Below the pieces are notes generated by a model. It made no database searches. It saw nothing but the letters and a program-made list of their open reading frames with translations, and was not told the origin of the DNA. Both the position numbers and the translations under genes were made by a program. A stretch of DNA of 64,000 nucleotides. Source: an uncultured archaeon (GTDB lineage: Archaea > Altiarchaeota > Altiarchaeia > IMC4 > SCGC-AAA252-I15). This document shows, piece by piece, positions 1-64,000 of this stretch. The number at the start of each line of letters is the position of its first letter. The first letter of the stretch is position 1. The stretch covers positions 10,278 to 74,277 of the forward strand of contig CAYREE010000002.1 of assembly GCA_964423225.1 (NCBI GenBank). Reading direction: 5' to 3'.

Positions 1-512
1 GTCTGTTCCCAATGAGGTCCGTTTATCGTGTGTAGTGCGAGCTGCTTATATGTTTCAGGATATACCATGCCCTTGTCTATACATCCTTCTAAGATCCCGA
101 AAAGGTATTGGGGAGAGATTGCAGGTCCGACACGTTGTAGTATAGGCTGATCATTTAGCTCGAATGCAGCACCTACGGATACCTCTGCGGGTAGCATTTC
201 ACCCCTCTTTATGGCCGTTTCAAGTAGTTGGGCCCCGAAGTTACGTTGTAGGCCAGTAGGATCAAAATACATGCCATATTCCTTCTTCTTGGGTATGCCA
301 TACAAATCAATGGCTTGAGCAACCTCGCTTAGGGTTTCATGCGGTGCATGTTTTCCTGACTGTTCGAGGGTTTGCATCCTCACCATATCTCTAACGATAT
401 TGGAGACACCATGATCAACTGATGGTAGTGATCCATCATAGTGCTGGACGTTTTCCCCAGCATTCAATCTTTTTAGCCTATGAGTGATTTCAGCATACTG
501 TGGGTCAGCCAT
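1..512 (-). CDS. Hypothetical protein, partial (start at 512-510; 3' end beyond window start)
   Basis: Hand translation of the reverse complement gives MADPQYAEITHRLKRLNAGENVQHYDGSLPSV... with no stop through position 1. GC looks higher than the window average. No recognisable motif. Confidence 0.4.
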   Translation of the reverse strand, partial: MADPQYAEITHRLKRLNAGENVQHYDGSLPSVDHGVSNIVRDMVRMQTLEQSGKHAPHETLSEVAQAIDLYGIPKKKEYGMYFDPTGLQRNFGAQLLETAIKRGEMLPAEVSVGAAFELNDQPILQRVGPAISPQYLFGILEGCIDKGMVYPETYKQLALHTINGPHWEQ

Positions 513-572
513 AATACTTTTATACGAAACCCGGGTTATTAAATCTTTTATCTATTATTCCTGCCTAAATCT

Positions 573-1655
573 ATGGTAATGGCTTTATTCAGGCGTACTC
601 GTGAGGCTCATTATGCTGATGTCCCCGAGCTTCGGGCCGCCTCAGGTATCATAGATCGTGATAAAAAGATTGCATTGGATTTGATAGCACTTATGCTGCC
701 TGATAAGATGTGGGGTAGGAGCGACAAGAAATTCTTTGAGCAGGAAGTTGTGCCAGAGTGGATAAAAAACGGTATTCTCATCAATAACCGTGAGGATAAT
801 GGCCGTGCACTAATCGACGTCAGCCATGTGTTGCGTGCTGTTATCGATGATGAACCGTCGCAACACAGGATCCGTCATGTACGGCATGTTGGCGGGTTAT
901 TCGAGGATATCAGCAAGAAACTCAATCCCACTGTAGAGTCAAAACATGCATTAACGTCAATACAGGCGGAGACAATCAGGCTAGCATTTGACGGCTCGAG
1001 GATGAGGGTATCCGGTGATGAGAGGCCGATCACTACTTTCAGGCGTGTCTCATCGATGATTGATAGAGTTCATGACGGGCGTGGCGACATGATGAATGCA
1101 TTATGCCTGGCTCAGGCCACCAGTATTGAGGCTGCAGGCCGGGTTGCCGTGGATTTTCAACAGGATCCGGAGACTCTGAGGGAGATGACATATCATCTGG
1201 ATGACTTGGCCAATATTCTGACACATAGTAAGATGAAGCTAGCTGAACATCCACGTGAACTATCCGCAATAGCTAATACTCTAAAGACTTCCCGTGAGGA
1301 GGCTTTTGTTGGTGGTGAGAGAGCAAGCAGGCTCTTTTGGGGAGTCCTTGGCCATATGCATGGTCATGGATCACAGCTTATCAAACCAGATAACCTTGAT
1401 GATACAATGCAGATAATATTAAGGAATTCTGATGATTTAGTTAAGGCTGGGAGGTTAACCACACCTGAACGCGCATCATTATTCGCCCAGGCAGTCGCCA
1501 ATACGATACATCTACTAGATGTCTCAGATCACGGGCAACTCGAGACGGTTTGCAGTAGGATAACCTCAATTCATAAACAACATAAATTGAGTCTAGAACA
1601 TGTTGCGAAAACTCGGAGTAGGGATGATATTCTAAAAGTATTACAGATGAACTAG
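573..1655 (+). CDS. Hypothetical protein (360 aa), no recognisable domain
   Basis: Long ORF with GC apparently above the local average. No Walker motif and no TM segment. Confidence 0.5.
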   Translation: MVMALFRRTREAHYADVPELRAASGIIDRDKKIALDLIALMLPDKMWGRSDKKFFEQEVVPEWIKNGILINNREDNGRALIDVSHVLRAVIDDEPSQHRIRHVRHVGGLFEDISKKLNPTVESKHALTSIQAETIRLAFDGSRMRVSGDERPITTFRRVSSMIDRVHDGRGDMMNALCLAQATSIEAAGRVAVDFQQDPETLREMTYHLDDLANILTHSKMKLAEHPRELSAIANTLKTSREEAFVGGERASRLFWGVLGHMHGHGSQLIKPDNLDDTMQIILRNSDDLVKAGRLTTPERASLFAQAVANTIHLLDVSDHGQLETVCSRITSIHKQHKLSLEHVAKTRSRDDILKVLQMN

Positions 1656-1660
1656 GTTGA

Positions 1661-4600
1661 TTAGAAACCTGCTATCTGCGCTTTTATCTTCCTCGCAGTC
1701 TTTGTTCCGACTACATCCGCGATTTCTTTCACAGAAGCTTCTTTCAGTTTAGCAGGAGTCTTAAATCCTGCTCTAAATAACTTGCGGGCCCGGACTCTTC
1801 CAACCTCCTTGTAAGCTACAAGTGGCAATAACTCTTTACGCACACCGTATTTAACCCGGGTTTCAAGCTTCTTCACTTCAATATGGCTTTTCTTCAAACC
1901 TGTGATCCGTGTGAGCTCACATGCCGCATAGCATAACCATTCAAGATTTTGGATCCGCATATTCAATTGTCCGGGAGTAACATTGTATTCCTCTAGTATC
2001 TCGTCCTCAGTCTTCTCATTTATCCATTCGTCAAACATCAAGGCGGTCTTGAATCTGTTCAGAAACTCATAGTCCAAGTCAAAACCACCGATATCCCTAA
2101 GAAGCTTTTCTTCTGATTCATATGCTTTCGCCCACAAAACAGACTCCTCCTTCTGTCGTACCGGTAACTGTATTATCTCAACAGCATCGGAAACCACTTC
2201 AAGAAGTCCGATCTCGTCGAACATCTTCTTCTCCTCTGCCTTACCAAACATCTTTAGGTAATTATATCCTGTTAATGGATCGATGTATAGTTCTGAGACT
2301 CGTATCCCCAGTTCTGTTGGAACAAGGAACCTATCCTCTCTTCTAACAAATTCCCATTTGACAAGCTCTTCAACAATCTCCTCTAACATAGATTCGAAAT
2401 CCTTTCTCACACCATATTGGAATCCGAAAAAAGTTGTGCGAAAAAACTCTGTGAGGGCGTCTAGCGTCCTTGTGAACGATGATGCAATAGATGCGAGGGC
2501 ATGGAATCTTAAAACTGGTTTCACACCAAGTCTAGAATGAATGTCTTCAGGCTCCCCCTGCAGATAATGTTCGTCAATATATTCCTGTTCATCCTGGCTT
2601 GAAGCAATAGTCACAGCATATCCAACCTCATCATACCTAGGCCTGCCTGCCCTGCCTACTTGTTGTTTGTATTCTAAGACTGGGATGTATACAAGCCCGG
2701 TCTGAGTGTATCTTCTAACATCCCTTATGACAACGGTTCTGGCCGGTAGGTTGACGCCCGCAGAATTATGGACGATTATGCCTTCAGCGATAAACAGATG
2801 GTCGTTTGATCCATCGTCAGGCAAGACAACATCATAAACATTTTTACAATTGTTTTTCACTACACTAACTTCCTTAATAATGTCCCAGAAAATATCTCCG
2901 TCAAAGGCCTTGCTTCTCCATGTCCCCCTGATTTTTTTATCAAATTTTGAGTTACAGAGGGGGCAATTATCCTCTTTTATGAAATATTGTGATACTTCAA
3001 TGTTTTTTTCCAATAGATTTTCATATATCCATTTCCCTAAATCATTTAGGCTCCAAATCCATTCATTTGCCCCAAATCTACGTTTCTTGATTAACGCATA
3101 ATGGTGGTTGATCCGTGATACTTTTCCTTTAGGCTCGTAGCCTAATATCCTCACCATTTCCCTAGATGCTAGTTCACCCCTCTCCCCTAACAATTCTATT
3201 ACTCTTTTTTTTCGTTTTCCCCATTCTTTTCCCAGTCTTGTTCTTCCTTTAAAGAGGTTTGGTCGAAGACAATATGAACACTTTTTGCAAGTAACTCTAT
3301 CTACTTCATAGCGGTTTATGACCTCCTCTAATCCCCTCTGTTTCCTTTTTACGTTAAATCCTATGTATTTGTAGAAATCCAAGATTCCTTTCCGATTTTG
3401 TATATAGAGCTCTTGGTAATCACTCGTATCATATCTCCTATCATTAATGATGATTTGACTGCCTTTCCTCTCTCGAATCCAGGATACTATCCCATATCTC
3501 AATAAGCTTTTCTGCAGGGTCTTAATCAAACTATTAGAGATATTTGAGAAGCTCAGTCGACCTCTTTTTTCTATGCACCCGTCGGTATCAAATAGGCCCC
3601 TTATCAAATGTGCTAGTTTATCCTCTGATGCACTCATCAGCCTCATATCAATCTGTTTTTTAAAACCAATATCCACGCCGCTTCTGACTAAAAACTCCCT
3701 GAACCATTTGGTTTTAGTTAATATGATCTGTTGAGTCCCATAGTGATTTTTTACTATTTTATAATGCAAGCAGAATTTCTTGCAGATACGTGAAATCTTA
3801 TTGATTATATCCTTGTCTTCACTGACTATCGATGGGCTCCCTTTGTAGATTATCTCTCCTTTTTGGGTTTCGGCACCTGAATACCCATCGCCAAGGAATA
3901 CTCCTATCAAATAGTATATTGACTCATCAATCTCCGTGTCGTTGAATGGCAGCTTGTTGTCCTTCATGAAGTCAGACCACCTATTTTGTCTCAGGTCTTC
4001 GATTTTTAACTGACCGATTGTCGCTATTTTGTCCCCTATCTTACATTCCGAGGCTTTCACCAAGATTCTCTCACTACCATTGTTTAACAGCATCTTATGG
4101 TTTTCAGTGACGAGAATCGGCCCATAATTAGAAGTAGTTATCCTAACCATTCTTTTTGGAGCAAGTAACTCGACAATATCCTTGGTTTTCACAATGATTA
4201 GCTTGTTTTCCTTAAGTCCAATGACTTGTTTACCCGGCTTTATTTTCTTTACAGCGATCTCACTCATACCACTCCATATTTTGGTGTCCTCACTCAAACA
4301 AAGCGTAGGCGTCGCTGAGATCATCTTTAACAAACCGTTCTTGAATGAGTCTTCTATCAATGTTCTCTGCTTGTTGACAAGGCCTGCATGATGGAATGCG
4401 GTTCCAGTCTTAACGCATGCTGCAAGACGACGGCACTGTTTTGTATTGCTTGATAATGCGTCTAGTATTCCCCCAGCGATTTTTTCAAGCTTTTCTTTTT
4501 CCACAGTGAGTTTTAGTTGTTGGCCGAGTTTTTCAGCTACTGCTTCTGCACTACGCCTGGAGTTCACAAAGACGAGTGCCTGCCCATCCTCAACGGCATT

Positions 4601-5266
4601 CTTCACAACATCTCCTAGTGACTCCTCCTCTTTCACTACCACGCTCTCATGTAGTTCTACCGGCCTCCAATCAGAATTTACTAGAGTGGCGTTGAGCCAT
4701 TCGGCTAGCTCGTCTGCATTTCCAATTGTTGCAGATAGTCCGATGACCTGGACGTCAGGATAAATGTTTCGGAATTTGGATGTCAATACCTCGTATACGG
4801 GTCCTCTGTCTGTTGCGATCAAATGTATTTCATCTAGTACTAGGACGCTTGTTCCAGTAAACCATTTTGGCCTGCTTCTGAGGATGGAATCGCATTTCTC
4901 GGCTGTTGCAACAATTATATCATAGGATGGTCGTCTCTTGTATTTACTGGAGTCAAGGTCTCCTACTTCTAATCTTACCTTATACCCGAACTGCTCGTAT
5001 TTCTTGAATTCATTGTATTTTTCGTAGGCGAGGGCTCGAAGCGGGACTATATAGACTGCCTTCTTGCCTTCTTCTAATGCCTTCATTATTGCAAGTTCTG
5101 ATGCGATCGTCTTTCCGCTTGCAGTTGGAGTGCAGATGATGATGTTTTTATGGGATAGTATGCCTGCTTTGGCGGCTAGTTCTTGTGGAGGATATAGGCT
5201 ATCCACTCCAATATCTGCGAGCATCTGTTTGAATTCCGTTTTTACCTCGAGTTCCTCTACAAGCAT
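1661..5266 (-). CDS. hel308: Hel308/Ski2-like DNA helicase (Hjm) interrupted by an in-frame intein
   Basis: Walker A CTPTASGKT, DEIH box, SAT motif and a C-terminal HhH-like tail. The extein is about 689 aa once aa 323-834 are removed, and the junction restores the ATPTL|SAGVNLPA helicase motif. Confidence 0.85.
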   Translation of the reverse strand: MLVEELEVKTEFKQMLADIGVDSLYPPQELAAKAGILSHKNIIICTPTASGKTIASELAIMKALEEGKKAVYIVPLRALAYEKYNEFKKYEQFGYKVRLEVGDLDSSKYKRRPSYDIIVATAEKCDSILRSRPKWFTGTSVLVLDEIHLIATDRGPVYEVLTSKFRNIYPDVQVIGLSATIGNADELAEWLNATLVNSDWRPVELHESVVVKEEESLGDVVKNAVEDGQALVFVNSRRSAEAVAEKLGQQLKLTVEKEKLEKIAGGILDALSSNTKQCRRLAACVKTGTAFHHAGLVNKQRTLIEDSFKNGLLKMISATPTLCLSEDTKIWSGMSEIAVKKIKPGKQVIGLKENKLIIVKTKDIVELLAPKRMVRITTSNYGPILVTENHKMLLNNGSERILVKASECKIGDKIATIGQLKIEDLRQNRWSDFMKDNKLPFNDTEIDESIYYLIGVFLGDGYSGAETQKGEIIYKGSPSIVSEDKDIINKISRICKKFCLHYKIVKNHYGTQQIILTKTKWFREFLVRSGVDIGFKKQIDMRLMSASEDKLAHLIRGLFDTDGCIEKRGRLSFSNISNSLIKTLQKSLLRYGIVSWIRERKGSQIIINDRRYDTSDYQELYIQNRKGILDFYKYIGFNVKRKQRGLEEVINRYEVDRVTCKKCSYCLRPNLFKGRTRLGKEWGKRKKRVIELLGERGELASREMVRILGYEPKGKVSRINHHYALIKKRRFGANEWIWSLNDLGKWIYENLLEKNIEVSQYFIKEDNCPLCNSKFDKKIRGTWRSKAFDGDIFWDIIKEVSVVKNNCKNVYDVVLPDDGSNDHLFIAEGIIVHNSAGVNLPARTVVIRDVRRYTQTGLVYIPVLEYKQQVGRAGRPRYDEVGYAVTIASSQDEQEYIDEHYLQGEPEDIHSRLGVKPVLRFHALASIASSFTRTLDALTEFFRTTFFGFQYGVRKDFESMLEEIVEELVKWEFVRREDRFLVPTELGIRVSELYIDPLTGYNYLKMFGKAEEKKMFDEIGLLEVVSDAVEIIQLPVRQKEESVLWAKAYESEEKLLRDIGGFDLDYEFLNRFKTALMFDEWINEKTEDEILEEYNVTPGQLNMRIQNLEWLCYAACELTRITGLKKSHIEVKKLETRVKYGVRKELLPLVAYKEVGRVRARKLFRAGFKTPAKLKEASVKEIADVVGTKTARKIKAQIAGF
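2765..4300 (-). mobile_element. Intein (512 aa) with LAGLIDADG homing-endonuclease domain inside hel308
   Basis: Starts with Cys (CLSEDTKIW) and ends ...IIVHN followed by extein Ser. Two LAGLIDADG-type blocks (LIGVFLGDGYSG and LIRGLFDTDGCI) and Cys clusters (CKKCSYC, CPLCNS) suggesting a Zn ribbon. Confidence 0.8.
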
Positions 5267-5329
5267 TTTTTTTAGGATAAGTATTTGGGGTTTGAATGAA
5301 AAAGATGGGAGAGTGTATTGAAAAAGTAT

Positions 5330-6169
5330 TTAGTCTACTACTTCTGGTCTGGGTCGAAGCTTTAAAGCCATGTCATTGCATCGTTTTCCGTTTACCTCAT
5401 CACCTGCCGAATAGTATGCTAATCCAAGCCTGTTCCATCCGACATAATCATCCATATTCAATTCCACGAACCTTGTGAAATATCCTACAGCTTTCTGATA
5501 GTCGCCTCTACGATCGCTTATTATCCCCATGTGAAACCAGGTAGTAGAATGTTTCTTGTCATTTTCTAAGACACGTTGATAATATCCCAGTGCAGCATCT
5601 GGTTCCCCCCATTCCTGGTGGAATCTACCCATCGAGTGAAGTGCTTCAACATCATTTGGATTGGCTTTCAACCTTTGTTTGAGGCTGGCAATCTCTTTTA
5701 TTAATTTTGCTTCATCAACCTGGACACAGGTTCCATGGACGTGTGGTCTTTCACCTGTATCTCTCATATCCTCATCTTGTTGTATTACTTCAACACCTTT
5801 TGGAATATCCCTTAAGAAATCACCAACTCTAACAATATCTCCAAATCCGCGGAGTCTCAGCTGATTTCCTCTGATACTATCAAAAGCATTGATCAAGGGG
5901 ACTACCTCTTGCATACGTGCTATCGCATATTCTGGATTCTCAAGTTCCCAGGCTGAAACTTCTCGTCTACGATCTGGCCCTAGCTGGTCAAATGGCGTAT
6001 CGGGATATGGTCTTTTAAACTGTTGTGCGATCCTATTTTCCCTCTCTGCTATTTGTCTTCCTAATTCTTCTTTCTGCTTAGCTTGTGAAGGAACTAACTC
6101 CATCACGCTAATGTCTCCGATCCTAGGCGATACTGCATTAACATAAAAAAGAGGGGTTTTTCCACTCAT
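5330..6169 (-). CDS. TPR-repeat protein
   Basis: The C-terminal half contains several 34-aa TPR-like repeats (ALGYYQRVLENDKKHSTTWFHMGII...AVGYFTRFVELN...GWNRLGLAYYSAGD). Confidence 0.6.
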   Translation of the reverse strand: MSGKTPLFYVNAVSPRIGDISVMELVPSQAKQKEELGRQIAERENRIAQQFKRPYPDTPFDQLGPDRRREVSAWELENPEYAIARMQEVVPLINAFDSIRGNQLRLRGFGDIVRVGDFLRDIPKGVEVIQQDEDMRDTGERPHVHGTCVQVDEAKLIKEIASLKQRLKANPNDVEALHSMGRFHQEWGEPDAALGYYQRVLENDKKHSTTWFHMGIISDRRGDYQKAVGYFTRFVELNMDDYVGWNRLGLAYYSAGDEVNGKRCNDMALKLRPRPEVVD

Positions 6170-6202
6170 AATATATGAAAATAGGCAGGAAAGATTGAAG
6201 AA

Positions 6203-7387
6203 TCAATGCTCATCAGGTGTTATATCATACTTTCTTAAAAGATACTTGAATGCTAGTGGGGTAAGAAGTGTTGTTATGAATGCCATTGACACGAGTATCG
6301 TCACTATCTGATTGTTTAATATACCAAGCTTGACTCCTACACTAACAAGGACCAATTCTACAGCACCCCGTCCATTCATCCCTGCAGACACTATCATGCT
6401 GTCTTCCTTCCTCATCTTCGCGACCATGCATCCGATATAGGATCCTATGAACTTTCCTCCAAGGGCGATGGCAAGTATTATCAGAAGGAAAAAGGCCTCA
6501 TGGTATATCTCTATTAATTTAACATGGAATGCGAGAGAGACAAAGAATACCGGGCCAAGGAATCCATAGCCAATTGTCATCAGTCTGTCGTTTAAGGTCT
6601 TAAGCACTTTGGGATCTTTCATCTCTTCTCTTACAAATAATCCTGCTAGGAAGGCGCCTATTATCATATGCAATCCCATAACCTCGGCGATAACAGAGAA
6701 GATCAATGCTGTAAGCAGGCTGAATGTGAATCCATGACCCTCCTTTTCCACGTAAAACCTGTTGACCATAGGCAAGATCAGCTTGCCAATACCATATGTT
6801 ATCAGGAAGAATAAAATCACTGACAGCATGGAAGATCCTATCGTTACATATGAGAAGTGTCCGCTGTTTATCGTGTTGACAAATGCAGAGAAGAATCCAA
6901 GGGCGAGTATGTCGTCAACAAGGGCTGCTCCAATCAATACGTGACCTATCTTGTTGTTGTGCATGTTCAAATCCATGAGTATCCTAGCATTTACAGCGAT
7001 GGCTGTTATTGCAAGTCCAGTCGCTATGAATAATGCTTGATAGAGTGTTGCATCGGGCATTAGTATCAGGGTTCCATAGTATCCCAGTGCAAATGGTATT
7101 ATGAAGCCGAAGATGCCGCATAGTATTGACGGTTTGATTGATTTGAAAAAGAGTTTCGGGTCAGTCTCAACTCCAGCATAGAACATGAGGAAGAAGACGC
7201 CAAGCTCTGCTAGAAATTCGATGTATTCGCTTGGATGGATAATATCTAATAGTGTCGGACCTAATATCAGTCCTGCTATCAGCTCGCCAAGCATTGGCGG
7301 CAGGTCGAACCTTTTTCTAAATAACCTTCCTAGATACCATCCTCCCAAAAGGATGAGTAGCAGTTGTGATATCGGTGATTCAAGCAT
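6203..7387 (-). CDS. Monovalent cation:proton antiporter, CPA2 family (Kef/NapA-type)
   Basis: About 12 predicted TM helices and a typical Na+/H+ exchanger profile. Paralogous to the next gene. Confidence 0.7.
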   Translation of the reverse strand: MLESPISQLLLILLGGWYLGRLFRKRFDLPPMLGELIAGLILGPTLLDIIHPSEYIEFLAELGVFFLMFYAGVETDPKLFFKSIKPSILCGIFGFIIPFALGYYGTLILMPDATLYQALFIATGLAITAIAVNARILMDLNMHNNKIGHVLIGAALVDDILALGFFSAFVNTINSGHFSYVTIGSSMLSVILFFLITYGIGKLILPMVNRFYVEKEGHGFTFSLLTALIFSVIAEVMGLHMIIGAFLAGLFVREEMKDPKVLKTLNDRLMTIGYGFLGPVFFVSLAFHVKLIEIYHEAFFLLIILAIALGGKFIGSYIGCMVAKMRKEDSMIVSAGMNGRGAVELVLVSVGVKLGILNNQIVTILVSMAFITTLLTPLAFKYLLRKYDITPDEH

Positions 7388-7435
7388 GAAACAACCATTA
7401 CGAATACAATGATTAAAAAGGCTACTGTTTTTATC

Positions 7436-8644
7436 CTATTTGTACAGCCAATTCCTCAATACAATGGGGGTGATAATGGTTGTTAAAAGACTCATGAATA
7501 TTATAGCTACATACAAATCTTGTTCTATTATTTTTTCAGTTAGTCCAATTAATCCGACTATCATTGCGACTTCTCCGCGGGGAGACATTCCGAATCCAAT
7601 GATCAGACTGTCTCTCTTGTTTATCCCCACCAATAGCGATACTAGATAGCATCCTACAACCTTGGTGATTACCGCCACCACAGTAAGGACAAGTGTAAAC
7701 TCTATGATCTCCATTGTAATATAATGTGTGTCAACAAGTATTCCAAGTGATACGAAGAATATGGCTGCAAATATGATGTGAAGGTATTCTGCTCCTTCCT
7801 GGAAGTCTTTGCTGTGCCTTAGTTTGATGCCTTCTAATGAGACGCCTGCAAGGAATGCCCCGACTATCGCGGAAAGACCGATCCATTCAGCAACCATTGC
7901 ATAAAGGAATGCGACAGTCATCGCGATGATGAATACGAATTCAGGATACTGTTTTGCAAACACGGTCTTATCAATCTTCTTGATATGTCGTCTAATAAAA
8001 GTGTGTCCGATATACCCTCCTAATCCCATGAACAAGATAGCTTTTCCAAGGATAAAGAAGTCTGATAACAGTGATACTTCACCATGGACTGCTTGGATGC
8101 TTATAGACAAGGCAACAAGACCGAGTATATCGTCTATTACTGCAGCACCTATTATTGCTTCTGCTGCCTCAGTCTTAAGTTTACCCATCTCCTTCAATAC
8201 GTTAGCGGTGATTGCTATGCTTGTTGCAGTCATCGCAGTACCAACGAATACAGCACCCTTGAAGTCAAAGCCGAATAGTTCCGCTACGTAATATCCTCCG
8301 ATCCAGGGGAATACAACGCCTGCAATGGCGATGACAATGTATTTTGGCTTATAGATTCCTGATAACTTGAATTCTAAGCCGATTACGAATAATAGGATTA
8401 CTGCTCCTAGATGTGCAAGACTCGAGACAAAGTCTGTGTATGTGATCCAACCTAAAATACTTGGTCCAAGCAGTAGACCTACTAGAATCTCTCCGATAAC
8501 GACTGATTGATTGATTCTGGATGCAATAAGATATCCGAGAAGCGAGAAGAACAATAGGAGACTCATCTGGAACTCAATCCCCGACTCGATCCCAGGAACC
8601 ATTAATATCCCAATTCTTTTTTTATATTTGTAGGGGACATACAA
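7436..8644 (-). CDS. Monovalent cation:proton antiporter, CPA2 family (paralog)
   Basis: Polytopic membrane protein with the same architecture as 6203-7387. Tandem paralogs. Confidence 0.7.
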   Translation of the reverse strand: MYVPYKYKKRIGILMVPGIESGIEFQMSLLLFFSLLGYLIASRINQSVVIGEILVGLLLGPSILGWITYTDFVSSLAHLGAVILLFVIGLEFKLSGIYKPKYIVIAIAGVVFPWIGGYYVAELFGFDFKGAVFVGTAMTATSIAITANVLKEMGKLKTEAAEAIIGAAVIDDILGLVALSISIQAVHGEVSLLSDFFILGKAILFMGLGGYIGHTFIRRHIKKIDKTVFAKQYPEFVFIIAMTVAFLYAMVAEWIGLSAIVGAFLAGVSLEGIKLRHSKDFQEGAEYLHIIFAAIFFVSLGILVDTHYITMEIIEFTLVLTVVAVITKVVGCYLVSLLVGINKRDSLIIGFGMSPRGEVAMIVGLIGLTEKIIEQDLYVAIIFMSLLTTIITPIVLRNWLYK

Positions 8645-8711
8645 GGGAATGGTTCTTTATATATAAAACACTCTTCATATGAACTATGTGTCATACATTG
8701 TTTGATTTACA

Positions 8712-9197
8712 ATGAAACATGTAATCTATGTATTATTGATCCTATTTGTCTTAGGTTGTTTGCAGACATCGCGAGACAATGGCGATATCACTACGACTAA
8801 TCTGTCATCCAATATGATTTCAACTTCTTCAACAACAATCCAGACAACGACATCGACCACTATCTTTTCAACGACATCACTAATCACTGATTTTGATTAT
8901 AGCTCTTCCGTATTATATGCTGATAATTGCACTGGTTTAAAAGAATTGGCTGACAGACTGATCAATTCAGCGAATAAGTGTGTCCACGACTCTGATTGTA
9001 AATTATGTGAGAGCAAGTTTGGATGTCCCTTCGGATGCCATCATATCATCAATAAGGATTCCAATATCACTCCTATGGAAACGATTGTTGATATATACTC
9101 AAATAATTGCGATAAATGCGAGTATGATTGTCCTGAGGTTCCTCAAAGAGATTCGCTAAAATGCATTAGCGGAAAATGCACTTACATAAAACTATAG
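8712..9197 (+). CDS. Secreted or lipid-anchored Cys-rich protein with Ser/Thr-rich linker
   Basis: Signal peptide with a lipobox-like LGC, an S/T-rich stretch, and a C-terminal domain with about 12 Cys. Confidence 0.5.
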   Translation: MKHVIYVLLILFVLGCLQTSRDNGDITTTNLSSNMISTSSTTIQTTTSTTIFSTTSLITDFDYSSSVLYADNCTGLKELADRLINSANKCVHDSDCKLCESKFGCPFGCHHIINKDSNITPMETIVDIYSNNCDKCEYDCPEVPQRDSLKCISGKCTYIKL

Positions 9198-9204
9198 GCT
9201 TTCA

Positions 9205-9702
9205 TCAAATAATGAATTTTTCAATATCCTCCCTGCTCGAAGTCGTTTTTACACTTGGTATCCCGAATGCTATCACTGCCATAAGCTCATAAGAATCTGG
9301 CACCTCAAGTGTTTTCTCCACTTCTTTCCTCTGATTGATTATCTCTCCAAGCCAAACACCTCCTAAACCAAGAGAATGTATTGTAAGCAGCATGTTCTGG
9401 ATACAGGCGCCGATAGCCTGCACGTCTTTAGTATGATTATATCCTGATTCCCCATCCAGGAATACTGCAATACACGCTGGAGCATCCTGGATTATCCCAC
9501 CATATCTCGTGAATCCAGCAATACCATCCTTTTCATCGCCCTTTAAGACCTTGAATTTCCAGGGCTGATTGTTCAGGCCTGATGGAGCCCATATTCCAGC
9601 CTCAATGATCTTTTTGATTGTGCTGTCATCAACATCATCCTCAGTGTATTTTCGAATACTTCTTCTTGTTTTAACGGCTTCTATAACATCCATTTCATCC
9701 AC
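9205..9702 (-). CDS. Nitroreductase-family flavoprotein
   Basis: N-terminal RRSIRKY motif and a nitroreductase-fold profile. 165 aa. Confidence 0.65.
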   Translation of the reverse strand: MDEMDVIEAVKTRRSIRKYTEDDVDDSTIKKIIEAGIWAPSGLNNQPWKFKVLKGDEKDGIAGFTRYGGIIQDAPACIAVFLDGESGYNHTKDVQAIGACIQNMLLTIHSLGLGGVWLGEIINQRKEVEKTLEVPDSYELMAVIAFGIPSVKTTSSREDIEKFII

Positions 9703-10978
9703 CTAGTTTATCATATATGTCTTTATTCAACATGTCCTTGGTAATTCTCTGCATATTAAAAATTGGGGCTCTTCTATTTTTTTTAGTTGGTAGCATATGG
9801 GGTGCATAGAATTCCCAGACTATCTCCCCATCCATTGTGACCTCAAATAACTTTCCTTTATTGCTGTATGTAATCAATGTGTTTCCATTTTCTAATCTTT
9901 GACTTCCGCTCCTTGAATCAGAGTAAAAATCTTTTTTTACATCAGATTCATATTTCCAGATTATTTTTTCTTCTATTGGATTATATTCGATAACCCTCGA
10001 ATAGTTTCTATGATTTCCATTATCAAAGATCAGGATATTTCCATTGTCAATTATGCTTGGATTATGCGGGTAGTCAAGTTCGTTCATACCCCAATACCAT
10101 TTCAAGACCTTTTTTTCGATGTCTAGTATAGCGATCATGTTCAGATGTTTGATGCAGATCAAAAGGTCTCCTCTCTTTGAAATAATTGAATCTTGTTCAA
10201 GATAGTCGACGGTATTAACATGGTATATATCAATCCCATTCTTCATTGATCGCTTATCTGATATACTCAGATTCGTGATGTATGATCCTTCGTCAAGTTT
10301 TTCATGTATCTTTTCAAGTGCATTGTAGTTTATCCTGGAATCTGTTTTTTCTAAAGTGTCATAGATGGATATAATCTCCTTCAATGATCCGTCTGGATTA
10401 AGTTTTGTGATAAGCGTATCCCATATCCTTAATTCAGTGCCGTTAAAGTTTATGTTTTTTAATATATCCTGGATAGCATAGTGGTTTCCATCTTCGTCCA
10501 TATCCATGTCATGGTGATATATCTCATTTTTTTTAAACAATATCTTTGAATCCCAGTCAAGTTTGACTATAGCATTCCTATTAGATAATATTAACAAGCT
10601 ACCGTCTGGAAAGAGCCTGCCATTCTTAAGTTTTTCAATATATTTTTTCGGTACTTTCCAAGAGTGAACAACGTTTCCATCCATGTCTAAGAGTTCAGCA
10701 ATCTCTAGATTAAGGGGTATATACAGGTTATATCCTGGATATGCTTTTTTTAAATCGTATTTTACAACACCTTTCAGATTTAATCCGTCTTCATCTTCAT
10801 CTGTTACGTATGGTAGATACCCTAGACCAAATAGACGTTCGTTTATACTATTTACTAAGCTCTCCTTCCCATTGTCGTTCGAATTGTTAGGTTGATTAGA
10901 TAGCAGGTGATATGTCAGGATTGTCGTAAGTAGGATGAGTGATAATAGATATGTCTTTTTCATTTGTTCTTCAACCAA
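9695..10978 (-). CDS. Arylsulfotransferase (ASST)-like beta-propeller protein, N-terminally membrane-anchored (paralog 1)
   Basis: N-terminal TM or signal segment and conserved His/Asp blocks (YHHDMD, YHVNTVDY, IFDNGNHRNYSRVIEYNP, ENGNTLI) shared with the two downstream paralogs. Confidence 0.55.
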   Translation of the reverse strand: MVEEQMKKTYLLSLILLTTILTYHLLSNQPNNSNDNGKESLVNSINERLFGLGYLPYVTDEDEDGLNLKGVVKYDLKKAYPGYNLYIPLNLEIAELLDMDGNVVHSWKVPKKYIEKLKNGRLFPDGSLLILSNRNAIVKLDWDSKILFKKNEIYHHDMDMDEDGNHYAIQDILKNINFNGTELRIWDTLITKLNPDGSLKEIISIYDTLEKTDSRINYNALEKIHEKLDEGSYITNLSISDKRSMKNGIDIYHVNTVDYLEQDSIISKRGDLLICIKHLNMIAILDIEKKVLKWYWGMNELDYPHNPSIIDNGNILIFDNGNHRNYSRVIEYNPIEEKIIWKYESDVKKDFYSDSRSGSQRLENGNTLITYSNKGKLFEVTMDGEIVWEFYAPHMLPTKKNRRAPIFNMQRITKDMLNKDIYDKLGG

Positions 10979-12221
10979 TGTCTTCTTTTAATATGGATTT
11001 TGGATATCTTGTTAGCCTTGTCACAAGAGCTCTTTTATTTTTTGACTTTAGGCGGTCTGGGCTGAGGAAATCCCATACTATCTCACCGTTTTTCGTTACC
11101 TCGAATGCTCTGCCTTTTGTTGATTCGGTTATCAGTGTATTTCCATTAGGTAGTCTCTGGTTTCCTCCCACAATCATAGAGAAGAATGTATCTGGAGGTG
11201 TTCCCGTGTAGTTCCAAACAATGGATTGTGAATATGGATTTAATTCCAGTATCATTGAATGAGCTCTTTTTTTAAGGTCTCCATTATCGAATAACAGGAT
11301 ATTATTTGAGGGTAGAATTGTCGGATGATGAGGGAATAAAAGTTCTTTACCCCAACTCCAGCTTATCTTCTTGTTATGAACATCTAATATCACAACAGCT
11401 GGTCGAAGATGTCTGAATCCAAGGATGAGCTCTCCCTTATATGCTATTCCTATGTTTCTATCGAGCATCTCTATAGTATTGGCGTGGAAAGGATCCAGTG
11501 CTTTTTCTTGTTTATCCTTATACTTAACCATCATCCTCATATTGAATTTATATCTTTCAGAAATAGGGTGGTCTTCGAACAAATCGTATAAAGAAACCTC
11601 TTTTATTGGACTGCCATCCTGATCAAGTATTTTTATCGCATTGTCTTGTACGCGTAATGTACCATCTCCTATCGTGATGTTCCTTTGTCTTATAACGAGT
11701 GTATATATGTAGTTTTTCTCTGAGATTGTAATATCATGGTGGTATGAGTCGTAATCCGACCAGAGTATGTTTGAATCCCAGTCTAGCTTGAATAAGCCCT
11801 TCCCTTTTCTAGAGATTGTTATTACATATACGCTCCCATCCCCGGTTAGTTCAGCCCATTCGATTACCGGATTATCCTCAGCAGGCAATCGCCAAGTATG
11901 TAGGATGTCCCCATTCATATCTGTTAGGTACATCTTGTTGAGTGTCTGTGGCGCATAGAAGTTTAATCCATCATATGCTCGTCTTTTATCATAGTATATT
12001 ACTCCAGTCTTGTTCGGAATTGTCTTTTCATCCACATAATCGATATAGCCGATGTCGTATAGAATCTCACTGAGATCAACATTTTCTTCGCCACTAGGTG
12101 TTTTTAATGGATTGGACTTAATGCTGGGTGGATAAATGAAGTAATAAAATGTAACATATATACTTGTTATTATCACTATCCCTGTTATGATAAGTAGTGT
12201 ACCTAGTATTTTCCGGTCCAT
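10971..12221 (-). CDS. ASST-like beta-propeller protein, membrane-anchored (paralog 2)
   Basis: Same blocks (YHHDI, FHANTIEM, LFDNGD, PNGNTLI). Overlaps paralog 1 by 8 nt. Confidence 0.55.
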   Translation of the reverse strand: MDRKILGTLLIITGIVIITSIYVTFYYFIYPPSIKSNPLKTPSGEENVDLSEILYDIGYIDYVDEKTIPNKTGVIYYDKRRAYDGLNFYAPQTLNKMYLTDMNGDILHTWRLPAEDNPVIEWAELTGDGSVYVITISRKGKGLFKLDWDSNILWSDYDSYHHDITISEKNYIYTLVIRQRNITIGDGTLRVQDNAIKILDQDGSPIKEVSLYDLFEDHPISERYKFNMRMMVKYKDKQEKALDPFHANTIEMLDRNIGIAYKGELILGFRHLRPAVVILDVHNKKISWSWGKELLFPHHPTILPSNNILLFDNGDLKKRAHSMILELNPYSQSIVWNYTGTPPDTFFSMIVGGNQRLPNGNTLITESTKGRAFEVTKNGEIVWDFLSPDRLKSKNKRALVTRLTRYPKSILKEDIG

Positions 12222-12272
12222 TATAACACAACCTAATTATTACTACTTTTTTTTTATCCCAATATTTATGAA

Positions 12273-13463
12273 CTATTCTCTATGATCAATTGTTTCAATA
12301 CTCTTTTTTTCTAAGCGGTTCATCCGTGAAATCACAGCCCTTTTTTTATTATGTTTCTCTGGAACAAAAAATTCCCATACTTTCTCCCCTCTAGCTGTTA
12401 CTTCAAATACTCTTCCTTTATTGGATTCGGTTGGTAGGCGTTGGTTTCCACCCCGTGTAGACGTGTAAAACCGTTTTAATGGTTTTTCCTTGTATTCCCA
12501 TACGATCTCTTCTCTATTCGGATCGTATTCGATTATCCGAGAATATTTCCTACTTATTCCATTATCAAATACGAGGATGTTACCATTTTCAAGTACTGTT
12601 GGATGGTGTGGCCAGTCAAGTATTTTCTCCCCCCAAGTCCATTTCACAACCTCTTTTTTCGGATCGATTATAGCAATCATATTCATCTTTTTAAAGCATG
12701 TTATGATATCTCCCTTCTTTCCAACTCCAATATCCTCATTGATTATCTCTATCGTATTTGCATGGAATATATCCGGTCTTTCCTTCCGGTTTTTTCTAGC
12801 TTTTTTAAGGATTTTACTTTTTACATTATCATTTGAAGCATCGTAGACAGATATTTTTTTCAGTATTTTTCCATTTTTAGAGAGGATCACTATTTGATTA
12901 TCTATTATCTTGGTTTTTCTACCGGTTTTCTCGTTTATTATCCTTCTTTTTTTATGTGTGAGTCCATAGACTTTTCCATCATCGTTAATCGCTATGTCAT
13001 GATGATACTTCCCTTTCACAGTCCATTGGATCTCTGATTTCCAGTCTAGTTTAATTAAGTTCTTATTCATATTGATGGCAATTAGGTTCCCGTCTACATC
13101 TGTTTCTGCATATGTTATATGTGATGAGTAAGCCTTTGGGATAGACCATTTATGCATTAGATTACCTTCCATATCGATGAGATATGTAGTTTTTTCACCA
13201 ATTGGCGTATAGAGGTTATAACCATCATATGCGTGTTCTTTATCGTATAATGTTACCCTATTTTTTCCTGGATTATGTTCATCAACAACATATGGTAGAT
13301 AACCTATGGCTTCAAGCCGCTTCTTTATGAGGTCATCAGTCTCAATCTTATCCGTCGTTTCCACGTCAATAGGGTAATAATCCTCTTCAGTTGGATTATT
13401 TGACGCAAATATGATTGCGGAAATGATTATGACTATCAGAATTATCCACCATTTATACACCAT
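12273..13463 (-). CDS. ASST-like beta-propeller protein, membrane-anchored (paralog 3)
   Basis: Same blocks (YHHDIAI, FHANTIEI, VFDNGISRKYSRIIEYDP). Confidence 0.55.
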   Translation of the reverse strand: MVYKWWIILIVIIISAIIFASNNPTEEDYYPIDVETTDKIETDDLIKKRLEAIGYLPYVVDEHNPGKNRVTLYDKEHAYDGYNLYTPIGEKTTYLIDMEGNLMHKWSIPKAYSSHITYAETDVDGNLIAINMNKNLIKLDWKSEIQWTVKGKYHHDIAINDDGKVYGLTHKKRRIINEKTGRKTKIIDNQIVILSKNGKILKKISVYDASNDNVKSKILKKARKNRKERPDIFHANTIEIINEDIGVGKKGDIITCFKKMNMIAIIDPKKEVVKWTWGEKILDWPHHPTVLENGNILVFDNGISRKYSRIIEYDPNREEIVWEYKEKPLKRFYTSTRGGNQRLPTESNKGRVFEVTARGEKVWEFFVPEKHNKKRAVISRMNRLEKKSIETIDHRE

Positions 13464-13590
13464 TTTTCCCCATCTTCCCTTGATTTTTTTTAAATGTATT
13501 ATTACTGTTTATAACAGTGTAAAAAACGGTTTTACGGTTTTTTAACTTCACACCTATTCTTAACCCATATTCACTTATGAGGGATGTTTT

Positions 13591-14805
13591 ATGATTGACG
13601 GGATACGAACTATAGACGACTATGATTTCAAAGGAAAAACCACGATTCTCCGACTTGACCTGAATACCCCGATTGATCCAGAGACTGGGGGATTCCTAGA
13701 GGACAGGCGGATGAGATCTCATGTTCCAACAATACAGGAACTTGCAGACAAGAAGGCGAAAGTTGTATGCCTTGCGCATCAGGGAAGAGCGGGTGAGCCA
13801 CAGTTCACCACACTCGAAAAACATGCAAAACATTTAAGCAAATTACTTGATACGAATGTAAAATATGTTGAAGATATTTTCGGCCCTACAGCACGGACCG
13901 AGATAAAGAACATGCAGGATGGAGAAATACTTTTACTTGATAATGTTCGGATTTATTCTGAAGAGGCGCTTGAGAGACCTGCTGACGTACAGTCGACGAC
14001 GTTATTGGTTAAGAATATCGCACCTCTTGCCGATGCTTTTGTGAATGATGCTTTTGGTACTGCGCATCGCAGCCAGGCTTCAACTGTTGGTTTTACTAAA
14101 TTATTGCCAAGTTATGCTGGTAGACTCATGGAAAAAGAAGTGAGGGCGTTAGGTGATGTTATGAAAAGCCCTAAAAAGCCTCTTGTATTCATTTTAGGTG
14201 GTGCGAAAGTCAAGGATTCTATGCGGATCATGAGTAAGGCGTTAAGAAGTGGGGTTGAAACGATACTTACTGGTGGTGTTCTTGCGAATGTTTTTCTTGC
14301 TGCAATGAATTATCGTCTTGGTGAACCATCTATCGAGTTCATCAGAGGTAAGAATTTCATAGACCAGATTGATATTGGCAGAAGGTTGCTTGAGGAATAT
14401 CCGGATCAGATTGTTTTACCAATTGATCTTGCTATCGATAAGAAGGGTGAGAGAGTCCAGATTGATCTACATGAGCTTCCTCAGAATTATCGGATAGTTG
14501 ATGTTGGTGAGAAGACGATTGAAAAATATATTTCGGTAATCAACAGTGCGGGAACAGTTTTCATTAATGGTGCTTTGGGTATCTATGAGACCCCCGTGTT
14601 CGCAAAGGGTACTGAGGAAGTGATAAAGTCGATTGCAGACTCAAGTTGTTTCTCTGTTGTTGGTGGCGGTGATACTGTTGCTGCTGCAAGGAATCTTGAT
14701 GTTGAGGATAGGATAACTCATGTGAGTACTGGTGGTAAGGCGTCTATTGATTTCCTTGCTGGTGTCAGGCTTTCTGCAATAGAATGCTTAAAAGAGTCTG
14801 GTTAG
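13591..14805 (+). CDS. pgk: Phosphoglycerate kinase
   Basis: Archaeal-type PGK length and motifs (RLDLNTP, GGAKV, GGGDT). Confidence 0.85.
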   Translation: MIDGIRTIDDYDFKGKTTILRLDLNTPIDPETGGFLEDRRMRSHVPTIQELADKKAKVVCLAHQGRAGEPQFTTLEKHAKHLSKLLDTNVKYVEDIFGPTARTEIKNMQDGEILLLDNVRIYSEEALERPADVQSTTLLVKNIAPLADAFVNDAFGTAHRSQASTVGFTKLLPSYAGRLMEKEVRALGDVMKSPKKPLVFILGGAKVKDSMRIMSKALRSGVETILTGGVLANVFLAAMNYRLGEPSIEFIRGKNFIDQIDIGRRLLEEYPDQIVLPIDLAIDKKGERVQIDLHELPQNYRIVDVGEKTIEKYISVINSAGTVFINGALGIYETPVFAKGTEEVIKSIADSSCFSVVGGGDTVAAARNLDVEDRITHVSTGGKASIDFLAGVRLSAIECLKESG

Positions 14806-14842
14806 GGACATTTTTATATGTCTCTTCCCACATTCTATCAAG

Positions 14843-15007
14843 ATGAGCGACCTTGAATTTCTGATACCAAAGAACATTCCTGTATGGGAGATTGTGGTCA
14901 TAATGTGTGCAGCGTTTGCAATGCTTCTTGTATTCATCCTCTGGTATTTTTTCGGATATGAGTTGGTTGTCCTACCCTCGGGGCCTAGTGTCATGAATTC
15001 GGTATAG
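14843..15007 (+). CDS. Possible small membrane protein (54 aa)
   Basis: ATG to TAG ORF, MSDLEFLIPKNIPVWEIVVIMCAAFAMLLVFILWYFFGY..., with one clear TM helix. Lies in the intergenic space. Confidence 0.25.
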   Translation: MSDLEFLIPKNIPVWEIVVIMCAAFAMLLVFILWYFFGYELVVLPSGPSVMNSV

Positions 15008-15045
15008 GATAATCATGTTTTAATTCTTAAACCAATTTTAATATT

Positions 15046-16224
15046 ATGGATATTAGTCCTAGAGAAATATTTGCATTCCTTTTTTTCATTTTAATCTTGT
15101 CGTTAGTCTTTTATACAAACTTGATTCCAGTCGTTTATCATGGTGATGAAGGTGGTTGGATTACTAGTGGAGTGCTTTATTACCAGATGTTTTTCATTGA
15201 TAGGCAATTTGATCCGGTTGAATGGTATTATTCTAATCCTGGAAAGTATGCTTTTGGAGCTATGAATCCTCCAGTTGCTAAATATTTTATCGGCTGGTCT
15301 GTTAACGATTTGGTGGGTGAGGATTTTAATTATTTCTATGCTTTTACAAATGATCGTGATTGGAACTATGAGCATGGACGCATGCCTCCTGAAAATGTTT
15401 TATCATCTGCACGAGGTATTGCATTAGTCTTTTCATTTCTTGCTCTTTTACTCTACTGGATTTCTTTAAGGAGATTGTTTGACTATAGGGTCGCACTTGT
15501 ATCCTGTCTTCTAGTACTCTTCAATACACAGTTTTTAAAGAATGCTCGTCGTGTGATGACTGAACCCTTTTTCTTCTTTTTTTGGGCTATCACGCTCTTT
15601 CTGATCGTCTTCTTTTATGTTCGTAAGGATAGGATAAGGCTGGTATATCTGTTTTTTGCAGGGATCGCTGCAGGGCTATGTTTTTCTTCAAAGCTTCTTG
15701 GTGCGTTCTTCCTAATGGTTGTTTTGACAATCTTATTCCTTGATACTATTCATTCAAAAGAGTATATCGGACTATTATGTAAAACCATATTATTCCTAGC
15801 ATCATTCTCCCTGGTTTTTATCTTGGTGAATCCCTTGTTTTATCCTTGTGATTGTCCAAACATCGGCTCAGTTCCAGAACGGTTAATTAGCATGATAGTA
15901 TATTGGATGCAACGATTCCCATCTGAAAACATGGGTATTGTAGACCGGCTAGGATTCATGTTTATCAATAATTCCACCATGTTTATTGATGGATTGATTG
16001 GACTTGCTGGGTTCATCTATCTGTCTAATATCTTGTATCGCAAACGTGATTTACAGGATATACGGGTAATAGCTCTTGTATTGTTTTTCTATAGCATACT
16101 CCTTGGCTTCTTTATGCAGCTTAAATTCCTTAGATGGCATCTATTCATGCACTGGGCTATCTCCCCTCTGGCAGGGTACATGATTGTTGAATTGATAGAC
16201 AAGGTGCGAAATCATAGAGGATAA
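15046..16224 (+). CDS. Polytopic membrane protein, GT-C type (PMT/ArnT-like) glycosyltransferase candidate
   Basis: About 11 TM helices and an early DE-containing loop (HGDEGGW), as in GT39/GT83 enzymes. Confidence 0.4.
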   Translation: MDISPREIFAFLFFILILSLVFYTNLIPVVYHGDEGGWITSGVLYYQMFFIDRQFDPVEWYYSNPGKYAFGAMNPPVAKYFIGWSVNDLVGEDFNYFYAFTNDRDWNYEHGRMPPENVLSSARGIALVFSFLALLLYWISLRRLFDYRVALVSCLLVLFNTQFLKNARRVMTEPFFFFFWAITLFLIVFFYVRKDRIRLVYLFFAGIAAGLCFSSKLLGAFFLMVVLTILFLDTIHSKEYIGLLCKTILFLASFSLVFILVNPLFYPCDCPNIGSVPERLISMIVYWMQRFPSENMGIVDRLGFMFINNSTMFIDGLIGLAGFIYLSNILYRKRDLQDIRVIALVLFFYSILLGFFMQLKFLRWHLFMHWAISPLAGYMIVELIDKVRNHRG

Positions 16225-16227
16225 ATT

Positions 16228-16551
16228 TTATTTATCAAGATCTTTAACAAGCTTTTTTAGATATTTTAATCCTTCATTAAGTGTTTTATGACCTGATTCA
16301 GTTATCTTATAATACTTTCTCTGTCTGTTGTCAATGAGCTTCCATTCAGTTTTCACATAGCCTTCAAGTTCTAGTCTGTAAAGGACCATGTATGCGGTTA
16401 CTTTACCGATCTCGAATCCGAACCGTTTTTCGACCTTTTCCTTGACTTCATATGCGTATACTGGTCCTTTTTCCATTAATGAGAGGATATAGACCCATAG
16501 TACATCAATAGTCGTCTTATCCTTCAGCCTTCTTAACGGTGGATTATCCAT
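16228..16551 (-). CDS. PadR-family transcriptional regulator
   Basis: 107 aa with a winged-helix PadR signature (VLSLMEKGPVYAYEVKEKVE...YMVLYRLELEGYV). Confidence 0.8.
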   Translation of the reverse strand: MDNPPLRRLKDKTTIDVLWVYILSLMEKGPVYAYEVKEKVEKRFGFEIGKVTAYMVLYRLELEGYVKTEWKLIDNRQRKYYKITESGHKTLNEGLKYLKKLVKDLDK

Positions 16552-16608
16552 TTTAGTAATATTTTATGACCGTGAAATATTTAAATACTAAATAACCTGT
16601 ATTATTAA

Positions 16609-17703
16609 TTGATAAAGATGAAGAAGATCAATGTAGCGGTCATTGGGGTGGGTAATTGTGCATCCTCTTTGGTGCAAGGAGTTGAATATTACAAGAGCAT
16701 AGATGCCAATGATCCTCTCATACCTGGATTAATGCATAATGTCATTTCTGGATATAAGATAGACAGTATAAACTTCGTGTCTGCGATTGATGTCGACTCT
16801 AAGAAAGTTGGCAAGGATCTGAGTGAGGCAATCTTTACAGATCCGAATTGTACTGTGAAGTTCTCTGATGTTCCAAACTGGGATGTCGAGGTCAAGAAAG
16901 GACCAGTACTTGATGGTGTAACAGACCTTACTAAGGACAAGTTCGTGGTTGATCAAAAACAAAAGCCAATTGATGTTGCTAAAGAGCTTCGGGATAGTGG
17001 CGCAGAAATTGCGGTATGTTATCTTCCTGTTGGGTCGGAGCAAGCCGTCAATTATTATGCTAATGAATGTCTTAAAGCTGGTGTTGCATTAATCAATGCG
17101 ATACCCGTATTTATTGCATCTAATAAAGATTGGGCAGATAAATTCCAGAAGGCTAAAATTCCGGTTATTGGTGATGACATTAAAAGCCAGGTTGGCGCAA
17201 CCATAGTCCATAGGACATTAACAAGATTGTTTGTTGACCGTGGAGTCAAGTTGGATCACACTTATCAGTTGAATGTTGGTGGTAACACAGACTTCTTGAA
17301 TATGTTGGAGCGTACAAGGCTTAAAAGCAAAAAAATCAGCAAGACGCAGAGCGTACAATCCCAACTACCCACGCAGATGCCGGCTGAGGACATACATATC
17401 GGTCCAAGCGATTATGTGCCTTTCCTTGATGATAAAAAACTCTGCTTCATTAGGATGGAGGGGAGAAAATTCGGTGATGTACCTATTAACATTGAGTTGC
17501 GTCTGGATGTCGAGGATAGTCCGAACTCTGCAGGTGTTATTGTTGATGCGGTAAGGTGTGCGAAAATCGCTTTGGATCGTGGGATTGGAGGTCCATTATA
17601 CAGTCCCTCAAGCTATTTTATGAAAAGTCCACCAATACAATATACTGATACGGTAGCAAGGGACATGGTAGAAGAATTCATTCAGAAAAAAAGAGAAAGG
17701 TAA
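16609..17703 (+). CDS. ino1: myo-Inositol-1-phosphate synthase
   Basis: N-terminal [20 protein letters not shown] is characteristic of Ino1/MIPS. Adjacent to a CDP-alcohol phosphatidyltransferase. Confidence 0.75.
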
Positions 17704-17704
17704 A

Positions 17705-18319
17705 ATGCTCAGGTCAAGATACTCAGAACAAGCGGCATCATGGAATGTTAGGGTCGGTCTTGTTTTCTCAAGGCTTGGTGTTCCAGCTAATACCTGGACT
17801 GTATTATCACTATTGCCTGCATTCTTGGGAGTCATATGCCTCTATTATAAACAGTTGTTCCCCGGATTCATATTGTTCCTCATATCTGCTTTTATTGACA
17901 TCATTGATGGAAATGTTGCGCGTGTCACAAAAAGCGTATCTAGTTTTGGAGCATTTCTCGATGGTTTGATAGACAGATATGTTGAGATATTATTATATCT
18001 TGGCTTATGGTTCTACCTTGATGGCGGACCAACTTTTATAATCTCATCAAGCCTTTGGATAATCCTACTTGTATATAGTGCGATAATGCCCTCTTTTATA
18101 ACCGCTTATGCAGACCATCGAAAGGTTATCACAGAACCTGAACAACACAAGGAGATGGGAGGACTAGTTGAACGGTTTGAACGCCTTATAATAATCTATG
18201 CAGGAATGGTTTTAGGCCTTCTTAACCCTGTCTACCTATTATATTCGATAGTAATTGTCGTGATATTATCTAATATTACGGCCATTCAGAGGATCAAGTA
18301 TGTTTTTAAACATGCCTAA
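17705..18319 (+). CDS. CDP-alcohol phosphatidyltransferase (archaetidylinositol phosphate synthase-like)
   Basis: DG(x)2AR...G...D...D motif (DGNVARVTKSVSSFGAFLDGLIDR), TM helices, and the partner gene ino1 immediately upstream. Confidence 0.75.
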   Translation: MLRSRYSEQAASWNVRVGLVFSRLGVPANTWTVLSLLPAFLGVICLYYKQLFPGFILFLISAFIDIIDGNVARVTKSVSSFGAFLDGLIDRYVEILLYLGLWFYLDGGPTFIISSSLWIILLVYSAIMPSFITAYADHRKVITEPEQHKEMGGLVERFERLIIIYAGMVLGLLNPVYLLYSIVIVVILSNITAIQRIKYVFKHA

Positions 18320-18358
18320 TAGCTTTTTAATGCTTTTTTACCTCTAAATAATTCCAAA

Positions 18359-18688
18359 ATGAATGATGATCTAACACCAAAGAAAATAGTGAATATACTG
18401 ATTGAAAAACATGATAGATTCATCAGTGAATATTCTAGTGACATGGAGCGATGGGAGCGTATTAATATGCTCAAGGAGAAGAGGGATCAGTTGTTGTATT
18501 GGATAGAGGATGATAAGGAAGGTAAGTTTTCCCAGGAATTTGAGGATTGTTCAAAGGAGCTTGAGGGATTGGAGGATCAGATGAGCATTTCTTCTCTAGC
18601 ACAATATAAGAATAATAAGCAGGCAGTTGCTTCGCATAAGGTAGCCAAGAAATATTGGCTTAAGGCATTGAAGGAGTTATCGTCATGA
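18359..18688 (+). CDS. Hypothetical protein (109 aa)
   Basis: ORF translationally coupled to the next gene (ATGA overlap). Confidence 0.4.
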   Translation: MNDDLTPKKIVNILIEKHDRFISEYSSDMERWERINMLKEKRDQLLYWIEDDKEGKFSQEFEDCSKELEGLEDQMSISSLAQYKNNKQAVASHKVAKKYWLKALKELSS

Positions 18689-19605
18689 ATGAGCGTGAAC
18701 TAAAGGATAAGGTTGAAGTATTTCGCCGTGAGATATCCAAGTATAATAAGGAGATACAGGGTATTGTTCGGGAGATGCGTGTTCACCAGAAAGAGGCATC
18801 GAAGTTAAAGTCGCTTCGTGATGAGAGTAATGAGAAATGCAAGAATCTCTCGCAGAAGGCTAAGGAGCTTAGGGATAAGCGTGATGAGCTTAATATGAAG
18901 ATTGCTTCAATGAAGGATGAGCGCGGTAAATTGAGTGGTAAGGTCAAGTCTTTAAGCGGTGATATCAAGCAGTCTAAGGAGAGGCGGGATGAGCTTAATA
19001 AGGCTGCTCATGGTACTGGGAAGGCTCTTTCAAAGAAATATGAGAAGACTTTGAATGCATTGTTGACTGAGGATATTCCATTATCGCAGGAGAAGCGTTT
19101 TTTTGAAAGCATATTTAAGATCCGGGAGAGGCTTGCCGCGGCTGAGAAGGCGAATGTTTTACATCAGAAGGTTGTTGAAACCTATGAAGGATTGAAGGAA
19201 GTTGACACTGAGATTGATGGGATCTCTAGTGGAATTCGTGCTTTGGCTGATGAATCTGAAAAGTTCCATAAGGAGGCTATCCAGGTTTATCGTTCATTGG
19301 ATGAGATACGTAAGAAGGGTGATTCTTATCATAAACAATTGTTGGAGAAATATGCTTTGATCGATCCATTAAGGGATACGATCACTGATCTTAGAGAGAA
19401 GATAAAGGGTGTTGAAGAAAAGATGTCTCCGTTTGCATCCGAGCTTGATGGGATTAAGGCTGAGAAAGAGGCTGAGAGAAAGACTCAGAAGGCGTCGGAG
19501 GCAAAACAGAAGTTAAAATCCAGTAAGAGAATATCTTTTAATGATTTCAAGGCTATTATGGAAGTCGACGGTCTTGATGAGTCTGAGAAACCGTCAGGAA
19601 GTTAG
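18685..19605 (+). CDS. Coiled-coil protein (306 aa)
   Basis: Heptad-rich, K/E-rich sequence throughout. Confidence 0.45.
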   Translation: MNERELKDKVEVFRREISKYNKEIQGIVREMRVHQKEASKLKSLRDESNEKCKNLSQKAKELRDKRDELNMKIASMKDERGKLSGKVKSLSGDIKQSKERRDELNKAAHGTGKALSKKYEKTLNALLTEDIPLSQEKRFFESIFKIRERLAAAEKANVLHQKVVETYEGLKEVDTEIDGISSGIRALADESEKFHKEAIQVYRSLDEIRKKGDSYHKQLLEKYALIDPLRDTITDLREKIKGVEEKMSPFASELDGIKAEKEAERKTQKASEAKQKLKSSKRISFNDFKAIMEVDGLDESEKPSGS

Positions 19606-20730
19606 GTATTCGACTTCTTCTTCTGCTAGCTTATAATTGTCTATTAGCTCTTCTTTTGATAGCTTGTTTTTATCCAATAAGTGTTTGAATAATGGTATGA
19701 ATTCTTTCGATATTATCCTATGGGATGCATGTAGTATTGGCTTTAGTTTCTCAGAAATATTTTTCTCCATATTCCTCTTGCTTTTGGTGCGGCCCATTGA
19801 TGCGAAATATCCTGGGAACTGGTATCTAGTATAATTAATCTTTTCTGGACGTGAGGTATTGACTCCAGCGGTCATAAGTGTGTTCGCATATCTTAGGAAT
19901 CCCCAGTATTGGCGTCTCATTATCCTTCCGAGGAATATGTCTGCTCTAGAGAGGTTTTTTATGGATTCTGAAATTGAGTTTTTGTCTTTGTATAGATGTG
20001 GCATGTTTTCATCGACCCACCATATCACATCACGAGGCTGCTCACTAATATTCCACGTGGATTCAACAACTTCTTTGAGATCTCTACCACCGAATATAAC
20101 ACTTAATGCCCTGTATATGTCTGATTCTATATCTCTTTCACCTAGTATGTCCAAGTCTTTCTCACCTACCTTGTCCCTACCCTTGCAGATGGTTTCAAGA
20201 TCGTTTAGACTTGCTCTTATATCGCATTTTGCATTTTTTGCGATTGTTTCAAGAACGGTTTTCTCAACAGTGATTCCTTCCTTTGCACATATTTTCTCCA
20301 AGTGTTTTGAAACAGTACCCACCATCGGTTTTCTTATCTGTAGGCTACCACATTTTTTCTTTAACGTAGTTAATCGTTTTGACGAATAGTCTTCGGTTAT
20401 TAATATTGTCGGACTCCTTGTTGCATCAACAAATTTTGATACTGATTTTATGTCTTTGATCAAGTCAACATCTTCGACCAGCATTAGCTTCTTTCCACCA
20501 TATAGGCTGGAAGTAGATGATATTTCAACTGCATTTTCTATGTTATCATCGCTTACCTCGATTAGATCCCAGTTATTCTCCTTTGCGATAAGCTCGGCGA
20601 TAAGACTCTTCCCAATGCCTGGCCCTCCATATACTATCAATGGTTTACCATCCCATTTCTTTATGAATTCGACACAAGCCTTTCCTACAAACTCATCTAA
20701 TGACTCTGGTTTATGCTTGACAGTCCACAT
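19594..20730 (-). CDS. rfcL: Replication factor C large subunit-like AAA+ ATPase
   Basis: N-terminus W-x-KH/YKP-x-SLDE-VG followed by Walker A GGPGIGKS, as in archaeal RfcL. Confidence 0.55.
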   Translation of the reverse strand: MWTVKHKPESLDEFVGKACVEFIKKWDGKPLIVYGGPGIGKSLIAELIAKENNWDLIEVSDDNIENAVEISSTSSLYGGKKLMLVEDVDLIKDIKSVSKFVDATRSPTILITEDYSSKRLTTLKKKCGSLQIRKPMVGTVSKHLEKICAKEGITVEKTVLETIAKNAKCDIRASLNDLETICKGRDKVGEKDLDILGERDIESDIYRALSVIFGGRDLKEVVESTWNISEQPRDVIWWVDENMPHLYKDKNSISESIKNLSRADIFLGRIMRRQYWGFLRYANTLMTAGVNTSRPEKINYTRYQFPGYFASMGRTKSKRNMEKNISEKLKPILHASHRIISKEFIPLFKHLLDKNKLSKEELIDNYKLAEEEVEYLTS

Positions 20731-20806
20731 AATGTAAGAATATTGCAGGACACAGAATTAAATATGGGTAATTTATCTTATTTTTTTCCCTATTATCTTA
20801 GACAAT

Positions 20807-21964
20807 ATGGTAAAAGAGAGTGAATTCGGGCTGGGAGTTCCTGTATGCACGGCAGTTGATGCAGAAGGCAATGTTGATTTTAAGGCTACGGAACGGTATT
20901 GGCGTTATATCTTCCCAAAGGTCAACAAGCCTGTGATCCTGGATGAGTTCGGCCAGGGTGGGCGGATTATCAACCGGTCGGTTGATGATGCTAAACGCCT
21001 ACTGGATTTGGCAGTTGATGTCTGTGAGTATCCTGGGGACAGGCTTATTGTAGGGACAGGTAGTGAGTTGCTCTCTGCTACAAAGGCTCTTACATCATAT
21101 GCTTCAAGTAAGACAATACGTAGTGTTCTAGTAAGGAATCCTATACATTCTCAGTCAGAGTTGGTGAAATTTAGGTTTGACCAAGATCCGTTATCTGAAG
21201 AATATCAGAGACAATTGGTAAAATACCATAAGCTATTATTAAAGGCCATGTCCAAGGATACTGAAGCGTCATATATGATGAATATTTGCCCTGAATTGAC
21301 GGCAGGGGATTCTAGGGGATACATGCCAGCATCAGATCTAAGGCAGTTGAAGGAATATGCAGACTCTAGGGATATATATTTTAACGGTGGGAGGGTGACA
21401 CATCCTAACAAGTTTGCAGCACATGATTATGCTGCAGGAAGTGATGTATTGACTTTTCAGGTAGGATCCGATGACATGGTTCTTGACGTAATAGGCGATC
21501 GAGCCACAAGAACTTCCTTTAGGGGAGCTATCCTGGATCTTGGAAATCTTATCCCTGGATTCTTAGTCTCACATGTCAAGGATTGCCTCCAGGTTGGACA
21601 GCATAGATTCTTGCGTCGTGATCCCTCTGAGATTCAGGCTAAGCTGGATAGGGCGGAAGAAAACGACGGGAAGTTGAAGGAAGTACACAGACTACTATGG
21701 GATAACAACAAATGCTTCCAACAATTCACACATGCAGTACTTGGTCTAGGTCCAATAAAGGATGTTCCAACAGTAAGCGATGATAGGCTCGCGGACATTG
21801 CAAAAACTATCAGGCATATGGCGCCAGACATGGCGTATGAGATGGGCCAATACAACCAGAGGACTGAACTATCAAAATTGCTGATGGAAGGCCAGCCTGA
21901 GAGACTTAGGTCAATATCACCGCCCCTAGATCACACTCCGAGTTGGGTGCGTGCCGTTAGATAG
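20807..21964 (+). CDS. Hypothetical protein (385 aa)
   Basis: ORF with elevated GC. A faint DapA/NAL-like IVGTGS block is the only hint of a fold, so no call is made. Confidence 0.4.
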   Translation: MVKESEFGLGVPVCTAVDAEGNVDFKATERYWRYIFPKVNKPVILDEFGQGGRIINRSVDDAKRLLDLAVDVCEYPGDRLIVGTGSELLSATKALTSYASSKTIRSVLVRNPIHSQSELVKFRFDQDPLSEEYQRQLVKYHKLLLKAMSKDTEASYMMNICPELTAGDSRGYMPASDLRQLKEYADSRDIYFNGGRVTHPNKFAAHDYAAGSDVLTFQVGSDDMVLDVIGDRATRTSFRGAILDLGNLIPGFLVSHVKDCLQVGQHRFLRRDPSEIQAKLDRAEENDGKLKEVHRLLWDNNKCFQQFTHAVLGLGPIKDVPTVSDDRLADIAKTIRHMAPDMAYEMGQYNQRTELSKLLMEGQPERLRSISPPLDHTPSWVRAVR

Positions 21965-22011
21965 GGGTATACGGCCTATATTATTCTATTAATCCGAATA
22001 TCTAAGGAAAT

Positions 22012-23205
22012 ATGAAGCCTGTTAAGATTGTTAGGGATCCGATCCATGGTAATATTGGGTTAGGAGAGCTTGAACTAGCGCTTGTGAATACGCCTCAGAT
22101 GCAGAGGCTTCGGAACATCAAGCAGAATGGTTTATGTTATCTTGTCTATCCTTGTATGAATTCAACAAGGTTCGAGCATTCTCTTGGCGTCATGCATCTT
22201 GCCTCGCTTGCCGCATCATGGCTTGACTTGTCGGATGTTGACACCTCCGCGTTAAAGGCAGCTTGTCTGCTACATGATGTTGGTCACGGACCTTTTTCGC
22301 ATACGTCAGATCAAGTTCTTTCAAGGAGGGGTTTTCCTCATGAGGATAATTCATGCAAGATTATAAGGGATAGTGAGATCAGTGACATACTAAGTGAATC
22401 AGGTTTAGATCCGGAATTTGTAACAGGCTTGATAATGGGTGAGGGAAGTCTTGGCAATCTTGTTTCTTCGGAGATAGACCTTGATAAGATGGACTATCTG
22501 ATCCGAGATTCTTATTATGCTGGAGTAGCATATGGGGTGATAGATGTTGAACGCGTATTATACAGCTTAAAGCTTGTTAAAGATGATCTGGTCATTGATT
22601 CAAGGGGTCTTGAGGCTGTGGAATCCCTTCTAATAAGCAGAAACATGATGTATCAGACAGTATACAGGCATCATGCTAAGCGGATTGCAGAATCAATGTT
22701 TGTACATGCTCTTGAAAAAATGATGGATGATGGCCTTTCAATCATAGAGTTGTCTTTGATGGATGATATTTCTCTTATGTCGCTTATGAGGGATCAGAGC
22801 GGTTATGTCGGTGATATTATCGATCGTATTGATAGGCGTTGTTTGTTCAAGAATTTTTTTAGTGAAAAGATTATCAGTATGACTGATACTTTCAGAACTG
22901 AGTTGGAGGAGGATATATATTCTATTGAAGAGAGGATTGCAAAGGATTTCCAGGTTGATAAAGGATATGTTCTTCTAGATTATCCTGAGATCCGATTAAA
23001 TGAGTTTCACATGAAGATTGAAGTTGATGGTAGGCTCGAGTGGATATATGATGTTTCAACACTTGCTAAGGATCTTGAGAAATCAGAGCAAGAAAAGCTT
23101 TTATTCAACATATATGTTGCACCGGAACAAATCGAGAAGATGGATGACTTCAATGAAAACGAGTATATTGAATACTCTCAGACCAAATTGGACAAATTCA
23201 CTTAA
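22012..23205 (+). CDS. HD-domain phosphohydrolase (dNTP triphosphohydrolase-like)
   Basis: FEHSLGV...LLHDVGHGPFSHTSD matches the HD superfamily motif. Confidence 0.7.
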   Translation: MKPVKIVRDPIHGNIGLGELELALVNTPQMQRLRNIKQNGLCYLVYPCMNSTRFEHSLGVMHLASLAASWLDLSDVDTSALKAACLLHDVGHGPFSHTSDQVLSRRGFPHEDNSCKIIRDSEISDILSESGLDPEFVTGLIMGEGSLGNLVSSEIDLDKMDYLIRDSYYAGVAYGVIDVERVLYSLKLVKDDLVIDSRGLEAVESLLISRNMMYQTVYRHHAKRIAESMFVHALEKMMDDGLSIIELSLMDDISLMSLMRDQSGYVGDIIDRIDRRCLFKNFFSEKIISMTDTFRTELEEDIYSIEERIAKDFQVDKGYVLLDYPEIRLNEFHMKIEVDGRLEWIYDVSTLAKDLEKSEQEKLLFNIYVAPEQIEKMDDFNENEYIEYSQTKLDKFT

Positions 23206-23247
23206 TATTTATTGAATGATGAAAGATTATTATTAAGAGGTGATATT

Positions 23248-23370
23248 ATGGGCGAGCAAGAACCACAAGAGATTGAAAATGAACCTGATATGCGAAATAA
23301 AGAGAATATGACAATGATCGTTCTGACTATTGTATTTATCGCGATTATGGCATACATCTTTTTCGTATAA
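23248..23370 (+). CDS. Small single-TM protein (40 aa)
   Basis: MGEQEPQEIENEPDMRNKENMTMIVLTIVFIAIMAYIFFV. Strong SD AAGAGGTGA lies 4-12 nt upstream, and the ORF abuts rtcA. Confidence 0.4.
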   Translation: MGEQEPQEIENEPDMRNKENMTMIVLTIVFIAIMAYIFFV

Positions 23371-23372
23371 AT

Positions 23373-24365
23373 ATGCTTCTAATAGATGGAGGCTATGGAG
23401 AGGGAGGAGGCCAGATCATACGTTCTGCCATAGCTTTCAGCTGTATTACCTCCACTCCTGTCAAACTTATCAATATCCGGGCTAAAAGACGTAATCCTGG
23501 TTTGAGGCCCCAGCATGTGGCATGTGTTTCTTCTGTCGGACAGTTGTGTGACGCTGTTGTAGCGGATTGTTCTGAGGGTTCGGATTCTTTCACTTTTATT
23601 CCGGGTGAGATTAATGGGGGTTGTTATGATATTTTGATTGGTACTGCAGGTTCAGTCACCCTGGTTATCCAGTCATTATTACCCTTGGCATTGAAGATTA
23701 GTGAAGATATTAAATTGAGGATTTCTGGGGGAACGGATGTGAAATGGAGCCCCCCAATTGATTATCTTCAGAATGTGACATTAGAACTTCTTAGGCGAAA
23801 CGGTTTGGATGCTAGATTGAATGTGTTAAAGCGTGGTTATTATCCTAAAGGCGGTGGTTTAGTCGAGTTTGTCATGGGGCCGTCGGATATGGGAGAGATA
23901 ATTCTTGATACGCTAGGGGATATTACATCTGTGAATGGTTTATCTCATGCTCATATCGGTTTGAAAGATAGGAATGTGTGTGAGCGTCAGGCCGATGCTG
24001 TTCGGAAACTGTTATCTGATTATGATGTTGATATCGTGGACGAGTATGTTGAGACTAGTTCTTTTGGGTCGGGAGTAACACTCTGGGCTGGTGCTGGAAG
24101 CACTATTCTGGGGGCTGACCAGCTTGGGGAGAAGGGTGTTCGAAGCGAGGATGTTGGGGGAAGTGCGGCTAAGCGATTGTTGGATACGATTAGCTCTGGT
24201 GTAGTTGTTGACGAGCATATGGAGGATCAGTTGATACCTTTTCTGGCCTTGTGTGGTGGTAGTATCCGAGCAGAAAAAATCTCGTCTCATACTAGTACTA
24301 ATATATGGATTGCAAACCAGTTCGGTTTTAACGTAGTCTATGAAAATGGGTTTATCAAAGGATAA
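23373..24365 (+). CDS. rtcA: RNA 3'-terminal phosphate cyclase
   Basis: N-terminus LIDGGYGEGGGQIIRSAIAFSCIT and a length of about 330 aa are typical of RtcA. Confidence 0.8.
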   Translation: MLLIDGGYGEGGGQIIRSAIAFSCITSTPVKLINIRAKRRNPGLRPQHVACVSSVGQLCDAVVADCSEGSDSFTFIPGEINGGCYDILIGTAGSVTLVIQSLLPLALKISEDIKLRISGGTDVKWSPPIDYLQNVTLELLRRNGLDARLNVLKRGYYPKGGGLVEFVMGPSDMGEIILDTLGDITSVNGLSHAHIGLKDRNVCERQADAVRKLLSDYDVDIVDEYVETSSFGSGVTLWAGAGSTILGADQLGEKGVRSEDVGGSAAKRLLDTISSGVVVDEHMEDQLIPFLALCGGSIRAEKISSHTSTNIWIANQFGFNVVYENGFIKG

Positions 24366-24371
24366 TTTTTA

Positions 24372-24932
24372 TCAGAGTTTTTTTGAAATGATTTTTCTGA
24401 TATCTTCTTGCACCTCTTTTTTCGGACGATTTGTCTTGATTTTATGCATTTCTGGGAATTTCATGTAGTTGTCTCTTACTTTTTTTAGAAATTCTTGTTT
24501 TTCAAATATTTCACCGGTTGTCGTCCTATCCGCGCCTTGTTCAGCATTAACATCCAGTAGGATTATGATATCTGGTTTTACTGCATGTTTGTTTATCTCG
24601 AAGAGCCAGTTCCAGTCGACTCCCTGAGCGTTCTGATATGCGATTGTGGAATAGTAGTATCTTTCACATATTACATGTTTATCCTCTGCTATCGCAGGTT
24701 TGATTTTTTTTTCAAGATGCTCCATCCTATCTGCGGTGAAAAGCAGGGCTAGTGTGGTAGGGTCTACGACTTCTTTTCCTGCTAATACTTCCCGGATAAA
24801 TCTTCCTATCCTACTTTTCGTAGGTTCTGCAGTTAATATGGTATCAACATCTTTTTCCTCTAGCCATGATGCTAGATCTTTTGCATGGGTTGTTTTTCCA
24901 CATCCGTCGATGCCTTCAAATACTATGAACAT
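24372..24932 (-). CDS. tmk: Thymidylate kinase
   Basis: MFIVFEGIDGCGKTT P-loop. The ORF-track start at 25160 adds a 76-aa extension running over the divergent map gene, so the internal Met at 24932 is the likely start. Confidence 0.75.
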   Translation of the reverse strand: MFIVFEGIDGCGKTTHAKDLASWLEEKDVDTILTAEPTKSRIGRFIREVLAGKEVVDPTTLALLFTADRMEHLEKKIKPAIAEDKHVICERYYYSTIAYQNAQGVDWNWLFEINKHAVKPDIIILLDVNAEQGADRTTTGEIFEKQEFLKKVRDNYMKFPEMHKIKTNRPKKEVQEDIRKIISKKL

Positions 24933-24981
24933 GTTTGATCGTAATCTATTATCGTGAACGGTTTTTAATAGTATCCTCCAA

Positions 24982-25884
24982 ATGGTATATTCTATGGATG
25001 CTAAAGAGTTGGAAAAATATCGCAAGTCTGGTGCCATTGCAAAAGAAGTCCGTGAATGGAGTCGGAAACTTGTTAAAGAGGGGATGCCGCTTCTGAAGAT
25101 AGCCGAGGATGTCGAGGCTAAGATACGTAAGAATGGTGGTGATCTAGCATTTCCAGTCAACGTTTGTGTAAATCATATTACCGCTCATTATACTCCGAAA
25201 TACAATGATGAGACGGTTTTGGGAGCCAATGATGTTGTCTCAGTTGATTTAGGCGTTCATGTTGACGGATATATCGCTGATACTGCATACACAATCGATC
25301 TTTCAGGTGATTATTCCAAGATGCTTGAGGCTAACAAGGAAGCATTGGATAAATCGATTGACGTGATAAAGCCTGGAGTATCTGTTAGTAAGGTGGGTGA
25401 GATTGTTCAGAGTACTTTATCCTCAGCGGGTTTTAAGCCTATTGAAAATCTTACTGGGCATGAGGTTAAGCGTTATGACTTGCATGCTGGATTGAGTGTT
25501 CCAAACATTAAGGTACCCTATGACTGGGTGGTTGAAGAGGGTATGGTGTTAGCATTAGAGCCTTTCGCAACAGATGGTGCAGGCAGGGTTATAGAATCAA
25601 AGAATGCGGAGATTTATTCTCTCATCGATGAGCGTAGGATCAGGGATCGGGAGGCGCGCACATTGTTAAAGAGTATCCAGGATAGAGAAGAACTCCCATT
25701 TGCTGCTCGATGGTATTCTAAGAAGATCAGCCCCCTACGCTTAGGACTGGTTCTTCCAAAACTTTCTGCCGCCGATATTCTTAAGGCTTATCCGCCGCTT
25801 CATGAGAAGAATAAGGGTATTGTAAGCCAGTTCGAACATACTATTATCGTGACAGAAGACGGTTGTGAAGTAACGACTCAATGA
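24982..25884 (+). CDS. map: Methionine aminopeptidase, type 2 (archaeal)
   Basis: About 300 aa, pita-bread fold motifs and the typical archaeal MetAP length. Confidence 0.75.
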   Translation: MVYSMDAKELEKYRKSGAIAKEVREWSRKLVKEGMPLLKIAEDVEAKIRKNGGDLAFPVNVCVNHITAHYTPKYNDETVLGANDVVSVDLGVHVDGYIADTAYTIDLSGDYSKMLEANKEALDKSIDVIKPGVSVSKVGEIVQSTLSSAGFKPIENLTGHEVKRYDLHAGLSVPNIKVPYDWVVEEGMVLALEPFATDGAGRVIESKNAEIYSLIDERRIRDREARTLLKSIQDREELPFAARWYSKKISPLRLGLVLPKLSAADILKAYPPLHEKNKGIVSQFEHTIIVTEDGCEVTTQ

Positions 25885-25885
25885 A

Positions 25886-27142
25886 TTATTTCCCCAGCTT
25901 TTCTATTATCTCCTTTGCCTTATCTACCCTGACTTGTCCTGTTTTTACCATTTCTTCAGCTACTTTCTCAGCATTCTCCTCGCTTGCTCCAGCGCATATA
26001 GCTATGTTTCTGGCATGAAGCTTCATATGCCCCTTCTGTATGCCTTCGTCTGAGAGAGCTCTTATAGCAGCGAAGTTTTGTGCCAAGCCGACTGATGCGA
26101 TCACTTCAGCGAGTTCGCTGGCCTTCTCGATCCCAAGTATTTTTAACGATGTTTGTGCTGTTGGATGTGTTTTTGTCGCCCCACCTATTATCCCGATGGC
26201 TAGGGGGACTTCAATGGATCCTGCGAGGTCTCCTTCATCAGTTATCCAATACTTTGTGAGAGACTTGTAGCTACCGTCTCTTACTGCATATGCATGGCAT
26301 CCTGCCTCCACTGCTCTAGTATCATTACCTGTCGCTCTAACAACAGCGCTTATCCCGTTCATGACTCCCTTGTTGTGGGTTACTGCTCGGTATATGTCAT
26401 TGTCTGCGAATTCATATGCTTTGATAATCCTTGCGACTATATCTTTCCCACCTACTAATTCTTTTGAGAAGACGGCCTCTGATCTCACAGTTCTTTTTAC
26501 CGCATGGTTTGAGAGTATTCGTAGGATAACTTGCCCTCCTGTAATCTCTTCGATCGGGCATTTTAACGACTCGCACATTGTGTTTATCGCGTTGGCACCC
26601 ATCGCATCCTTTACGTCGGCTGTTAAGTGTATTATAAGCATTGGGTCTGGTGTGGTTGTAATAGGCCTTACTTCTATGTCTCGTACACCTCCGCCGAACT
26701 TGACGAGTATTGGATCCTGGCAGTTTGCAATCTCCATTAAATCATTTTTTTTATCCAAGATCTTTTTTCCTGCCTTCTTTATATCGCAGTCTATTACCTG
26801 TATCTGGCCTATCATCAATTGTTCGCTTGAAATTGACTTGAATCCTCCTTTTTCCCTTGCTATTCTTGCCGCATTGCTTGCTGCTGCTACTACTGATGGC
26901 TCTTCTGTTGCCATTGGTATGAGATAGTCTTTATTATTTATCTTGAAGTTGGTTGCAATGCCTAGGGGAAGGTTGAACATGCCGACGACGTTTTCAACCA
27001 TCTTGTCTGCGTTTTCGATGTTTATACCGCCTTTCTTGAGGTTTTCTAGTTCTTCATCTGTTAGTCCTACCTGTCTGCCTATCTCCTTTCTCTTCTCATC
27101 AATGGATTTCTTGTGGAATCCTTTAATCCTTGAATCGACCAT
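25886..27142 (-). CDS. hmgA: 3-hydroxy-3-methylglutaryl-CoA reductase
   Basis: ENVVGMFNLPLG, DAMGAN and a C-terminal catalytic His region. Mevalonate pathway. Confidence 0.8.
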   Translation of the reverse strand: MVDSRIKGFHKKSIDEKRKEIGRQVGLTDEELENLKKGGINIENADKMVENVVGMFNLPLGIATNFKINNKDYLIPMATEEPSVVAAASNAARIAREKGGFKSISSEQLMIGQIQVIDCDIKKAGKKILDKKNDLMEIANCQDPILVKFGGGVRDIEVRPITTTPDPMLIIHLTADVKDAMGANAINTMCESLKCPIEEITGGQVILRILSNHAVKRTVRSEAVFSKELVGGKDIVARIIKAYEFADNDIYRAVTHNKGVMNGISAVVRATGNDTRAVEAGCHAYAVRDGSYKSLTKYWITDEGDLAGSIEVPLAIGIIGGATKTHPTAQTSLKILGIEKASELAEVIASVGLAQNFAAIRALSDEGIQKGHMKLHARNIAICAGASEENAEKVAEEMVKTGQVRVDKAKEIIEKLGK

Positions 27143-27173
27143 CGTATTCTTTATAGTGGATACTTGATAATAT

Positions 27174-27977
27174 ATGCTTATGTCCGATAATGCAAATGAG
27201 AATTATGATCGGTTAATAGGTTTTTTCAAGGATTTTAACAGTGTTGTAGTAGCTTTTTCAGGGGGTGTGGATTCTAGCGTGCTTGCATCTATCGCATTCC
27301 AGGCTCTCGGAGAGAAAGCATTGGCTGTAACTCTTGTTTCTCCAACTTCGGATCCATCGGAGTTGGAGTCTGCTGATAGCATTGCCTCACTGATTGGATT
27401 AAACCATATAAAATACGATCATTCAGAGCTTATCGACGATGACTTCAAGTCTAATCCCTTTGACAGGTGTTATTATTGCAAGAAGATGCTGGCTTCTAAG
27501 ATAATCAAGATAGCTTCTGAAAAAGGATTTGATACTGTTGTGGAGGGAACTAATGCAAGTGAGCTTAAGGGTCATAGGCCGGGATTTAAGGCTTTGAAGG
27601 AGCTTGGTGTTGTTAGTCCGTTTGCAGAGCTTGGTATCGATAAAGATGATGTTAGGTCTATCGCTAAGTTCATGGGTCTGCCCAACTATGATAAACCCTC
27701 AACAGCGTGCCTTTCTTCTAGAATCCCTTATGGTACAAAGATAAGTGGAGAGATCCTTGAAATGATTGCTTTATCAGAGTCGTTTATCCGTGATTTGGGT
27801 GTGGATCAGGTTAGGGTTCGAGTGCTTGATGATGTTGCTGTGGTTGAGGTATTACCAGAATCATTTTCATTAATTGTCGATAATGGTGTTGAAATATCAA
27901 AGAAACTAAACCAACTTGGTTTTAAGAGGATTACACTTGATCTTGCTGGTTATAGGACTGGCAGTATGAATGATTAG
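27174..27977 (+). CDS. PP-loop ATP pyrophosphatase (LarE/TIGR00268-like)
   Basis: SGGVDS PP-loop and a conserved CYYCK. Confidence 0.6.
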   Translation: MLMSDNANENYDRLIGFFKDFNSVVVAFSGGVDSSVLASIAFQALGEKALAVTLVSPTSDPSELESADSIASLIGLNHIKYDHSELIDDDFKSNPFDRCYYCKKMLASKIIKIASEKGFDTVVEGTNASELKGHRPGFKALKELGVVSPFAELGIDKDDVRSIAKFMGLPNYDKPSTACLSSRIPYGTKISGEILEMIALSESFIRDLGVDQVRVRVLDDVAVVEVLPESFSLIVDNGVEISKKLNQLGFKRITLDLAGYRTGSMND

Positions 27978-27981
27978 TTGT

Positions 27982-28347
27982 TTACTCATAGAATGCTTCG
28001 TAGGCTTCGTAATCGTCAATACCGTAATCGTCTCCCCTATAGTCTGTTATCTCTATTTTTCCCTGTCCTCTGGGTAGAAGGTCTTTTTCTTTCTCATACA
28101 TGCATTTGCCTTTGAAGTAGAAATCACAGTAGTTACAGCATACACCCTTGTCCTTGCAGTACTCGTAATCCTGACAGTTTTTACAGCATTTCAATGATCT
28201 AGGCTTCCTTTTGATGGTTACCTGTTTCTTTGTAGACTTAGAAGGGGTCTTCTTCTTTGAAGATGTCTTAACCGCTTTTTTAGAATTAATGGTAGAAGCT
28301 TTCTTTTTTGCAGTTTTTTTTGGTATCTTTTTTTTCGGCATCACCAA
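27982..28347 (-). CDS. Small Lys-rich, Cys-rich protein (121 aa)
   Basis: N-terminal KKKxPKK tail (H1-like), a central CCxNCx6Cx5CCxYC...C cluster, and an acidic aromatic C-terminus. Confidence 0.45.
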   Translation of the reverse strand: MVMPKKKIPKKTAKKKASTINSKKAVKTSSKKKTPSKSTKKQVTIKRKPRSLKCCKNCQDYEYCKDKGVCCNYCDFYFKGKCMYEKEKDLLPRGQGKIEITDYRGDDYGIDDYEAYEAFYE

Positions 28348-28436
28348 CCCCAGTAACTTAAATGGTTTAAACTTATGTTGTTTTCATTTAAAAAATACCA
28401 TGTTTTTTTATCATATGAGTTTTTAGCATCCTATAT

Positions 28437-28880
28437 GTGATTACTAGTATGTATGAGATGGTTTCACTGAGCATCCTCACGATAATACTGGCTTCATTCG
28501 GTGTTTCTATAGCTGTTATAATACTTTTTTCAATGTATACCCCCTATCTTCTGGGCAGGTTGAAGGATGGCTTTGATTGTACTGGTTGTGGTAACTGCTG
28601 CAGATTTCGAAAAACACATCTGACTAAAGCCGATATAGATCGGCTTGAAAAATCAGGCAAGACCGGATTCCATGATAAGGCTGACAGGGAATCTATATTA
28701 AAACGTGTTAACGGTAGATGCATATTCCTCGTTGATGATAAATGCAGGGTCTATGAGCATAGACCCCAGGTTTGCAGGGAGTTCCCATTCTATGAGATGT
28801 ATGGTTGTTGGTGGGCGTGCAAATGCTCTATGTGCCCTGCCTTAGAGAAACTAGAGGAGAAATTAGACGATGAGTGTTGA
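28437..28880 (+). CDS. YkgJ-family Fe-S/Zn-chelating domain protein (CxxCxxCC)
   Basis: N-terminal TM segment followed by CTGCGNCC...C...C, as in PF03692. Confidence 0.6.
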   Translation: MITSMYEMVSLSILTIILASFGVSIAVIILFSMYTPYLLGRLKDGFDCTGCGNCCRFRKTHLTKADIDRLEKSGKTGFHDKADRESILKRVNGRCIFLVDDKCRVYEHRPQVCREFPFYEMYGCWWACKCSMCPALEKLEEKLDDEC

Positions 28881-29649
28881 TGTCATTGAAAAACATGTGA
28901 AGGATATAGCGTGGATTAGGGAGAAATTCCTATCTATGGATGATATGGCTAATCCTATCCTAGGAATCAAATCCTGGGATGATTCGGTATGCTTGGACTT
29001 TGAGGGAAGGCTTGTTGCATCAATAGATGGTCCATATGCTAAGAGACTGGTCATGAAGAGCGCACTCATCCATGCTGCAACAGATGTTGTAGTAAAGGGT
29101 GCAAGACCCTTATTTGCATTGGATAGTTTGGCTGGTCCCAAGAATGATGTTGAAGACATGGTGAATTCTCTAAAGGATCAGGCTTTGGCGATGGAGATCC
29201 CTGTACTGGGGGGTAATACGAAGATCGAGGATGTCGAACCGATTTGCAGTCTGACAGTTGTTGGAAAACTCTTATTGGATGAGCCTATCCGGGATGATGG
29301 TGTGAAGAAGGATGATGTTGTAGTCCTTATGGGCGAGCCCATCTGGGGAGAACAACAGGAGCGTATAGAAAAGGCAAAAGTTCTTTTTACTGCTTGGTAT
29401 AAGGCACTTGATACGGGTGTAAAGATCAATGCGTCCAAGGATGTCACTAAGGGTGGATTAGTATCTGTTGTCTATGAGATGGCTGAGAAAAGCAGTAGAA
29501 AATTCATTCTTGTTGATGATATCCCCTACTCGACTACCCGGAACCTGGACAATTTTATCCTCACACTAGCTGAATCTGAATATAAATCGCTTGAGAAGAT
29601 ATGCACTAAACATGATTGCAGATTGGTTAGGATCGGAACAGTCGGTTGA
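28870..29649 (+). CDS. AIR synthase-related (PurM-like) protein
   Basis: DDSVCLDF..LVASIDG, GARPLFALDSLA, VLGGNTKIE and DVTKGGL blocks of the PurM superfamily. Overlaps the YkgJ-like gene by 11 nt. Confidence 0.55.
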   Translation: MSVDVIEKHVKDIAWIREKFLSMDDMANPILGIKSWDDSVCLDFEGRLVASIDGPYAKRLVMKSALIHAATDVVVKGARPLFALDSLAGPKNDVEDMVNSLKDQALAMEIPVLGGNTKIEDVEPICSLTVVGKLLLDEPIRDDGVKKDDVVVLMGEPIWGEQQERIEKAKVLFTAWYKALDTGVKINASKDVTKGGLVSVVYEMAEKSSRKFILVDDIPYSTTRNLDNFILTLAESEYKSLEKICTKHDCRLVRIGTVG

Positions 29650-29651
29650 AC

Positions 29652-30740
29652 TTATTCCTTTTGTTCTACGAGTGGTATTTTCCTGCAGTTTGGTGGAATA
29701 TACACCTGGTTGGTTAATGGATTGATTGTAGTATCGCTTTTATATGAATCGTATCCCATCGGCTCAAAATAAAGTCCTCCGCTTGGACCGACCTGAAGGT
29801 CCATTGGAATCCCTGAGTGAACATTCATGATTCCATCAGGAGTCCTTGTAGCATGCATTTCTTCTAAAAGTGTTTTACTAGGCTCATCGCCGTTAGTGGC
29901 ATCATCCCTGAATATCTTCATTCCTTTCCATGTATCATCGTATTCTAATACGTAATTGTTTGATCCCCTTTTCACTTTCCAGGTGTTTTTTTCTTGTCCT
30001 GGTGTAACCTCGTCCACAGTGCTATCCCCCTGGTTAGCCAGCTTTAATATATTCTGTGCGTCTTCTGGTTTAATCTCGGTTTCATTAAAGCTATGGGAAA
30101 CCTGTTCAGACATCCTCTCGAATGTTCGTCCTGTTTTTTTCTGCCATTCGAGGAATGGTGTTCTATCCCCGTCTTCAAGGAAAACCTCCGGTATTACAAG
30201 TGGGAGCCCCATCTTATCTGAAAGGGTTAATAGATGTTCTAAATGCCCCTCTTTCTTACTCCATGTGTGTGGCGATCCGTCGGGGACATAGAATCTGTCT
30301 GTGACGATCGCTGCCTGTCTAACCCCATTTATTGTCGCAGGCATTATCCCTGATATTATATCTGCCCTAAACCTGCCTTCCATATCGTTTGCCACATCTA
30401 TATTCCATGTTGGATCCATGACTCCCATCAGGTATTGGCTGTTATCGATACTATTGCTTCTGACATTTGGGTCTAGGCATTGTCCCTCAGCAGCCTTTAG
30501 TACACGGGTTAACTCGCATGTATGGCCCCATTCAAAGACTGATCCAGGACCTGTTTGCTTATCCTCTTCAGGCGGATTTATGATGTTTAGAATGTTTGTT
30601 ATGTCCTGTATTGCTGAAGCATCCTCATATGAGACTATTATCCTGTCAAGAACTGCCCTCTCATGTCCCTGCCCTTCTTTTGCAACCTCTTCTCTCACGT
30701 ATTTTCCAAGACGTGGATCGAATCCATCGACTTTACCCAA
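29652..30740 (-). CDS. Hypothetical protein (362 aa) downstream partner of giant ORF
   Basis: Co-oriented ORF 31 nt downstream of the 1817-aa ORF with the same elevated GC. No motif recognised. Confidence 0.5.
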   Translation of the reverse strand: MGKVDGFDPRLGKYVREEVAKEGQGHERAVLDRIIVSYEDASAIQDITNILNIINPPEEDKQTGPGSVFEWGHTCELTRVLKAAEGQCLDPNVRSNSIDNSQYLMGVMDPTWNIDVANDMEGRFRADIISGIMPATINGVRQAAIVTDRFYVPDGSPHTWSKKEGHLEHLLTLSDKMGLPLVIPEVFLEDGDRTPFLEWQKKTGRTFERMSEQVSHSFNETEIKPEDAQNILKLANQGDSTVDEVTPGQEKNTWKVKRGSNNYVLEYDDTWKGMKIFRDDATNGDEPSKTLLEEMHATRTPDGIMNVHSGIPMDLQVGPSGGLYFEPMGYDSYKSDTTINPLTNQVYIPPNCRKIPLVEQKE

Positions 30741-30771
30741 GGCACTTTCATAGGTTTCTTCTGCACCGATC

Positions 30772-33700
30772 TCAGAGTTTTACAACGCCTGCCCTTTTTT
30801 CTTGTAATAGCTTCAAAGTGTCAGAAAGAGGACCTGCGATATTTGCCATATAGTTTTCAGCCTGGTCATATGCTCCCTGTAGCTCGCCTAAATCAGATTC
30901 GAGGGGAGGTAGTCTCGGCCTTAATTCAGCTCTTTCCTCGTTTGTCTTAGCGTCGGTTATTGCTGCTCTTAGCTGTACGATGTCTCCCTGGAAGATCCTA
31001 GTACTGAATGATTCTCCGAAATCGAATCCAAGATCTTCTATCAAATCTGCATGCTGAGAGACTTTTTGCTCTCTACACTGGATTATCCTAGAGTTGATAT
31101 TGTTCACTGTTTTCTCGAAATTGCTTCCTATACCCCGTACGGCACCATATCTATTGAGTTGTTCTTGTTTTTCTCCTATCTCAGCCCTTTTCACTTCAAG
31201 AGCTTTTACTCTTTCTCCTTCAGGAAGATGTGCCACCGAGTCTAGGTAAGGTTGGACTTTTTCCATCTGTTGAGGGCTCTTTCTCAGCTTCTTGTTTTCC
31301 TGCATACGTCTAACCCTTTCCTCAAGTTCTGCTACCTGGTCTTTTGGATCCAGGTGAGCGACTTCATCAAGAATCGGTTGTGCTCCTTCCACCCAACTGG
31401 AATGCGCTCTAATCTTTCGGCATTCTCCAATCCCTGATTTCATGCTCTGCAATACTTTTACTGGTTTCTTTTGTATTGCCTTGGCTTGTGCTAACAATGC
31501 TTCTGCCTGCTCTTTCAATGGTTCGTCCTTTTCAAGCTGGGCTTTTACTTTCCCATCGTTTTTAGCAAGTCCTATTGCAGCATCCACTACTCTTTCCCTG
31601 GCATCAAGGTCGTCAATGTCCTGGTGTTTTGCAAGTGTGGCTGCTGTTTGCGTCCTTCTGATCTCAGAGTCAATGTTTTCTATATGTGAGTATTTTAATA
31701 CTCCAATAGCTTGATTAACTAGCGGTATCTCTTTGTTAAGCTCCCTATATTGTTGTTGGTATTGTTCCGGTTTTGTAGGATCTAACAATTCTATGGCTTG
31801 TAGTGCTGGGCTAAAGTGTCTCTTGTGGAATAAGTCGTCTAATAGTTTTGCAACTGACTCCACTCTTTCATCAACGCAGACATCAGAGAGAATATGTGTG
31901 GTCCTGTGACTTTGATTATTCCAGGTTGTTAGCATTGCTTGTCTTTGCTCTTGAGAATAATGGCTGTCAGGGAAAAGCTCTCTTGCCTGGGTGTTTTCTC
32001 TTCTGGCAGTAAGATATTCTACTGCAGTCTCTCTCTCATCCTCGTTTGGGAATAGTCTTTCCGCATCATCGATCATTGATGTTAATAATGCTGGATCATT
32101 TACCTTGAATTCTAAGTCTTTACCCATAAGAGCTGCTACTGCAACAGGTCTTAGCATGCATACTTTATCTTCATGTCCGAAATGAGTTAGGTTTGCATCG
32201 TAAACAGTGACGCCTGTTAGCCATCTTGCCAGCTGGTCTTCTGGCATATCGTCCAATAGATGGCGTGGATATTTCTTGCTCAGAATCTCAACTGCCTCAT
32301 CATTCACACCTTTTGCATATGCGTCAAAGCTTTCAGGCTTTTCTGAAAGTATTCCAAGGGCTGTTTGTGGCAATGTAGTTGTAGATAGGTTGTCTACCAT
32401 GGCCATGGCATCTATCAGCCTTTGTGGATTGTCGCGTACGGTATCTGGGAATTGGTTTAATAGTCCTGCCATAAGCGTTGTCTGTTCTGTTGGATGGTTG
32501 TCCAGGTAGTTGGCTACGTATTCTCGACAGTATTTATTCTTGTTTATCGGGCTACCTGCTGGTATACATGTTGTCAGTGTTTTTGCAAATTCTGGTGTCA
32601 TAGTATCGGGCGGGAATGCTCCTGCAATACCGTATAATGTTGCTGGCTGATATCCTGCACCCATCAATGTGTCAAGGGCGGTAGGATCACACATCAATAA
32701 CCTTGTTTGTGCTTGATTCCTGTCTATGAATCCGTATTCTGGCTGTTCTCTTAATTCCTCTGATATTTTATCCAAACTCTCCGCATGATTTCCATGGTTT
32801 GCTCCAAGGTTATCCATTACAACCGTACCCTCTGGGCTGGCGACTGCAGTTAAAATGGTTTCGGCCCGTGATTCGTTCGTATAACACCAATCATGCAGGT
32901 TCTTAGATTCTTGTCCCGAAAGCATTCCTGCAAATGTATTGAAGTTTTCTTGGCATCTCCCCATTACTGTTTGGTCTGGCATTTCCAGGCTCCCCTGAGC
33001 TACCTGTTGTTTTCTAACTAAACCTGCTACAAATCCTTCTGGTATGCTTCCTGTTGCTGTATATGAATCTCTCAGATGTGATAACAAATATTGGCTATGG
33101 GTTTGTAGGGTGTATACCTGCCATGGATCAGTTACTACAGTACTTGGTGCATCAACTCCTTCATTAGCCTTCACATTCTTGGGTTGATATATGAATTTTA
33201 TCCCATCGTCTTGCATCTCGGTGAGTGTTGCCTGTAATTCATTTCGTTGCTCGTATAATGGTATGCCTTGTTCAAAATGTTTTCTGTCATATGCATAGCC
33301 TAGTGGGCCAAGCATGGTGAATACTTCAGTCACTTTTCTTGCTGTTTCTATGTCACCTGCGGCTGCCAGGTCATTCATGTGTTCGAGATATTTTCTCACA
33401 GAAGTTTTTTGTTCTTTGCTTGGTTTATAGCCTTCAGCATTCCCCTGTTGATTTCCGCCGATAATCGTATTTACGATGTTTTTCATCCCTGTTATCGGGA
33501 ATTCTTCTGGATGATTTAGTTCAAGATTAAGTATTGTCAAACCCCCCGTACCACTGATTTCTTCTGGTATACCTATGGCCGGACTTGTTTCAAGATGTGT
33601 TTTTAGTTGGGTAGGGTTTGCGATATGAGTGTTGCCCATATGGTTGAAAACTTGTGTTGCTGTATCTTCTGGGAGTTTTTCTGATATTAGACCGCAAAGT

Positions 33701-36225
33701 TCGGAGTCATTTAATGCCTTCCTTCGATTTCCTTGATCGCCTTCATCTACTACTTCTCTTGCACTTTTTAGATATGATGTCGCAAGGCTGTCACTCATGC
33801 CTCCTGCGATCTTTAAGGCGTCTGCTAATGGCACGGAGGTTTGTTTCCCGCTCTCACATCGGTCTACTGCCATACCGAATCCCTCGGTTAAACTGTCTTT
33901 TCCAGGAAGGGATGATAGATGATGTAGTGTTTGTGCATCTGCAAGGGTATCATTAATCACTTTGACAATATTTGATTCTTCTGCAACAGGTGTTTTTTCT
34001 GCAGTATCAGGTTTAGCTTTTGGAGTTTCAGTGCTTGGTTTTTTACATCTTTTTTCAATCTCTCTAAAAACAGAATCGATCCTGATAACTCCTAGGCCTT
34101 CATCTCCAGATACTGTGATAAGTCCTTTTATGCTTCTTGGATTTCCTAACACTGGCTGTAATTCTTCTTTTTTCATTTTCATACCCCAATGTTTTATCTG
34201 TTCTGGCGATGCTTTTGCGTTTACCATTGCCAATGCCATGGTACCGAAGTTTTCAGGGATGGCTTCCATTGAATCTGTGACTTCAATTATTGCATTCATT
34301 GTTTCCTGGTTGGCTGTCCTACACAATGTTTTTGCTTGGGTGCTGGTCCAGAAATCCTTCCCACTATCCCAGTGTTTTGTCATCTTGTAATGATTTTGCA
34401 CGATAGCTAGTCCTACCTCGTCGCTTGCTGCCTCTAGAAGGGATATGTAGGTTGGATCTGCATATATTGAGTTATCTTCATGAAGGAGGGGTACAGCATG
34501 GTTCATATATGCTTTCGCTGTTTCAGGACCTAGATTTTGCACTGTCTGATGTGCGGCCTGTGCATTAAGACTGCCTTGTTCTGTGAAAAGCATTGTAGTT
34601 GCTTCATCTTTCAGCTGATATTGTTCCAGCATGAGATTTGCCCTAGTATTTCTAACCCTGGCGACGATCTCTGGGGTTACATCAGGTAGTATCTGCATCA
34701 AGTCTTCTCTCTGAGTATTAGAACAGATGACTCCCTGGACTATTCCCTTTCTAATCAGGTAATCTCTGACTCCTTGATCCTCTGGAAGAGAACGTTCTAA
34801 GTCCTCTATACTTCTATCATCTCTTGACATAATCGGATTCAATACATTACTGTGAGTCAAAAGCTTTCGGACATCCATTGGCTTTGAAGTGTCTGCTATA
34901 TAGTCTACGACAGCTATGCATCTATCTGCTACTTTTTCCAGTTTGGTTGAATCGCTTGCTTCGACCGTATCATGCATATTTTTAATGAGTATAGTAGATC
35001 TTAGCATGTTTTTTGTCTCAGGGTCTGCATTTGCTAGTTTTTCAATATAGTGTTTTCCGGCTTCTCTGCTTTCATGTTTTGAGTATGCCGTGCCAATATG
35101 TTTTAAGTTGTCGCCTTGAAAAAGGAATTGTAGGTCTTCTTGAGTTAGATTTTCACGGTTTGCAACCAGGTCATTAACAACCATTTCTCTATGTTCGTTG
35201 AAGTGGATTTTCATGAGGCCTTCTATTGCTCCAGGCATTTCAAGCAATCTTCTTCTTGCCTCAATGACGCTAGGATCCTCGTTTTCACCACCCTTCCACA
35301 TCTTTTTGAATTCCTCATGTTCCCATTGCTTACAATCCCAATCCATTTTTTTAGTCGCTGCTCTTAATCTGCCTGCAAGCACCTTAGCCTTAGGACCACC
35401 ACCGAAATCGTATATATCCAAGGATTCCTGGATCTCATCGAGCAGTGGGGATCCCTTAGCTGATTCAACCAGGGGGAAGGGTTCGCATTCCTTATAAGCT
35501 ATCTTTGTGAGTGTTGGATTACGGTTCCTGAACTGTATCTCATGGCCTGATCTTGTAGTCATTGTTATAACAATTCCTCCTTCTGCATGGCGGCGTCCCT
35601 CTCTTGTCACCGATCTTGCGACAAGGTCGTCGGTCCCCAGGTGTTCTGCCATTTTCTGTGTTGCTGATATCTGCTCAACATCGACTGCATATTCATCCAC
35701 TTCTCCAACACTTGACACGTTTTGTTCATGCGATTCTCTGATATTATGGACTGTATTCCTTTGAGACCAGAATCTTTGCTGTGATAAAAATGAGCCGATC
35801 CTTGTCCTCTTATCGGTTACGGTTAGATTGTGTAGTTCAGTTTTTTCCGCATGGAATGTCAGGTTTTCGAGATGGTCGGGCAGGCTTTCTCCTTCTCCAA
35901 TATTTTCAAGATGTTCTACGACAGCGGTAAGCGCTCTTCCAACAAGTCTTTTCTGCATCTCATGAGTTTGTCCGTAACGACTATCATCCATTGATTCAAG
36001 ATGTTGTAACTCAACATCTAATACATTCATAAGCCTTTTCGTATTGGTTGGGCCAAGCTTCTTTAATGCAGTGTGTCCTGTGGCATCATCAAGCTTTCCA
36101 AGAAGCTGTTTTCTGTCAGTGAAGAATTCATCATGTACTTTAAGGGTTAGATGATCCCCCTCCTCATGGATAACAAATTTTCCACGAGCATCTGAATGAG
36201 TAGGCTTGTGGACTTGTTTAGCCAT
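30772..36225 (-). CDS. Giant hypothetical protein (1817 aa), no TM or signal peptide, no recognisable catalytic motif
   Basis: Uninterrupted 5.4-kb ORF with consistent codon structure and GC visibly higher than neighbouring housekeeping genes. Internal tandem repeat near the C-terminus. Confidence 0.6.
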   Translation of the reverse strand: MAKQVHKPTHSDARGKFVIHEEGDHLTLKVHDEFFTDRKQLLGKLDDATGHTALKKLGPTNTKRLMNVLDVELQHLESMDDSRYGQTHEMQKRLVGRALTAVVEHLENIGEGESLPDHLENLTFHAEKTELHNLTVTDKRTRIGSFLSQQRFWSQRNTVHNIRESHEQNVSSVGEVDEYAVDVEQISATQKMAEHLGTDDLVARSVTREGRRHAEGGIVITMTTRSGHEIQFRNRNPTLTKIAYKECEPFPLVESAKGSPLLDEIQESLDIYDFGGGPKAKVLAGRLRAATKKMDWDCKQWEHEEFKKMWKGGENEDPSVIEARRRLLEMPGAIEGLMKIHFNEHREMVVNDLVANRENLTQEDLQFLFQGDNLKHIGTAYSKHESREAGKHYIEKLANADPETKNMLRSTILIKNMHDTVEASDSTKLEKVADRCIAVVDYIADTSKPMDVRKLLTHSNVLNPIMSRDDRSIEDLERSLPEDQGVRDYLIRKGIVQGVICSNTQREDLMQILPDVTPEIVARVRNTRANLMLEQYQLKDEATTMLFTEQGSLNAQAAHQTVQNLGPETAKAYMNHAVPLLHEDNSIYADPTYISLLEAASDEVGLAIVQNHYKMTKHWDSGKDFWTSTQAKTLCRTANQETMNAIIEVTDSMEAIPENFGTMALAMVNAKASPEQIKHWGMKMKKEELQPVLGNPRSIKGLITVSGDEGLGVIRIDSVFREIEKRCKKPSTETPKAKPDTAEKTPVAEESNIVKVINDTLADAQTLHHLSSLPGKDSLTEGFGMAVDRCESGKQTSVPLADALKIAGGMSDSLATSYLKSAREVVDEGDQGNRRKALNDSELCGLISEKLPEDTATQVFNHMGNTHIANPTQLKTHLETSPAIGIPEEISGTGGLTILNLELNHPEEFPITGMKNIVNTIIGGNQQGNAEGYKPSKEQKTSVRKYLEHMNDLAAAGDIETARKVTEVFTMLGPLGYAYDRKHFEQGIPLYEQRNELQATLTEMQDDGIKFIYQPKNVKANEGVDAPSTVVTDPWQVYTLQTHSQYLLSHLRDSYTATGSIPEGFVAGLVRKQQVAQGSLEMPDQTVMGRCQENFNTFAGMLSGQESKNLHDWCYTNESRAETILTAVASPEGTVVMDNLGANHGNHAESLDKISEELREQPEYGFIDRNQAQTRLLMCDPTALDTLMGAGYQPATLYGIAGAFPPDTMTPEFAKTLTTCIPAGSPINKNKYCREYVANYLDNHPTEQTTLMAGLLNQFPDTVRDNPQRLIDAMAMVDNLSTTTLPQTALGILSEKPESFDAYAKGVNDEAVEILSKKYPRHLLDDMPEDQLARWLTGVTVYDANLTHFGHEDKVCMLRPVAVAALMGKDLEFKVNDPALLTSMIDDAERLFPNEDERETAVEYLTARRENTQARELFPDSHYSQEQRQAMLTTWNNQSHRTTHILSDVCVDERVESVAKLLDDLFHKRHFSPALQAIELLDPTKPEQYQQQYRELNKEIPLVNQAIGVLKYSHIENIDSEIRRTQTAATLAKHQDIDDLDARERVVDAAIGLAKNDGKVKAQLEKDEPLKEQAEALLAQAKAIQKKPVKVLQSMKSGIGECRKIRAHSSWVEGAQPILDEVAHLDPKDQVAELEERVRRMQENKKLRKSPQQMEKVQPYLDSVAHLPEGERVKALEVKRAEIGEKQEQLNRYGAVRGIGSNFEKTVNNINSRIIQCREQKVSQHADLIEDLGFDFGESFSTRIFQGDIVQLRAAITDAKTNEERAELRPRLPPLESDLGELQGAYDQAENYMANIAGPLSDTLKLLQEKRAGVVKL
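31200..31390 (-). repeat. In-frame tandem protein repeat within giant ORF (ILDEVAHLDPKDQVAELEERV / YLDSVAHLPEGERVKALEVKR)
   Basis: Two similar peptide units of about 21 aa separated by about 25 aa, read from the translation. Confidence 0.5.
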
Positions 36226-36260
36226 ATCATTAATATTCAGGAATTACAGGTATAATAGGA

Positions 36261-37973
36261 TTATCTAGTCTTCACAGCAGCCCCTCTAGTGAAGTCTAGG
36301 ACTTCTTTCGGGGATAATACGAGGGTTCCATTGCGTATGAAGTTATCGTCTTTGTCGACTATGATGCATTCATCACCTGGCCTAAGCTCAGGATCGACAC
36401 TATCAACATATTTGCACATAGCGCTCTTACCTTCTCTTACAAATCCGACAGCCTCTTCCTCGTCAGATAAGACAACTCTAAGCCGGGGCGCTTTGAAGGT
36501 CTCCCACATTCTTCTTGCAAGTATTTCATGGGGTATGATAAAGTGGTCGCTTGCACGTATGGATGCGATCATATCCTTGCCTTCATAAATCCATCGCATC
36601 CTCCGTGTCTTCCTGCTCTTTTTAATCCTGACATTGTCTGGAATAAGTTCTCCAGCACCTTTACCAAATTGATAATCCATCAATGATTTAACCTTCAATA
36701 TGTCCCGTACTTGTGTCCTGTCAAAGTCATCATCAACAAGTGGACCGAACGGATAAATATCCACTACTTCATATGGTACTTTTCCAAATGGTGTGATATC
36801 CAGCTCATTAATACCTTCCACTCTCTCAAGCCTTTTCTTTGCATTGACTACTTCACTCCTTCTATCTGACTCGGCTCCAGTATAATAGAATGCACTGTTT
36901 TTAGTGATTGGATCAAGTTCCGCCATCCATCCAGTATGGTTCATAAGATTATCAAGCGCCTTCATCAATTCTGGATGACTTCTAAGCCGGGTCAATACAA
37001 GCTCCCATAGACTTCCCTCACAAATCGCTTGTTTCACCCTTCTTATCTCAGCAAGACTCACATATAGATTATGTCTTGCAAGAGCGTTCACCCGATCTTT
37101 TCCATACAAGTCCTTTAAGCCTATCCCATATTCACTGCATACCGGACAGTTACAGGGTATATGCTCCATCTCCATGATCTTTTTTGTCCCATATTCTGTG
37201 AGATACCTGTCATCCTGGGCGAATAATGCATAGGCTGCACTGTCGAACAAGTCACAGCCAAGAAGCGTGGCAAGTCCGAACACCATGGGGTGGCCTAGGC
37301 CGAATGCGTGGACGACCCTGTCTGTTGGGATGTTCTTTTTTACTGTTGCTATCACGTCGACTAGTTCAGCGAACCTGTATTTTTCCATGAGTGGTACAAT
37401 CCCTCCAACTGCAACGAGTGGGAACATGGATCCTATCTCACATGCAGCTTTCGCCCTCAAATCAAGGTATTTGCCACCTTGTATCCCTGCATTCACTAAG
37501 AATCCAGCATCTTTCGCTTCTTTTGCCCGCTGGATAGTCGTGTCAAGTTGTTTGGAAGCCCTTGGCTTATATGCGTCAGGTAGTGTGGGAATGTCTAGGA
37601 AGCTTCCTATATCTGAACCGATATCCTCTTCGAACTTAATAATCTCCTGGTTTGTTGCCTCGACAGCCCCGTAGACCATGAGTTGATAGCTTCCTGAATC
37701 GGTTGCTATGATACCCTCATAATCAAGGAGTTTATGGATGCCTTTAGCCAAGACATTTTCCTTTAGTTCTTCATTCTTTAGAAGCATATAAGCGTTAGTC
37801 ATAAGAGCGTTTATCCCGAATTCATCTACAAGCTCTTTAATACTGATTGTTGGCTTGGAAATATTGAATACTGGCATGAGGGCTGGAGTCTCGATCCTCT
37901 TCCCATTAATATCTAAGATCCCAATCCTTGCCGCCGCATCCTTGCGCTTTATCTCAAATGTGATATCAGCCAT
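36261..37973 (-). CDS. tgtA: Archaeosine tRNA-guanine transglycosylase (with C-terminal PUA domain)
   Basis: 570 aa with N-terminal TGT catalytic motifs, a Zn site (CNCPVC), and C-terminal extra domains typical of ArcTGT. Confidence 0.8.
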   Translation of the reverse strand: MADITFEIKRKDAAARIGILDINGKRIETPALMPVFNISKPTISIKELVDEFGINALMTNAYMLLKNEELKENVLAKGIHKLLDYEGIIATDSGSYQLMVYGAVEATNQEIIKFEEDIGSDIGSFLDIPTLPDAYKPRASKQLDTTIQRAKEAKDAGFLVNAGIQGGKYLDLRAKAACEIGSMFPLVAVGGIVPLMEKYRFAELVDVIATVKKNIPTDRVVHAFGLGHPMVFGLATLLGCDLFDSAAYALFAQDDRYLTEYGTKKIMEMEHIPCNCPVCSEYGIGLKDLYGKDRVNALARHNLYVSLAEIRRVKQAICEGSLWELVLTRLRSHPELMKALDNLMNHTGWMAELDPITKNSAFYYTGAESDRRSEVVNAKKRLERVEGINELDITPFGKVPYEVVDIYPFGPLVDDDFDRTQVRDILKVKSLMDYQFGKGAGELIPDNVRIKKSRKTRRMRWIYEGKDMIASIRASDHFIIPHEILARRMWETFKAPRLRVVLSDEEEAVGFVREGKSAMCKYVDSVDPELRPGDECIIVDKDDNFIRNGTLVLSPKEVLDFTRGAAVKTR

Positions 37974-38186
37974 GGGAATACTTATATCACAAGCCCTGAA
38001 TATAAGTTAAAAACAGGAATCTATGCTGTATTATTTTCGGGGATAATCACGGTCATATAGGCGCATGAATTACCTTAATTCATTCATGTTTTTTTATTAT
38101 ACTTACACATGCCTCTCTGATTTTTATACTCTCTCGAGATTGTATATAAGCTTTAATGAGTAAGTTATTAATCGAGGTGTAGTAGA

Positions 38187-38732
38187 GTGGATAATATCAA
38201 GGAATTGAGTGTTGGAGATGTGATGACACGGGGAGTTATCTGTGTTGACGAGGATGATACAGTAAAGATAGCTGCGGAAGTGATGGGCAAAAACGATATC
38301 TCGGCTGTCATAGTGGTTCGAAAGGGTGAGGGTATCGGTATTGTCACTGAAAAAGACATCATCTCAAAGATTGTTGCAGAAAACAAGAATCCCATGACTG
38401 TGAAGATCTCTGAAGTAATGACAACTCCGTTAATAACAATAGAGCCTGGAGCAGATATTGATGATGCTGCTAGGATAATGAGGGATAAGGAGATTAGACG
38501 ACTTCTAGTTAAGGAAAAGGGGAAAGTCATTGGAGTTATCTCCGAGTTCGATATAGTTAAAGTCGAGCCTGCACTACATCTTCTCATACAAGAGCATGCT
38601 AAATGGGATATTTCTACCGCGATGGCTGCTGGCGAGGGAATGATCGCTGGAATATGCGAGTCGTGTGAGAATTATACTGATAGTCTCACAAGTTTTGATG
38701 GTAGACTAATATGTGAGGAATGTACTGGTTGA
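38187..38732 (+). CDS. CBS-pair protein with C-terminal Zn-ribbon
   Basis: GTG start with SD GAGGTG. Two CBS motifs plus C-terminal CESCEN...CEEC. Confidence 0.6.
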   Translation: MDNIKELSVGDVMTRGVICVDEDDTVKIAAEVMGKNDISAVIVVRKGEGIGIVTEKDIISKIVAENKNPMTVKISEVMTTPLITIEPGADIDDAARIMRDKEIRRLLVKEKGKVIGVISEFDIVKVEPALHLLIQEHAKWDISTAMAAGEGMIAGICESCENYTDSLTSFDGRLICEECTG

Positions 38733-39496
38733 TGATGCAAGTCAAAGATGTGATGTCAACGAGTGTGGAATGTGTTAAACCAACCGATCAAGTAACACAT
38801 GCCAGGTCTCTTATTAGAGATAAGAGATTGAGGATTCTTCCCGTATGTGATGGTCGGAGACTAGTAGGTTTGCTGTCGCGTGGCGACGTTCTCAAAGTTA
38901 CTTCTACAAAGGCCAATATCACGATAGAGGGTATTATGCATACGAATATAGTCTCAGTAATGCCTGGCGATTCACTTTTGCAGGCAGCTCAAAAGATAGC
39001 GGATTCAAATGTATTATATCTTCCCGTTGTAGATGGTGATAGTCTAAAAGGGGTATTATCTTCGAGAAAGGTGTTGAATCATATAGTGGAAAACACTAAG
39101 AAGACGGATATAAAAGTAAGTGATGTTATGACTTCTGATGTTGTCACATGTAGTCCAGACGATGATTTATCATGGATATGGGATAAGATGATAAAATCCG
39201 GTCTTGGCGGACTGCCTGTTGTAGAAAAAGGTGTTGTCAAAGGCATGGTCACTAAAATGGATTTGTTGAATCGTGGTTCAGCCCGGCTTGTAAAAGAATC
39301 CGGGAAAGGAAAGAAGATTCACGTGAAGAAAGTCATGAAGAGTCCACCACATGTCCTAGGTATTGGAAAAACAGTGGCTGAAGCAGCATCAATGATGATT
39401 GAAAATAAGATTACCCGGCTGCCTATAGTCGATGGTAAGAACAAGCTTGTTGGAATAATTGATGTTGAAGATGTATTCAATGCATACCTGTCTTAA
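38720..39496 (+). CDS. CBS-domain protein (4 CBS motifs)
   Basis: Repeated hydrophobic-G-hydrophobic-hydrophobic-D CBS signatures. Confidence 0.6.
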   Translation: MYWLMMQVKDVMSTSVECVKPTDQVTHARSLIRDKRLRILPVCDGRRLVGLLSRGDVLKVTSTKANITIEGIMHTNIVSVMPGDSLLQAAQKIADSNVLYLPVVDGDSLKGVLSSRKVLNHIVENTKKTDIKVSDVMTSDVVTCSPDDDLSWIWDKMIKSGLGGLPVVEKGVVKGMVTKMDLLNRGSARLVKESGKGKKIHVKKVMKSPPHVLGIGKTVAEAASMMIENKITRLPIVDGKNKLVGIIDVEDVFNAYLS

Positions 39497-39535
39497 AATC
39501 CTATTATTATAATTGTTGTCCTAATAGTATCCAAG

Positions 39536-40810
39536 ATGCTAGATATTAAACGTGTACGACAAGATCCTCAAGTAGTCCTGGAGAATATCAAGCGTAGAGG
39601 CAATACGGATTATATAGAAAGATTCAATGAGCTTATCAGTATTGATGAGAAGTGGCGTATACTAAAAAAGAAGATAGATGATCTAAGACATGAGAGGAAT
39701 AAGAGTTCTCAACAAGTTGATGCTGCAAGAAAATCAGGACAGGATATCAGCCTTATTGTGAAAGGTGCTAAGGATATTTCAGGTGAGATCAAGGAGACTG
39801 AGATAGAATGCGAAAAACTCAATGTTCATATGAAAGATCTTTTAATGCGTCTTCCAAACATATTGCATGAGACAGTTCCTGTAGGACATTCTGAGGAGGA
39901 TAATGTCGAAGTAAGGGTTTGGGGCAAGGCTGTTAAACCTGGTTTTGAATTGAAACACCATGGCGATATCGCGGTTGATCTTGGTGTGGCTGATTTTGAA
40001 CGGGCTGTAAAAATATCTGGTAGCGGTTTTTACATACTTAAAGGAGATTTGGCTTTAATGGATTTTGCATTATTGAATCTGGGTATCAGTATGCTTGTTG
40101 ATAAGGATTACACTCTCATTGAACCTCCATTTATGATGCGTAGAAAACCCTATGAGGGTGTCACCGACCTTGATGATTTTGAAAACGTCATGTATAAGAT
40201 AGATGGTGAAGATGGGTATCTTATCGCTACAAGCGAGCATCCGATAGCTGCAATGCATATGGGGGAGCTATTGGAAGATAAGGATCTACCATTGAAGTAC
40301 TGTGGAGTTTCAACAAATTTTAGGAAGGAGATAGGGAAACACAGTGTGGATGAACGGGGTTTGTTCAGAGTGCATCAATTCAATAAGATAGAGCAATTTA
40401 TCTTTTCAAAACCTGACGATGGCTGGGATTTCCATGAAGAGCTTCTATCTAATGCGGAATCATTGTTAAAAAAATTGGAGATACCCTATCGTATAGTCAA
40501 TGTTTGTACTGGTGATATCGGAACGGTTGCAGCAAAGAAATATGATATCGAGGGATGGAGCCCTAGGGAGGGCAAGTATATCGAGCTTATCAGCTGTTCA
40601 AACTGCACTTCATATCAGGCGGCAAGACTTGGCATCAGATATCGCAGAGGACAGGAGAAAGATTTTCCACACACATTAAATAGTACGATGGTGGCAACTT
40701 CAAGGGCGCTTAGACTAATACTGGAAAACTATCAGACTAAGGATGGACGGGTAAGGGTGCCAGAAGTATTAAAGCAATATATGAAGGGCAAGGAATATAT
40801 TGGAGAGTAA
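39536..40810 (+). CDS. serS: Seryl-tRNA synthetase
   Basis: N-terminal coiled-coil arm MLDIKRVRQDP, class II aaRS core, 424 aa. Confidence 0.85.
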   Translation: MLDIKRVRQDPQVVLENIKRRGNTDYIERFNELISIDEKWRILKKKIDDLRHERNKSSQQVDAARKSGQDISLIVKGAKDISGEIKETEIECEKLNVHMKDLLMRLPNILHETVPVGHSEEDNVEVRVWGKAVKPGFELKHHGDIAVDLGVADFERAVKISGSGFYILKGDLALMDFALLNLGISMLVDKDYTLIEPPFMMRRKPYEGVTDLDDFENVMYKIDGEDGYLIATSEHPIAAMHMGELLEDKDLPLKYCGVSTNFRKEIGKHSVDERGLFRVHQFNKIEQFIFSKPDDGWDFHEELLSNAESLLKKLEIPYRIVNVCTGDIGTVAAKKYDIEGWSPREGKYIELISCSNCTSYQAARLGIRYRRGQEKDFPHTLNSTMVATSRALRLILENYQTKDGRVRVPEVLKQYMKGKEYIGE

Positions 40811-40812
40811 GA

Positions 40813-41979
40813 TTAGAGAAATCCTACTACACTCTTGATCTTATACCTGCTATAGTTTCTCCTAGCCTGTGAATAATACATCCTGTATCTGCCATCCTTC
40901 ATCCTTACAATGTCTGGATCGCTTGCGATATCTGAATCTCGTTCAGGTACTATTCTTATCCCTTGATCCAGTTTGAAGGACTTTCCATCTCGTGAGCTTG
41001 CGCTTAGGATGACTGATGCAGTATCATTATCCATGTTCTTTGAAGTGAAATACAGTTTATATACTCGTTCTGGGAGTATGAAGGATTTAGGATCTGATAG
41101 AATAGTATTACCAAAGACTATCCTTGATTCCCTATGCCAATTAGATCCATCATCGAAAGAAAGTGCAGTCCTCAACCATCTTCCAGTACTATAATACATC
41201 CTTAGTGTGTTGTTCGGAAGCCTTATTACCTCCGGGTCTGCGACATAAAGCTTGTATGGATCATCTGAATCCTCATAATCCTGGAATCTAACGTCTGGTT
41301 CTTTCACCCAGTTGAATAAATCATCTGAGATAGCACTGTAAAACCTTTGTTCAGCCGGCAGACGCTTCCACATACTCTCAATCCATTCCATACCCCCCTG
41401 ATCAACGCCTTCATAAATCATCCTATAACTCCCGTTTAACAGACGATAAACACAGGGATTGGCAATCGCTCTTTGCCCTTGCACACCACCACTTAATACT
41501 GTCCCATTATCAGCATATGATAATCCCCTATCTGATAATGCAATACGAATCTCATTTTCCCTAGAATAGAACATAATATATCTTCCATCGACAAGTAGAG
41601 TGTCGGATTCCTTCCCATCTTCAAGTCTTGTATCAGTCTCTCGAGTAAAATATAACAAAGCATCGATTGGCAGTATCAATGTCGTTGTTGTACCTGTTGT
41701 CGTTGTTGTTGTACTGGTAGTTGTTGTTGTGGTTGACGTTGTTGTTTTCTTAATAGTGGTTGTAGTCGTCTTTAACGTTGTCTCAGTAGTCCTAATAATC
41801 TCAATCTCGTCTATATCAATTTCTGTGTATTCATAGATAGTCTCCTTGATAAAAGTCAGGGTATCCGACCCGAAATTCACAAGGAAGAATATTAATATTA
41901 TAATGGGGATGATGATCTGAGGATGCTCCCTGACCTTGTTCACCCGCCCCGTAATACTTTTCAGATTGAAACCTACCAT
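40813..41979 (-). CDS. Membrane-anchored extracellular protein with poly-Thr linker and beta-propeller glycosidase-like domain (GH43/GH32/GH130-like)
   Basis: N-terminal TM, about 35-aa Thr-rich linker, then Asp/Tyr-rich blocks (MFYSRE, YRMIYEG, LRMYYSTG, YRMYYSQ) typical of 5-bladed propeller glycosidases. Confidence 0.4.
   Translation of the reverse strand: MVGFNLKSITGRVNKVREHPQIIIPIIILIFFLVNFGSDTLTFIKETIYEYTEIDIDEIEIIRTTETTLKTTTTTIKKTTTSTTTTTTSTTTTTTGTTTTLILPIDALLYFTRETDTRLEDGKESDTLLVDGRYIMFYSRENEIRIALSDRGLSYADNGTVLSGGVQGQRAIANPCVYRLLNGSYRMIYEGVDQGGMEWIESMWKRLPAEQRFYSAISDDLFNWVKEPDVRFQDYEDSDDPYKLYVADPEVIRLPNNTLRMYYSTGRWLRTALSFDDGSNWHRESRIVFGNTILSDPKSFILPERVYKLYFTSKNMDNDTASVILSASSRDGKSFKLDQGIRIVPERDSDIASDPDIVRMKDGRYRMYYSQARRNYSRYKIKSVVGFL
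41690..41790. repeat. Imperfect (GTT/GTC)n microsatellite encoding the poly-Thr linker
   Basis: gtcgttgttgtacctgttgtcgttgttgttgtactggtagttgttgttgtggttgacgttgttgtt. Confidence 0.7.
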
Positions 41980-42016
41980 CTTAGATGGCTACCTTGATTA
42001 AGATATAGAAAGACTA

Positions 42017-43207
42017 TTAAAACTTTATCTCATTATCACACATGGGGATAAGTGTCCTAACCATATCCTCAGCCTCTTTCTTCTCAGTACTGAGGATGAC
42101 TCCCGCAATCTTTTCCAATCTCATCTTGTTAATAATAAAGTGTGTGAATTCTTTCACACTCTTGTCATTGTTATAGATGAGAAGACTTGATAGCGAGTCA
42201 AGGAAAAGGAATTTCTTTTCAGTATTGACTTTTGAAAGCATTCTGTCAAGATACATGCTAACTTCCTCAAGCGATCCTGGATTCTCAACAAAAACTACAT
42301 TATCAGATTTCTCTGGAGCTTTCCCTGCCATCTGTGAGATACAATCCACGAACATTATCTGGGATGCGTCAGCCCCAGATTCATTAACAGCTTCGATGAT
42401 ATAGTCATACGGTCGTGATACACTGATATAGACTCCCCCCATCCCCTTTTCCTTTACTAGTTTGGCAAGTAGTGCCGATACTACTCTAGAATGGTCTTTT
42501 GACTTGGCTGAGGCTATGATGATAGCATCGTCGCGCAGATTTGTTAATCCTTCATCCATTTTCTTAGCGATGGATTCATCTGTCGTTGCTACTTCTTCAA
42601 CGGCTGGCTGTGCAGCCATTGGCATTCCACCCGGTCCCATCACAATCTGTTTTTCCTTTTCTTTGTCATGTTCTGTTTTTATCGCCTCTATCTCTCTGAC
42701 AAGGTTTTTAACATTGGATGTCAATCTTGTTGTTATGAGTACTGGGGCTCTATTCTTGCGGGATATCTTAAAATACCCTAGTATTGATGGTATGAATTTT
42801 AACAGGTGATAGCCTCCAAGTAAGAAAGATGCTGATATACCTGCAAGGATTGCCTTGTCTATTGGTATTATGTCCGATATTTCGGGCAGGTATTTGAATA
42901 TTAGATTGTATATTGGTGTGACTAGATCATTGGATTGTTGGTAGTTATAGACTCCAAAGGCGATAGCGATCATTAGTATTCCTTTGATTAGCTCTGACCA
43001 GCGGACTCTAGTAAAATGTTCGAGAGCGTCTATCTCATCATATTGTATTCCTACAAAAGATTTTGGGAATTTTTTTATACAGACAACTCTTTCCTTGGTT
43101 GTTAGGACTGTGTATAATCCTATCTTGTATTTTGATCCTACCTGTTCATTTTCAGGTATGTAGTCATCAAACCCCTTTACTTTTAATCCAGACCCCTCCA
43201 TTTTCAA
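42017..43207 (-). CDS. Membrane-anchored degenerate KaiC/RecA-like domain protein (partner of KaiC-like ATPase)
   Basis: Central TM helices and a C-terminal RecA-like fold lacking a canonical Walker A. Overlaps the upstream KaiC-like gene by 4 nt. Confidence 0.4.
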   Translation of the reverse strand: MKMEGSGLKVKGFDDYIPENEQVGSKYKIGLYTVLTTKERVVCIKKFPKSFVGIQYDEIDALEHFTRVRWSELIKGILMIAIAFGVYNYQQSNDLVTPIYNLIFKYLPEISDIIPIDKAILAGISASFLLGGYHLLKFIPSILGYFKISRKNRAPVLITTRLTSNVKNLVREIEAIKTEHDKEKEKQIVMGPGGMPMAAQPAVEEVATTDESIAKKMDEGLTNLRDDAIIIASAKSKDHSRVVSALLAKLVKEKGMGGVYISVSRPYDYIIEAVNESGADASQIMFVDCISQMAGKAPEKSDNVVFVENPGSLEEVSMYLDRMLSKVNTEKKFLFLDSLSSLLIYNNDKSVKEFTHFIINKMRLEKIAGVILSTEKKEAEDMVRTLIPMCDNEIKF

Positions 43208-43917
43208 TCAATACCTGCTTTAAACATGGGCATCAATACTATGCCCTCATCTATTATCTGCATAACGTGTTTGTTTCTGGAATGGTTCATTCCCCTCATC
43301 TTGATTACCTGCAATGCCCTTAATAACTCTCCCTTCCTCTCGAATTCAGTTAGCATTATAACTCCGTCCGCAACGAATTCTTCCACTCCAAAAACACTGT
43401 ATTTGAATTCGTTAGGTGGTATCTCAGAAATCAATATTGTGGTTACGTCATGATACATCAGCCTAAAAGCTAGTTCGAAGACAAAATTTCTGATCTTCTC
43501 CCCTTCAATCAGGTTTTCGCATAATGCTGTGATAGAATCTATTACAAGCCTCTTAGTATTGTTGGATTTTATTATCTCTTCTATGATGCTTATTAATCCC
43601 TCTACATTATTCAAGCCGATACCTTTCAGTCTTGTATCCTGTACTAGGTCAACTACTTTAACAAGGTTTGAATCGACTAGATTCTGATCGTAGAATTTGA
43701 ATTCCTTAATGTTTTTCACAACCTTGTCTTTGGGCTCGGTTAATGCAATATATGTACCAGCCTCTCCCTGAGTAGCTCCATCAAAGATGAATTGCTGGCA
43801 TAATACGGTTTTTCCAGTACCGCAACTTCCTGCAAGTAGAACACAGTGTCCACGAGGTATGCCCCCATTCAACACATCATCTAATCCTATGATACCCGTC
43901 TTTAGCTTTTCTACCAT
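43204..43917 (-). CDS. KaiC-like RecA-superfamily ATPase
   Basis: GIIGLDDVLNGGIPRGHCVLLAGSCGTGKT and a KaiC-type single-domain architecture. Confidence 0.7.
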   Translation of the reverse strand: MVEKLKTGIIGLDDVLNGGIPRGHCVLLAGSCGTGKTVLCQQFIFDGATQGEAGTYIALTEPKDKVVKNIKEFKFYDQNLVDSNLVKVVDLVQDTRLKGIGLNNVEGLISIIEEIIKSNNTKRLVIDSITALCENLIEGEKIRNFVFELAFRLMYHDVTTILISEIPPNEFKYSVFGVEEFVADGVIMLTEFERKGELLRALQVIKMRGMNHSRNKHVMQIIDEGIVLMPMFKAGID

Positions 43918-43979
43918 ATGAACACCAGATTTTGTTAATTATTATTCTGGATTAATAAAAACCGACGAATTTAAGGATA

Positions 43980-44720
43980 TTATAATAGTTTGCCTAGTTT
44001 ATGGACTGATATTTTATCTACATATCCAATATGCTCGCCACCCATAGTCAGATTGACTATATGGACTTTTGATGTTTTGGCGACTTTTTCAATTAATTCC
44101 TTGCCTATCCTTAGTTTCCTGGGTTTTTTTATCTTGTCATAATGTCCTGAATATACTCCAACGACATTTCCAAAATCCATGCCTGCAAGGGCTATCATCC
44201 TAGGTTTGTAATGCTCTACAAGATGCACTGCTCGATCACCATCTGTAAAACCCCCAAAGTTATGGACTTTATCTGTTGGATCCGACTGTGTTGTAGCATA
44301 GATGGTTTTCTTGAATTGTGGCACATATTTTATAAGTGATTCCAGATTATCACCATGTCCATGAACTACGGTGACACAATTATATTCGTTGGCTTTTAAG
44401 ATGAATCTGATATCTCCATCAAGGTCTGTTATATTAATATGTGGTATTATCCTGTACTCCATCAATGCTTTTACAGCACCGTCCACGGCCACATTCACAA
44501 CTTTCTTATGAATCCCCTCGTCATGTATTTTATGGAGGTTTTCTTCAAGGCTTGGGCCACAACCATAGATCACAACATTCTTACCCTTTATCATCTTACT
44601 GAGTTTGGATAATCTCTCTGCTTTAACCATGTTGTTCAAGATCTGTGTGGCTCTCGTATCACCAGACATATTTAGATCTAATGATCTAACTATGTTCAGA
44701 TATTCTGTTGTCCATGGCAT
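43980..44720 (-). CDS. DUF115/MptE-like protein (candidate 6-hydroxymethyl-dihydropterin pyrophosphokinase)
   Basis: Conserved GCGPS and HGHGDN blocks recalled from the MptE family. Confidence 0.4.
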   Translation of the reverse strand: MPWTTEYLNIVRSLDLNMSGDTRATQILNNMVKAERLSKLSKMIKGKNVVIYGCGPSLEENLHKIHDEGIHKKVVNVAVDGAVKALMEYRIIPHINITDLDGDIRFILKANEYNCVTVVHGHGDNLESLIKYVPQFKKTIYATTQSDPTDKVHNFGGFTDGDRAVHLVEHYKPRMIALAGMDFGNVVGVYSGHYDKIKKPRKLRIGKELIEKVAKTSKVHIVNLTMGGEHIGYVDKISVHKLGKLL

Positions 44721-44759
44721 GGTATAATAGCCTTTATCGCCAAAGATTAAATAATCGAG

Positions 44760-45464
44760 ATGAGTTCGACGGATGAGCGTTTTATGGTGGATGAAAGCCT
44801 TCTAAAACGCATTTGTGATTATGCTTCATTATCTGAAAATGATGTTGTATTAGAGGTTGGGGCAGGGAAGGGCAGTCTTACAAAAAAACTTGTTGAAAAG
44901 GGATGTAAGGTTATCGCGGTTGAGAAAAACAAGGATCTTTTCAATGAATTGAGCGGGAAATTATCTGATCTATCGAATCTAGAATTAGTAGATGGGGATA
45001 TATTGAAGGTCAAGGTTCCGAAATATAATAAAGTCGTCTCGAATATACCCTATAGTATAAGCAGAAAGATTGTAAAAAAAATTTTACTCGATGGTTTTGA
45101 TTCTGCGGTACTCGTAGTTCAAAAAGAATTCGCTGAAAAGCTCGATGCTGATGAGGGAAGTATAAATTACCGGATGATAACAGCACTAACCAAATCATGT
45201 TGTAGTATCGAGGTTTTAGAAAATATTTCACCAGAAGCATTCAGGCCCATACCCAGAGTATGGTCCTCGGTAGTAAGGCTCATACAGCATAAGCCTTTAA
45301 CAAAGGGATACCTAGACTTGTTGACAAATTTGTTTAACCATAAAAACAAGTTTATACGCAATACATTGTCTGGATACAAAGGCAAATTCAAGGATTATAG
45401 GCCAGTGAACATGAGTCCAGTGGAATTATCTGAATTATACTCAGACCTACAGAAAGTTCAATAA
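44760..45464 (+). CDS. rsmA: 16S rRNA (adenine1518/1519-N6)-dimethyltransferase KsgA/Dim1
   Basis: SAM motif VLEVGAGKGSLT and catalytic NIPYSIS. Confidence 0.8.
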   Translation: MSSTDERFMVDESLLKRICDYASLSENDVVLEVGAGKGSLTKKLVEKGCKVIAVEKNKDLFNELSGKLSDLSNLELVDGDILKVKVPKYNKVVSNIPYSISRKIVKKILLDGFDSAVLVVQKEFAEKLDADEGSINYRMITALTKSCCSIEVLENISPEAFRPIPRVWSSVVRLIQHKPLTKGYLDLLTNLFNHKNKFIRNTLSGYKGKFKDYRPVNMSPVELSELYSDLQKVQ

Positions 45465-45502
45465 AGCTATTTTTTTTTTATCGAAATGCAAGGTATTATA
45501 TT

Positions 45503-46360
45503 ATGAGTGGACTGGCGACCAGGCCAATAGCTATAGAAGACCGGGTCTTAATGGCCCCTACAACTGATATTGGCGGGCCGATGGCTGCTGGTGGCAGAGG
45601 TGATGGTGAAACAAATTTTGATTCATTTATCAATGGTATTTTCAAGCGTTCGAAAGGCATGGAAGTTGGTGTAACTGAAAAATGGGTTATTAGACGGCTT
45701 CTTGAATCCATCTATACTAAATCTGGTCTACAAAACTCTGATATCATCGAGCATGATGTGAATCGTCTTGGGAATAACATGCATGCGTCCGGCCTCCTTG
45801 ATCGGGGTGCTAGCTGGGTTGATGAGGGTGCTAGAAGGTTTATCACGGTTTTAGAGGCGGTTGATAGGGGTAGTGGAGATGCTGTATTAAGGAGGACTGA
45901 AAATATTTCACGGATTGTAGGATCAAATGGGACTGGTTATGATTCTATAGGCATCATCGAGGATGGTGGAAGGATTGAAGACATGGAATTCATTAAAAAA
46001 ATGAGTGAGGATCTGGGACTTGTAAGACAGGATGTCGATGATATCCTAGGTGTTGCGAAGGACAAGCCTGATCTAGTAGCTAAGAGAAGACCTATGGTTG
46101 ATGCCTACTCAACGCGTGATCTTGGTGCTGTAAGACATGCATGTGGGCCAGTCTACGCCAGGATCATGACTTCTGATGATGCGCTTACGGCGTCTGAAGT
46201 AAGGGAATCGTTCTGCGCACTGTTCAGTGCATTTGCTAAATATCCTCCAACATCAGTTACTGAGATCAAAGAAACATTCCAGCAAGTTTCTTCTACTGGA
46301 TTAAATCCTATAGAGCATCTTAAAACACTTCCTGACAGATTATACTCGTCAAAGTCTTGA
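45503..46360 (+). CDS. Hypothetical protein (285 aa), GC-elevated
   Basis: ORF with no recognisable motif. Confidence 0.4.
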   Translation: MSGLATRPIAIEDRVLMAPTTDIGGPMAAGGRGDGETNFDSFINGIFKRSKGMEVGVTEKWVIRRLLESIYTKSGLQNSDIIEHDVNRLGNNMHASGLLDRGASWVDEGARRFITVLEAVDRGSGDAVLRRTENISRIVGSNGTGYDSIGIIEDGGRIEDMEFIKKMSEDLGLVRQDVDDILGVAKDKPDLVAKRRPMVDAYSTRDLGAVRHACGPVYARIMTSDDALTASEVRESFCALFSAFAKYPPTSVTEIKETFQQVSSTGLNPIEHLKTLPDRLYSSKS

Positions 46361-46437
46361 TAAAAGGAAGGAAGGGATGGTTGTTTCCTACCAGATCTTA
46401 TTTATTAAGAAGTCATATATTATACTCTGGGTGATGT

Positions 46438-47319
46438 ATGGTGACTAAACGTGGTACAAAGCTTTTGAAGGAAGGATTTGCGAAGATGGTGAAGCGTGGC
46501 GTCGTAATGGACGTCACTGATGCGAAACAGGCAGGAATTGCTGAGGATGCTGGTGCTGTGGCTGTAATGGCTTTAGAGCGCGTTCCCTCAGATATACGTG
46601 CTGATGGAGGGGTGGCTAGGATGGCTGACCCACTTAAGATACAGGAGATATTAGACTGTGTTACAATCCCGGTTATGGCAAAATGTCGTATCGGACATTT
46701 TGCAGAAGCGCAAATTCTACAGCATCTTGGCGTGGATATGGTGGATGAGAGCGAAGTACTAACTCCTGCTGACGAGCAGAACCATGTTGATAAGAAACAA
46801 TTTACAATACCCTTTGTTTGTGGTGCCCGGAATCTTGGCGAGGCTTTGAGAAGGATAAGTGAAGGAGCAGCAATGATCCGGACTAAAGGTGAGGCAGGCA
46901 CTGGAAATATTGTGGAAGCAGTTAGGCATATGCGTGCAGTTATCGGCGAGATAAATAAGATTAAATCTATGAGTGATGATGAATTATACGATGAGGCTAA
47001 GAACTTAAGGTCTCCGATAGAGCTTGTCAAGGAAGTCAAGAAACTAGGCAGGTTACCTGTCGTTAATTTTAGTGCTGGTGGAATTGCTACGCCTGCTGAC
47101 GCGTCTTTGATGATGCAGTTGGGTGGTGACGGCAACTTCGTGGGTTCAGGCATTTTTAAGAGTGATGAGCCCGAGCTTATGGCCAAGGCTATAGTGGAGG
47201 CGACACTTCATTATGATAAACCTGATGTTCTGGCAGAAGTTAGCAAAGGTTTGGGCGAAGCGATGAAAGGACTTGATATTGCAACTTTAGAGACTCGTCT
47301 ACAGGAGCGTGGTGATTAA
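46438..47319 (+). CDS. pdxS: Pyridoxal 5'-phosphate synthase, synthase subunit
   Basis: Highly conserved PdxS/SNZ sequence ([20 protein letters not shown]). Confidence 0.9.
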
Positions 47320-48107
47320 TGCTTGTTTCCGACGTTATGACGACGGAATTGATGACTTGCGGACCTGAAGAGAATCTAGTGGCTGTTGGAGACCGGCTTG
47401 ATGAAGGTGGATTAAGTGCTGCGATAGTAATCGATAATTCCGAGGTTGTTGGTCTTGTTGGAAAGGAAACTTTTATCGCTAATCTACATATCATATGTGA
47501 TGAGAAGCCTCTTGAAACTTATTGTGTGAGCGATTTCATGAGTCAAGATGTCATCCCATTGAATAGTGACGATGACTTGTATGATGCTATAGATCGTATA
47601 CAAAATCTCACAAAACATGTTGATAGACTTCCAGTCATATCTGATGGGAAGCTTGTAGGTGTTCTTTCTAAGAAGAATCTTACACAACTTTATGCGGATA
47701 TGATGGGGGGGAAACATAAAGTCCGGGATATAATGCATTTTAATCCCTCGACAGTCGAGTCATACGATTCCCTTGATAAGGTTATTGATGAGATGAAGAT
47801 TTCAGGTGCGAAAAGCGTTCTTGTAATGGATGGTATTCATCTTTCTGGTATTATCACGATAAAGGATATTAGTATAAACTTATTCCGGGAGAAAAAAGTA
47901 TGTAAGCGTACTAATGCTGTTAGCCTTCTTACTGCAGAAGATATTATGTCGAGGAATCCAATCACGATAAATGAGAAGATGGATTCTGCATTAGCTGCAC
48001 AGTTAATGATCGAGAAGGAATTTGGAAGCCTTCCTGTCGTGAATGGTGAGCTTAAAGGCATCCTAACGCGAACTGATCTTTTAAAAGGATTTCAATTGGA
48101 AAAATAA
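47319..48107 (+). CDS. CBS-domain protein (4 CBS motifs) inserted between pdxS and pdxT
   Basis: Start ATG overlaps the pdxS stop (taATG). Four CBS signatures. Confidence 0.6.
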   Translation: MLVSDVMTTELMTCGPEENLVAVGDRLDEGGLSAAIVIDNSEVVGLVGKETFIANLHIICDEKPLETYCVSDFMSQDVIPLNSDDDLYDAIDRIQNLTKHVDRLPVISDGKLVGVLSKKNLTQLYADMMGGKHKVRDIMHFNPSTVESYDSLDKVIDEMKISGAKSVLVMDGIHLSGIITIKDISINLFREKKVCKRTNAVSLLTAEDIMSRNPITINEKMDSALAAQLMIEKEFGSLPVVNGELKGILTRTDLLKGFQLEK

Positions 48108-48128
48108 ATCCTGATCCATTAGATTGAA

Positions 48129-48722
48129 ATGAAATATGGGGTCTTGAATGTTCAAGGAGATGTAACTGAACACGTTCAATCACTTTGTAATGCAGTTGAT
48201 TCACTAGGCTTGGATGGAGAAGTGATTGAAGTCAAGGATAAGAATACGATAAAAAAGTGTAGTGCTCTCGTTATACCTGGGGGAGAATCAACTACTCTAG
48301 GACTCTTATTGAATGATTATGGCCTTGACACGGTAATCAATGAACTCGCCTCAAATGGCGTTCCTATCATGGGTACGTGTGCTGGTCTGATACTTCTGGC
48401 TAAAGAGGGGAATAATCATGTCTTGAAAACTGGTCAGCCTTTATTGTCTTTAATGGATGTGAAGGTTAGTCGTAATGCTTTTGGTAGGCAGAGAGATTCT
48501 TTTGAAGCATTGCTTGATATTCCCGCATTAAATGGGGGTGGGTATCCGGGAGTTTTTATTCGAGCTCCTGCAATAGAGAAGTTATGGGGTAATGCAGAAG
48601 AATTATGCAGGTATGAGGATTTGATTGTAATGGCTAGACAGGATAATATTCTTGCTGTAGCATTTCATCCCGAGCTTACCTCGGATCTTCGCATACACGA
48701 GTATTTTCTGAAGATGATATGA
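48129..48722 (+). CDS. pdxT: Pyridoxal 5'-phosphate synthase, glutaminase subunit
   Basis: Class I glutamine amidotransferase with GTCAG catalytic Cys and an HPE triad. Confidence 0.85.
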   Translation: MKYGVLNVQGDVTEHVQSLCNAVDSLGLDGEVIEVKDKNTIKKCSALVIPGGESTTLGLLLNDYGLDTVINELASNGVPIMGTCAGLILLAKEGNNHVLKTGQPLLSLMDVKVSRNAFGRQRDSFEALLDIPALNGGGYPGVFIRAPAIEKLWGNAEELCRYEDLIVMARQDNILAVAFHPELTSDLRIHEYFLKMI

Positions 48723-48754
48723 TTTTATTATTATCTTGCATATGATTTATCCCT

Positions 48755-49141
48755 ATGTCTCTCATTGATTTTGGCATTGTGCAGAAGGAGCTTAAGGATG
48801 CTGGCATCTTCCATACTCATCAGGTTTTGGTTCGTAAGAACAAGCATCTTGCAATTGGTAATGTTCCGTCAGTGTTCATTATAACGGATACCTGTATTTA
48901 TCATGGTGGCACCGAGCATACTAACAATAATTTCTATTGTATACGTCTTAGCAAACTGCTTGAAGTAAGTGAAGTGGGCAAAAGCATGTGGAAGAGCATA
49001 AAGATAAGATATGCTCAAGATGATAGGATAGAATCCATTTATGTCTGTCCTTTTACCGGGGATCCGGGCAAGCCAGTGATAGATGAGGAGTCATTCAAGA
49101 TCATCATGGATTTATTAAAGGCTAATTTAAATTCTGTTTGA
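48755..49141 (+). CDS. Hypothetical protein (128 aa)
   Basis: ORF in an operonic context. Confidence 0.35.
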   Translation: MSLIDFGIVQKELKDAGIFHTHQVLVRKNKHLAIGNVPSVFIITDTCIYHGGTEHTNNNFYCIRLSKLLEVSEVGKSMWKSIKIRYAQDDRIESIYVCPFTGDPGKPVIDEESFKIIMDLLKANLNSV

Positions 49142-49142
49142 A

Positions 49143-49619
49143 ATGTCTAGGATTATTAAAACAAGAGCGGGTTTCATGGGATATGACTATGGATCGCTAG
49201 GGATAGAGAAGGTTTATCTGCCACAACCTACAAAAGAGAGTTTAATGGAAAAATATGGGATAGATGAATCTTCAACGAGTGGATTAAGATTATTTGACGA
49301 CAAGTTAGCTGATTATTTCAAGGGTATTGAATCAGATTTTAAGGATGTTCCACAGAATATGGAGGGATTGACTGCTTTTCAACAGAGGGTACTTGAAAAG
49401 ACGAGGGATGTGCCCTATGGGCAAACAAAAAGTTATGGATGGATTGCCCGTTCTATTGGGGCGCCATATGCTGCCCGTGCAGTTGGTAATGCATTAAGGT
49501 CTAATCCCCTACCTCTATTGGTGCCATGCCATCGGATAGTCGGTTCTACTGGCCTGGGTGGCTTCACACCATCAATTGATTTGAAGAAAAGGCTGCTTAA
49601 ACTTGAGGGCGCACTATGA
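49143..49619 (+). CDS. ogt: Methylated-DNA--protein-cysteine methyltransferase
   Basis: Active-site PCHRIV motif and an HTH region. Confidence 0.8.
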   Translation: MSRIIKTRAGFMGYDYGSLGIEKVYLPQPTKESLMEKYGIDESSTSGLRLFDDKLADYFKGIESDFKDVPQNMEGLTAFQQRVLEKTRDVPYGQTKSYGWIARSIGAPYAARAVGNALRSNPLPLLVPCHRIVGSTGLGGFTPSIDLKKRLLKLEGAL

Positions 49620-50389
49620 AAGTAGGATGCATGAATAATCCCCGAAAGGATTTCATCGAAGAATTAAGATTATTCCATAGTTATGGACTGGATTATATTG
49701 ATCTTACAATGGAATATCCGGGGGCTAGTATAGAGAAGGTTAAGAAAGAAGAGAAGGAATTCACAAGGCTATTGAAAAAATTTGACATGTCTGTCATAGG
49801 TCATATGCCCTGGTACCTACAGATAACAAGTCCACATAAGAATGTGAGGAAGGCATTCCTGAATGAGGCGTCTGATGTGATGGAACTATCGGCTGGACTA
49901 GGGGCTCCGCATGTGACCATCCATCCTGATTTCCTACCATTGAAGAGGACTGTACAGGAACAAAAAGAATTATTGATAGATTCTCTCGGACAGTTATTGG
50001 ATAAATCCCAGGATCTGGGTATCGATCTTTGTTTTGAGAACTTTAAGAAAGATCATGTTAGCTCATTAGTACTTGAAGATATCTTCAAGGAATTACCTGG
50101 ATTAAAATTCACTCTTGATGTAGGCCATGGATTCATTGGTGTGGGTAATATTGAATATATCAAGGATCTTATAAGTCAATTCAAGGATCGTCTGACTCAT
50201 GTACACATCCATGATAATCAGGGGATGGAAGACGATCACTTACCTCTTGGCGTGGGTCAGATAGACATTCCCGGAGTAGTTGACTCTTTGAAGAACGCTG
50301 GATATAATGGATCTATCACATTAGAAGTCTTCGCACAAGACAGGGATTACATGAAACTGAGCATGCAAAAACTTAATGGAATGTGGTGA
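49616..50389 (+). CDS. Sugar phosphate isomerase/epimerase (xylose isomerase-like TIM barrel)
   Basis: AP-endonuclease-2/xylose-isomerase-like TIM profile with metal-binding E/D/H residues. ATGA overlap with ogt. Confidence 0.5.
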   Translation: MKVGCMNNPRKDFIEELRLFHSYGLDYIDLTMEYPGASIEKVKKEEKEFTRLLKKFDMSVIGHMPWYLQITSPHKNVRKAFLNEASDVMELSAGLGAPHVTIHPDFLPLKRTVQEQKELLIDSLGQLLDKSQDLGIDLCFENFKKDHVSSLVLEDIFKELPGLKFTLDVGHGFIGVGNIEYIKDLISQFKDRLTHVHIHDNQGMEDDHLPLGVGQIDIPGVVDSLKNAGYNGSITLEVFAQDRDYMKLSMQKLNGMW

Positions 50390-50391
50390 AT

Positions 50392-51564
50392 CTATCTTCC
50401 TGATATTATCTTTATCACATCGCAGTCGGCTAGCACATGGTCTTTTCCTACCTTCTGCTTTGTGCGTGCGTCAACAGCTCCTATGAATTTTTCTCCTATG
50501 TCTGTATGAACCTTATATGCTAGGTCTAGGGCTGTCGAATCATTTGGCACTAGATATGAGTCTGGAAGCACCTTACCCTTCTTGTCTGAAAGCTTACCCT
50601 CGTTTTCAACAGGATAAACCGTTATTAGTCCAAGGACATCATATACTGCCTTATTAAGTGATTTTTGCACACCTGTCGAACCATGCTTCTCTAATATCTT
50701 AGTCTTAACGAATTCCATGGCCTTGGATTGTTTCTCAGTTAATTCTCCTTTTACTGTAAATTCCCCATCTCCTGGCACATACTCTATAAGCTCGTGAGCA
50801 TCCGCTTCACGTAATGCTAGTTCAGCTTCAGCACAGACAGGTATCATCTCATACTTTGCTTGTAGTCTATCAAAGTTATCCATTCCTAGATCTATTTTAT
50901 TTGCGGTAATTAGGATGGGTTTTGAAATCTGTCTCAAAACAATGGCGAACCTCATTATGTCTTCATCACTCCAATCCCTATTGTCTTCAAGTCTCGTCTT
51001 CTTCAATGCGTTTTTCACATGGCCTTCTGAAACCGATAATCCCGTTAAAATAGTTGTGAGCTCATCGACTAGCTTTGCATCTGCATGGACTATCTTCGAC
51101 TTGATCTTCTTCCAGTTCTTTCTGATGATTCCTGCAAACCAGTGATTCACCTCATCTTCAAGGAATTTTATATCCTCTTCTGGATCATGGTTTACACAAG
51201 CCTCTCCCAGCTCATCGGTTCTACCTGAAATATCGACTATATGGATTAATACATCTGCCTGCCTCAAGTCATCTAGAAACTGGTTTCCAAGGCCTTTTCC
51301 TTCATGTGCTCCTGGTACGAGTCCTGCAACATCTATGATCTTTATTGGTGTGAATCTGTTGCCTTTCTTGCATACGCTATTGTTTGGATTGCATTCAACA
51401 TTGAATTCGTTGCATGGGCATTTTCCACGCACATATCCAACCCCGATATTGGCTTTTATTGTCGTGAATGGAAATCCAGCAATTTCTGCGTCAGCTAGTG
51501 TTAATGCCTTGAAAAACGTTGATTTTCCAACATTTGGTTTCCCGACTACTCCTACTTCCATCAC
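50392..51564 (-). CDS. OBG-family GTPase (YchF/Ygr210-like) with C-terminal TGS domain and Cys-cluster insertion
   Basis: G1 GKPNVGKST, FPFTTI, G3 DVAGLV, NKID, and a TGS-like C-terminus. Insert CPCNEF..C..NNSVC. Confidence 0.65.
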   Translation of the reverse strand: MMEVGVVGKPNVGKSTFFKALTLADAEIAGFPFTTIKANIGVGYVRGKCPCNEFNVECNPNNSVCKKGNRFTPIKIIDVAGLVPGAHEGKGLGNQFLDDLRQADVLIHIVDISGRTDELGEACVNHDPEEDIKFLEDEVNHWFAGIIRKNWKKIKSKIVHADAKLVDELTTILTGLSVSEGHVKNALKKTRLEDNRDWSDEDIMRFAIVLRQISKPILITANKIDLGMDNFDRLQAKYEMIPVCAEAELALREADAHELIEYVPGDGEFTVKGELTEKQSKAMEFVKTKILEKHGSTGVQKSLNKAVYDVLGLITVYPVENEGKLSDKKGKVLPDSYLVPNDSTALDLAYKVHTDIGEKFIGAVDARTKQKVGKDHVLADCDVIKIISGR

Positions 51565-52652
51565 TTATTCCTCTCCCAATTATTTATAAATAATAGTAAG
51601 GCTGCTATTATGATTAACATCATTGAACCTGCTACAATAAGTGATTCGGTAGGATTTCTTGTTGGTAGGCTATTATAATAGATGAAGCCGTTTGTACTTC
51701 CAATAATGATCCTCTTATAATCTATCTTGGATGTTAGGATCCTACCCTTTGTATCCAAGTACCATCTTACCTCTCCTGTCGGGTCTGTAAGATAGAGTCT
51801 TTCATCGAGTGTTCCCGCAATCGTATGGAATCCATTAGTTGCCATTGAAGTGATTCCATCACTTAGTCTGATACTATACCTGAGTCCACCATCCCTGTGA
51901 AAGACTAAGAGTCGACCGTCTTTCAAACCTGCTAGTATTGTATTATCATGTGCTATTAATACTCCGATCTGATCATTGGTCCTATACCTCCATTTGAGGC
52001 TTCCATTATGATCGAATATAATTATGAAACCATTATTCAATCCGATGATAATGCCTTCATCATCGACAGTTGAAGTCCTGATTATATCCTCTACTCCAAA
52101 CTTTTTTATCTGTTTTCCATCCTGATCAAGTCTTATAACATCTCTGTCTGTTATAATAATTGTTTCATTCCCGATTATTGTAGCTGAGATACTATAACCT
52201 CCACTATTATACTCCCATAATGGATTACCGTTTCTATTAATACAGTAGACATTTCCAGTTGATGTGCCAATTATTATTCGATCAGCATTCATATCAACGG
52301 AGTCTGGAAATAATGACTGTTCTTCAAGATCTTTATCCCACATCATAAAACCCTCTAAGATAGAATAAATCCTACCGTCCATTGCCGATAAGATGATTCC
52401 TTCCTCATCAGCCTTTAAAGTATTGATTGTCGTGTTGATGGAGTAATTCCATAAAATACTGCCATTAAAATCTATCTTTGAGATCGTATTGTTGTATGCT
52501 ACAACAAATGCTTTATCTAGCATTTCAAGCGAAGTAACTCTAAGGCCTATAGGAATCTGCCAGTCAGGAATCTTCACTGTTTCCTGTGAATCAACAAGGC
52601 TTGTCCCAAGCGCTAGGATTATTATTATACTCGCCCATTTTTTTTGTAGCAT
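51561..52652 (-). CDS. Secreted PQQ-like beta-propeller repeat protein with C-terminal TM anchor
   Basis: Signal peptide, repeated DG-x-hydrophobic-W/Y blocks (PQQ-like repeats), and a C-terminal hydrophobic helix. Confidence 0.5.
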   Translation of the reverse strand: MLQKKWASIIIILALGTSLVDSQETVKIPDWQIPIGLRVTSLEMLDKAFVVAYNNTISKIDFNGSILWNYSINTTINTLKADEEGIILSAMDGRIYSILEGFMMWDKDLEEQSLFPDSVDMNADRIIIGTSTGNVYCINRNGNPLWEYNSGGYSISATIIGNETIIITDRDVIRLDQDGKQIKKFGVEDIIRTSTVDDEGIIIGLNNGFIIIFDHNGSLKWRYRTNDQIGVLIAHDNTILAGLKDGRLLVFHRDGGLRYSIRLSDGITSMATNGFHTIAGTLDERLYLTDPTGEVRWYLDTKGRILTSKIDYKRIIIGSTNGFIYYNSLPTRNPTESLIVAGSMMLIIIAALLLFINNWERNK

Positions 52653-52703
52653 AGTTAGGAATAGTGTTTTTTGATTTATATTGTTCTCATTTAAGACTTA
52701 TAC

Positions 52704-52922
52704 ATGAAGCTAATAGATTTGGTGTCTCCGATCGGTATTTTGATTATCGGGACCTTTTTCCTGGCAATAGGTTATGTTATATTCAATAATTACCTAACTA
52801 TCTCAGAGGCAACTGCTTTATCAAAGGGTGTGGAATTCATTCAGATAGGATTGGTGATGATAGTCTTATCATTTGTTATGTCGTGTGTAGGACAAGTATT
52901 TCGTCTGTTGAAAATAATATAA
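52704..52922 (+). CDS. Small two-TM membrane protein (72 aa)
   Basis: Hydrophobic ORF with a bidirectional terminator downstream. Confidence 0.35.
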   Translation: MKLIDLVSPIGILIIGTFFLAIGYVIFNNYLTISEATALSKGVEFIQIGLVMIVLSFVMSCVGQVFRLLKII

Positions 52923-52976
52923 AAAAAAAGAGGGGTTTGTCCAGGTTTTATCCTGGACATTTGTGTTGTTGTTTTT
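52921..52976. terminator. Bidirectional hairpin terminator (stem tgtccagg/cctggaca) flanked by A-run (plus strand) and T-rich run
   Basis: 8-bp perfect inverted repeat at 52938-52959 with a 6-nt loop. On the minus strand it is followed by AAACCCCTCTTTTTTTTT, and on the plus strand by ttgtgttgttgttttt. Sits between convergent genes. Confidence 0.55.
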
Positions 52977-52979
52977 ACG

Positions 52980-53438
52980 CTATCCGCATATTCCTTCAAT
53001 CTTCTTAGTTCCCGTGAACTCGATTCCGGTAATAGCATTATCCCGGTCATCAAACACGAAAGCAACTTCTAGGGCATATGGCTGGTCTGCAACACATGCT
53101 GAACCAAGGTCGCGTTTTACTGTCTCGGTCTTACCTACTAATAATACTAGGTTTGCCGCCTCTGTTACCACTACTCCTGGATTACCAACAGTCATACTCG
53201 AGATAACAATCGTGTAGTCCTGATTGTTTCGTATCGTGAAATACGATACACCGCTTTCAACAACTTTCCAGTTCAAAATCCCCATTTCTGCTCCTCTCCA
53301 ATAGGATTTTGAGGCCTGGATTCCGGCTCCGGCTCCTATGTCTATAAATCCTCCTAATACCGTCACCACTATTAGCGCGACAATCACTACTACTGCGAGT
53401 ATCACGAGATACTCTGTGGATAATTGTCCTTTATCCAT
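52980..53438 (-). CDS. Archaeal type IV pilin-like protein with class III signal peptide (major pilin candidate 1)
   Basis: MDKGQLSTEYLVILAVVVIVALIVVTVLGG: KG-Q cleavage site followed by a hydrophobic helix. Strong SD TAGGAGGTGT upstream. 83% identical N-terminus to the paralog. Confidence 0.75.
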   Translation of the reverse strand: MDKGQLSTEYLVILAVVVIVALIVVTVLGGFIDIGAGAGIQASKSYWRGAEMGILNWKVVESGVSYFTIRNNQDYTIVISSMTVGNPGVVVTEAANLVLLVGKTETVKRDLGSACVADQPYALEVAFVFDDRDNAITGIEFTGTKKIEGICG

Positions 53439-53487
53439 GAAACACCTCCTATAGATTTATTCTATATTTTTATTATATGATTGTGTT

Positions 53488-53512
53488 AAAAAAAGAGGGG
53501 TTATTCCTGTTT
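53488..53512 (-). terminator. T-tract terminator after pilin paralog 2 (AACCCCTCTTTTTTT)
   Basis: Same CCCCTC-T7 motif as downstream of paralog 1, immediately 3' of the stop codon. Confidence 0.45.
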
Positions 53513-53983
53513 TTAGCAGGTTCCCTCTATTTTCTTAACGCCGTCAAACTTTAGGTCTGCGATAGTGTGGTCTACATCCGTGTATATCACACTAACGGCT
53601 GCTGCATATGGCGATCCTGCACTTCCTGCCGCACATGTGCTGATGTCCTGATTCACTGTCCTGCTTTGTCCTGGATTAAGTGTCAGAGATACCATTCCTC
53701 CACCTCCTCCTATCACTGTGACTCCATCCACTGTGAACGAAGTAATCTGGATTGTGTAATCCAGGTTGTTTCTCACCGTGAAGTAGGAACTACTGCCTGC
53801 TAATGCTACCTTCCAATTTAATAGTCCGATGTCTGCTCCTCTCCAGTAGGACTTTGATGCTTGCACACCTGCTCCTGCACCGATGTCTATGAATCCTCCG
53901 AGGACTGTCACGACTATTAAGGCTACTATGACAACGACTGCAAGGATGACCAAATATTCCGTTGATAATTGTCCTTTATCCAT
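53513..53983 (-). CDS. Archaeal type IV pilin-like protein with class III signal peptide (major pilin candidate 2)
   Basis: Identical first ~50 aa (MDKGQLSTEYLVILAVVVIVALIVVTVLGGFIDIGAGAG). SD GGAGGTGA sits 5 nt upstream. Confidence 0.75.
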   Translation of the reverse strand: MDKGQLSTEYLVILAVVVIVALIVVTVLGGFIDIGAGAGVQASKSYWRGADIGLLNWKVALAGSSSYFTVRNNLDYTIQITSFTVDGVTVIGGGGGMVSLTLNPGQSRTVNQDISTCAAGSAGSPYAAAVSVIYTDVDHTIADLKFDGVKKIEGTC

Positions 53984-54039
53984 TTTTCACCTCCCTTGGG
54001 TATATTGATTATTTATTTTTTTCCTTTATAACCCTTGTT

Positions 54040-54996
54040 TTACTGTATTTTTATGTAATATCTGATAGCGTAAAATACTATCAGTGTGATTGGCACTATT
54101 ATGATAGCGTACTTCAGCCCGTATTTTTCTTTTCCCTTGTTTATAACTCCGATAAGCAGGCTTGCGATAAATGATGTGCCGACTATTATTAATGTGGATA
54201 CGTTCATGAGGAATTCTATGCTGAATGTTTCTGCCATGAATAAACCGATCCCCATATTATTCACATCTGATATATTGAAATTGCTTTTCAACTCATTCAT
54301 CCTCTCTGTGAAGTGTATGGACACGTTCATCAATACTGGCATTCCAACGACTATGGTTAGTAGGATGAGTATAGTGTATGTCCTTGTGCTTGATATGAGT
54401 TGTCTTCTAAGCATCAGGTTCTCATTGATGTCTCTCGCGGTTTCTTCTAGTATCTTGGCTAAGTAGCCGCCGGATTCGATGCTTCTTATGAATAGTTTTA
54501 TTGATCTTTCAAGTACTGGAAGTCTTATATTCTGGTTTATCTCCATGAGTGCACTGGAAAAAGATTCTGTCCCCAAGGCTTTTGTAGTTGCTTTATCAAG
54601 CTCTTCTTTTAATACACCAAATTCCTCTCTTGCTGATATCTTCATTGCCTGATATGGGGTCATACCTGCCCTGACATTGGATGCCATTAGTTGTAGAACG
54701 CTTGGAAGCACTTCTTCAACGGCTTCCCCCCTCTTTTCGGCTATGAAAAATGGTATTGAGTATGCTCCAACCAGATAGACTATGAACATCACGAATGCTA
54801 ATACGTGAAATAGCAGTGGTTCTCCGTATCTTCCTATATACTCGGTGACAAGTGCTACTAATACAGAGTATAACAGGCTTTTACCCAACCAGACTTCTGC
54901 CTCCACATTCATGCCTGCAAATTTGATCATGTCAGCCATATTCTCTACCATTGTTCTGGGGTAGAGCCTTGATAATGCTATGTAGAATCGTCTCAT
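54040..54996 (-). CDS. Pilus/T2SS platform protein, T2SS-F domain (TadC-like)
   Basis: T2SSF domain (LQLMASNVRAGMTPYQAM...LERSIKLFIRSIESGGYLAKILEE) plus TM helices. The start is set at the Met 2 nt after the upstream stop; the track's longer basic N-terminus is out-of-frame overlap. Confidence 0.65.
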   Translation of the reverse strand: MRRFYIALSRLYPRTMVENMADMIKFAGMNVEAEVWLGKSLLYSVLVALVTEYIGRYGEPLLFHVLAFVMFIVYLVGAYSIPFFIAEKRGEAVEEVLPSVLQLMASNVRAGMTPYQAMKISAREEFGVLKEELDKATTKALGTESFSSALMEINQNIRLPVLERSIKLFIRSIESGGYLAKILEETARDINENLMLRRQLISSTRTYTILILLTIVVGMPVLMNVSIHFTERMNELKSNFNISDVNNMGIGLFMAETFSIEFLMNVSTLIIVGTSFIASLLIGVINKGKEKYGLKYAIIIVPITLIVFYAIRYYIKIQ

Positions 54997-54998
54997 CG

Positions 54999-55883
54999 TT
55001 AAACGTATACTACCGGCCTCCTGCTTTTTATGAATTCCATTAGTGCTATTTGTACGAAAAAGCATACTGGGATCATTATGTAGAATATTTTTGGGCCTAG
55101 TTCGACTCCGAGGAATGGTCCTAGGACTATTATTAGTGTTGTTGCGATTGTTGGCATGACTACTGCGAAGAGCATGTATATTAGTACCATTACATTGAGT
55201 TCTTGGGCATAGTTTCTGATCTTCATTTTTTGTTCCATTGTCAGGTCTTTTACGAGTTCTCTTAGTATGCCTTCTAGGCTTGATCCTGATTTTAATGCGT
55301 TTATTATCTGCCATACGCTGTTTTTAAGGTGTTCGCTTCTTGTGTGTATGGCTAGTTCTTCTAGTGCGTCTTCTACTGGTACTCCAACATTGGCTTTTTT
55401 CACGACTTTTGCTATCTCATGGGATATGCTGCCGTATCCTGAGTGGGCTACTTCTGTTAGGGCTGTGTATGCTGATGCTCCTGAACTGACTTCTAATAGC
55501 ATGTCTTTTAGTGCGAAAACAAGGTCTCTGTCGATTTGTTCTGCTTTTTTTCCGGCTAGGATTCCGGGGTATGATAATAGTACGAATAGGAATAATCCTA
55601 GGATCAGTGTGAATACCATTAGGGTCATGGAAATTACTTTTTGTTGTTCTGTGCCTACCGCTGTCATTAGCGTGTATATTAGTCCGCCAACAAGTAGTGC
55701 GGTGAATAATGCGGATAGTATTGAGGCTCCTACATAGTCTTCAGCACCTACATCAAGGTCGGTTTCCATCAAGTCTATCCTAAGCTTAGGATATACTGCC
55801 ATGAGCTTGTGCCATAGGTTATTCCATTTACTTGTTAACCGTATCCCCACTCTTAGGGGTATCAACATTAGTGGTACTTCCAT
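54999..55883 (-). CDS. Pilus/T2SS platform protein, T2SS-F domain (TadB-like)
   Basis: T2SSF domain (LKDMLLEVSSGASAYTALTEVA...ALEELAIHTRSEHLKNSVWQIINALKSGSSL) plus TM helices. Confidence 0.65.
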   Translation of the reverse strand: MEVPLMLIPLRVGIRLTSKWNNLWHKLMAVYPKLRIDLMETDLDVGAEDYVGASILSALFTALLVGGLIYTLMTAVGTEQQKVISMTLMVFTLILGLFLFVLLSYPGILAGKKAEQIDRDLVFALKDMLLEVSSGASAYTALTEVAHSGYGSISHEIAKVVKKANVGVPVEDALEELAIHTRSEHLKNSVWQIINALKSGSSLEGILRELVKDLTMEQKMKIRNYAQELNVMVLIYMLFAVVMPTIATTLIIVLGPFLGVELGPKIFYIMIPVCFFVQIALMEFIKSRRPVVYV

Positions 55884-55890
55884 CGGTATT

Positions 55891-58800
55891 CTATTCCTTC
55901 TTTTTCTTTCCTAGACCCAACATGGACTTTATTGTCGGGCTCATCCTTTTTGCGAATAATTTGTTTAATGCTGAGTCTTTTTTCTCTTCTGGTTTTAATG
56001 GGATTTCAGTGTCTGAGACTGGTTTATCTTCTTTAGAGTCTTCGGCACTGGTTTTTTCCTCTTCTATCGCGTGTTCTAATATTTCCTCGGGTTTTATCGT
56101 GTCCTCGTCCGCTATTGCGAATGGAGAAGGCTGTAAATCAGGTTTTTTCTCTTCTTCTTGGATTGTTATCTGTGGATCTTCTGGTTCTTCTGGCATAGTA
56201 TCAAACAATGATTTTGCTCTCGTTGACATGGGATCATCTTGAAATGGTTCTTCTTTCTCCTCGGGTATTTCAGGTTCTGGTTTTATTATCTGGTCTGTTT
56301 GCTCTTCTACTTCATCTTGTCCTATCATTGCCTTCATTGTCGGACTCATTTTATCATCGAATATTTTGTCTAATTTTGTTTTGTCTTGTAGTTTTGTATC
56401 TTCTTCAACAGGCTCTTGGATTTCTTTTTTAGTTTCTTCTTGTATTGATTTTTCAGTTGTTGGTTCGGGTTTTTTCACTGGTTCTTTTTCCTGTTCACTT
56501 GAACCCATCATCGCCTTCATGGTTGGACTCATCTTTTCTGCGAATGGATCGTCAAATCGAGGGTCTTTCGGGCCATCGAAGACTTTTTTATATGGTTCAA
56601 CTTCTTCTTTTGATGTTTCTGGTTCTTGAGTCTCTGTGACCTCAAGTTTTTTGTCTGGAATCTCTTGGACTATCTGTGATTCTGGTTCTAATGCTTCTGG
56701 TCCGGTTTGTTCAGGAGTAGTTTGTGTTTCTTCTGTGATTGATGATCCTGGATCGATTTCTTCTGCTGCCAGGGGTTGTGGTTCGGTCACATCTTGTGGG
56801 AGTAATTCGGGTTTTTGTTCTATATCTGCTGTTTGTTTATCTAGTTCCTCTATTTTTTCTTCTTCTAACGGTGTTTTTTCCTCGGTTTGTTGTGCTATTT
56901 TTGGAGGTTCAATAATTCGATGTTTCTTTGGGTCTCTTTCCTTGATTTCTTCGATGGTTATTTTACCTTCTATCACTTCCTTTAGTTGTTCCTTGTTCTT
57001 GTAGTATAATTCCATGACTTCGCCGACTTCTTCAAGACTTCGATTATTGTTTTCATACATCCAGATCAATGTCTTCTTCTTTTCCTCTAAGTCTTTTAGG
57101 ATTTCCGGCCGACTCATTCCTGTATGTAGTGATAAATCCTCTAATACTCGGACGCTATCATTTACTTTTACGAACTCGTCAGTCCTTGTATTGTATCTGA
57201 ATAGATAATTTAGTTCGAATTCTTTGCCCTCGCTTCCAGGGCGTATCTCAGCTATCTCGAATACTTTTCGGGCACCTTTTTTCCGGTCCCTGTATACGAC
57301 TATCATCAAGTGCAGTGCCTCTATCTCAGCGCTTGGTAATGCTATTGGGGGTTCTAAAAGCCTTCTTTTAAGATTATGGACCGTATCTGCGTGAATTGTA
57401 CCATAGACACTGTGTCCTGTATGCATTGCCTCGAATAATACCTCGGCTTCACGCCGTCTTCTTATCTCTCCTAAGACTATCCTATCTGGCCTCATCCTTA
57501 GGGATGTCACTATCAGGTCGAGCATGCTTACTTCTCCCTTGCCTTCTGGATTAGCTTCTCTTGTCGTTAATGGGACCCAGTTCCATTTTAGGTAGCTTGG
57601 AAGATTGATTTCTCGAGTGTCTTCAATGGTTATGACTCTGTGTGTGGGTTGTATTAGTGAGCATAGGCAGTTTAACATGCTTGTTTTTCCTGATGCTGTT
57701 CCGCCTCCAACGATTACGTTTAGTTCGTATTGGAATGCTAGCCAGAGGAATGCGCCCATTTCTGGGGACATTGTGCAGATGTCTGGGCTTACGAAGTGTG
57801 CTATCGTCCATGGTTGTCTTGCGAATTTTCTGATAGTGATTGTGTTTCCAAAGTTTGATATCGGGAATAATGTCGCGTTTACCCTGTCTCCTGAGAGTAG
57901 GTGTGCGTCCATTATTGGATCCATGTTTGTTATATCTCTCTCGACTTTTCTACCTATCTGTGCAGCGTAATTGTATACCATCCGTTCATCGTCTAGGTGT
58001 AGTGTGGTCTCGACCCATCCGAATCTTTTATGGTATGCTGTAAGGGGGATGTGGCTGGTATTGATGCATACTTCTTCAAGCCAATCATCAGTCATTAGTA
58101 GTTCCATGTCTCCGAGACCGTACATTGAATGGGTCATCATTCCGGCAAGCATGTTCAAGTCGTCTTCATCTAATCTGATTTCTGAGTCTATGAGGTCTTT
58201 TGCTTCGGTGAAGAACGTTTCTTTTAACTCCCTCATCTTTTTTGTATCGGACATGTCTCCTACCCCAACTTCTATCTTTCCGCTTAACGCGTCTCTGAGC
58301 GATGTAATTAGGCTTCTTGTTCCAACTCCTATTATGGGCAGTGTCACCTCGTATATTGGTTTTGCCTTCTGGTCGCTTGCTATGATCTTGACGTGTGCTA
58401 CGACCTTGTCTGCAACGATCTTATAGCTGTCGAGGGTTTTACCCGTTATGTTAGTATCTGGGTCGTCTAGGGATACGGGTTTTGCAAGTGTCATCATAGG
58501 TTCTTTTAATAAATTGGATGGGTAGTCGAGTTTGAGTATATCTAGTGTTCTCGCCCATTTTTCGATCTTTTTAGGCTCTGTATTAGAAACGATCGCTGCG
58601 TCTGCGAGAGAGAGGTATTTACTCCTTGATAATGCTTCGATTAGGTAGTCTACTTGGGTGAATATTATCCTTTTTTCTCTGCTTTTTTCCGATATCTTCT
58701 CCTTTATTCTTTGACGCAGTATCCTTGGCTTGTTCCCTATTATGACTCCTTTTTTATTGATTTTTAGAAGTTCTTCTCTTTCGAGGATATGAGACCATTC

Positions 58801-59151
58801 TTCTATTTGTGTTGAAGTAGTCTCGAGTTTTTCAGCCGCCTCAAACACACTGATGCTTCCTTCTTGTTCCATTAGTTCAAGGAGATTTTCCTTGTTTATA
58901 CCAAACAAGCATCTTGATATGAGTTTATCTGTTGCAGAAATCTTTGGTGGACGAAGGAATCTCTTCACAACTTTTATCTGTCCTTGGTCTTCCAGTTTTT
59001 TAATGGTTTTTTTAAAATCTCTTTTACTTGCTTTAAATCTTTTTGCAGTCCTTTTAGCTTTGACAGTCCCCCTTGCCCTGATATGTCGGATCAGGGCCTG
59101 TGATAGTATGCCCCTTTCTCTTATCAACCCTGCTTTGTCCTTCAAGCCCAT
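55891..59151 (-). CDS. Type II/IV secretion-system ATPase (VirB11/TadA/FlaI family) with long N-terminal region and about 420-aa acidic repeat-bearing C-terminal tail
   Basis: Walker A GGGTASGKTS, ITIEDTREI, Walker B/Asp box RMRPDRIVLGEIR, His box HTGHSVYGTIHA. The tail is E/K/P-rich with MSPTMKAM repeats. Confidence 0.8.
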   Translation of the reverse strand: MGLKDKAGLIRERGILSQALIRHIRARGTVKAKRTAKRFKASKRDFKKTIKKLEDQGQIKVVKRFLRPPKISATDKLISRCLFGINKENLLELMEQEGSISVFEAAEKLETTSTQIEEWSHILEREELLKINKKGVIIGNKPRILRQRIKEKISEKSREKRIIFTQVDYLIEALSRSKYLSLADAAIVSNTEPKKIEKWARTLDILKLDYPSNLLKEPMMTLAKPVSLDDPDTNITGKTLDSYKIVADKVVAHVKIIASDQKAKPIYEVTLPIIGVGTRSLITSLRDALSGKIEVGVGDMSDTKKMRELKETFFTEAKDLIDSEIRLDEDDLNMLAGMMTHSMYGLGDMELLMTDDWLEEVCINTSHIPLTAYHKRFGWVETTLHLDDERMVYNYAAQIGRKVERDITNMDPIMDAHLLSGDRVNATLFPISNFGNTITIRKFARQPWTIAHFVSPDICTMSPEMGAFLWLAFQYELNVIVGGGTASGKTSMLNCLCSLIQPTHRVITIEDTREINLPSYLKWNWVPLTTREANPEGKGEVSMLDLIVTSLRMRPDRIVLGEIRRRREAEVLFEAMHTGHSVYGTIHADTVHNLKRRLLEPPIALPSAEIEALHLMIVVYRDRKKGARKVFEIAEIRPGSEGKEFELNYLFRYNTRTDEFVKVNDSVRVLEDLSLHTGMSRPEILKDLEEKKKTLIWMYENNNRSLEEVGEVMELYYKNKEQLKEVIEGKITIEEIKERDPKKHRIIEPPKIAQQTEEKTPLEEEKIEELDKQTADIEQKPELLPQDVTEPQPLAAEEIDPGSSITEETQTTPEQTGPEALEPESQIVQEIPDKKLEVTETQEPETSKEEVEPYKKVFDGPKDPRFDDPFAEKMSPTMKAMMGSSEQEKEPVKKPEPTTEKSIQEETKKEIQEPVEEDTKLQDKTKLDKIFDDKMSPTMKAMIGQDEVEEQTDQIIKPEPEIPEEKEEPFQDDPMSTRAKSLFDTMPEEPEDPQITIQEEEKKPDLQPSPFAIADEDTIKPEEILEHAIEEEKTSAEDSKEDKPVSDTEIPLKPEEKKDSALNKLFAKRMSPTIKSMLGLGKKKKE
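55918..56544 (-). repeat. Four in-frame copies (one degenerate) of a motif of about 14 aa, [FL]-x-[DEK]-[KR]-MSPT-[MI]-K-[AS]-M-[MIL]-G, in the ATPase tail
   Basis: DNA repeats ...ccttcat.gt.gg.ctcat... at about 55918-55965, 56321-56365 and 56503-56544, with a degenerate copy (DPMSTRAKSLFDTM) at about 56180-56247. Confidence 0.7.
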
Positions 59152-59152
59152 T

Positions 59153-59359
59153 TTACTTGATCTTATATGATTTTAATAATTTCACATATAGATTGTAGTC
59201 CTTCGATTTTGCGAATTTTTCAATATCCTCATCGTCTAGTTTCCCTAGTAAGTTGTCAAGGACTTTTAAAATTCTCCTAACCTCCCCTTTGCTAAGTGTT
59301 TCTCCGGTACTTTCCCTCGGAATCAATGCGTCGAGTCCTTTTACCTTTTCTTCGACCAT
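59153..59359 (-). CDS. Small hypothetical protein (68 aa) between ParA-like and ATPase genes
   Basis: Tightly packed ORF (0-1 nt spacers on both sides), charged and helical. Confidence 0.4.
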   Translation of the reverse strand: MVEEKVKGLDALIPRESTGETLSKGEVRRILKVLDNLLGKLDDEDIEKFAKSKDYNLYVKLLKSYKIK

Positions 59360-60316
59360 TTATATCAACTTATCTGCTATCTTCATGTATGCTGTACTAG
59401 CCTGAGCGTCTGGGTAAAGATCTATTATTGGTTTACCTTGTGCAGATGCTTCACTCACCTTAATATCTCTGTCTATCATGATGTCAAATACTGTTTCTTT
59501 TAGATAGTTCTTTACCTCAGCCATTATCTTGTTTGAAAACTCTGAGTTGGGTTCATGCATTGTTAGTATTGCCCCATCGATATGTAGTCCTGGATTAAGT
59601 CTGTCTCTCACAAGTTCGATAACCTTCATGAATGTTGTGAGGCTTTCAACAGCGAATTGGTCTGACTGGACTGGTATTAGGACAGAATCAGCTGCTGTAA
59701 GAGCATTGATTGTAAGTAGGCTAAGTGATGGTGGGCAATCAATTATTATAAAATCATATTTTTCTCTTAAGGGCGTTAACACATCGTTTAAACGATTTTC
59801 CCTCCCTTTTAAACCCATTAATTCCACTTCCATTCCGACAAGATTTACTTCAGATGGAACGAAATCAAAGTCGAAGTCTGTTGTTACAATGCTTTCTTCG
59901 ATCGGGGCTGTTAATGAGAGTATGTCATATGTATTGCATTTCACTTCTTCTGTATGTCCTAGTAGGCTTGATGCATTGGCTTGTGGATCAAGGTCAACAA
60001 GAAGAACTTTTTTATCCAGTTTTGCCAGGCAGGATGATATATTAATTGAAGTAGTTGTCTTTCCCACTCCGCCCTTATGGTTGGAGACACTGATTATCTT
60101 GCAGTTGCCTGGTTTTTCAGGAAGCTTACCTGTTTTTGATATACGATAGTCTACAAAAAGTGGTTTTCTAACCTTTAAGTATCCTTCTTTCTGGAGTTCT
60201 TTACAGTGTTTTATCAGTGTTTTCTTGTCTAATTCAAGTTCTTTTACGAGGATGTGAGCTTTAACTTCTCCAGTGTTCGGAATCTCCCTGAGGATCATTA
60301 ATTGTAATGGGTCCAC
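59360..60316 (-). CDS. ParA/MinD-family ATPase with N-terminal winged-helix domain (TadZ/CpaE-like position in pilus operon)
   Basis: Deviant Walker A KGGVGKTT and DLDPQAN. About 75-aa N-terminal wHTH-like region. GTG start (or ATG at Met7). Confidence 0.7.
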   Translation of the reverse strand: MDPLQLMILREIPNTGEVKAHILVKELELDKKTLIKHCKELQKEGYLKVRKPLFVDYRISKTGKLPEKPGNCKIISVSNHKGGVGKTTTSINISSCLAKLDKKVLLVDLDPQANASSLLGHTEEVKCNTYDILSLTAPIEESIVTTDFDFDFVPSEVNLVGMEVELMGLKGRENRLNDVLTPLREKYDFIIIDCPPSLSLLTINALTAADSVLIPVQSDQFAVESLTTFMKVIELVRDRLNPGLHIDGAILTMHEPNSEFSNKIMAEVKNYLKETVFDIMIDRDIKVSEASAQGKPIIDLYPDAQASTAYMKIADKLI

Positions 60317-60376
60317 TTTTTAAAAAGTTACTATTATACTAATTACTCCTAAGAGTTTATATAATATAATTTTTTT
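60317..60376 (-). promoter_or_regulatory. Candidate promoter for pilus assembly operon (TATA-like AGTATAATAG about 25 nt upstream of start; likely leaderless)
   Basis: AT-rich 60-nt spacer with TTATATTATATAAA and GTATAAT elements, no SD, and the start codon within about 25 nt of the TATA-like element. Confidence 0.35.
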
Positions 60377-61360
60377 TTATTGGCAGCAGCAGGTATCGGC
60401 CTGCGGCCCGCCCTTACAATATACATCTCCCTCAGTTTCGTGTGTGCCACCCCCTGGGCAAACACTGTTTTGCTTACAACTACCCCCAGCATAGCCTTTT
60501 ATTCCACAGACTTTTTCACATTCTCCTAAATCTATTTGTGGTGTTAGCCATATAGCATCTTTTCTATATATATTATCCTTGAATTCCACGCTAATATTGC
60601 TTCTAATACCTACGATTGGGATGTCTTCCATGATAATTCTTGTTTCAACCTCTCCTATTGTATTTCCCTGTTTGGATAGGACAATTGAGTAGTCATGGTT
60701 ACTTCCATCTATACTGTTTCTGCCCACGTTGATAAAAACCTTTCCAGTCGTGAAATTCAATGTCAATTGAGAGTTACCTGAAGGATTGACGAAGTATGTG
60801 TCTTCAAAACCCATATTAGAGAACGAGCCATTCAATAGGATGCGCTTACTGCCTCCCTGTGTCTCATCCACGACATTTACTAGGTTCATATCATAGTCGA
60901 AATATAGTTCATATGCATAGATTTCAGAATCCCCGGTCTTATTATATATTCTGATATAATCCTTGTTGTATGAGTTATAACCATATATCAATGGTGTTGG
61001 TTCTAGTGTAAATTCAGGATTATTCAGGCCAGATAATATTATTTCTGAATACACCCTGCTAGAATACTGGTTCTCAATGAAGTTCTTATATTCATTTAAC
61101 TGGGTTATTCCCCCAGCCAGCGGAAACCCATCTTTTACTGAGACTACAGTACGTCCTGAATCATAATACACCCTTGCATTTATCCCTAGTATATCTTCAA
61201 GATCAGTTGCAATGTCGGCAAATACTGTCCTAGTCTTCTCTGAGTATATATCCTCCTTCACTCCGACTTTGACATAATATGTTGCCAGTGAAAAAACACT
61301 TAATACTAGCATTAGACAAAGAATTGAGAAGAGCAGGCCTCTATTATTCATCTTAACCAC
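60377..61360 (-). CDS. Pilin-like or secreted protein with class III-type signal (NNRG-LLFS) and Cys-rich C-terminus
   Basis: N-terminal RG followed by a hydrophobic helix. The C-terminal 60 aa hold 11 Cys (CEKVCGIKGYAGGSCKQNSVCPGGG...CCCQ). Confidence 0.5.
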   Translation of the reverse strand: MVKMNNRGLLFSILCLMLVLSVFSLATYYVKVGVKEDIYSEKTRTVFADIATDLEDILGINARVYYDSGRTVVSVKDGFPLAGGITQLNEYKNFIENQYSSRVYSEIILSGLNNPEFTLEPTPLIYGYNSYNKDYIRIYNKTGDSEIYAYELYFDYDMNLVNVVDETQGGSKRILLNGSFSNMGFEDTYFVNPSGNSQLTLNFTTGKVFINVGRNSIDGSNHDYSIVLSKQGNTIGEVETRIIMEDIPIVGIRSNISVEFKDNIYRKDAIWLTPQIDLGECEKVCGIKGYAGGSCKQNSVCPGGGTHETEGDVYCKGGPQADTCCCQ

Positions 61361-61728
61361 ACTCTTGCCTCTGATATATATCTTTCACTGTCTTTTATGA
61401 ATGAGCGTCTTGATATAGCGTATTCGCCCTCCTCACATCCACTGTCTTCAATAAATATTACAATGTCGTTTGAGTCTATGATCTTGATTTCAAGACATAT
61501 CTTTTGTGGTAGCGTTGCTTTTAGCTCATAGAGTTTCGTTGTATCGCCGACAGTAAGCCGTTCAAGCCCTGCATTCTCGTCTAATATTGCTAGTAAGTCG
61601 GTGGATAACTGATAAACATATTCTCTGCTAGGGTATTTTGGAGCGGAAAAAAGGAATATGCTCGCACTTATTATTACTGTTGCCATTGCCAGGGCTACTA
61701 ACGCATCCAAAGTGAATATTCCTGTCAT
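61348..61728 (-). CDS. Minor pilin-like protein (class III signal-like N-terminus)
   Basis: MTGIFTLDALVALAMATVIISASIFLF. Confidence 0.45.
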   Translation of the reverse strand: MTGIFTLDALVALAMATVIISASIFLFSAPKYPSREYVYQLSTDLLAILDENAGLERLTVGDTTKLYELKATLPQKICLEIKIIDSNDIVIFIEDSGCEEGEYAISRRSFIKDSERYISEARVWLR

Positions 61729-61739
61729 ATCATTTCTCC

Positions 61740-62261
61740 TTAAGTTGTCATAAATGAGTCTTCTGGAAAGTATACTCTAACTCCTACCTCGACTATAGTA
61801 TCGTTTAATAATCCATATCTGTTCATGATGACCATTGGCCTGTTTGTTGGTTCTCCGATCTCGTATAATACGGGTAGTGATGAGTTTTGTATGTCTGTCA
61901 CGGTTATATGAACATCCTCTTTAGTGAGTCCGAGAATCTTTGTAAGGTTTTCATATGTTATTTCCCCTGCCTTCTCAAGCTTTGATGCGTCTAGTATGTT
62001 ATCCCTTTTTGCAAATCCTATCGTGCTAACATATCTTGCATCTATACTGTCTAGTGTCTGCCATTCCGCAGGCATTCCCGGTGTTTTGATGAGTAGTTCA
62101 GAGACTTCTAGGGCTTTTCTGTCGAGTGATCTTTTGTCATTGAATTTGAATATCTTTGTTAGGCCTAGCGTCCATACTTCCATTGTTGTAAGTAGTATGA
62201 GTAGTACTAGTGTGAATGCGACTGTCAGGTCTATGGTGGATATCTGGCCTTTTTTAGACAT
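61740..62261 (-). CDS. Minor pilin-like protein (class III signal peptide KKG-QIS)
   Basis: MSKKGQISTIDLTVAFTLVLLILLTTM, the canonical archaeal prepilin N-terminus. Confidence 0.55.
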   Translation of the reverse strand: MSKKGQISTIDLTVAFTLVLLILLTTMEVWTLGLTKIFKFNDKRSLDRKALEVSELLIKTPGMPAEWQTLDSIDARYVSTIGFAKRDNILDASKLEKAGEITYENLTKILGLTKEDVHITVTDIQNSSLPVLYEIGEPTNRPMVIMNRYGLLNDTIVEVGVRVYFPEDSFMTT

Positions 62262-62664
62262 TTTCCACCCATAACTTGTTTTCTTTGAATGTGATTATGA
62301 CTTTTCCGGGGTTCACGTCTATATAGCTTCCTCCCTCGATTTGTGCTGGTAGGATCCCTGTGGCTTGTATCTTCTGGGTACCGCTATATGCTAGGTAAAT
62401 GGATTTGGGATAGACTCTTAGTGTGAATGATCGCCCTCCTTCAAATGACTCGGGTATATAGATCGTCCTGTTTGATCCTTCTCCTGCTAGATATACTGAG
62501 TTTATTGCTATTGCAAGGTTTTCTATGAGTACTTTAGAATCTACTCTGTTGACTACTTCTGTCCGCATCCTTTCTTGGGCTGTTATAGTATTTATCAATA
62601 GGATGAATAGTGATAGCGCGACTCCGATAGCAATCAAAAAGTCTATCGCAACCTGTGACTTCAT
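62254..62664 (-). CDS. Minor pilin-like protein (class III signal-like KS-QVAIDF)
   Basis: MKSQVAIDFLIAIGVALSLFILL. Confidence 0.5.
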   Translation of the reverse strand: MKSQVAIDFLIAIGVALSLFILLINTITAQERMRTEVVNRVDSKVLIENLAIAINSVYLAGEGSNRTIYIPESFEGGRSFTLRVYPKSIYLAYSGTQKIQATGILPAQIEGGSYIDVNPGKVIITFKENKLWVENV

Positions 62665-62699
62665 ATGTTAAATATACTCGGCTATATATAGAAATATGA

Positions 62700-63302
62700 C
62701 TACTCTGTGATGCATCCTGACCCGCCTATTGTGAATGATCTTCCAGTAATCCGCACGGTCTTTGTTTTCACTTCGTTGGTTGGTTCTCCTGTTCTACTTG
62801 GTTCTTTTCCTGGTACTACTCCTATTGGATTTTCTTTTATCTTGACTTTTTTTACGACGTATCCGTTAGGGTAGTATTCTTTCAAGTATTCTTCTGGCTT
62901 CTTCATTGTGCAGTAGGAGTTTTCCAGTGGTTCTATACCGCATTCTCGGATTCCTTCCACCATCTTCAAGTCTGCTGGGGCTGCGTTATTGAATGCATTT
63001 ATTATATGGTAGGCGTGTATCCCGTCCTTGGAGTAGACGAAGGCGTCTGATGTGGGTGAGAATAATATGATTTTCTCTCCACTGTCTACTACGGCGTATG
63101 GATCCCTTCCTATTAATTCTTCGAGTGTAACCATTGGATCGGTTTTTATCACTCCACGTGGCTGTGGGTAAGTGTCTTGGTAATCTGGTTCAGTTTGTGC
63201 TGATCCAGGCATCCTTATGTATCCTGTTACTACACCCAGGATTAGGATAATGATTATGCCTAATATCATCCATTTCCCGTCTTCTTCTATATCCAGGTCC
63301 AT
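62700..63302 (-). CDS. N-terminally anchored extracellular protein (200 aa) in pilus locus
   Basis: Single N-terminal TM (WMILGIIIILILGVVTGYI) followed by a soluble domain. Confidence 0.4.
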   Translation of the reverse strand: MDLDIEEDGKWMILGIIIILILGVVTGYIRMPGSAQTEPDYQDTYPQPRGVIKTDPMVTLEELIGRDPYAVVDSGEKIILFSPTSDAFVYSKDGIHAYHIINAFNNAAPADLKMVEGIRECGIEPLENSYCTMKKPEEYLKEYYPNGYVVKKVKIKENPIGVVPGKEPSRTGEPTNEVKTKTVRITGRSFTIGGSGCITE

Positions 63303-64000
63303 TTAATTGTATCTTACCCTCACTTGTATGTCTGTCATCGTCCATTGGTCTGATGATATCCCTGTTTCATCGCAGTCCGTGGTTTCAAGCGATACTTTCA
63401 AGTTGTGTGCGCCTGGATTCAGCTTATTGCCTGAACTTGTTATCGGGACGATGATGGGGTTGCCTGTATTGGTTGTCTCATCCATTATAAGCTCGTTGTC
63501 CCACCAGATGCAGTGGTGTTCTCCGTCAATCCAGTCATTGGGATTGAAGTGGAGTTCTCCTAGGAATGGTGTTCCAGTATATGTTAAGTCTACTTGGACG
63601 GTCTTCGGATTCTCAAAACATGTTCCCGATCCACCTAATTCAAGCTCAAGGTATGGTTCGCAAGTACCTGTTCCACATGGATTTGCACAGGTTCCACCCA
63701 TTCCATAATACTCGGTCCAGGGATTTAGAGCGCTATTCAGGTCTTGTCCTGTCCAGGACGCGTAGAAGCTGCCGGTGGTTGGTACTTGATTAGGATCTGT
63801 TATGTCTATGCACTGCCATACATCTATGCTGTTGCTGGTCCGGGTTGCCTCTCCTATCTGCCCTCCAGGAAAGCTTGATACGCCTGCCCATCCGCAGGTT
63901 AGGCTTGATTCTTTATATATCCTGGATGTATGACTTGCTCCAAATGAGTCGACGTTTTGTATTCGTCCGCATATTTTTGCCGAGGCTATATTGTTTCCTG
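63303..64000 (-). CDS. C-terminal part of a larger secreted Cys-containing protein (frame open to window end)
   Basis: Hand translation upstream of the listed Met shows no stop through 64000 (...SNSIDVWQCIDITDPNQVPTTGSFYASWTGQDLNSALNPWTEYYGMGGTCANPCGTGTCEPY...). Confidence 0.45.
   Translation of the reverse strand, partial: GNNIASAKICGRIQNVDSFGASHTSRIYKESSLTCGWAGVSSFPGGQIGEATRTSNSIDVWQCIDITDPNQVPTTGSFYASWTGQDLNSALNPWTEYYGMGGTCANPCGTGTCEPYLELELGGSGTCFENPKTVQVDLTYTGTPFLGELHFNPNDWIDGEHHCIWWDNELIMDETTNTGNPIIVPITSSGNKLNPGAHNLKVSLETTDCDETGISSDQWTMTDIQVRVRYN

Follow-up and report, generated by a model that had tools for sequence, protein, structure and literature searches.

A probably ParA/ParB-derived gene pair beside the motor gene of a predicted type IV pilus operon in Ca. 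Altiarchaeota

What is a ParA-family ATPase doing inside an archaeal pilus operon, and does its presence there point to an ancestor of bacterial Tad pili? Both questions are raised by positions 52980-64000 of the stretch that we analysed, a 64-kb piece of a Ca. Altiarchaeota contig (hereafter the window), for which the original prediction proposed a split-platform type IV filament locus of the Tad/Epd-ancestor kind. Judged by its genes, the segment is a genuine type IV filament assembly operon with an ordinary core (Table 1): the expected Pfam and NCBIfam domains are present, every gene between these positions lies on the minus strand and the predicted gene order was confirmed. The spacers, calculated with the corrected start of platform protein 2 (T2SSF_2), are 3 nt (first gene/g200), 35 nt (g200/g136), -8 nt (g136/g173), 11 nt (g173/g126), -13 nt (g126/g327), 60 nt (g327/ParA), 0 nt (ParA/68-aa ORF), 1 nt (68-aa ORF/ATPase), 7 nt (ATPase/T2SSF_1), 2 nt (T2SSF_1/T2SSF_2), 56 nt (T2SSF_2/pilin A) and 74 nt (pilin A/pilin B). 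Chance does not explain this arrangement, since related loci with 47-69% ATPase identity keep the identical order. Its core recurs in about 80 DPANN loci: four minor-pilin-like genes come first, followed by the ATPase gene, a pair of single-domain platform genes and the pilin or pilins.

Table 1. Positions of the operon's features in the window, in transcription order
Feature	Position	Strand	Basis
First gene of cluster, 3' part; Cys-rich, probably secreted	63306..64000	-	ORF
g200, 200-aa protein with one N-terminal membrane anchor	62700..63302	-	ORF
g136, minor-pilin-like, class III signal MKSQ/VAIDFLIAIG	62254..62664	-	N-terminal motif
g173, minor-pilin-like, class III signal KKGQ/ISTIDLTVAF	61740..62261	-	Motif, homologues
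g126, minor-pilin-like, signal MTG/IFTLDALVAL	61348..61728	-	Motif
g327, largest minor-pilin-like protein, signal NNRG/LLFSILCL	60377..61360	-	Family kept at position
AT-rich spacer, 60 nt, TATA-like elements, before ParA gene	60317..60376	-	Sequence reading
wHTH-ParA: winged helix (residues 3-61) and Soj-type deviant-Walker-A ATPase (72-318)	59360..60316	-	Pfam/PDB/AF2
68-aa 'mini-ParB': ParA-binding-type motif KVKGLDALIPRES, then ~45-aa PF27359 (TP_0179)-type domain	59153..59359	-	Motif, PF27359
ATPase N-terminal region, three tandem winged helices (residues 3-73, 87-139, 166-222)	58486..59151	-	AF2
ATPase core: NTD, RecA-like CTD, C-terminal helical domain	56962..58485	-	Pfam T2SSE 2.7e-29
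ATPase C-terminal extension, 356 aa, acidic, low-complexity	55891..56961	-	Repeat D2
Platform protein 1, one T2SSF domain	54999..55883	-	Pfam T2SSF 1.3e-16
Platform protein 2, 318 aa, one T2SSF domain	54040..54996	-	Pfam T2SSF 8e-19
Pilin A, major, 156 aa, signal MDKGQ/LSTEYLVILAVV	53513..53983	-	Class III signal
Oligo-T element, second copy, past pilin A	53488-53515	-	Repeat D11; putative function
Pilin B, major, 152 aa, tandem paralogue of pilin A (62% identity)	52980..53438	-	Repeat D1
Oligo-T terminator-like element CCCCTCTTTTTTTTT past pilin B	52923..52950	-	Repeat D11; putative function

The assembly machinery itself is readily recognised. Alignments of the ATPase show the Walker A, Asp box, Walker B and His box, and its matches in the PDB (afGspE 202 bits, FlaI 170, CpaF 148) and in NCBIfam (FlaI model 251 bits against a cutoff of 550; TadA-family model 162 bits) establish the motor as a predicted hexameric ATPase of the FlaI/GspE/CpaF type. 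The two platform proteins, 24% identical to one another, are paralogues that divide between them the predicted equivalent of one FlaJ/PilC-type platform: in the NCBIfam models, the first covers the N-terminal half (FlaJ positions 7-248 of 555, UpsF 50-245 of 484) and the second the C-terminal half (FlaJ 405-550, UpsF 281-461). The second starts at the ATG at 54996, its longest ORF (424 aa) being artefactual. While this split had been read as a marker of Epd systems, it is not diagnostic of them. It occurs in all but a few of 80 DPANN relatives and, given the same core in about 80 DPANN loci, is a family-wide trait rather than a peculiarity of this locus; two tadC genes are also found in many clade 2 loci (Makarova 2016, PMC4858521) and in DPANN systems 1 and 4A (Sivabalasarma & Albers 2026 preprint).

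The substrates of the machine are, by their signal peptides, predicted class III prepilins, namely two major paralogues and four minor-pilin-like proteins. Both major pilins fall just under the threshold of the Pfam Class_IIIsignal model (21.5 and 20.0 bits, cutoff 23.7), and they carry the Q(+1) DUF361 type of signal on which EppA-dependent pilins rely, in support of the original prediction. An A24 prepilin peptidase was found neither within the 64-kb window, as anticipated, nor within 10 kb of the relatives' loci; one encoded elsewhere in the genome would cleave the pilins. The pilin A gene has what appear to be its own TATA-like box, Shine-Dalgarno-like sequence and oligo-T terminator. Among the minor-pilin-like proteins, g136 has homologues across DPANN loci that keep Q at +1 and D/E at +5, many DPANN loci have a homologue of g173 at the corresponding place with the KGQ motif kept, and the signal of g126 resembles the bacterial G/FTLxE motif. 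The signal of g327 has no acidic residue at +5, and the protein ends in a Cys-rich, defensin-like extension (Pfam Defensin_2, residues 276-301, 20.9 bits with a cutoff of 20.4); we liken it, tentatively, to capping pilins of the GspK/PilX type. Together, the four minor pilins would prime and cap the fibre.

These four account for most of the five or six pilin-like or secreted genes that had been placed at the head of the cluster; the remaining two have no class III signal and encode one membrane-anchored protein (g200) and one secreted Cys-rich protein (the first gene). No Pfam family matched g200, for which a homologue was seen in the related locus L006 alone. The most upstream ORF, earlier given as 132 aa, in fact runs without a stop for at least 231 codons (63306-63998) up to the window edge, and because its frame is open there the locus extends beyond 64000. 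Its L006 homologue has 231 aa and a Sec-type signal. At the same position, L002 and L005 encode large adhesin-like proteins of 583 and 797 aa, both with a class III signal; in L001 a signal-anchor protein (638 aa) comes first and a class III-signal protein (250 aa) next. Such large surface proteins would serve as adhesins.

With respect to the Tad/Epd ancestor, the filament locus, the split platform and a ParA-family gene in the tadZ/cpaE slot all stand, and the gene is retained in orthologous Altiarchaeota loci, so that its adjacency is not due to chance. The ancestral reading itself holds only in part: the major pilins, at 152 and 156 aa, are unlike the short Flp/EpdE in length, a prepilin peptidase is missing from the neighbourhood, the platform is not Epd-diagnostic and the ParA is not TadZ/MinD-like. 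A TadZ/MinD-type identity was rejected on PDB scores, which are about 85 bits for MinD and 40 for FleN, compared with 210 for M. xanthus ParA (8RAY) and roughly 158-160 for Thermus and H. pylori Soj; a PDB sequence search with a cutoff of E <= 1e-5 gave no TadZ structure. Moreover, the gene is restricted to one Altiarchaeota sub-lineage, and in other DPANN loci its slot is empty or filled by a KaiC-like or MinD-like gene, which makes the ParA gene uninformative on the Tad ancestor that it had been taken to signal. FleN/MinD ATPases in such loci have already been described (Makarova 2016, PMC4858521; Denise 2019, PMC6668835); within the literature reached by our searches, a wHTH-ParA has not been described for archaeal type IV filament systems, in line with the original prediction.

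As far as its sequence can tell, the protein is a bacterial-type chromosomal ParA/Soj that was captured by a pilus operon. Pfam assigns AAA_31 (205 bits) as well as CbiA/ParA and, weakly, MarR/HTH_24, and an AF2 model (pLDDT 91) combines a wHTH with a ParA fold. Identity to bacterial Soj is 45-50%, with one such homologue in a gidA-gidB-noc-soj-spo0J context. Conserved residues show a predicted ParA apparatus: the Walker A lysine of the dimer sandwich, the arginine for non-specific DNA binding (R283, invariant) and the hydrophobic pocket for the ParB N-terminal peptide, in which six of six experimentally defined residues are kept (V164, L198, L200, I203, L235 and L240). The ParA could still be serving chromosome segregation, and it could be argued that wHTH-ParA and the 68-aa protein form a minimal Altiarchaeota chromosome or replicon partition system that merely resides among unrelated passenger pilus genes, the ParA binding DNA (possibly site-specifically through its wHTH, like type Ia ParAs) and the small protein being a degenerate ParB. 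The near-Soj ATPase domain, the intact arginine and pocket and the basic charge of the winged helix (net +2 to +7) all suit such a system, which we nevertheless regard as unlikely. No parS-like repeats stand out within the locus, and the mini-proteins, 59-70 aa long, contain no ParB/Srx, HTH or dimerisation domain.

What the 68-aa partner has kept of ParB is, on present motif evidence, only a predicted ParA-activating-type peptide, to which a PF27359-type domain (a precomputed annotation) is joined. The motif matches LGRGLxxLI of M. xanthus (PMC12462528) and also ALGKGLSALIP, the N-terminus of a Spo0J whose gene adjoins that of the nearest Soj homologue in bacteria. It is kept as [KR]GL[DN]ALIP in L001, L003 and L006 and reads LGRGLDALIP in the metagenomic mini-proteins P0247, P0248, P0250 and P0257; it is weaker in L002 (NKGVKAFL), L093 (GEGLKALF) and P0244. 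The C-terminal domain also speaks against a free-standing partition pair, as it adjoins pilus ATPases in other DPANN lineages, where membrane or coiled-coil proteins end in it and their genes closely precede that of the ATPase. The distance from the domain to a T4P ATPase directly downstream is 411 nt in L011 and 85 nt in L017; in L029 the ATPase is 1633 nt away, with a MinD-like gene adjacent and in between. The link of this domain to the pilus ATPase comes solely from gene neighbourhood; being widespread as a C-terminal module of many unrelated-looking proteins, bacterial ones included, it need not have the pilus motor as its partner.

A more direct connection between ParA and motor lies in their N-termini, which bear predicted paralogous wHTH domains: the ParA wHTH and the first winged helix of the ATPase (wHTH1) are 34% identical over 62 aa (E = 1e-6), and AF2 models give a winged-helix fold for both, with pLDDT 80-93 across the triple-wHTH region of the ATPase. 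ParA and mini-protein accompany a wHTH1-bearing ATPase in all eight contexts examined, that is the window and seven relatives (L001, L002, L003, L006, L090, L093 and P0004/P0124, the last two counted as one context since we infer a shared contig from both being listed with a 7101-nt contig). The three genes lie at most 29 nt apart (L001) and overlap by up to 11 nt; in the window the gaps are 0 to 1 nt. Neither ParA nor mini-protein is present in the two nearest loci with an ATPase lacking wHTH1 or in about 74 further DPANN loci, so that their presence or absence agrees perfectly with that of wHTH1 in the contexts examined. A partition system would have to explain why its genes are never away from the pilus ATPase in these eight contexts and are missing exactly where the motor has no matching wHTH1.

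Type Ia ParAs such as P1 ParA and F SopA use an N-terminal wHTH to bind the operator before their own gene. The wHTH-ParA might likewise be chiefly a transcriptional regulator, with the mini-protein as co-regulator and no spatial positioning, a reading that we consider improbable. Its winged helix is confidently modelled and matches the MarR/HTH_24 type, the AT-rich spacer with TATA-like elements directly upstream of its gene may be an internal promoter, and arCOG01057 wHTH regulators are associated with MinD-like genes (Makarova 2016, PMC4858521). However, a purely operator-binding role is difficult to reconcile with the same wHTH at the N-terminus of a membrane-associated motor ATPase; no convincing inverted repeat or operator was seen at the locus, and conservation of the ParB pocket, like the ParB-type peptide, suggests a partner-driven ATPase cycle.

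Winged helices on the motor could also mean that the machine, rather than building an adhesion pilus, handles DNA or secretes, for instance as a competence-type pseudopilus or as an apparatus for DNA transfer. DNA would then be delivered to the membrane complex by these domains together with a ParA bound to the nucleoid. There is precedent in the ParA-like VirC1, which brings DNA to a type IV secretion system (PMC11407121), and besides a ParA of the DNA-binding type the motor has three wHTH domains, the first with a net charge of +19 in the window. We think this very unlikely, as wHTH1 is no more than weakly basic in several relatives (0 to +5) and genes for a nuclease, a ComEC-like channel or a relaxase were not found in the locus. 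Two pilin genes of the abundant type, with a putative promoter and terminator apiece, and the large adhesin-like first genes of the relatives fit a surface fibre better.

The reading that we favour, and consider probable as a whole, is that this operon, known here from its genes alone, produces an adhesive type IV pilus belonging to a DPANN-wide locus family, and that a lineage-specific module derived from ParA/ParB positions or licenses its motor. The module would have been inserted in one Altiarchaeota sub-lineage, downstream of the minor pilins and upstream of the motor gene. ATP-bound ParA dimers would sit on the nucleoid, or at a DNA site through the wHTH; the mini-protein would stimulate the ParA ATPase with its N-terminal peptide and bridge ParA to the pilus motor with its C-terminal domain. 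A ParA-type cycle could thereby set how many pilus machines there are, where they lie or when they form, which would make the module a functional analogue of TadZ/CpaE, FlhG and MinD4 with an independent evolutionary origin.

Finally, the motor is unusually long (1086 aa), with its three N-terminal wHTH domains and its acidic tail. No Pfam family matched the tail, in which a KMSPTMKAM(M/I)G-like motif occurs three or four times, and relatives of the ATPase without it have 730 aa.

ORF calling places 13 genes in tandem, all on the minus strand, from position 52980 to the window edge, with intergenic distances, in order and after start-codon correction, of 3, 35, -8, 11, -13, 60, 0, 1, 7, 2, 56 and 74 nt. 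The cluster starts outside the window, since the frame of its first gene is still open at 63998. ORF calls and domain searches bear out the gene order and general description given in the original prediction, namely a type IV pilus locus with a split platform and a ParA-like gene. Pfam and NCBIfam returned T2SSE, two T2SSF, AAA_31/CbiA/ParA with a weak MarR/HTH_24 match, and near-threshold Class_IIIsignal matches in both pilins (21.5 and 20.0 bits, below the 23.7 cutoff), and no family for the first gene, the 200-aa protein, the C-terminal tail of the ATPase or the four minor-pilin-like proteins, which we name by length g136, g173, g126 and g327.

Coordinates and products of the pilus locus, of other features of the window, and of features in related DPANN loci (positions in the latter are those of the respective locus)
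Feature	Position	Strand	Description
Gene 1	frame open at 63998	-	Cys-rich protein, 3' part
Gene 2		-	membrane-anchored protein, 200 aa
Gene 3, g136		-	class III signal peptide protein, 136 aa
Gene 4, g173		-	class III signal peptide protein, 173 aa
Gene 5, g126	61348-61728	-	class III signal peptide protein, 126 aa
Gene 6, g327		-	class III signal peptide protein, 327 aa
C-terminal part of g327	60380-60535	-	last ~50 residues, Cys-rich
Gene 7, ParA		-	318 aa
Gene 8, mini-protein		-	68-aa ORF
Gene 9, ATPase		-	secretion ATPase, 1086 aa
C-terminal tail of ATPase	55891-56961	-	356 aa, acidic, Pro/Glu/Lys-rich
Gene 10, T2SSF_1		-	T2SSF protein, 294 aa
Gene 11, T2SSF_2	start at 54996	-	T2SSF protein, 318 aa
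Gene 12		-	pilin, 156 aa, 62% identical to gene 13
Gene 13		-	pilin, 152 aa
Two-helix protein	52704-52922	+	72-aa membrane protein, adjoins beta-propeller gene
Beta-propeller	51561-52652	-	363 aa, PQQ/BamB-like, N-terminal signal, C-terminal membrane anchor; directly downstream of pilins
Large protein	30772-36225	-	1817 aa, predicted cytoplasmic
Helicase	1661-5266	-	1201 aa, archaeal Hel308-like DEAD-box, Helicase_dom4_arc + HHH_5
L011			PF27359-type domain on 230-aa membrane protein
L017			PF27359-type domain on 599-aa coiled-coil protein
L029	7460-9102		304-aa membrane protein with PF27359-type domain and KKLFGFIPIKR, then MinD-like gene, then pilus ATPase
L091 flanks	3598-4518, 12148-17429		receiver-domain proteins, KaiC-like ATPase, PAS-domain sensors

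At its core, the locus follows a type IV pilus operon plan that is unremarkable for archaea and spread throughout DPANN. Its subunits combine a class III signal with a hydrophobic N-terminal helix, as in type IV filaments, and four more class III proteins are encoded upstream. The motor belongs to the PilB/GspE/FlaI family of secretion ATPases: its Walker A, Asp box, Walker B and His box align with those of its PDB matches afGspE, FlaI and CpaF (148-202 bits), and it matches Pfam T2SSE at 2.7e-29. Its nearest named relatives are from Candidatus Altiarchaeota (47-69% identity), with farther ones (43-53%) in Micrarchaeota, Iainarchaeota/Diapherotrites, Woesearchaeota, Aenigmatarchaeota and Nanohaloarchaeota. 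We annotated the best 80 genome loci, along with loci from an exact protein look-up, by ORF calling and phmmer with seeds from the window, and found that the order g136-g173-g126-g327-(accessory slot)-ATPase-T2SSF_1-T2SSF_2-pilin(s) recurs across those archaeal phyla, the accessory slot being the position just 5' of the ATPase gene. Nearly all of the 80 DPANN relatives have both platform genes. Each encodes a polytopic protein with one T2SSF domain, and the two are paralogous (24% identity); NCBIfam aligns the first with the N-terminal and the second with the C-terminal half of both the FlaJ and the UpsF model, which is the pattern expected if a two-domain platform had undergone collinear fission. 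Sequence searches of the PDB with both platform proteins gave no matches. For the purposes of annotation, a conserved four-gene minor-pilin block together with a split platform can be taken as the standard DPANN type IV pilus layout.

What sets the window locus apart is the content of its accessory slot. The original prediction likened the position of the ParA-like gene to that of TadZ/CpaE, and its place immediately upstream of the motor gene is indeed TadZ-like: ParA, the 68-aa ORF (hereafter the mini-protein) and the ATPase follow one another at 0 and 1 nt, an order held in seven related loci. The similarity pattern of the protein, on the other hand, is that of a Soj-type ParA. Its PDB matches include M. 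xanthus ParA 8RAY (210 bits) and Soj of Thermus and H. pylori (~158-160 bits), as against ~85 bits for archaeal MinD and ~40 bits for FleN, and TadZ structures are absent from its PDB matches at E <= 1e-5. Protein-database matches consist of a handful of full-length proteins of Altiarchaeota type, all others being bacterial ParA/Soj proteins that match over the ATPase domain only (45-50%); one bacterial Soj homologue sits in a textbook gidA-gidB-noc-soj-spo0J neighbourhood. Identity as TadZ/CpaE or as an arCOG00589-type MinD was rejected on this pattern, on the canonical Walker A (KGGVGKTT) and on the winged-helix N-terminus, which an AF2 model (pLDDT 91) predicts as a canonical winged helix (wHTH) at residues 3-61, ahead of the ParA fold.

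The residues on which chromosomal ParA/Soj proteins are recognised are all in place, that is, the deviant Walker A lysine, the arginine and the hydrophobic peptide pocket. Walker A K81GGVGKT87 and R283, at the PRN-motif position, are invariant in the ParA alignment, and we take the latter position to be that of the non-specific DNA-binding arginine of Soj. In M. xanthus ParA the pocket for the ParB peptide is formed by V116, L150, L152, L155, L187 and L192 (PMC12462528); with a residue offset verified on 17 residues, these six positions correspond to V164, L198, L200, I203, L235 and L240 of the window ParA, all of them conserved. The protein thus resembles the ATPase of ParABS systems (Soj-Spo0J; M. 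xanthus, PMC12462528) in its ATPase domain, pocket and arginine, and differs from it in the added N-terminal wHTH and in its setting, since the pair of ParA and mini-protein lies inside an archaeal pilus operon with no parS found.

The mini-protein provides the other side of this interface. As in ParABS, its N-terminus (MVEEKVKGLDALIPRES) has a ParA-binding motif of the LG(R/K)GLxALI type. Homologues carry SRGLDELIPKES (locus L001) and VLGKGIRALIPER (locus L003), and among further records compared with the window the motif reads NKGLNALIPRK (P0247), NRGLDALIPER (P0248), VLGKGLDALIPQK (P0250) and VLGRGLDALIPPK (P0257). The Spo0J beside the closest bacterial Soj homologue begins LPKKALGKGLSALIPIEED, and in M. 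xanthus the motif as defined by experiment is L11-G-R13-G-L15-x-x-L18-I19, with a central lysine in about half of ParBs (PMC12462528). At the level of sequence, both sides of the ParA-peptide interface are therefore conserved. Unlike a cognate ParB, however, the mini-protein has neither ParB/Srx CTPase nor HTH nor dimerisation domains, and in their place a 45-aa PF27359-type domain; ParB_N and HTH_ParB had no match in the locus, and no parS-like or operator repeats were found there. This domain, which makes up the ~45 residues outside the motif (consensus VRkvLkilDeLLgkLpdedvekFakSkdyelYvKlLksY, precomputed Pfam PF27359), is separate and found more widely. While a word-indexed homologue search with the 68-aa protein returned only itself, an exhaustive HMMER search gave 144 cluster representatives of 41-1359 aa, in almost all of which it is C-terminal. 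It occurs three more times in the DPANN loci (L011, L017 and L029), always upstream of the pilus ATPase, by 85 to 1633 nt, and the L029 arrangement is a second, independent pairing of the domain with an ATPase of the ParA/MinD family in a pilus locus. A protein of a Bacilli bacterium (P0245, 1359 aa) contains about ten matched stretches of it, so the domain is restricted neither to archaea nor to pili and can be a tandem repeat.

An additional link between the ParA and the pilus comes from the motor itself. An AF2 model of ATPase residues 1-730 (pLDDT 83) predicts three tandem winged helices, at 3-73 (wHTH1), 87-139 (wHTH2) and 166-222 (wHTH3), followed by the usual NTD and CTD. The first of these is the same domain as that of ParA, to which it aligns over 62 residues with 34% identity (E = 1e-6); with a charge of +19 it is strongly basic in the window protein, and it is less basic in relatives. 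The ATPases fall into classes: those of 730 aa have wHTH1-3, those of 670 aa have wHTH2-3, and most DPANN motors have wHTH3 only or none. In every context examined, a motor with wHTH1 has the wHTH-bearing ParA and the mini-protein directly upstream, with spacings from 29 nt to overlaps of 11 nt. There are eight such contexts: the window, L001, L002, L003, L006, L090, L093 and the records P0004/P0124, which were counted as one on an inferred common contig (each is listed with a 7101-nt contig). Among them is L090, with a ParA only 44% identical and a motor N-terminus 30% identical. In the two closest loci without motor wHTH1, ParA and mini-protein are both absent and the minor-pilin block abuts the ATPase; one of the two has a KaiC-like ATPase, response regulators and PAS kinases nearby. 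The co-occurrence is thus strict, and the idea that ParA is a chance neighbour, which the original prediction had named as a way to be refuted, can be discarded given its retention in eight contexts and its co-variation with motor wHTH1.

In the roughly 74 other DPANN loci, the slot is either empty or taken by a KaiC-like gene or by a MinD-like one whose product has a C-terminal amphipathic helix. Loci such as L004, L005, L012, L029 and L091 share with the window an orthologous minor-pilin block, the ATPase, two platform genes and pilins, but have a KaiC-like, a MinD-like or no NTPase, and ATPases with wHTH3, with wHTH2-3 or with none. The accessory slot of DPANN pilus loci has been occupied on repeated occasions by ATPases of unrelated kinds (KaiC-like, MinD-like and Soj-like), and the window ParA provides no evidence for an archaeal ancestry of TadZ. 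Judging from these comparisons, the Soj-type ParA and its ParB-derived adaptor are a lineage-specific insertion, in which ParA and motor appear to have gained a shared wHTH. As a separate observation, L091, a close relative without ParA, has on its flanks three or four receiver-domain proteins, a KaiC-like ATPase and two large PAS-domain sensors, one with histidine-kinase domains and one with a receiver domain, suggesting a different regulatory solution for the same pilus core.

The most economical mechanism would make the pilus machine the cargo of a ParA-type positioning or licensing cycle. The mini-protein would bind the conserved pocket of ParA with its N-terminal peptide and the motor with its C-terminal domain, and ParA-ATP would be held on DNA; the contacts between these proteins, the nature of the cargo and what the wHTH domains do are all inferred. 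It is also possible that a housekeeping partition system has become lodged in the pilus operon, that the role of ParA is purely transcriptional, as in type Ia ParAs, or that the machine is a DNA-handling device, yet each of these would account less well for the co-variation of ParA and mini-protein with the motor. Returning to the cargo cycle, we tentatively propose, as a plausible reading that stops short of a probable one, that a ParABS system was dismantled and reused: ParB was cut down to its ParA-activating peptide plus a small motor-binding domain, the Soj-type ParA and the motor gained the same wHTH, and together they would serve a positioning or licensing of archaeal pili that is referenced to the nucleoid or to a DNA site.

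ParA/MinD ATPases place flagella, archaella, chemoreceptor arrays, carboxysomes and Tad pili. The coupling of a new cargo to such an ATPase is, to our knowledge, seldom visible in sequence. In the window it would be readable, since the ParA-binding peptide of ParB was kept, the ParA pocket matches it, and the rest of ParB was replaced. The locus could thus offer a concrete, testable case of the evolution of a ParA-family adaptor, and this in an uncultured archaeal phylum noted for elaborate surface appendages. If the reading is true, it represents an evolutionary intermediate in which ParA-family cargo adaptors arise directly from ParB, as well as a TadZ-independent way to a 'TadZ-like' function. 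Known counterparts are MinD4 of Haloferax volcanii archaella, FlhG/FleN of flagella and ParC/PpfA of chemoreceptor arrays (PMC11407121), in which, as proposed for the window, a ParA/MinD ATPase and an adaptor with an activating N-terminal peptide organise a protein cargo. Unlike in those systems, the window ATPase is not a MinD-type protein with a membrane-targeting helix but a Soj-type one predicted to bind the nucleoid, an N-terminal fragment of ParB is still recognisable in the adaptor, and ParA and cargo motor share a wHTH.

The original prediction also named a split platform plus a ParA-family gene as the architecture proposed for an archaeal Epd ancestor of bacterial Tad pili. That architecture is real, but it is neither new nor diagnostic, since it has already been described several times. 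Makarova clade 1 (Epd) loci have two TadC genes, several minor pilins, EppA and a FleN/MinD ATPase of arCOG00589, and two tadC genes are also found in many clade 2 loci (PMC4858521); Epd-like and Tad systems have a split platform, short pilins and a TadZ-like protein in common (PMC6668835); and two platform genes occur in 'System 1' and in some DPANN of subsystem 4A (bioRxiv 10.64898/2026.04.22.720090). The two contiguous single-T2SSF genes of the window are therefore not exclusive to the Epd/Tad clade, being shared with clade 2, subsystem 4A and the DPANN relatives. As for Epd/Tad ancestry itself, architecture and signal-peptide type speak for it, while pilin size and the nature of ParA speak against it.

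Comparison with individual systems gives a similarly mixed picture. Like the Epd pilus of Methanococcus maripaludis (clade 1/'system 1'; PMC4858521, PMC6668835, bioRxiv 10.64898/2026.04.22.720090), the window locus has two adjacent single-T2SSF genes beside the ATPase, several minor pilins in the operon, Q(+1) pilins of the DUF361/Class_IIIsignal type and an accessory P-loop NTPase beside the motor. Its pilins of 156 and 152 aa, however, have a globular part and are twice as long as EpdE (~70 aa) or Flp, outside the ~50-75 aa typical of the short Epd/Tad pilins without a globular domain; in place of a FleN/MinD (arCOG00589) or FlaH-like accessory NTPase it has a wHTH-bearing ParA of Soj type; and its ATPase bears three N-terminal wHTH domains. 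Unlike Epd loci, it also has no EppA gene. As predicted, no prepilin peptidase is encoded in the 64-kb window, where a hydrophobic multi-TM GxGD protein is absent, and Peptidase_A24 was not found within 10 kb in five relatives; an EppA-type peptidase may lie elsewhere in the genome. With bacterial Tad loci (cpaE/tadZ - cpaF/tadA - tadB - tadC) the window shares the order of ParA-family gene, motor and two platform genes. On the other hand, TadZ is a polar hub made of an N-terminal receiver-like domain and an atypical ATPase domain of MinD/FleN type, whereas in the window a canonical Soj carries a wHTH and has a ParB-peptide partner, and the window locus is without secretin, TadD/RcpB-type gene or Flp-size pilin. 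An archaellum was rejected on the FlaI model score (251 bits against a cutoff of 550) and the split platform, and the locus has none of the archaellum accessory genes (FlaH, FlaF/G, FlaCDE or FlaX).

In a query-anchored comparison, the motor was set against three solved references, afGspE, FlaI and CpaF. Over the 296 positions that all four have in common, its identity is 36.6% with GspE of A. fulgidus, 36.5% with FlaI of S. acidocaldarius and 34.5% with CpaF of C. crescentus; GspE and FlaI are at 42% to each other. On these three references, the four-point criterion gives the grouping (afGspE, FlaI | window, CpaF). Like the Tad motor CpaF, the window ATPase has RMRP(D/E)RI and a TRxxNxEGxG loop, without the two-residue deletion found in GspE and FlaI; unlike Tad motors, it retains the archaeal C-terminal helical domain seen in afGspE. 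Its sequence would be compatible with a place on the Epd/Tad side of the tree. The acidic tail of the ATPase is missing in the 730-aa relatives and contains an F(D/A)xKMSPTMKAM(M/I)G-like motif in three clear copies and one degenerate one, the last at the extreme C-terminus before KKKKE. This could be a short linear motif that binds the membrane or a partner.

Pilins and minor pilins are conserved well beyond the Altiarchaeota. The motif [KR]GQ|LSTEYLVILAVV is common to dozens of loci, N-termini are near-invariant throughout the family ([KR]-[GA]-Q|x-[ST]-T-E-Y-L-[IV]-I-L-A-V-V), and DPANN pilin orthologues of 147-181 aa have signal peptides and N-terminal helices near-identical to those of the window. 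A class III motif of its own is conserved in each of the families g136, g173, g126 and g327, and no other ORF of the window carries a class III signal. The g327 protein has no acidic residue at +5, a residue that the bacterial capping minor pilins GspK and PilX also lack. Its Cys-rich end gives a Pfam match to arthropod Defensin_2 (20.9 bits, threshold 20.4) and is missing in the closest orthologues (273-276 aa). Across DPANN, the N-terminus of the g126 family reads G|(I/F)(F/V)(T/I)LDA, which resembles the G|FTLxE signature of bacterial type IV pilins more than it does the Q(+1) motif carried by the operon's other pilins; either one peptidase handles two classes of cleavage site, or there are two peptidases.

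Both pilin genes have their own AT-rich TATA-like box and Shine-Dalgarno-like sequence, and an identical element, CCCCTCTTTTTTT, lies 3' of each. A further promoter, internal to the operon, is predicted at 60317-60376. A repeat search of the locus brought up only the pilin duplication, the repeats of the ATPase tail, two terminator-like elements and short matches at chance level, and tRNA and Rfam scans of the window returned zero matches. Next to the pilins, the beta-propeller and 72-aa genes keep their position in the Altiarchaeota loci L001, L002, L006 and L087 (inverted in L003), though not in other DPANN loci; their products may be surface partners of the pilus, or the arrangement may be mere lineage synteny. 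Farther away, the 1817-aa protein was considered as a hamus-like surface protein and rejected, having neither a signal peptide nor domains (no Pfam match at E <= 1e-3), and an adjoining 362-aa ORF is likewise without a match. The Hel308-like helicase gene is split by an intein that bears a LAGLIDADG homing endonuclease.

Follow-up and report, generated by a model that had tools for sequence, protein, structure and literature searches.

A predicted disordered acidic tail with three copies of a Met-rich motif on the type IV pilus assembly ATPase of an uncultivated Altiarchaeota population

An assembly ATPase in a Tad/Epd-like pilus locus

The window, a stretch of 64,000 nucleotides of DNA from an uncultivated Altiarchaeota population, contains the assembly ATPase gene of an archaeal Tad/Epd-like type IV pilus locus. 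All features described here lie on the reverse strand. The gene is a single uninterrupted open reading frame (positions 55891–59151) and codes for a protein of 1086 amino acids, in which a tail has been appended to an ATPase of the type IV filament family. It is flanked on one side by genes for a conserved 68-residue protein (59153–59359) and for an ATPase of the ParA/MinD family with an N-terminal winged-helix domain (59360–60316). The 68-residue protein has a conserved N-terminal [KR]GLDxLIP peptide, which resembles the ParB peptide that stimulates ParA. Downstream of the ATPase are genes for two platform proteins with T2SSF domains–the first is TadB/TadC-like and starts 8 nt past the stop codon of the tail (54999–55883), and the second is at 54040–54996, with its start adopted from the L003 gene call–followed by two pilin genes with class III signal peptides (52980–53983). 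The order of these downstream genes is syntenic in L001, L002 and L003.

Residues 1–730 make up an ordinary protein for the Altiarchaeota clade. The conserved core (residues 236–730; 56962–58446), which we delimited by alignment to PDB structure 2OAP, by Foldseek and by the C-termini of homologues, comprises a FlaI/GspE-like N-domain, a RecA-like ATPase domain and C-terminal helices, and ends in KEVIEGK. The Pfam profile T2SSE (PF00437) matches residues 428–600 with a score of 102.4 bits (cut-off 24.9). The residues of the four catalytic boxes that are invariant in an alignment of 52 homologues are all present: G483, T485, G488, K489 and T490 in Walker A (GGGTASGKTS, residues 482–491; 57679–57708), E510, R513 and E514 in the Asp box, D556, R557, G561 and E562 in Walker B, and H577, T578, G579, H580, T585 and H587 in the His box. 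The AlphaFold2 model of the core (pLDDT 80–97) has the two-domain fold of solved members, and its best Foldseek matches are 2OAP, FlaI and CpaF (E-values from 1e-33 to 1e-18). By profile, residues, modelled fold and gene context, the protein is a member of the Type II/IV secretion-system ATPase superfamily, in its archaeal FlaI/GspE-like branch, which bears out the VirB11/TadA/FlaI-class core recognized in a preliminary description of this DNA. Two narrower assignments were rejected. The protein scores 251.5 bits against the equivalog profile of the archaellum motor FlaI (NCBIfam NF058587; cut-off 550), and its neighbors–the ParA-like protein, the 68-residue protein, two split platform genes and pilins–do not match an archaellum context of archaellins, FlaH and a single FlaJ. 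Against bacterial TadA/CpaF (TIGR03819) it scores 162.5 bits (cut-off 373), and the likeness to that system is confined to locus architecture.

The same core is found in the solved proteins A. fulgidus GspE (2OAP) and S. acidocaldarius FlaI (4II7 and 4IHQ), with phmmer E-values of 3.5e-58 and 1.3e-48 and Foldseek E-values of approximately 1e-33. These proteins are about 511–513 residues long and end where the core ends here, but they have neither the tail nor the three winged-helix-like units that precede the core in our protein (residues 1–235; 58447–59151). The units are conserved in Altiarchaeota homologues. They are visible in the alignment and in the AlphaFold2 model, where the order of elements H-E-H-H-E-E occurs three times over (pLDDT 75–97), and there is a weak match to the Pfam family HVO_A0114. 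Although this N-terminal region had been called unusually long, its length is normal in the clade: the position of Walker A is at least 483 in 48 of the 120 homologues listed (median 442). The first unit (residues 1–80) is unusually basic, with a net charge of +20; the corresponding charge is +9 to +12 in the three closest homologues without a tail and ranges from −11 to +4 in the eight that follow.

The bacterial Tad machinery, CpaF/TadA with CpaE/TadZ, has a comparable set of components: an ATPase, two single-domain platform proteins and a ParA/MinD-family neighbor. In Caulobacter, the C-terminal amphipathic helix that anchors part of the motor complex to the membrane sits on CpaE and not on the ATPase, whereas in the ParA-like protein studied here a winged-helix domain replaces the receiver domain and there is no C-terminal amphipathic helix. 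CpaF also has a disordered extension, called NTD0 (residues 1–79), but it is N-terminal, short, lacks motifs, and is dispensable for pilus extension in Caulobacter. As the preliminary description had suggested, the tail has no counterpart in the solved or characterized FlaI, GspE and CpaF proteins with which we compared it.

A 356-residue tail begins at the family C-terminus

The core had been thought to end near residue 650, and the remaining 430 or so residues to double the size of the protein. That a tail has been appended is correct, but its boundary is not at that point. All but 5 of the 120 homologues listed have their C-termini at about residue 730 of our protein, 247–260 residues past Walker A, and almost the whole chain of A. 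fulgidus GspE aligns to residues 256–722. The tail is therefore 356 residues long (residues 731–1086; 55894–56961), and increases the size of the protein by approximately 50%. It is rich in E, K, P and T (Pro 11%), with a charged fraction of 0.42 and a net charge of −46 to −47, as compared to a charge of about 0 beyond the core in homologues. AlphaFold2 folds residues 1–741 confidently and gives residues 742–1062 a pLDDT below 50 (29–45 along the tail), and charge-hydropathy analysis also predicts disorder, so the tail is as acidic and, on these predictions, as disordered as had been proposed.

This extension is known only in the Altiarchaeota lineage that is the source of the window. It is absent from every homologue with 69% identity or less, in loci that are syntenic; the closest of these are 65–69% identical and about 730 residues long. 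We found nothing related to the tail in approximately 1.8 billion proteins and three DNA collections. Apart from the window, the tail occurs only in almost identical contigs, which come from two further datasets–a JGI metagenome contig, in which the reading frame is continuous, has the same length, and shows 3 differences in 8706 nt, and a 100% identical fragment in a third dataset. A tail missing from close homologues had been named beforehand as a result that would speak against docking sites, and this is largely what the survey of homologues found; the evidence for function therefore rests on the likeness among three motif copies within the protein, and not on orthologues.

The tail sequence has the properties of a coding region. 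Its frame is the only open one among the six, with 0 stop codons as compared to 2–31 in the other five, and its synonymous codon preferences match those of the core. At the junction between core and tail (GGT AAA ATA ACC; 56956–56967), which is the same in L003, removing one A from a run of four restores a protein ending in EVIEGK followed by a TAA stop codon, exactly at the family C-terminus (K730). The first possible start codons in the tail frame past the junction are a GTG at codon 788 and an ATG at codon 874.

That one base fewer yields a canonical protein end could also point to an artefact, in which a homopolymer error in the A4 run, or a chimeric join, has falsely fused a 730-residue ATPase to downstream sequence. 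One public scaffold with part of the tail is in fact an evident chimera: it contains an N gap, and its flanks are unrelated. We regard an artefact as very improbable, because the NCBI assembly (76 kb) and the JGI contig (8.7 kb) are identical at the junction and across the whole tail, and because an unfused tail would leave some 1.07 kb of open, host-like coding DNA lacking a start codon near where it begins. A frameshift making the tail a separate reading frame, the other result that had been named as contrary evidence, is not seen in either assembly.

A somewhat stronger alternative, though still an unlikely one, is that the tail is genuine but arose by evolutionary accident and has at most a small role at present: an unrelated downstream reading frame or insert would have been fused to the ATPase when one inserted base destroyed the stop codon, and the conservation of its motif would reflect the earlier life of the sequence. 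The cryptic TAA one base out of frame at exactly the ancestral stop is consistent with this, as are the absence of the tail from all relatives, its lack of a detectable homologue anywhere searched, and its restriction to one population. However, relatives have no separate gene between the ATPase and platform genes, and the tail frame itself has no early start codon. A run of 356 codons without a stop, with usage like that of the host, points to a sequence that has long been resident and translated. In addition, the first N-terminal unit has gained about 8–11 positive charges relative to its closest relatives, a hint of co-adaptation with the acidic tail, and the motif copies described below have kept eight identical residues while nearing synonymous saturation.

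The tail carries three copies of a short peptide motif

Four motifs of the type MSPTMKAM had been noted in the tail, and three of them stand. Copy 1 is at residues 866–883 (FDDPFAEKMSPTMKAMMG; 56503–56556), copy 2 at residues 927–944 (LDKIFDDKMSPTMKAMIG; 56320–56373), and copy 3 at residues 1062–1079, forming with the polybasic end of the protein the segment 1062–1086 (LNKLFAKRMSPTIKSMLGLGKKKKE; 55894–55968). They score 49.4, 52.3 and 47.3 bits, respectively, on a motif HMM, where the maximum in 500 shuffled tails was 3.7. The motif strings themselves (FAEKMSPTMKAMMG, FDDKMSPTMKAMIG and FAKRMSPTIKSMLG) are encoded at 56504–56532, 56321–56349 and 55916–55944, and a degenerate DNA pattern finds exactly three sites, with 0 expected by chance (100 shuffles). 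The proposed fourth motif, DDPMSTRAKSLFDTM, aligns no better than shuffled tail sequence does (p approximately 0.4). It corresponds to a possible decayed fourth island at residues 969–986 (PFQDDPMSTRAKSLFDTM; 56194–56247), which thus lacks statistical support; the island contains two Met and two Phe residues in a linker otherwise free of Met, and is among the few hydrophobic islands of the tail. All 11 Met residues of the tail fall within this island and the three motif copies.

The consensus of the motif, which spans about 14–18 residues, is hydrophobic-x3-[KR]-M-S-P-T-[MI]-K-[AS]-M-hydrophobic-G, with Phe as the first hydrophobic residue in all three copies, and eight residues (F, M, S, P, T, K, M and G) are invariant. 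Repeats of about 45 nt had been reported in the DNA at these sites; the positions are right, but identity at the DNA level is only about 65% over 72 nt, and repeat finders do not pick up the motif-coding sites. As judged from the sequences, the motif is repeated at the level of the peptide and not of the DNA. Five of the 13 residues that are identical between copies 1 and 2 use different codons, the copies are near saturation at synonymous sites, and the linkers that flank them have diverged beyond recognition and cannot be aligned. The combination of invariant residues with synonymous differences therefore identifies the copies as ancient duplications whose peptide has been maintained by selection, and on this sequence evidence they represent a selected amphipathic helix motif.

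Several properties of short linear motifs are apparent. The surroundings of copies 1 and 2 are predicted to be disordered (pLDDT < 50), with a short AlphaFold2 helix at residues 876–879 in copy 1, and the motif is a conserved island in unconserved flanks, a pattern that is seen among the three copies within one protein only. Conservation in orthologues is not seen, as no orthologue has the tail and the other available copies are 99.7–100% identical. Searches for the motif in other proteins found no further instance. Taking the coding properties and the motif copies together, we think it probable that the tail is real, translated and disordered, and that its motifs are under selection.

The terminal copy resembles a membrane-targeting helix

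The terminal copy scores like a membrane-targeting helix of the MinD type, and the internal copies do not. Copy 3 with the adjoining LGKKKKE has a helical moment of 0.36–0.47, a charge of +4 to +5, and a lipid-binding discriminant of 1.66–2.1, by the HeliQuest formula with a threshold of 1.34. The E. coli and B. subtilis MinD sequences give 1.6–1.7. For copy 1 the charge is −1 and the discriminant −0.01, and for copy 2 they are 0 and 0.32. Only at the C-terminal motif does AlphaFold2 predict a weak helix-kink-helix (residues 1059–1069 and 1072–1077; pLDDT 54–59), and the copy lies within 25 residues of the end of the protein, after about 320 residues predicted to be disordered. In predicted helicity, net positive charge and position it is like the terminal helices of MinD and FtsA.

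The architecture as a whole–a folded ATPase, a long linker and a terminal amphipathic basic helix–is that of Haloferax volcanii MinD4 and the MinD/FtsA class, and charge and helical moment are comparable. In MinD4, the membrane-targeting sequence at the end of a long C-terminal region is essential for oscillation and polar patches. Our protein differs in belonging to another ATPase superfamily, in having internal repeats of the motif that lack the basic patch, and in its far longer and more acidic linker, and no sequence homology to this class was detected. FtsZ offers another parallel, as a disordered linker with a short conserved C-terminal docking peptide and a charged end tethers this polymerizing NTPase to its membrane partners; its single peptide is conserved across phyla, in contrast to three copies in one lineage here.

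The membrane is thus a plausible target of the terminal copy, but we hold this only tentatively. Acidic residues surround the internal copies, whose scores are those of segments that do not bind lipids, and a chain with a net charge of −46 would be repelled by anionic lipids. The invariant polar residues S, P, T, K and G would fit a protein-binding groove better than generic lipid binding, confidence in the helix is low, and there is a proline inside the motif. No orthologue with 69% identity or less has the tail, so conservation of the terminal helix across species cannot be shown.

These observations lead to the main rival reading, in which the motifs are specific protein-docking peptides, and not membrane binders, that recruit a soluble partner or one from the platform, or gather it into clusters; multivalent binding would position or bundle the pilus motors. 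Candidate partners are the ParA-like ATPase, the 68-residue protein, the cytoplasmic domains of the platform proteins, and the winged-helix domains of neighboring hexamers. Short linear motifs usually show this pattern, with polar S-P-T, K and G invariant in three old copies between unconstrained linkers, and copies 1 and 2 do not carry the charge that lipid binding requires. The ATPase of the bacterial Tad machine is ringed by six dimers of a ParA/MinD-family protein, and a preprint, which is a precedent for our main reading as well, proposes that the subsystem-specific N- and C-terminal additions of archaeal type IV filament ATPases are interfaces for accessory proteins. Nevertheless, none of the neighboring proteins shows a lineage-specific change in domain or length that could be a receptor (they have the same lengths and 57–74% identity in tail-less relatives), the motif turned up in no other protein searched, and the AlphaFold2 monomer model shows no confident docking of a motif onto the folded part of the ATPase itself. 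Docking on the ParA-like protein or the 68-residue protein in particular is less likely, since this pair is conserved alongside tail-less ATPases and the 68-residue protein has a peptide of its own, presumably ParB-like. Overall, we view protein docking without membrane binding as unlikely, albeit the most serious competitor.

Still less probable is a mainly electrostatic role, in which the −46 chain would fold back on, or reach, the +20 first unit as an autoinhibitory lid that mimics nucleic acid, with the motifs adding local contacts. The charges of the two segments, set against those of tail-less homologues, are in its favor, but because there is a single lineage this correlation has n = 1. 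AlphaFold2 shows no confident contact between tail and core, and electrostatics do not account for a Met-rich motif kept three times or for the polybasic end.

A possible tether for the pilus motor

Our best reading, to which we assign a probability of roughly 45%, is that the tail serves as a flexible tether peculiar to this lineage, with helices for docking and with its end anchored at the membrane. Insertion of a single base that abolished the ancestral stop codon is probably what joined the tail to the ATPase. Copy 3 with LGKKKKE would act like the membrane-targeting helices of MinD, FtsA, CpaE or haloarchaeal MinD4, and would hold the motor at the membrane beside the platform proteins, while the two uncharged internal copies may add weaker contacts to the same surface or to a protein there. 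Should the ATPase assemble into hexamers, as its relatives do, each hexamer would present 6 copies of the terminal helix and 12 of the internal ones, giving avidity. A bolder version, which we think unlikely in full, is that the tail is a built-in multivalent positioning device–such a hexamer would fly-cast 18 docking helices on acidic tethers of about 350 residues, capturing the membrane and a specific partner and so clustering or localizing pilus machines–that arose in one step by stop-codon loss.

Long disordered regions with repeated, selected short motifs are, to our knowledge, uncommon in archaeal proteins. We found no literature report of such a tail on a motor ATPase of a type IV filament, nor any description of regulation of an archaeal type IV filament motor by short linear motifs. 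If the tail tethers or positions the motor, it would be a third mode of anchoring, besides folded N-terminal adaptor domains and ParA/MinD-family partners, and nature would have provided a clean case in which losing a stop codon created a new functional module. Practical value is limited, because the feature is known in a single uncultivated population and any partner may be named only as a candidate.

Other C-terminal extensions in this DPANN/Altiarchaeota ATPase family are rare (5 of the 120 homologues listed, among them P0003, P0023, P0088 and P0098). These four are 40–205 residues long, low in complexity or charged, unrelated in sequence, and without the MSPTMKAM motif. Two of them, in what we count in favor of a membrane-targeting role for copy 3, also end in an amphipathic and polybasic segment: P0023 (...ISALLYKLRRRRK) and P0098 (...FDAKFASKFSKDFKDTKKGEFK).

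An orphan C-terminal tail on an otherwise ordinary pilus motor

The gene at 55891–59151 on the minus strand is a single open reading frame (ORF) without interruption, 1086 codons long. Its product is an ordinary pilus motor that carries an orphan tail, predicted to be disordered, with three copies of a short motif. Profile score, catalytic residues, fold and gene context all place the protein among the secretion ATPases, in their archaeal FlaI/GspE-like branch. The T2SSE ATPase domain lies at residues 428–600 (Pfam; 102 bits, cut-off 24.9), and the catalytic residues of the Walker A, Asp box, Walker B and His box motifs show no variation when the protein is aligned with 51 homologs. The closest homologs are ATPases from Candidatus Altiarchaeota metagenome bins (47–69% identity), with those of DPANN archaea next. 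Two more specific identities were rejected: archaellum FlaI, for which the score is 251 bits (cut-off 550) and the gene context does not fit, and bacterial TadA (162 bits, cut-off 373).

The preliminary description placed the end of the core at about residue 650, leaving a tail of about 430 residues that doubled the size of the protein. Homolog ends and the GspE alignment put the family C-terminus further along, at about residue 730. Among 120 listed homologs, 115 terminate 246–283 residues past the start of Walker A (median 258), which corresponds to about residue 730 here; the C-terminus of the nearest relative (...LLGMVEGK*) aligns with ...LKEVIEGK ending at residue 730; and Archaeoglobus fulgidus GspE, which has a solved structure, aligns to residues 256–722. 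The tail is 356 residues long (731–1086) and enlarges the protein by about half. The N-terminal region of about 250 residues, which had also been called unusually long, is not peculiar to this gene: it aligns over its full length with Altiarchaeota homologs, and Walker A lies at a position of at least 483 in 48 of the 120 family members. AlphaFold2 folds this region confidently into three units, which may be winged-helix domains, judging from the order of their secondary-structure elements and from weak Pfam hits.

The tail lies in frame with the core

An ATPase of equal length, P0121, identical at 1083 of 1086 residues, is encoded on an 8.7-kb JGI metagenome contig (locus L003). This contig differs from the window at only 3 sites in 8706 nt. 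All three are nonsynonymous and lie inside the ATPase gene, at 58510–58520 (codons 211 and 214; P211Q and L214F) and 56804 (codon 783; L783S). In a third dataset there is a tail fragment with 100% identity, on a visibly chimeric scaffold. The tail region contains no stop codons in its own frame (2–31 in each of the other five), its synonymous codon preferences agree with those of the core, and we found no frameshift of the kind that, by the preliminary description, would have made the tail a separate ORF.

The junction between core and tail, at 56956–56967 on the minus strand, reads GGT AAA ATA ACC. Removal of one A from its A4 run gives ...EVIEGK-TAA, which is precisely the usual C-terminus of the family, and the junction is probably the trace of a fusion event, in which insertion of a single base destroyed the ancestral stop codon. 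This run is the sole place where a homopolymer error would count, and the two assemblies are concordant there. We found no support for a programmed +1 frameshift at AAA-ATA-A, giving a 730-residue isoform: ATA is the preferred Ile codon and so there is no hungry-codon arrangement. The tail is also not a separate downstream ORF (the first in-frame start codons are at codons 788 and 874), and a source in adjacent DNA or in the intergenic DNA of relatives was dismissed after tblastx and blastn searches returned low-complexity noise only.

Three copies of a conserved motif in an acidic chain predicted to be disordered

The characterization of the tail as acidic and of low complexity holds: its charged fraction is 0.42, its net charge per residue is −0.13 (−46 in total), proline makes up 11%, and in a charge-hydropathy analysis it lies past the boundary, on the disordered side. 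In an AlphaFold2 model built from a 52-sequence alignment, pLDDT is 80–97 at residues 1–741 and below 50 at residues 742–1062. One motif copy lies at the extreme C-terminus, followed by LGKKKKE, and it alone is modeled as a helix-kink-helix (residues 1059–1069 and 1072–1077, pLDDT 54–59); copies 1 and 2 have helices just three or four residues long. AlphaFold2 gave no confident placement of the motif docked onto the core of the same protein. The tail is shown to be a chain of great length and acidic character, with a prediction of disorder, that bears three amphipathic motifs under selection. The window's only other strongly low-complexity stretch is a Thr-rich run in a 391-residue ORF (41683–41832, minus strand), unrelated to the tail.

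All of the motif strings reported earlier are present in the protein, and three of the four proposed copies withstood analysis. Written as a degenerate DNA pattern, M-S-P-T-[MI]-K-[AS]-M-x-G matches exactly three sites in the 64-kb window (56504–56532, 56321–56349 and 55916–55944) and none in 100 shuffles, and the motif is absent from every other frame and gene of the window. The three copies score 47–52 bits on a profile built from them, compared to 3.7 bits for the best of 500 shuffled tails. The proposed degenerate fourth copy (residues 972–986) aligns no better than shuffled tail sequence (p ~0.4), although it does form one of the tail's rare hydrophobic islands; all 11 of the tail's Met residues fall within four such islands.

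Eight positions (F, M, S, P, T, K, M and G) are invariant among the three copies. DNA identity between copies is only ~65%, copies 1 and 2 use different codons at 5 of their 13 identical residues, and neither Tandem Repeats Finder nor a repeat finder detected repeats at the motif sites. We therefore rejected a recent DNA duplication and view the copies as old duplicates in which the peptide was kept while the linkers diverged past recognition. The case for a function rests on this conservation among three copies within one protein. A neutral, accidental fusion is a less likely reading, and fits poorly with a motif that has been selected and with host-like codon usage.

No tail in homologs at 69% identity or below

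The preliminary description had made the standing of the tail depend on close homologs. It is missing from every homolog at 69% identity or below, and so fails as a conserved trait. The loci encoding tail-less ATPases are syntenic with the window, with a ParA-like gene, a 68-residue gene, the ATPase, two platform genes and pilins, and in them the ATPase is separated from the first platform gene by only 5–25 nt. A sizeable C-terminal extension of any kind is rare, with 5 cases among 120 family members. The one in P0003, a close relative, is charged, 58 residues long and unrelated to this tail. Two distant members, P0023 (locus L010, 4658–6529) and P0098 (locus L012, 1742–5179), have independently acquired low-complexity extensions with amphipathic or polybasic ends (...ISALLYKLRRRRK and ...FDAKFASKFSKDFKDTKKGEFK, respectively); in neither locus does a ParA-like gene adjoin the ATPase.

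A phmmer search with the tail against 1.84 billion cluster representatives gave no matches; the representative of the query's own cluster is evidently a relative that lacks the tail, and this search could therefore miss close relatives that have it. When GTDB species genomes, JGI metagenomes and IMG/VR were scanned with the degenerate DNA motif, chance matches alone came up (a 37-codon Prevotellaceae stretch, seen four times, and one match that was out of frame and high in GC). None of these scans returned the source contig, so the scanned collections do not contain the source genome. Word-indexed protein searches with the tail alone or a motif profile did not return the query's own protein, and their negatives carry no weight; their sole match, P0122, comes from a chimeric ENA scaffold that carries part of this gene. 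The tail has been seen in a single uncultivated population, and a function for it is plausible.

Possible roles of the tail

For the terminal copy, the helical moment is 0.36–0.47, the charge +4 to +5 and the lipid-binding discriminant 1.66–2.1. These values are comparable to those that we computed for MinD membrane-targeting sequences. We favor a role as a flexible tether, whose end would fix the motor at the membrane close to the platform proteins, with the internal copies perhaps contributing weaker contacts. This reading draws on the scores of the terminal copy, on the ends of P0023 and P0098, and on similar logic in two known systems. In MinD4, a long C-terminal region is combined with a terminal targeting sequence, the latter being essential for oscillation of the protein and for its polar patches. 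In CpaE, an amphipathic helix keeps six dimers at the membrane, where they ring the Tad motor.

The main rival is that the motifs bind a specific protein partner, not membrane, because the internal copies, being uncharged or acidic, do not score as lipid binders, and because polar residues that never vary point to a specific groove on a protein. As that partner we do not favor the ParA-like neighbor or the 68-residue protein. Both are conserved at unchanged lengths beside tail-less ATPases, the 68-residue protein has its own conserved N-terminal [KR]GLDxLIP peptide, and partners of the ParA/MinD family, according to a review, typically bind through their N-terminal region. A third idea is electrostatic pairing of the tail with N-terminal unit 1 (residues 1–80; 58912–59151, minus strand), which has a net charge of +20, compared to +9 to +12 in the three closest tail-less homologs. 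This gain of charge may be a co-adaptation to the −46 tail, but the correlation comes from a single lineage.

In the literature we found neither this tail or motif nor any other case of such an ATPase with repeated motifs on a disordered C-terminal tail. A 2026 preprint describes subsystem-specific N- and C-terminal additions on archaeal type-IV-filament ATPases, proposed to be interaction interfaces. CpaF has a disordered segment that is dispensable for pilus extension, but that segment is N-terminal and short, whereas the tail described here is C-terminal and long.

Neighboring genes

The 68-residue ORF upstream of the ATPase (59153–59359, minus strand) has counterparts in the syntenic Altiarchaeota loci L001 (5626–5832) and L002 (5333–5545), and its N-terminus, [KR]GLD[AES]LIP[KR]ES, is conserved in the three loci. 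This peptide resembles the ParB/Spo0J N-terminal peptide that stimulates or engages ParA, and the 68-residue product may serve the adjacent ParA-like ATPase as a miniature partner or adaptor. A Pfam PF27359 (TP_0179) match is listed for it in a look-up of the contig. The ParA/MinD-family ATPase itself (59360–60316, minus strand) has a deviant Walker A (KGGVGKT), a fused N-terminal winged-helix (MarR-like) domain, and a C-terminal end without an amphipathic helix, unlike bacterial CpaE/TadZ with its receiver-like domain and membrane helix. Beyond it, at 60377–61360 (minus strand), the locus encodes a 327-residue protein with a hydrophobic N-terminal segment and a Cys-rich C-terminus, which matches Pfam Defensin_2 (arthropod defensin) at 20.9 bits, barely over the cut-off of 20.4. 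On the other side of the ATPase, a mechanically called ORF of 424 residues (54040–55314, minus strand) overlaps the first platform gene by ~316 nt; going by the L003 gene call, the second platform gene probably has its start at 54996 and a product of 318 residues.

Follow-up and report, generated by a model that had tools for sequence, protein, structure and literature searches.

A Soj-type ParA and a candidate ParB-peptide adaptor in an Altiarchaeota type IV pilus cluster

ParA/MinD ATPases are general spatial organisers of prokaryotic cells, and the matching of each of them to its cargo is an active question. Their association with pilus loci is already known. In the window, the whole stretch of 64,000 nucleotides of archaeal DNA analysed here, a ParA-type ATPase with an additional N-terminal domain and a protein of 68 residues are encoded directly upstream of a type IV pilus assembly ATPase, which raises the question of whether this ParA serves a chromosome, a promoter or the pilus machine. 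The analysis suggests that the archaeon may position or regulate its pilus motor with parts borrowed from DNA segregation. In our favoured reading, held with modest confidence, an Epd/Tad-like type IV pilus cluster of this archaeon has taken over a Soj-type ParA, together with its own activator and adaptor, as a positioning or regulatory module with the pilus motor as cargo; the pair is a variation on the known association.

Gene content and order of the pilus cluster

The features of the cluster are as follows.

60377..63701, minus strand: six upstream ORFs, from ORF translations; order conserved in L001, L002, L003 and L015
59360..60316, minus strand: ParA-wHTH, a Soj-type ParA ATPase that carries a winged helix at its N-terminus (about residues 1-60), as assigned from Pfam, NCBIfam and PDB matches and an AF2 model
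59153..59359, minus strand: 68-residue putative adaptor, with an N-terminal ParB-type peptide (K7-G-L-D-A-L-I-P14) that a linker joins to three C-terminal helices (about residues 24-64) labelled as the TP_0179 module
55891..59151, minus strand: type IV pilus assembly ATPase of the ArlI/TadA/VirB11 class, 1086 residues (T2SSE, E = 3e-29; NCBIfam FlaI/TadA-type matches)
54999..55883, minus strand: TadC-like platform protein 1 (Pfam T2SSF, E = 1e-16)
54040..55041, minus strand: TadC-like platform protein 2 (Pfam T2SSF, E = 8e-19)
52980..53983, minus strand: a pair of class-III-signal pilin paralogues that follows the platform genes (Pfam Class_IIIsignal, E = 2e-4 and 6.5e-4, both short of the curated threshold)

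The pilus ATPase opens with the residues MGLKDKA (N-terminal peptide MGLKDKAGLIRERG), a conserved motif, and continues with tandem winged-helix-like repeats (about residues 16-230), the T2SSE core and a 350-residue C-terminal tail rich in E, K and P. Platform protein 1 shares 62-74% identity among the Altiarchaeota loci, and platform protein 2 is likely to start at about 55041 rather than at the longest-ORF position, 55314, because its homologues align from about 55041. The downstream pilin pair forms a 212-nt direct repeat of 75% identity and is kept in L001, L002 and L015. The first of the six upstream ORFs (63701..63303) encodes a Cys-rich protein that lacks a hydrophobic N-terminus. The other five (60377..63302), whose hydrophobic N-termini resemble class-III signals, are putative minor pilins; the last of them (60377..61360) carries a Cys-rich defensin-like knot at its C-terminal end, with a weak Defensin_2 match. 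An AT-rich gap of 60 nt (60317-60376) separates these pilin-like genes from ParA. The cluster holds a T2SSE ATPase, two separate TadC-like platform genes and several class-III-signal pilins, the system features of clade-1/Epd-like pili (PMC4858521; bioRxiv 10.64898/2026.04.22.720090), and, judged by this gene content, it is an archaeal clade-1/Epd-like type IV pilus system. A scan of the genes at 50-64 kb showed no dedicated prepilin peptidase (EppA), and a tRNA scan of the window returned no tRNA genes.

The order of pilin-like genes, ParA-wHTH, small ORF, T2SSE ATPase, two T2SSF genes and class-III pilins is also found in four Altiarchaeota contigs (L001, L002/L009, L003 and L015), and partially in L004-L007 and L025. 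The trio of ParA-wHTH, small ORF and ATPase, singled out in the initial annotation, keeps the same order in these four other contigs and is conserved across ParAs that are 41-67% identical to the window ParA. The placing of ParA at the head of the pilus operon needs correction: six ORFs on the same strand, five of them pilin-like, lie upstream of ParA, which heads the ATPase and platform block only. The proposed pilus-cluster setting, as opposed to a partition locus, agrees with the domain scans and the repeat search. No ParB-domain gene was found within about 7 kb downstream of ParA or 4 kb upstream, to the end of the window, and the search for centromere- or operator-like repeats over 52.5-64 kb picked up nothing but short matches attributable to chance and the repeat formed by the pilin paralogues. 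A parAB cassette was rejected on the lack of a ParB-domain gene and of repeat arrays over these spans.

Homologous pilus loci also occur without ParA (L013, L017, L026-L031, L043 and L044). Their TP_0179 protein is larger and lacks the ParB-type peptide, and in the five read it has a hydrophobic N-terminal segment. The pilus ATPases of these loci lack the first winged helix, and in L013 a winged-helix protein of the same class is membrane-anchored.

The ParA ATPase and its winged helix

ParA-wHTH comprises 318 residues from a GTG start at 60316; this start was chosen over the ATG at 60298 of the database version (312 residues) because homologues align from it. The deviant Walker A motif NHKGGVGKTT, which includes KGGVGKTT with the signature lysine, and the Pfam matches to AAA_31 (E = 8e-61) and CbiA (E = 6e-24) confirm the membership of the ParA/MinD superfamily proposed at first. 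The class then given, ParA/MinD/TadZ, can be narrowed, with TadZ and MinD set aside: on the evidence of its sequence, the ATPase domain is of the Soj/chromosomal-ParA type, and not TadZ, MinD or FleN. The Walker A, A' and B motifs (NHKGGVGKTT, LLVDLDPQ and IIIDCPPS) are all invariant in the alignments, and bacterial Soj proteins are 45-50% identical to the window ParA. Sequence scores against the PDB are 210 bits for 8ray (M. xanthus ParA) and 160 and 158 bits for 1wcv and 6iub (T. thermophilus and H. pylori Soj, about 160), compared with 86 for MinD and about 40 for FleN/FlhG. A fold search with the full AF2 model (pLDDT 89) gave ParA-type matches only, the top PDB matches being 8ray, 2bek and 6iub (Foldseek; TM-score to target 0.89-0.93). 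The six residues that form the ParB-peptide pocket (V158, L192, L194, I197, L229 and L234; residue list from PMC12462528) are conserved without exception (6/6), and K280 occupies the position of the DNA-binding Arg (R238 in PMC12462528).

No TadZ entry was recognised among 60 of the 67 PDB sequence matches (E <= 1e-3), and no TadZ/CpaE family among 25 of the 33 NCBIfam matches. Several family models remain below their cut-offs, namely the NCBIfam ParA/Soj equivalog NF041546 (112.6; cut-off 180), the MinD-type TIGR01969 (126; cut-off 201.75) and SopA (58.7 bits; cut-off 725). The protein stops at its last core helix (...AYMKIADKLI), without an extra segment that could form a C-terminal amphipathic membrane-targeting helix. 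A TadZ identity was rejected on the winged-helix N-domain and the lack of TadZ among the matches listed, and a MinD identity on the TIGR01969 score and the lack of the extra C-terminal segment.

The first 75 residues or so had been described as wHTH-like, without the receiver of the TadZ type, and the AF2 model, the family matches and the profile search bear this out. Residues 2-55 are modelled as three helices and a two-strand wing (pLDDT 81-93), and HTH_24, MarR and TrmB matches recur in 4-5 of 6 ParA homologues, weak but consistent; those of the window ParA are weak and generic, all under the curated cut-offs. The profile check of the N-terminal region against the PDB, proposed in the initial annotation, retrieved Lrp, ArsR and MarR winged helices. 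A relative is found within the cluster: the ParA winged helix and the first winged helix of the pilus ATPase match by BLASTP (E = 1e-6) and hhalign (probability 96.8%, E = 3e-10), and by these comparisons the two are paralogues. Given this paralogy, a protein-protein role is at least as likely for the ParA winged helix as DNA binding.

The type Ia ParAs (P1 ParA, F SopA and V. cholerae ParA2) likewise place a winged helix ahead of the ParA ATPase, and Foldseek aligns both parts, over about 360 columns to 3ez2 and 7npe. The window protein differs from the type Ia ParAs in the very weak sequence similarity, in the pilus-ATPase paralogue that serves as its winged helix and in having no ParB or centromere. 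The winged helix could be a true DNA-binding autoregulatory domain, as in type Ia ParAs. It would then bind a pilus promoter or operator, for example in the gap at 60317-60376, in a transcriptional checkpoint like that of FleN or a type Ia ParA. The adaptor, bound to pilus ATPase that is either free or assembled, would set the nucleotide state of ParA and thereby tune expression or the number of pili. The weak matches to MarR, TrmB, Lrp and ArsR regulators and the likeness to P1 ParA and V. cholerae ParA2 are in keeping with such a checkpoint, as are the location of ParA directly after the only sizeable intergenic gap of the cluster and the description of FleN/MinD-type ATPases as archaeal pilus regulators (PMC4858521). 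We consider it unlikely, however, as the window HTH matches lie under the curated cut-offs, operator-like repeats were not seen in 52.5-64 kb, and the pilus ATPase has the same type of winged helix as its first N-terminal domain while, in the ParA-less locus L013, a protein with a winged helix of this kind is anchored in the membrane, both of which argue for a structural role in the machine.

The several winged-helix repeats on a secretion-type ATPase, together with faint Pfam matches to VirC1, might also point to a pilus for DNA uptake or transfer, in which the winged helices bind DNA and ParA brings the substrate to the motor. This appears very improbable: the winged-helix matches are weak and generic, the VirC1 match spans the P-loop only, and the cluster contains no relaxase, nuclease, ComEC-like channel or other DNA-processing gene.

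The 68-residue protein and its ParB-type peptide

The start codon of the 68-residue ORF directly follows the ParA stop (TAA ATG), and 1 nt separates the end of the ORF from the ATG of the pilus ATPase; AF2 predicts a helical protein (pLDDT 86.7), so that its initial description as tightly coupled and helical holds. A readthrough fusion of ParA and this ORF, which are in the same frame here with a single TAA between them, was rejected because the two genes overlap in a different frame in L001 and overlap in L002-L004 as well.

The initial annotation recognised no equivalent of this protein; one has since been found for each of its two ends. The N-terminus is, by its sequence pattern, a ParB-type ParA-binding motif. 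The motif by which ParB binds ParA comprises L11, R/K13, L15, L18 and I19, and a ParB 20-mer is enough for ParA activation (PMC12462528). The N-termini of the ParBs encoded beside the closest Soj relatives read KKALGKGLSALIP and KKSVLGRGLGALIP, and those of the small ORFs EKVKGLDALIP in the window, RVLGRGLDALIP in L007 and KVLGKGLNALIP in L008; relatives of the adaptor with VLGRGLDALIP can be set against VLGRGLGALIP of genuine ParB. G8, L9, L12, I13 and P14 of the adaptor peptide are invariant in nine homologues. The window peptide lacks the first Leu-Gly of the motif and otherwise agrees with the ParB consensus L-G-[RK]-G-L-x-A-L-I; the Altiarchaeota peptides in general lack the first hydrophobic residue (ParB L11), Asp replaces the central basic residue in the homologue P0123, and the peptide of L015 is divergent (KGVKAFLG).

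In the remainder of the protein, no ParB/Srx, RHH or HTH match was obtained from Pfam or NCBIfam, and the AF2 model holds the three-helix module alone. The Pfam and NCBIfam scans of the ORF gave zero matches, with a Pfam copy that did not hold the PF27359 model, and Foldseek gave no match in the PDB at E <= 0.001 (best E = 2.9). A word-indexed search with the single sequence found only itself and one fragment, and the family becomes visible only by exhaustive phmmer and profile searches.

Compared with the ParABS systems of M. xanthus, T. thermophilus and H. pylori, the window pair shares the fold and sequence of the ATPase (43-50% identity), the deviant Walker A motif, the ParB pocket, the basic DNA-binding position and, in the partner, the motif [KR]-G-L-x-A-L-I-P. 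It differs in several respects: the ParB/Srx CTPase, the HTH and the dimerisation domain are all missing from the partner, parS is not evident, ParA carries an extra N-terminal winged helix and the genes lie within an archaeal pilus cluster. The Soj-type ATPase and the ParB-type peptide on the adjoining small protein would suit a genuine DNA partition cassette, of ParA and a small centromere-binding protein, that lies in the pilus cluster by chance. We regard this as extremely improbable. The small protein has none of the RHH, HTH and ParB/Srx domains, centromere-like repeats were not seen in 52.5-64 kb, the gene pair is kept inside the pilus cluster across distant lineages, with overlapping or abutting genes, and the C-terminal module is common to membrane-anchored pilus accessory proteins.

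The ATPases of pilus loci offer a second comparison. TadZ/CpaE of the bacterial Tad loci and the FleN/MinD-family arCOG00589 and arCOG05608 reported from archaeal clade-1/Epd-like type IV pilus loci are likewise superfamily ATPases with an extra N-domain, encoded beside a pilus ATPase and two TadC-like platform genes. The N-domain of the window protein, however, is a winged helix and not the receiver-like ARD of TadZ/CpaE, its ParA sequence is far closer to Soj than to TadZ, MinD or FleN, and it has a dedicated ParB-peptide adaptor, undescribed for TadZ and arCOG00589. ParA might still act as a static hub like TadZ/CpaE or FlaH, an ATP-bound dimer that serves as a scaffold and, by way of the winged helix and the adaptor, brings the pilus ATPase to the platform, with neither nucleoid nor patterning cycle. 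TadZ is a ParA/MinD-family hub of bacterial Tad loci, which descended from archaeal Epd-like systems, ParA/MinD ATPases are frequent in archaeal type IV pilus loci (PMC6668835; PMC4858521), and homologous winged helices on ParA and the pilus ATPase would fit such a scaffold. Against it stand the Soj-type ATPase with intact catalytic motifs, ParB pocket and basic DNA-binding position, the lack of a recognised TadZ among 60 of the 67 PDB sequence matches and the ATPase-activating peptide on the partner, which implies turnover rather than a static hub; we find this reading quite unlikely.

The TP_0179 module and the pilus motor as a candidate cargo

The favoured reading, a positioning or regulatory module, depends on the other end of the 68-residue protein. 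The protein and its orthologues bear the precomputed database label PF27359 (TP_0179), and the module, common to 144 representatives by phmmer, covers the C-terminal 45 residues with the consensus LDxLLGKLPDExIExFAKSKDYxLYxKLL. PF27359 proteins mostly combine the module with a transmembrane anchor, a zinc ribbon or a coiled coil; the ParB-type peptide is confined to the small subgroup described here. In about 40 loci, a TP_0179-module gene is followed by a gene whose product begins with MGL[LRK]xKA, here the pilus ATPase. This start is found directly 3' of the module gene in all ParA-type loci in which the downstream gene is on the contig, in 4/4 loci of a prospective test and in 24/26 metagenome loci, although the effective sample is perhaps 20 lineages, since many of the 26 are near-duplicates of one lineage. 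The pattern occurs in 43 of 2,740 candidate starts, about one per locus, and once in the 64-kb window, at the pilus ATPase.

We tentatively propose that the three-helix TP_0179 module and the N-terminal MGL[LR]xKA peptide are a general, undescribed docking pair by which an anchor captures the product of the next gene, a plausible generalisation for which the balance tips slightly to the negative. The link is guilt by association, and the MGL peptide might bind the membrane as a helix instead. If the proposal is true, TP_0179 anchors may be transmembrane helices, zinc-ribbon coiled coils or, here, a ParB-type peptide that plugs into ParA, and in the Altiarchaeota version a ParA of the chromosome-partition type would have the pilus motor as its cargo. 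An adaptor of this ParB-peptide kind would then be without precedent for a secretion or pilus machine, and might be an archaeal equivalent of positioning by TadZ.

For the module in the window, we infer the physical interactions and the cellular outcome from domain identities, motif and pocket conservation, synteny and co-occurrence. ParA would dimerise with ATP and probably bind the nucleoid, as the basic residue at the position for non-specific DNA binding is kept; that an archaeal Soj-like ParA acts on the nucleoid is an assumption. The next gene encodes the pilus ATPase, and the C-terminal TP_0179 module of the adaptor may dock on the N-terminal MGLKDKA of this ATPase, which would make the pilus motor the cargo of ParA. 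ParA would then distribute, position or gate the assembly of the pilus machine, as ParA/MinD ATPases do with protein cargos via partners, and its winged helix would probably make a second, machine-specific contact or, alternatively, bind DNA.

The same logic, a ParA-type ATPase with an adjacent small partner whose N-terminal peptide activates the ATPase and whose remainder binds a protein cargo, is found in McdA/McdB of carboxysomes, PomZ/PomXY and ParC/ParP of chemoreceptor arrays. The proposed cargo here differs in being a pilus motor, and the partner in combining a canonical ParB motif with a TP_0179 module. This makes the logic of the partner readable: one end of a protein of 68 residues is a ParB activating peptide, and the other is a module that is membrane-anchored in sister pilus loci, where it adjoins the same pilus ATPase. 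Such a partner offers a testable route to the positioning or gating of archaeal Epd/Tad-like pili, would show that DNA-segregation parts are re-usable for protein machines and bears on the origin of TadZ-type regulation in bacterial Tad pili.

The pairing of TP_0179 with an MGL start spans several dozen loci, and the genes downstream of the module encode type IV pilus ATPases, a KaiC-like ATPase and giant coiled-coil proteins, so that pilus motors are connected with these two other classes. The putative docking pair is mainly archaeal in the loci seen. The giant coiled-coil proteins that follow the Thermoplasmata TP_0179 genes have Pfam RNase_Y_N matches only, which we read as coiled-coil composition.

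Gene row and the ATPase domain of ParA

The pilus genes lie in a single tight row on the minus strand, from about 63.7 kb to 53.0 kb of the window:

63701..60377, minus: six ORFs, five with a class-III-signal-like hydrophobic N-terminus, absent in the first (63701..63303)
60316..59360, minus: ParA
59359..59153, minus: 68-aa ORF
59151..55891, minus: T2SSE-family (pilus) ATPase, 1086 aa
55883..54999, minus: T2SSF/TadC-like platform gene 1
about 55041..54040, minus: T2SSF/TadC-like platform gene 2
53983..52980, minus: two paralogous class-III-signal pilins

ParA starts with a GTG at 60316, from which its homologues align. Its stop codon abuts the ATG of the 68-aa ORF, and 1 nt separates the stop of the latter from the ATG of the pilus ATPase. 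The initial annotation had placed ParA at the head of the pilus operon; since an AT-rich gap of 60 nt lies upstream of it, ParA heads the motor/platform block but not the whole cluster, which has six ORFs further upstream. Conserved readthrough from ParA into the 68-aa ORF, which share a frame with only a TAA between them (59357-59362), is unlikely because the genes overlap in L001, in different frames, and also in L002-L004 (comparison loci from other contigs).

The ATPase domain of ParA matches AAA_31 (Pfam, E = 8e-61) and reaches no curated NCBIfam equivalog cut-off. The closest full-length relatives are from Candidatus Altiarchaeota MAGs (54-67% identity), which makes an altiarchaeote the probable source. 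Thousands of bacterial Soj/ParA proteins are 45-50% identical over its C-terminal 77% only. Among PDB sequences, Myxococcus xanthus ParA (8ray) scores 210 bits and Thermus thermophilus and Helicobacter pylori Soj about 160, against 86 bits for MinD and about 40 for FleN/FlhG; a Foldseek search with the AF2 model (pLDDT 89) gives the same Soj/ParA placement (TM-score to target 0.89-0.93). Mapped from the M. xanthus residue list in PMC12462528, the hydrophobic pocket for the ParB peptide is conserved at all six positions (V116→V158, L150→L192, L152→L194, L155→I197, L187→L229 and L192→L234), and the DNA-binding R238 corresponds to K280. DNA handling is one of four rival readings of the locus. A true partition cassette is another, for which a nearby parB and centromere-like repeats had been named as the signs; no ParB-domain gene was present among the flanking genes scanned, and a repeat search at the cluster found no repeat arrays. 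The flanks are those of an ordinary archaeal chromosome, with genes for an Obg-like GTPase, PdxS/PdxT, an intein-containing Hel308-type helicase, archaeosine TGT, HMG-CoA reductase and seryl-tRNA synthetase.

A winged helix common to ParA and the pilus ATPase

The N-terminal 60 residues of ParA adopt a winged-helix fold in the AF2 model (helices 2-5, 14-21 and 25-37; strands 41-44 and 52-55) and give weak but consistent matches to the HTH_24, MarR and TrmB families and to Lrp, ArsR and MarR structures, which bears out the earlier assignment of a wHTH. A transcriptional checkpoint is a third rival reading. The domain aligns with the first of the tandem winged-helix-like repeats at the N-terminus of the pilus ATPase (winged helix 1) both by BLASTP (34% identity over 62 residues, E = 1e-6) and by hhalign (probability 96.8%, E = 3e-10), and on these alignments the two are homologous.

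An upstream ParA is found in the window and in L001-L004, L007, L015 and L025; homologous pilus loci without it are L013, L017, L026-L031, L043 and L044. In the ParA loci the pilus ATPase carries winged helix 1, and the protein containing the TP_0179 module (PF27359) is small (60-112 aa) and bears a ParB-type peptide. In the ParA-less loci the TP_0179 protein has 117-391 aa and no such peptide, and the five examples read (L013, L026, L027, L030/L031) have a hydrophobic segment at the N-terminus; the ATPase aligns only from window ATPase residue about 150-345, with a core identity of 33-53%, and a profile HMM built from the winged helix of ParA has no match. The ParA-less locus of a Methanosarcinales MAG (L013 6500-9021) is a split version, in which a TM-coiled-coil-TP_0179 protein (208 aa) is followed by a 129-aa winged-helix protein with an MGLLDKL start and a C-terminal TM helix, and then by a 503-aa pilus ATPase lacking the winged-helix extension.

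The 68-aa ORF and its TP_0179 module

Precomputed annotation labels the 68-aa ORF as PF27359. Its AF2 model (pLDDT 86.7) has a short helix (8-12) followed by helices 24-38, 43-50 and 53-64, and finds no fold match in the PDB. Residues G8, L9, L12, I13 and P14 are invariant across nine small homologues, several of which read VLG[RK]GL[DN]ALIP; two relatives are more divergent in the peptide. The ParB genes adjoining two of the closest bacterial Soj relatives encode the N-termini KKALGKGLSALIP and KKSVLGRGLGALIP. [quoted passage not shown] The invariant residues, the likeness to genuine ParB N-termini and this motif together identify the 68-aa ORF as carrying a predicted ParB-type ParA-binding peptide without any folded ParB domain, although in the window copy the motif is missing its initial Leu-Gly.

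The initial annotation recognized no equivalent of this ORF; besides the peptide in the nine small homologues, an exhaustive phmmer search recovers its C-terminal 45-residue module in 144 cluster representatives. The module usually lies at the extreme C-terminus; it is fused to a transmembrane anchor, a zinc ribbon or a coiled coil, or is repeated in tandem. Inspection of the loci shows that the next gene downstream encodes a protein beginning MGL[LRK]xKA.

Genes immediately downstream of TP_0179 genes and their N-termini
Window: pilus ATPase, MGLKDKAGLIRERG
L002: pilus ATPase, MGLREKA
L007: wHTH-repeat ORF (contig end), MGLRDKA
L015: pilus ATPase, MGLKKKA
L013: separate membrane-anchored winged-helix protein before the ATPase, MGLLDKL
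Five Thermoplasmata-type loci: giant coiled-coil proteins, MGLR[DE]KA[RK]K

Four further loci served as a prospective test and all conformed; their downstream genes encode a coiled-coil protein, an unknown protein and two ATPases, one T2SSE and one KaiC-like. In a metagenome scan 24 of 26 loci conformed, many of them near-duplicates of one lineage. The pattern occurs at 43 of 2,740 candidate ATG starts in all fetched DNA, roughly one for each locus, with a single occurrence in the 64-kb window. Spacing between the two genes varies from an overlap to a gap of about 60 nt, with about 380 nt in L025, and the signal is therefore placed at the protein level. In L020 (4001-5345) a membrane-anchored TP_0179 protein precedes a KaiC/FlaH-like ATPase starting MGLLEKLEKRE, which extends the pairing to KaiC-like ATPases. 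In Thermoplasmata-type MAGs and many metagenome contigs (L010, L011, L012, L014, L016, L018, L032-L049), a zinc-ribbon/coiled-coil/TP_0179 protein precedes a giant coiled-coil protein (736 to >1800 aa, start MGLRDKA[RK]K) with no other domain recognizable by Pfam; the two may be an uncharacterized cytoskeletal or membrane-tether pair.

Proposed module, related systems and neighbouring features

The simplest reading of the locus is a ParA-partner-cargo module, its interactions being deduced from sequence and gene order in an uncultured organism. A Soj-type, probably nucleoid-bound ParA would be activated and tethered by the adaptor (the 68-aa ORF) through its ParB-type peptide; the adaptor would bind the pilus motor through its TP_0179 module on the motor's N-terminal peptide, and the shared winged helix could provide a second contact. 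The ParA-adaptor partnership is likely and docking of the adaptor on the motor is somewhat favoured, and a role in positioning, rather than in regulation or scaffolding, is suggested tentatively.

FleN/MinD-family ATPases (arCOG00589, arCOG05608) have been described in archaeal T4P loci of the clade-1/Epd-like and other types (Makarova et al., 2016; PMC4858521), and TadZ has been linked to them (Denise et al., 2019; PMC6668835); a static TadZ-like hub is the fourth rival reading. The MinD-like link is taken up again in a 2026 preprint (10.64898/2026.04.22.720090), which places such two-platform systems in methanogens, Thermococcales and DPANN; the terms 'ParA', 'winged' and 'HTH' do not occur in it. 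The Soj-type ATPase, winged-helix fusion, ParB-peptide adaptor and TP_0179/MGL-start pairing are likewise absent from the passages of the two earlier papers cited here. Relative to these texts the locus is thus a variant of the known ParA/MinD-T4P association rather than categorically new.

The pilus ATPase is longer than its Altiarchaeota orthologues (1086 versus 730-788 aa), with an extra E/K/P-rich C-terminal tail of about 350 aa (55891-56950, minus) containing three copies of a motif (KMSPTMKAMMG, KMSPTMKAMIG and RMSPTIKSMLG). A 327-aa pilin-like protein (60377..61360) ends in a Cys-rich knot (CEKVCGIKGYAGGSCKQNSVCPGG...CKGGPQADTCCCQ; 60377-60520), which weakly matches the Pfam Arthropod-defensin family (E = 3e-4), is kept in the L015 orthologue (L015 4731-6008) after a long Thr/Ser-rich linker, and looks like a defensin-like tip domain. 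Just downstream of the cluster, a beta-propeller (PQQ_2-like) protein is encoded in the window, L001, L002 and L015, followed by the Obg-like GTPase in all but L002, whose contig ends before that point (window 51561-52652 and 50392-51564). Archaeal T4P are often associated with KaiC-like ATPases (PMC4858521); two adjacent KaiC-like genes lie about 10 kb from the cluster (42017-43917, minus), one with a clear KaiC domain (43204..43917) and one DUF7504/KaiC-like (42017..43207). Elsewhere in the window, the Hel308-type archaeal helicase gene (1661-5266, minus) is split by an intein that carries a LAGLIDADG homing-endonuclease domain, and an ORF of 1817 aa (30772-36225, minus) has no Pfam match at E<=1e-5.
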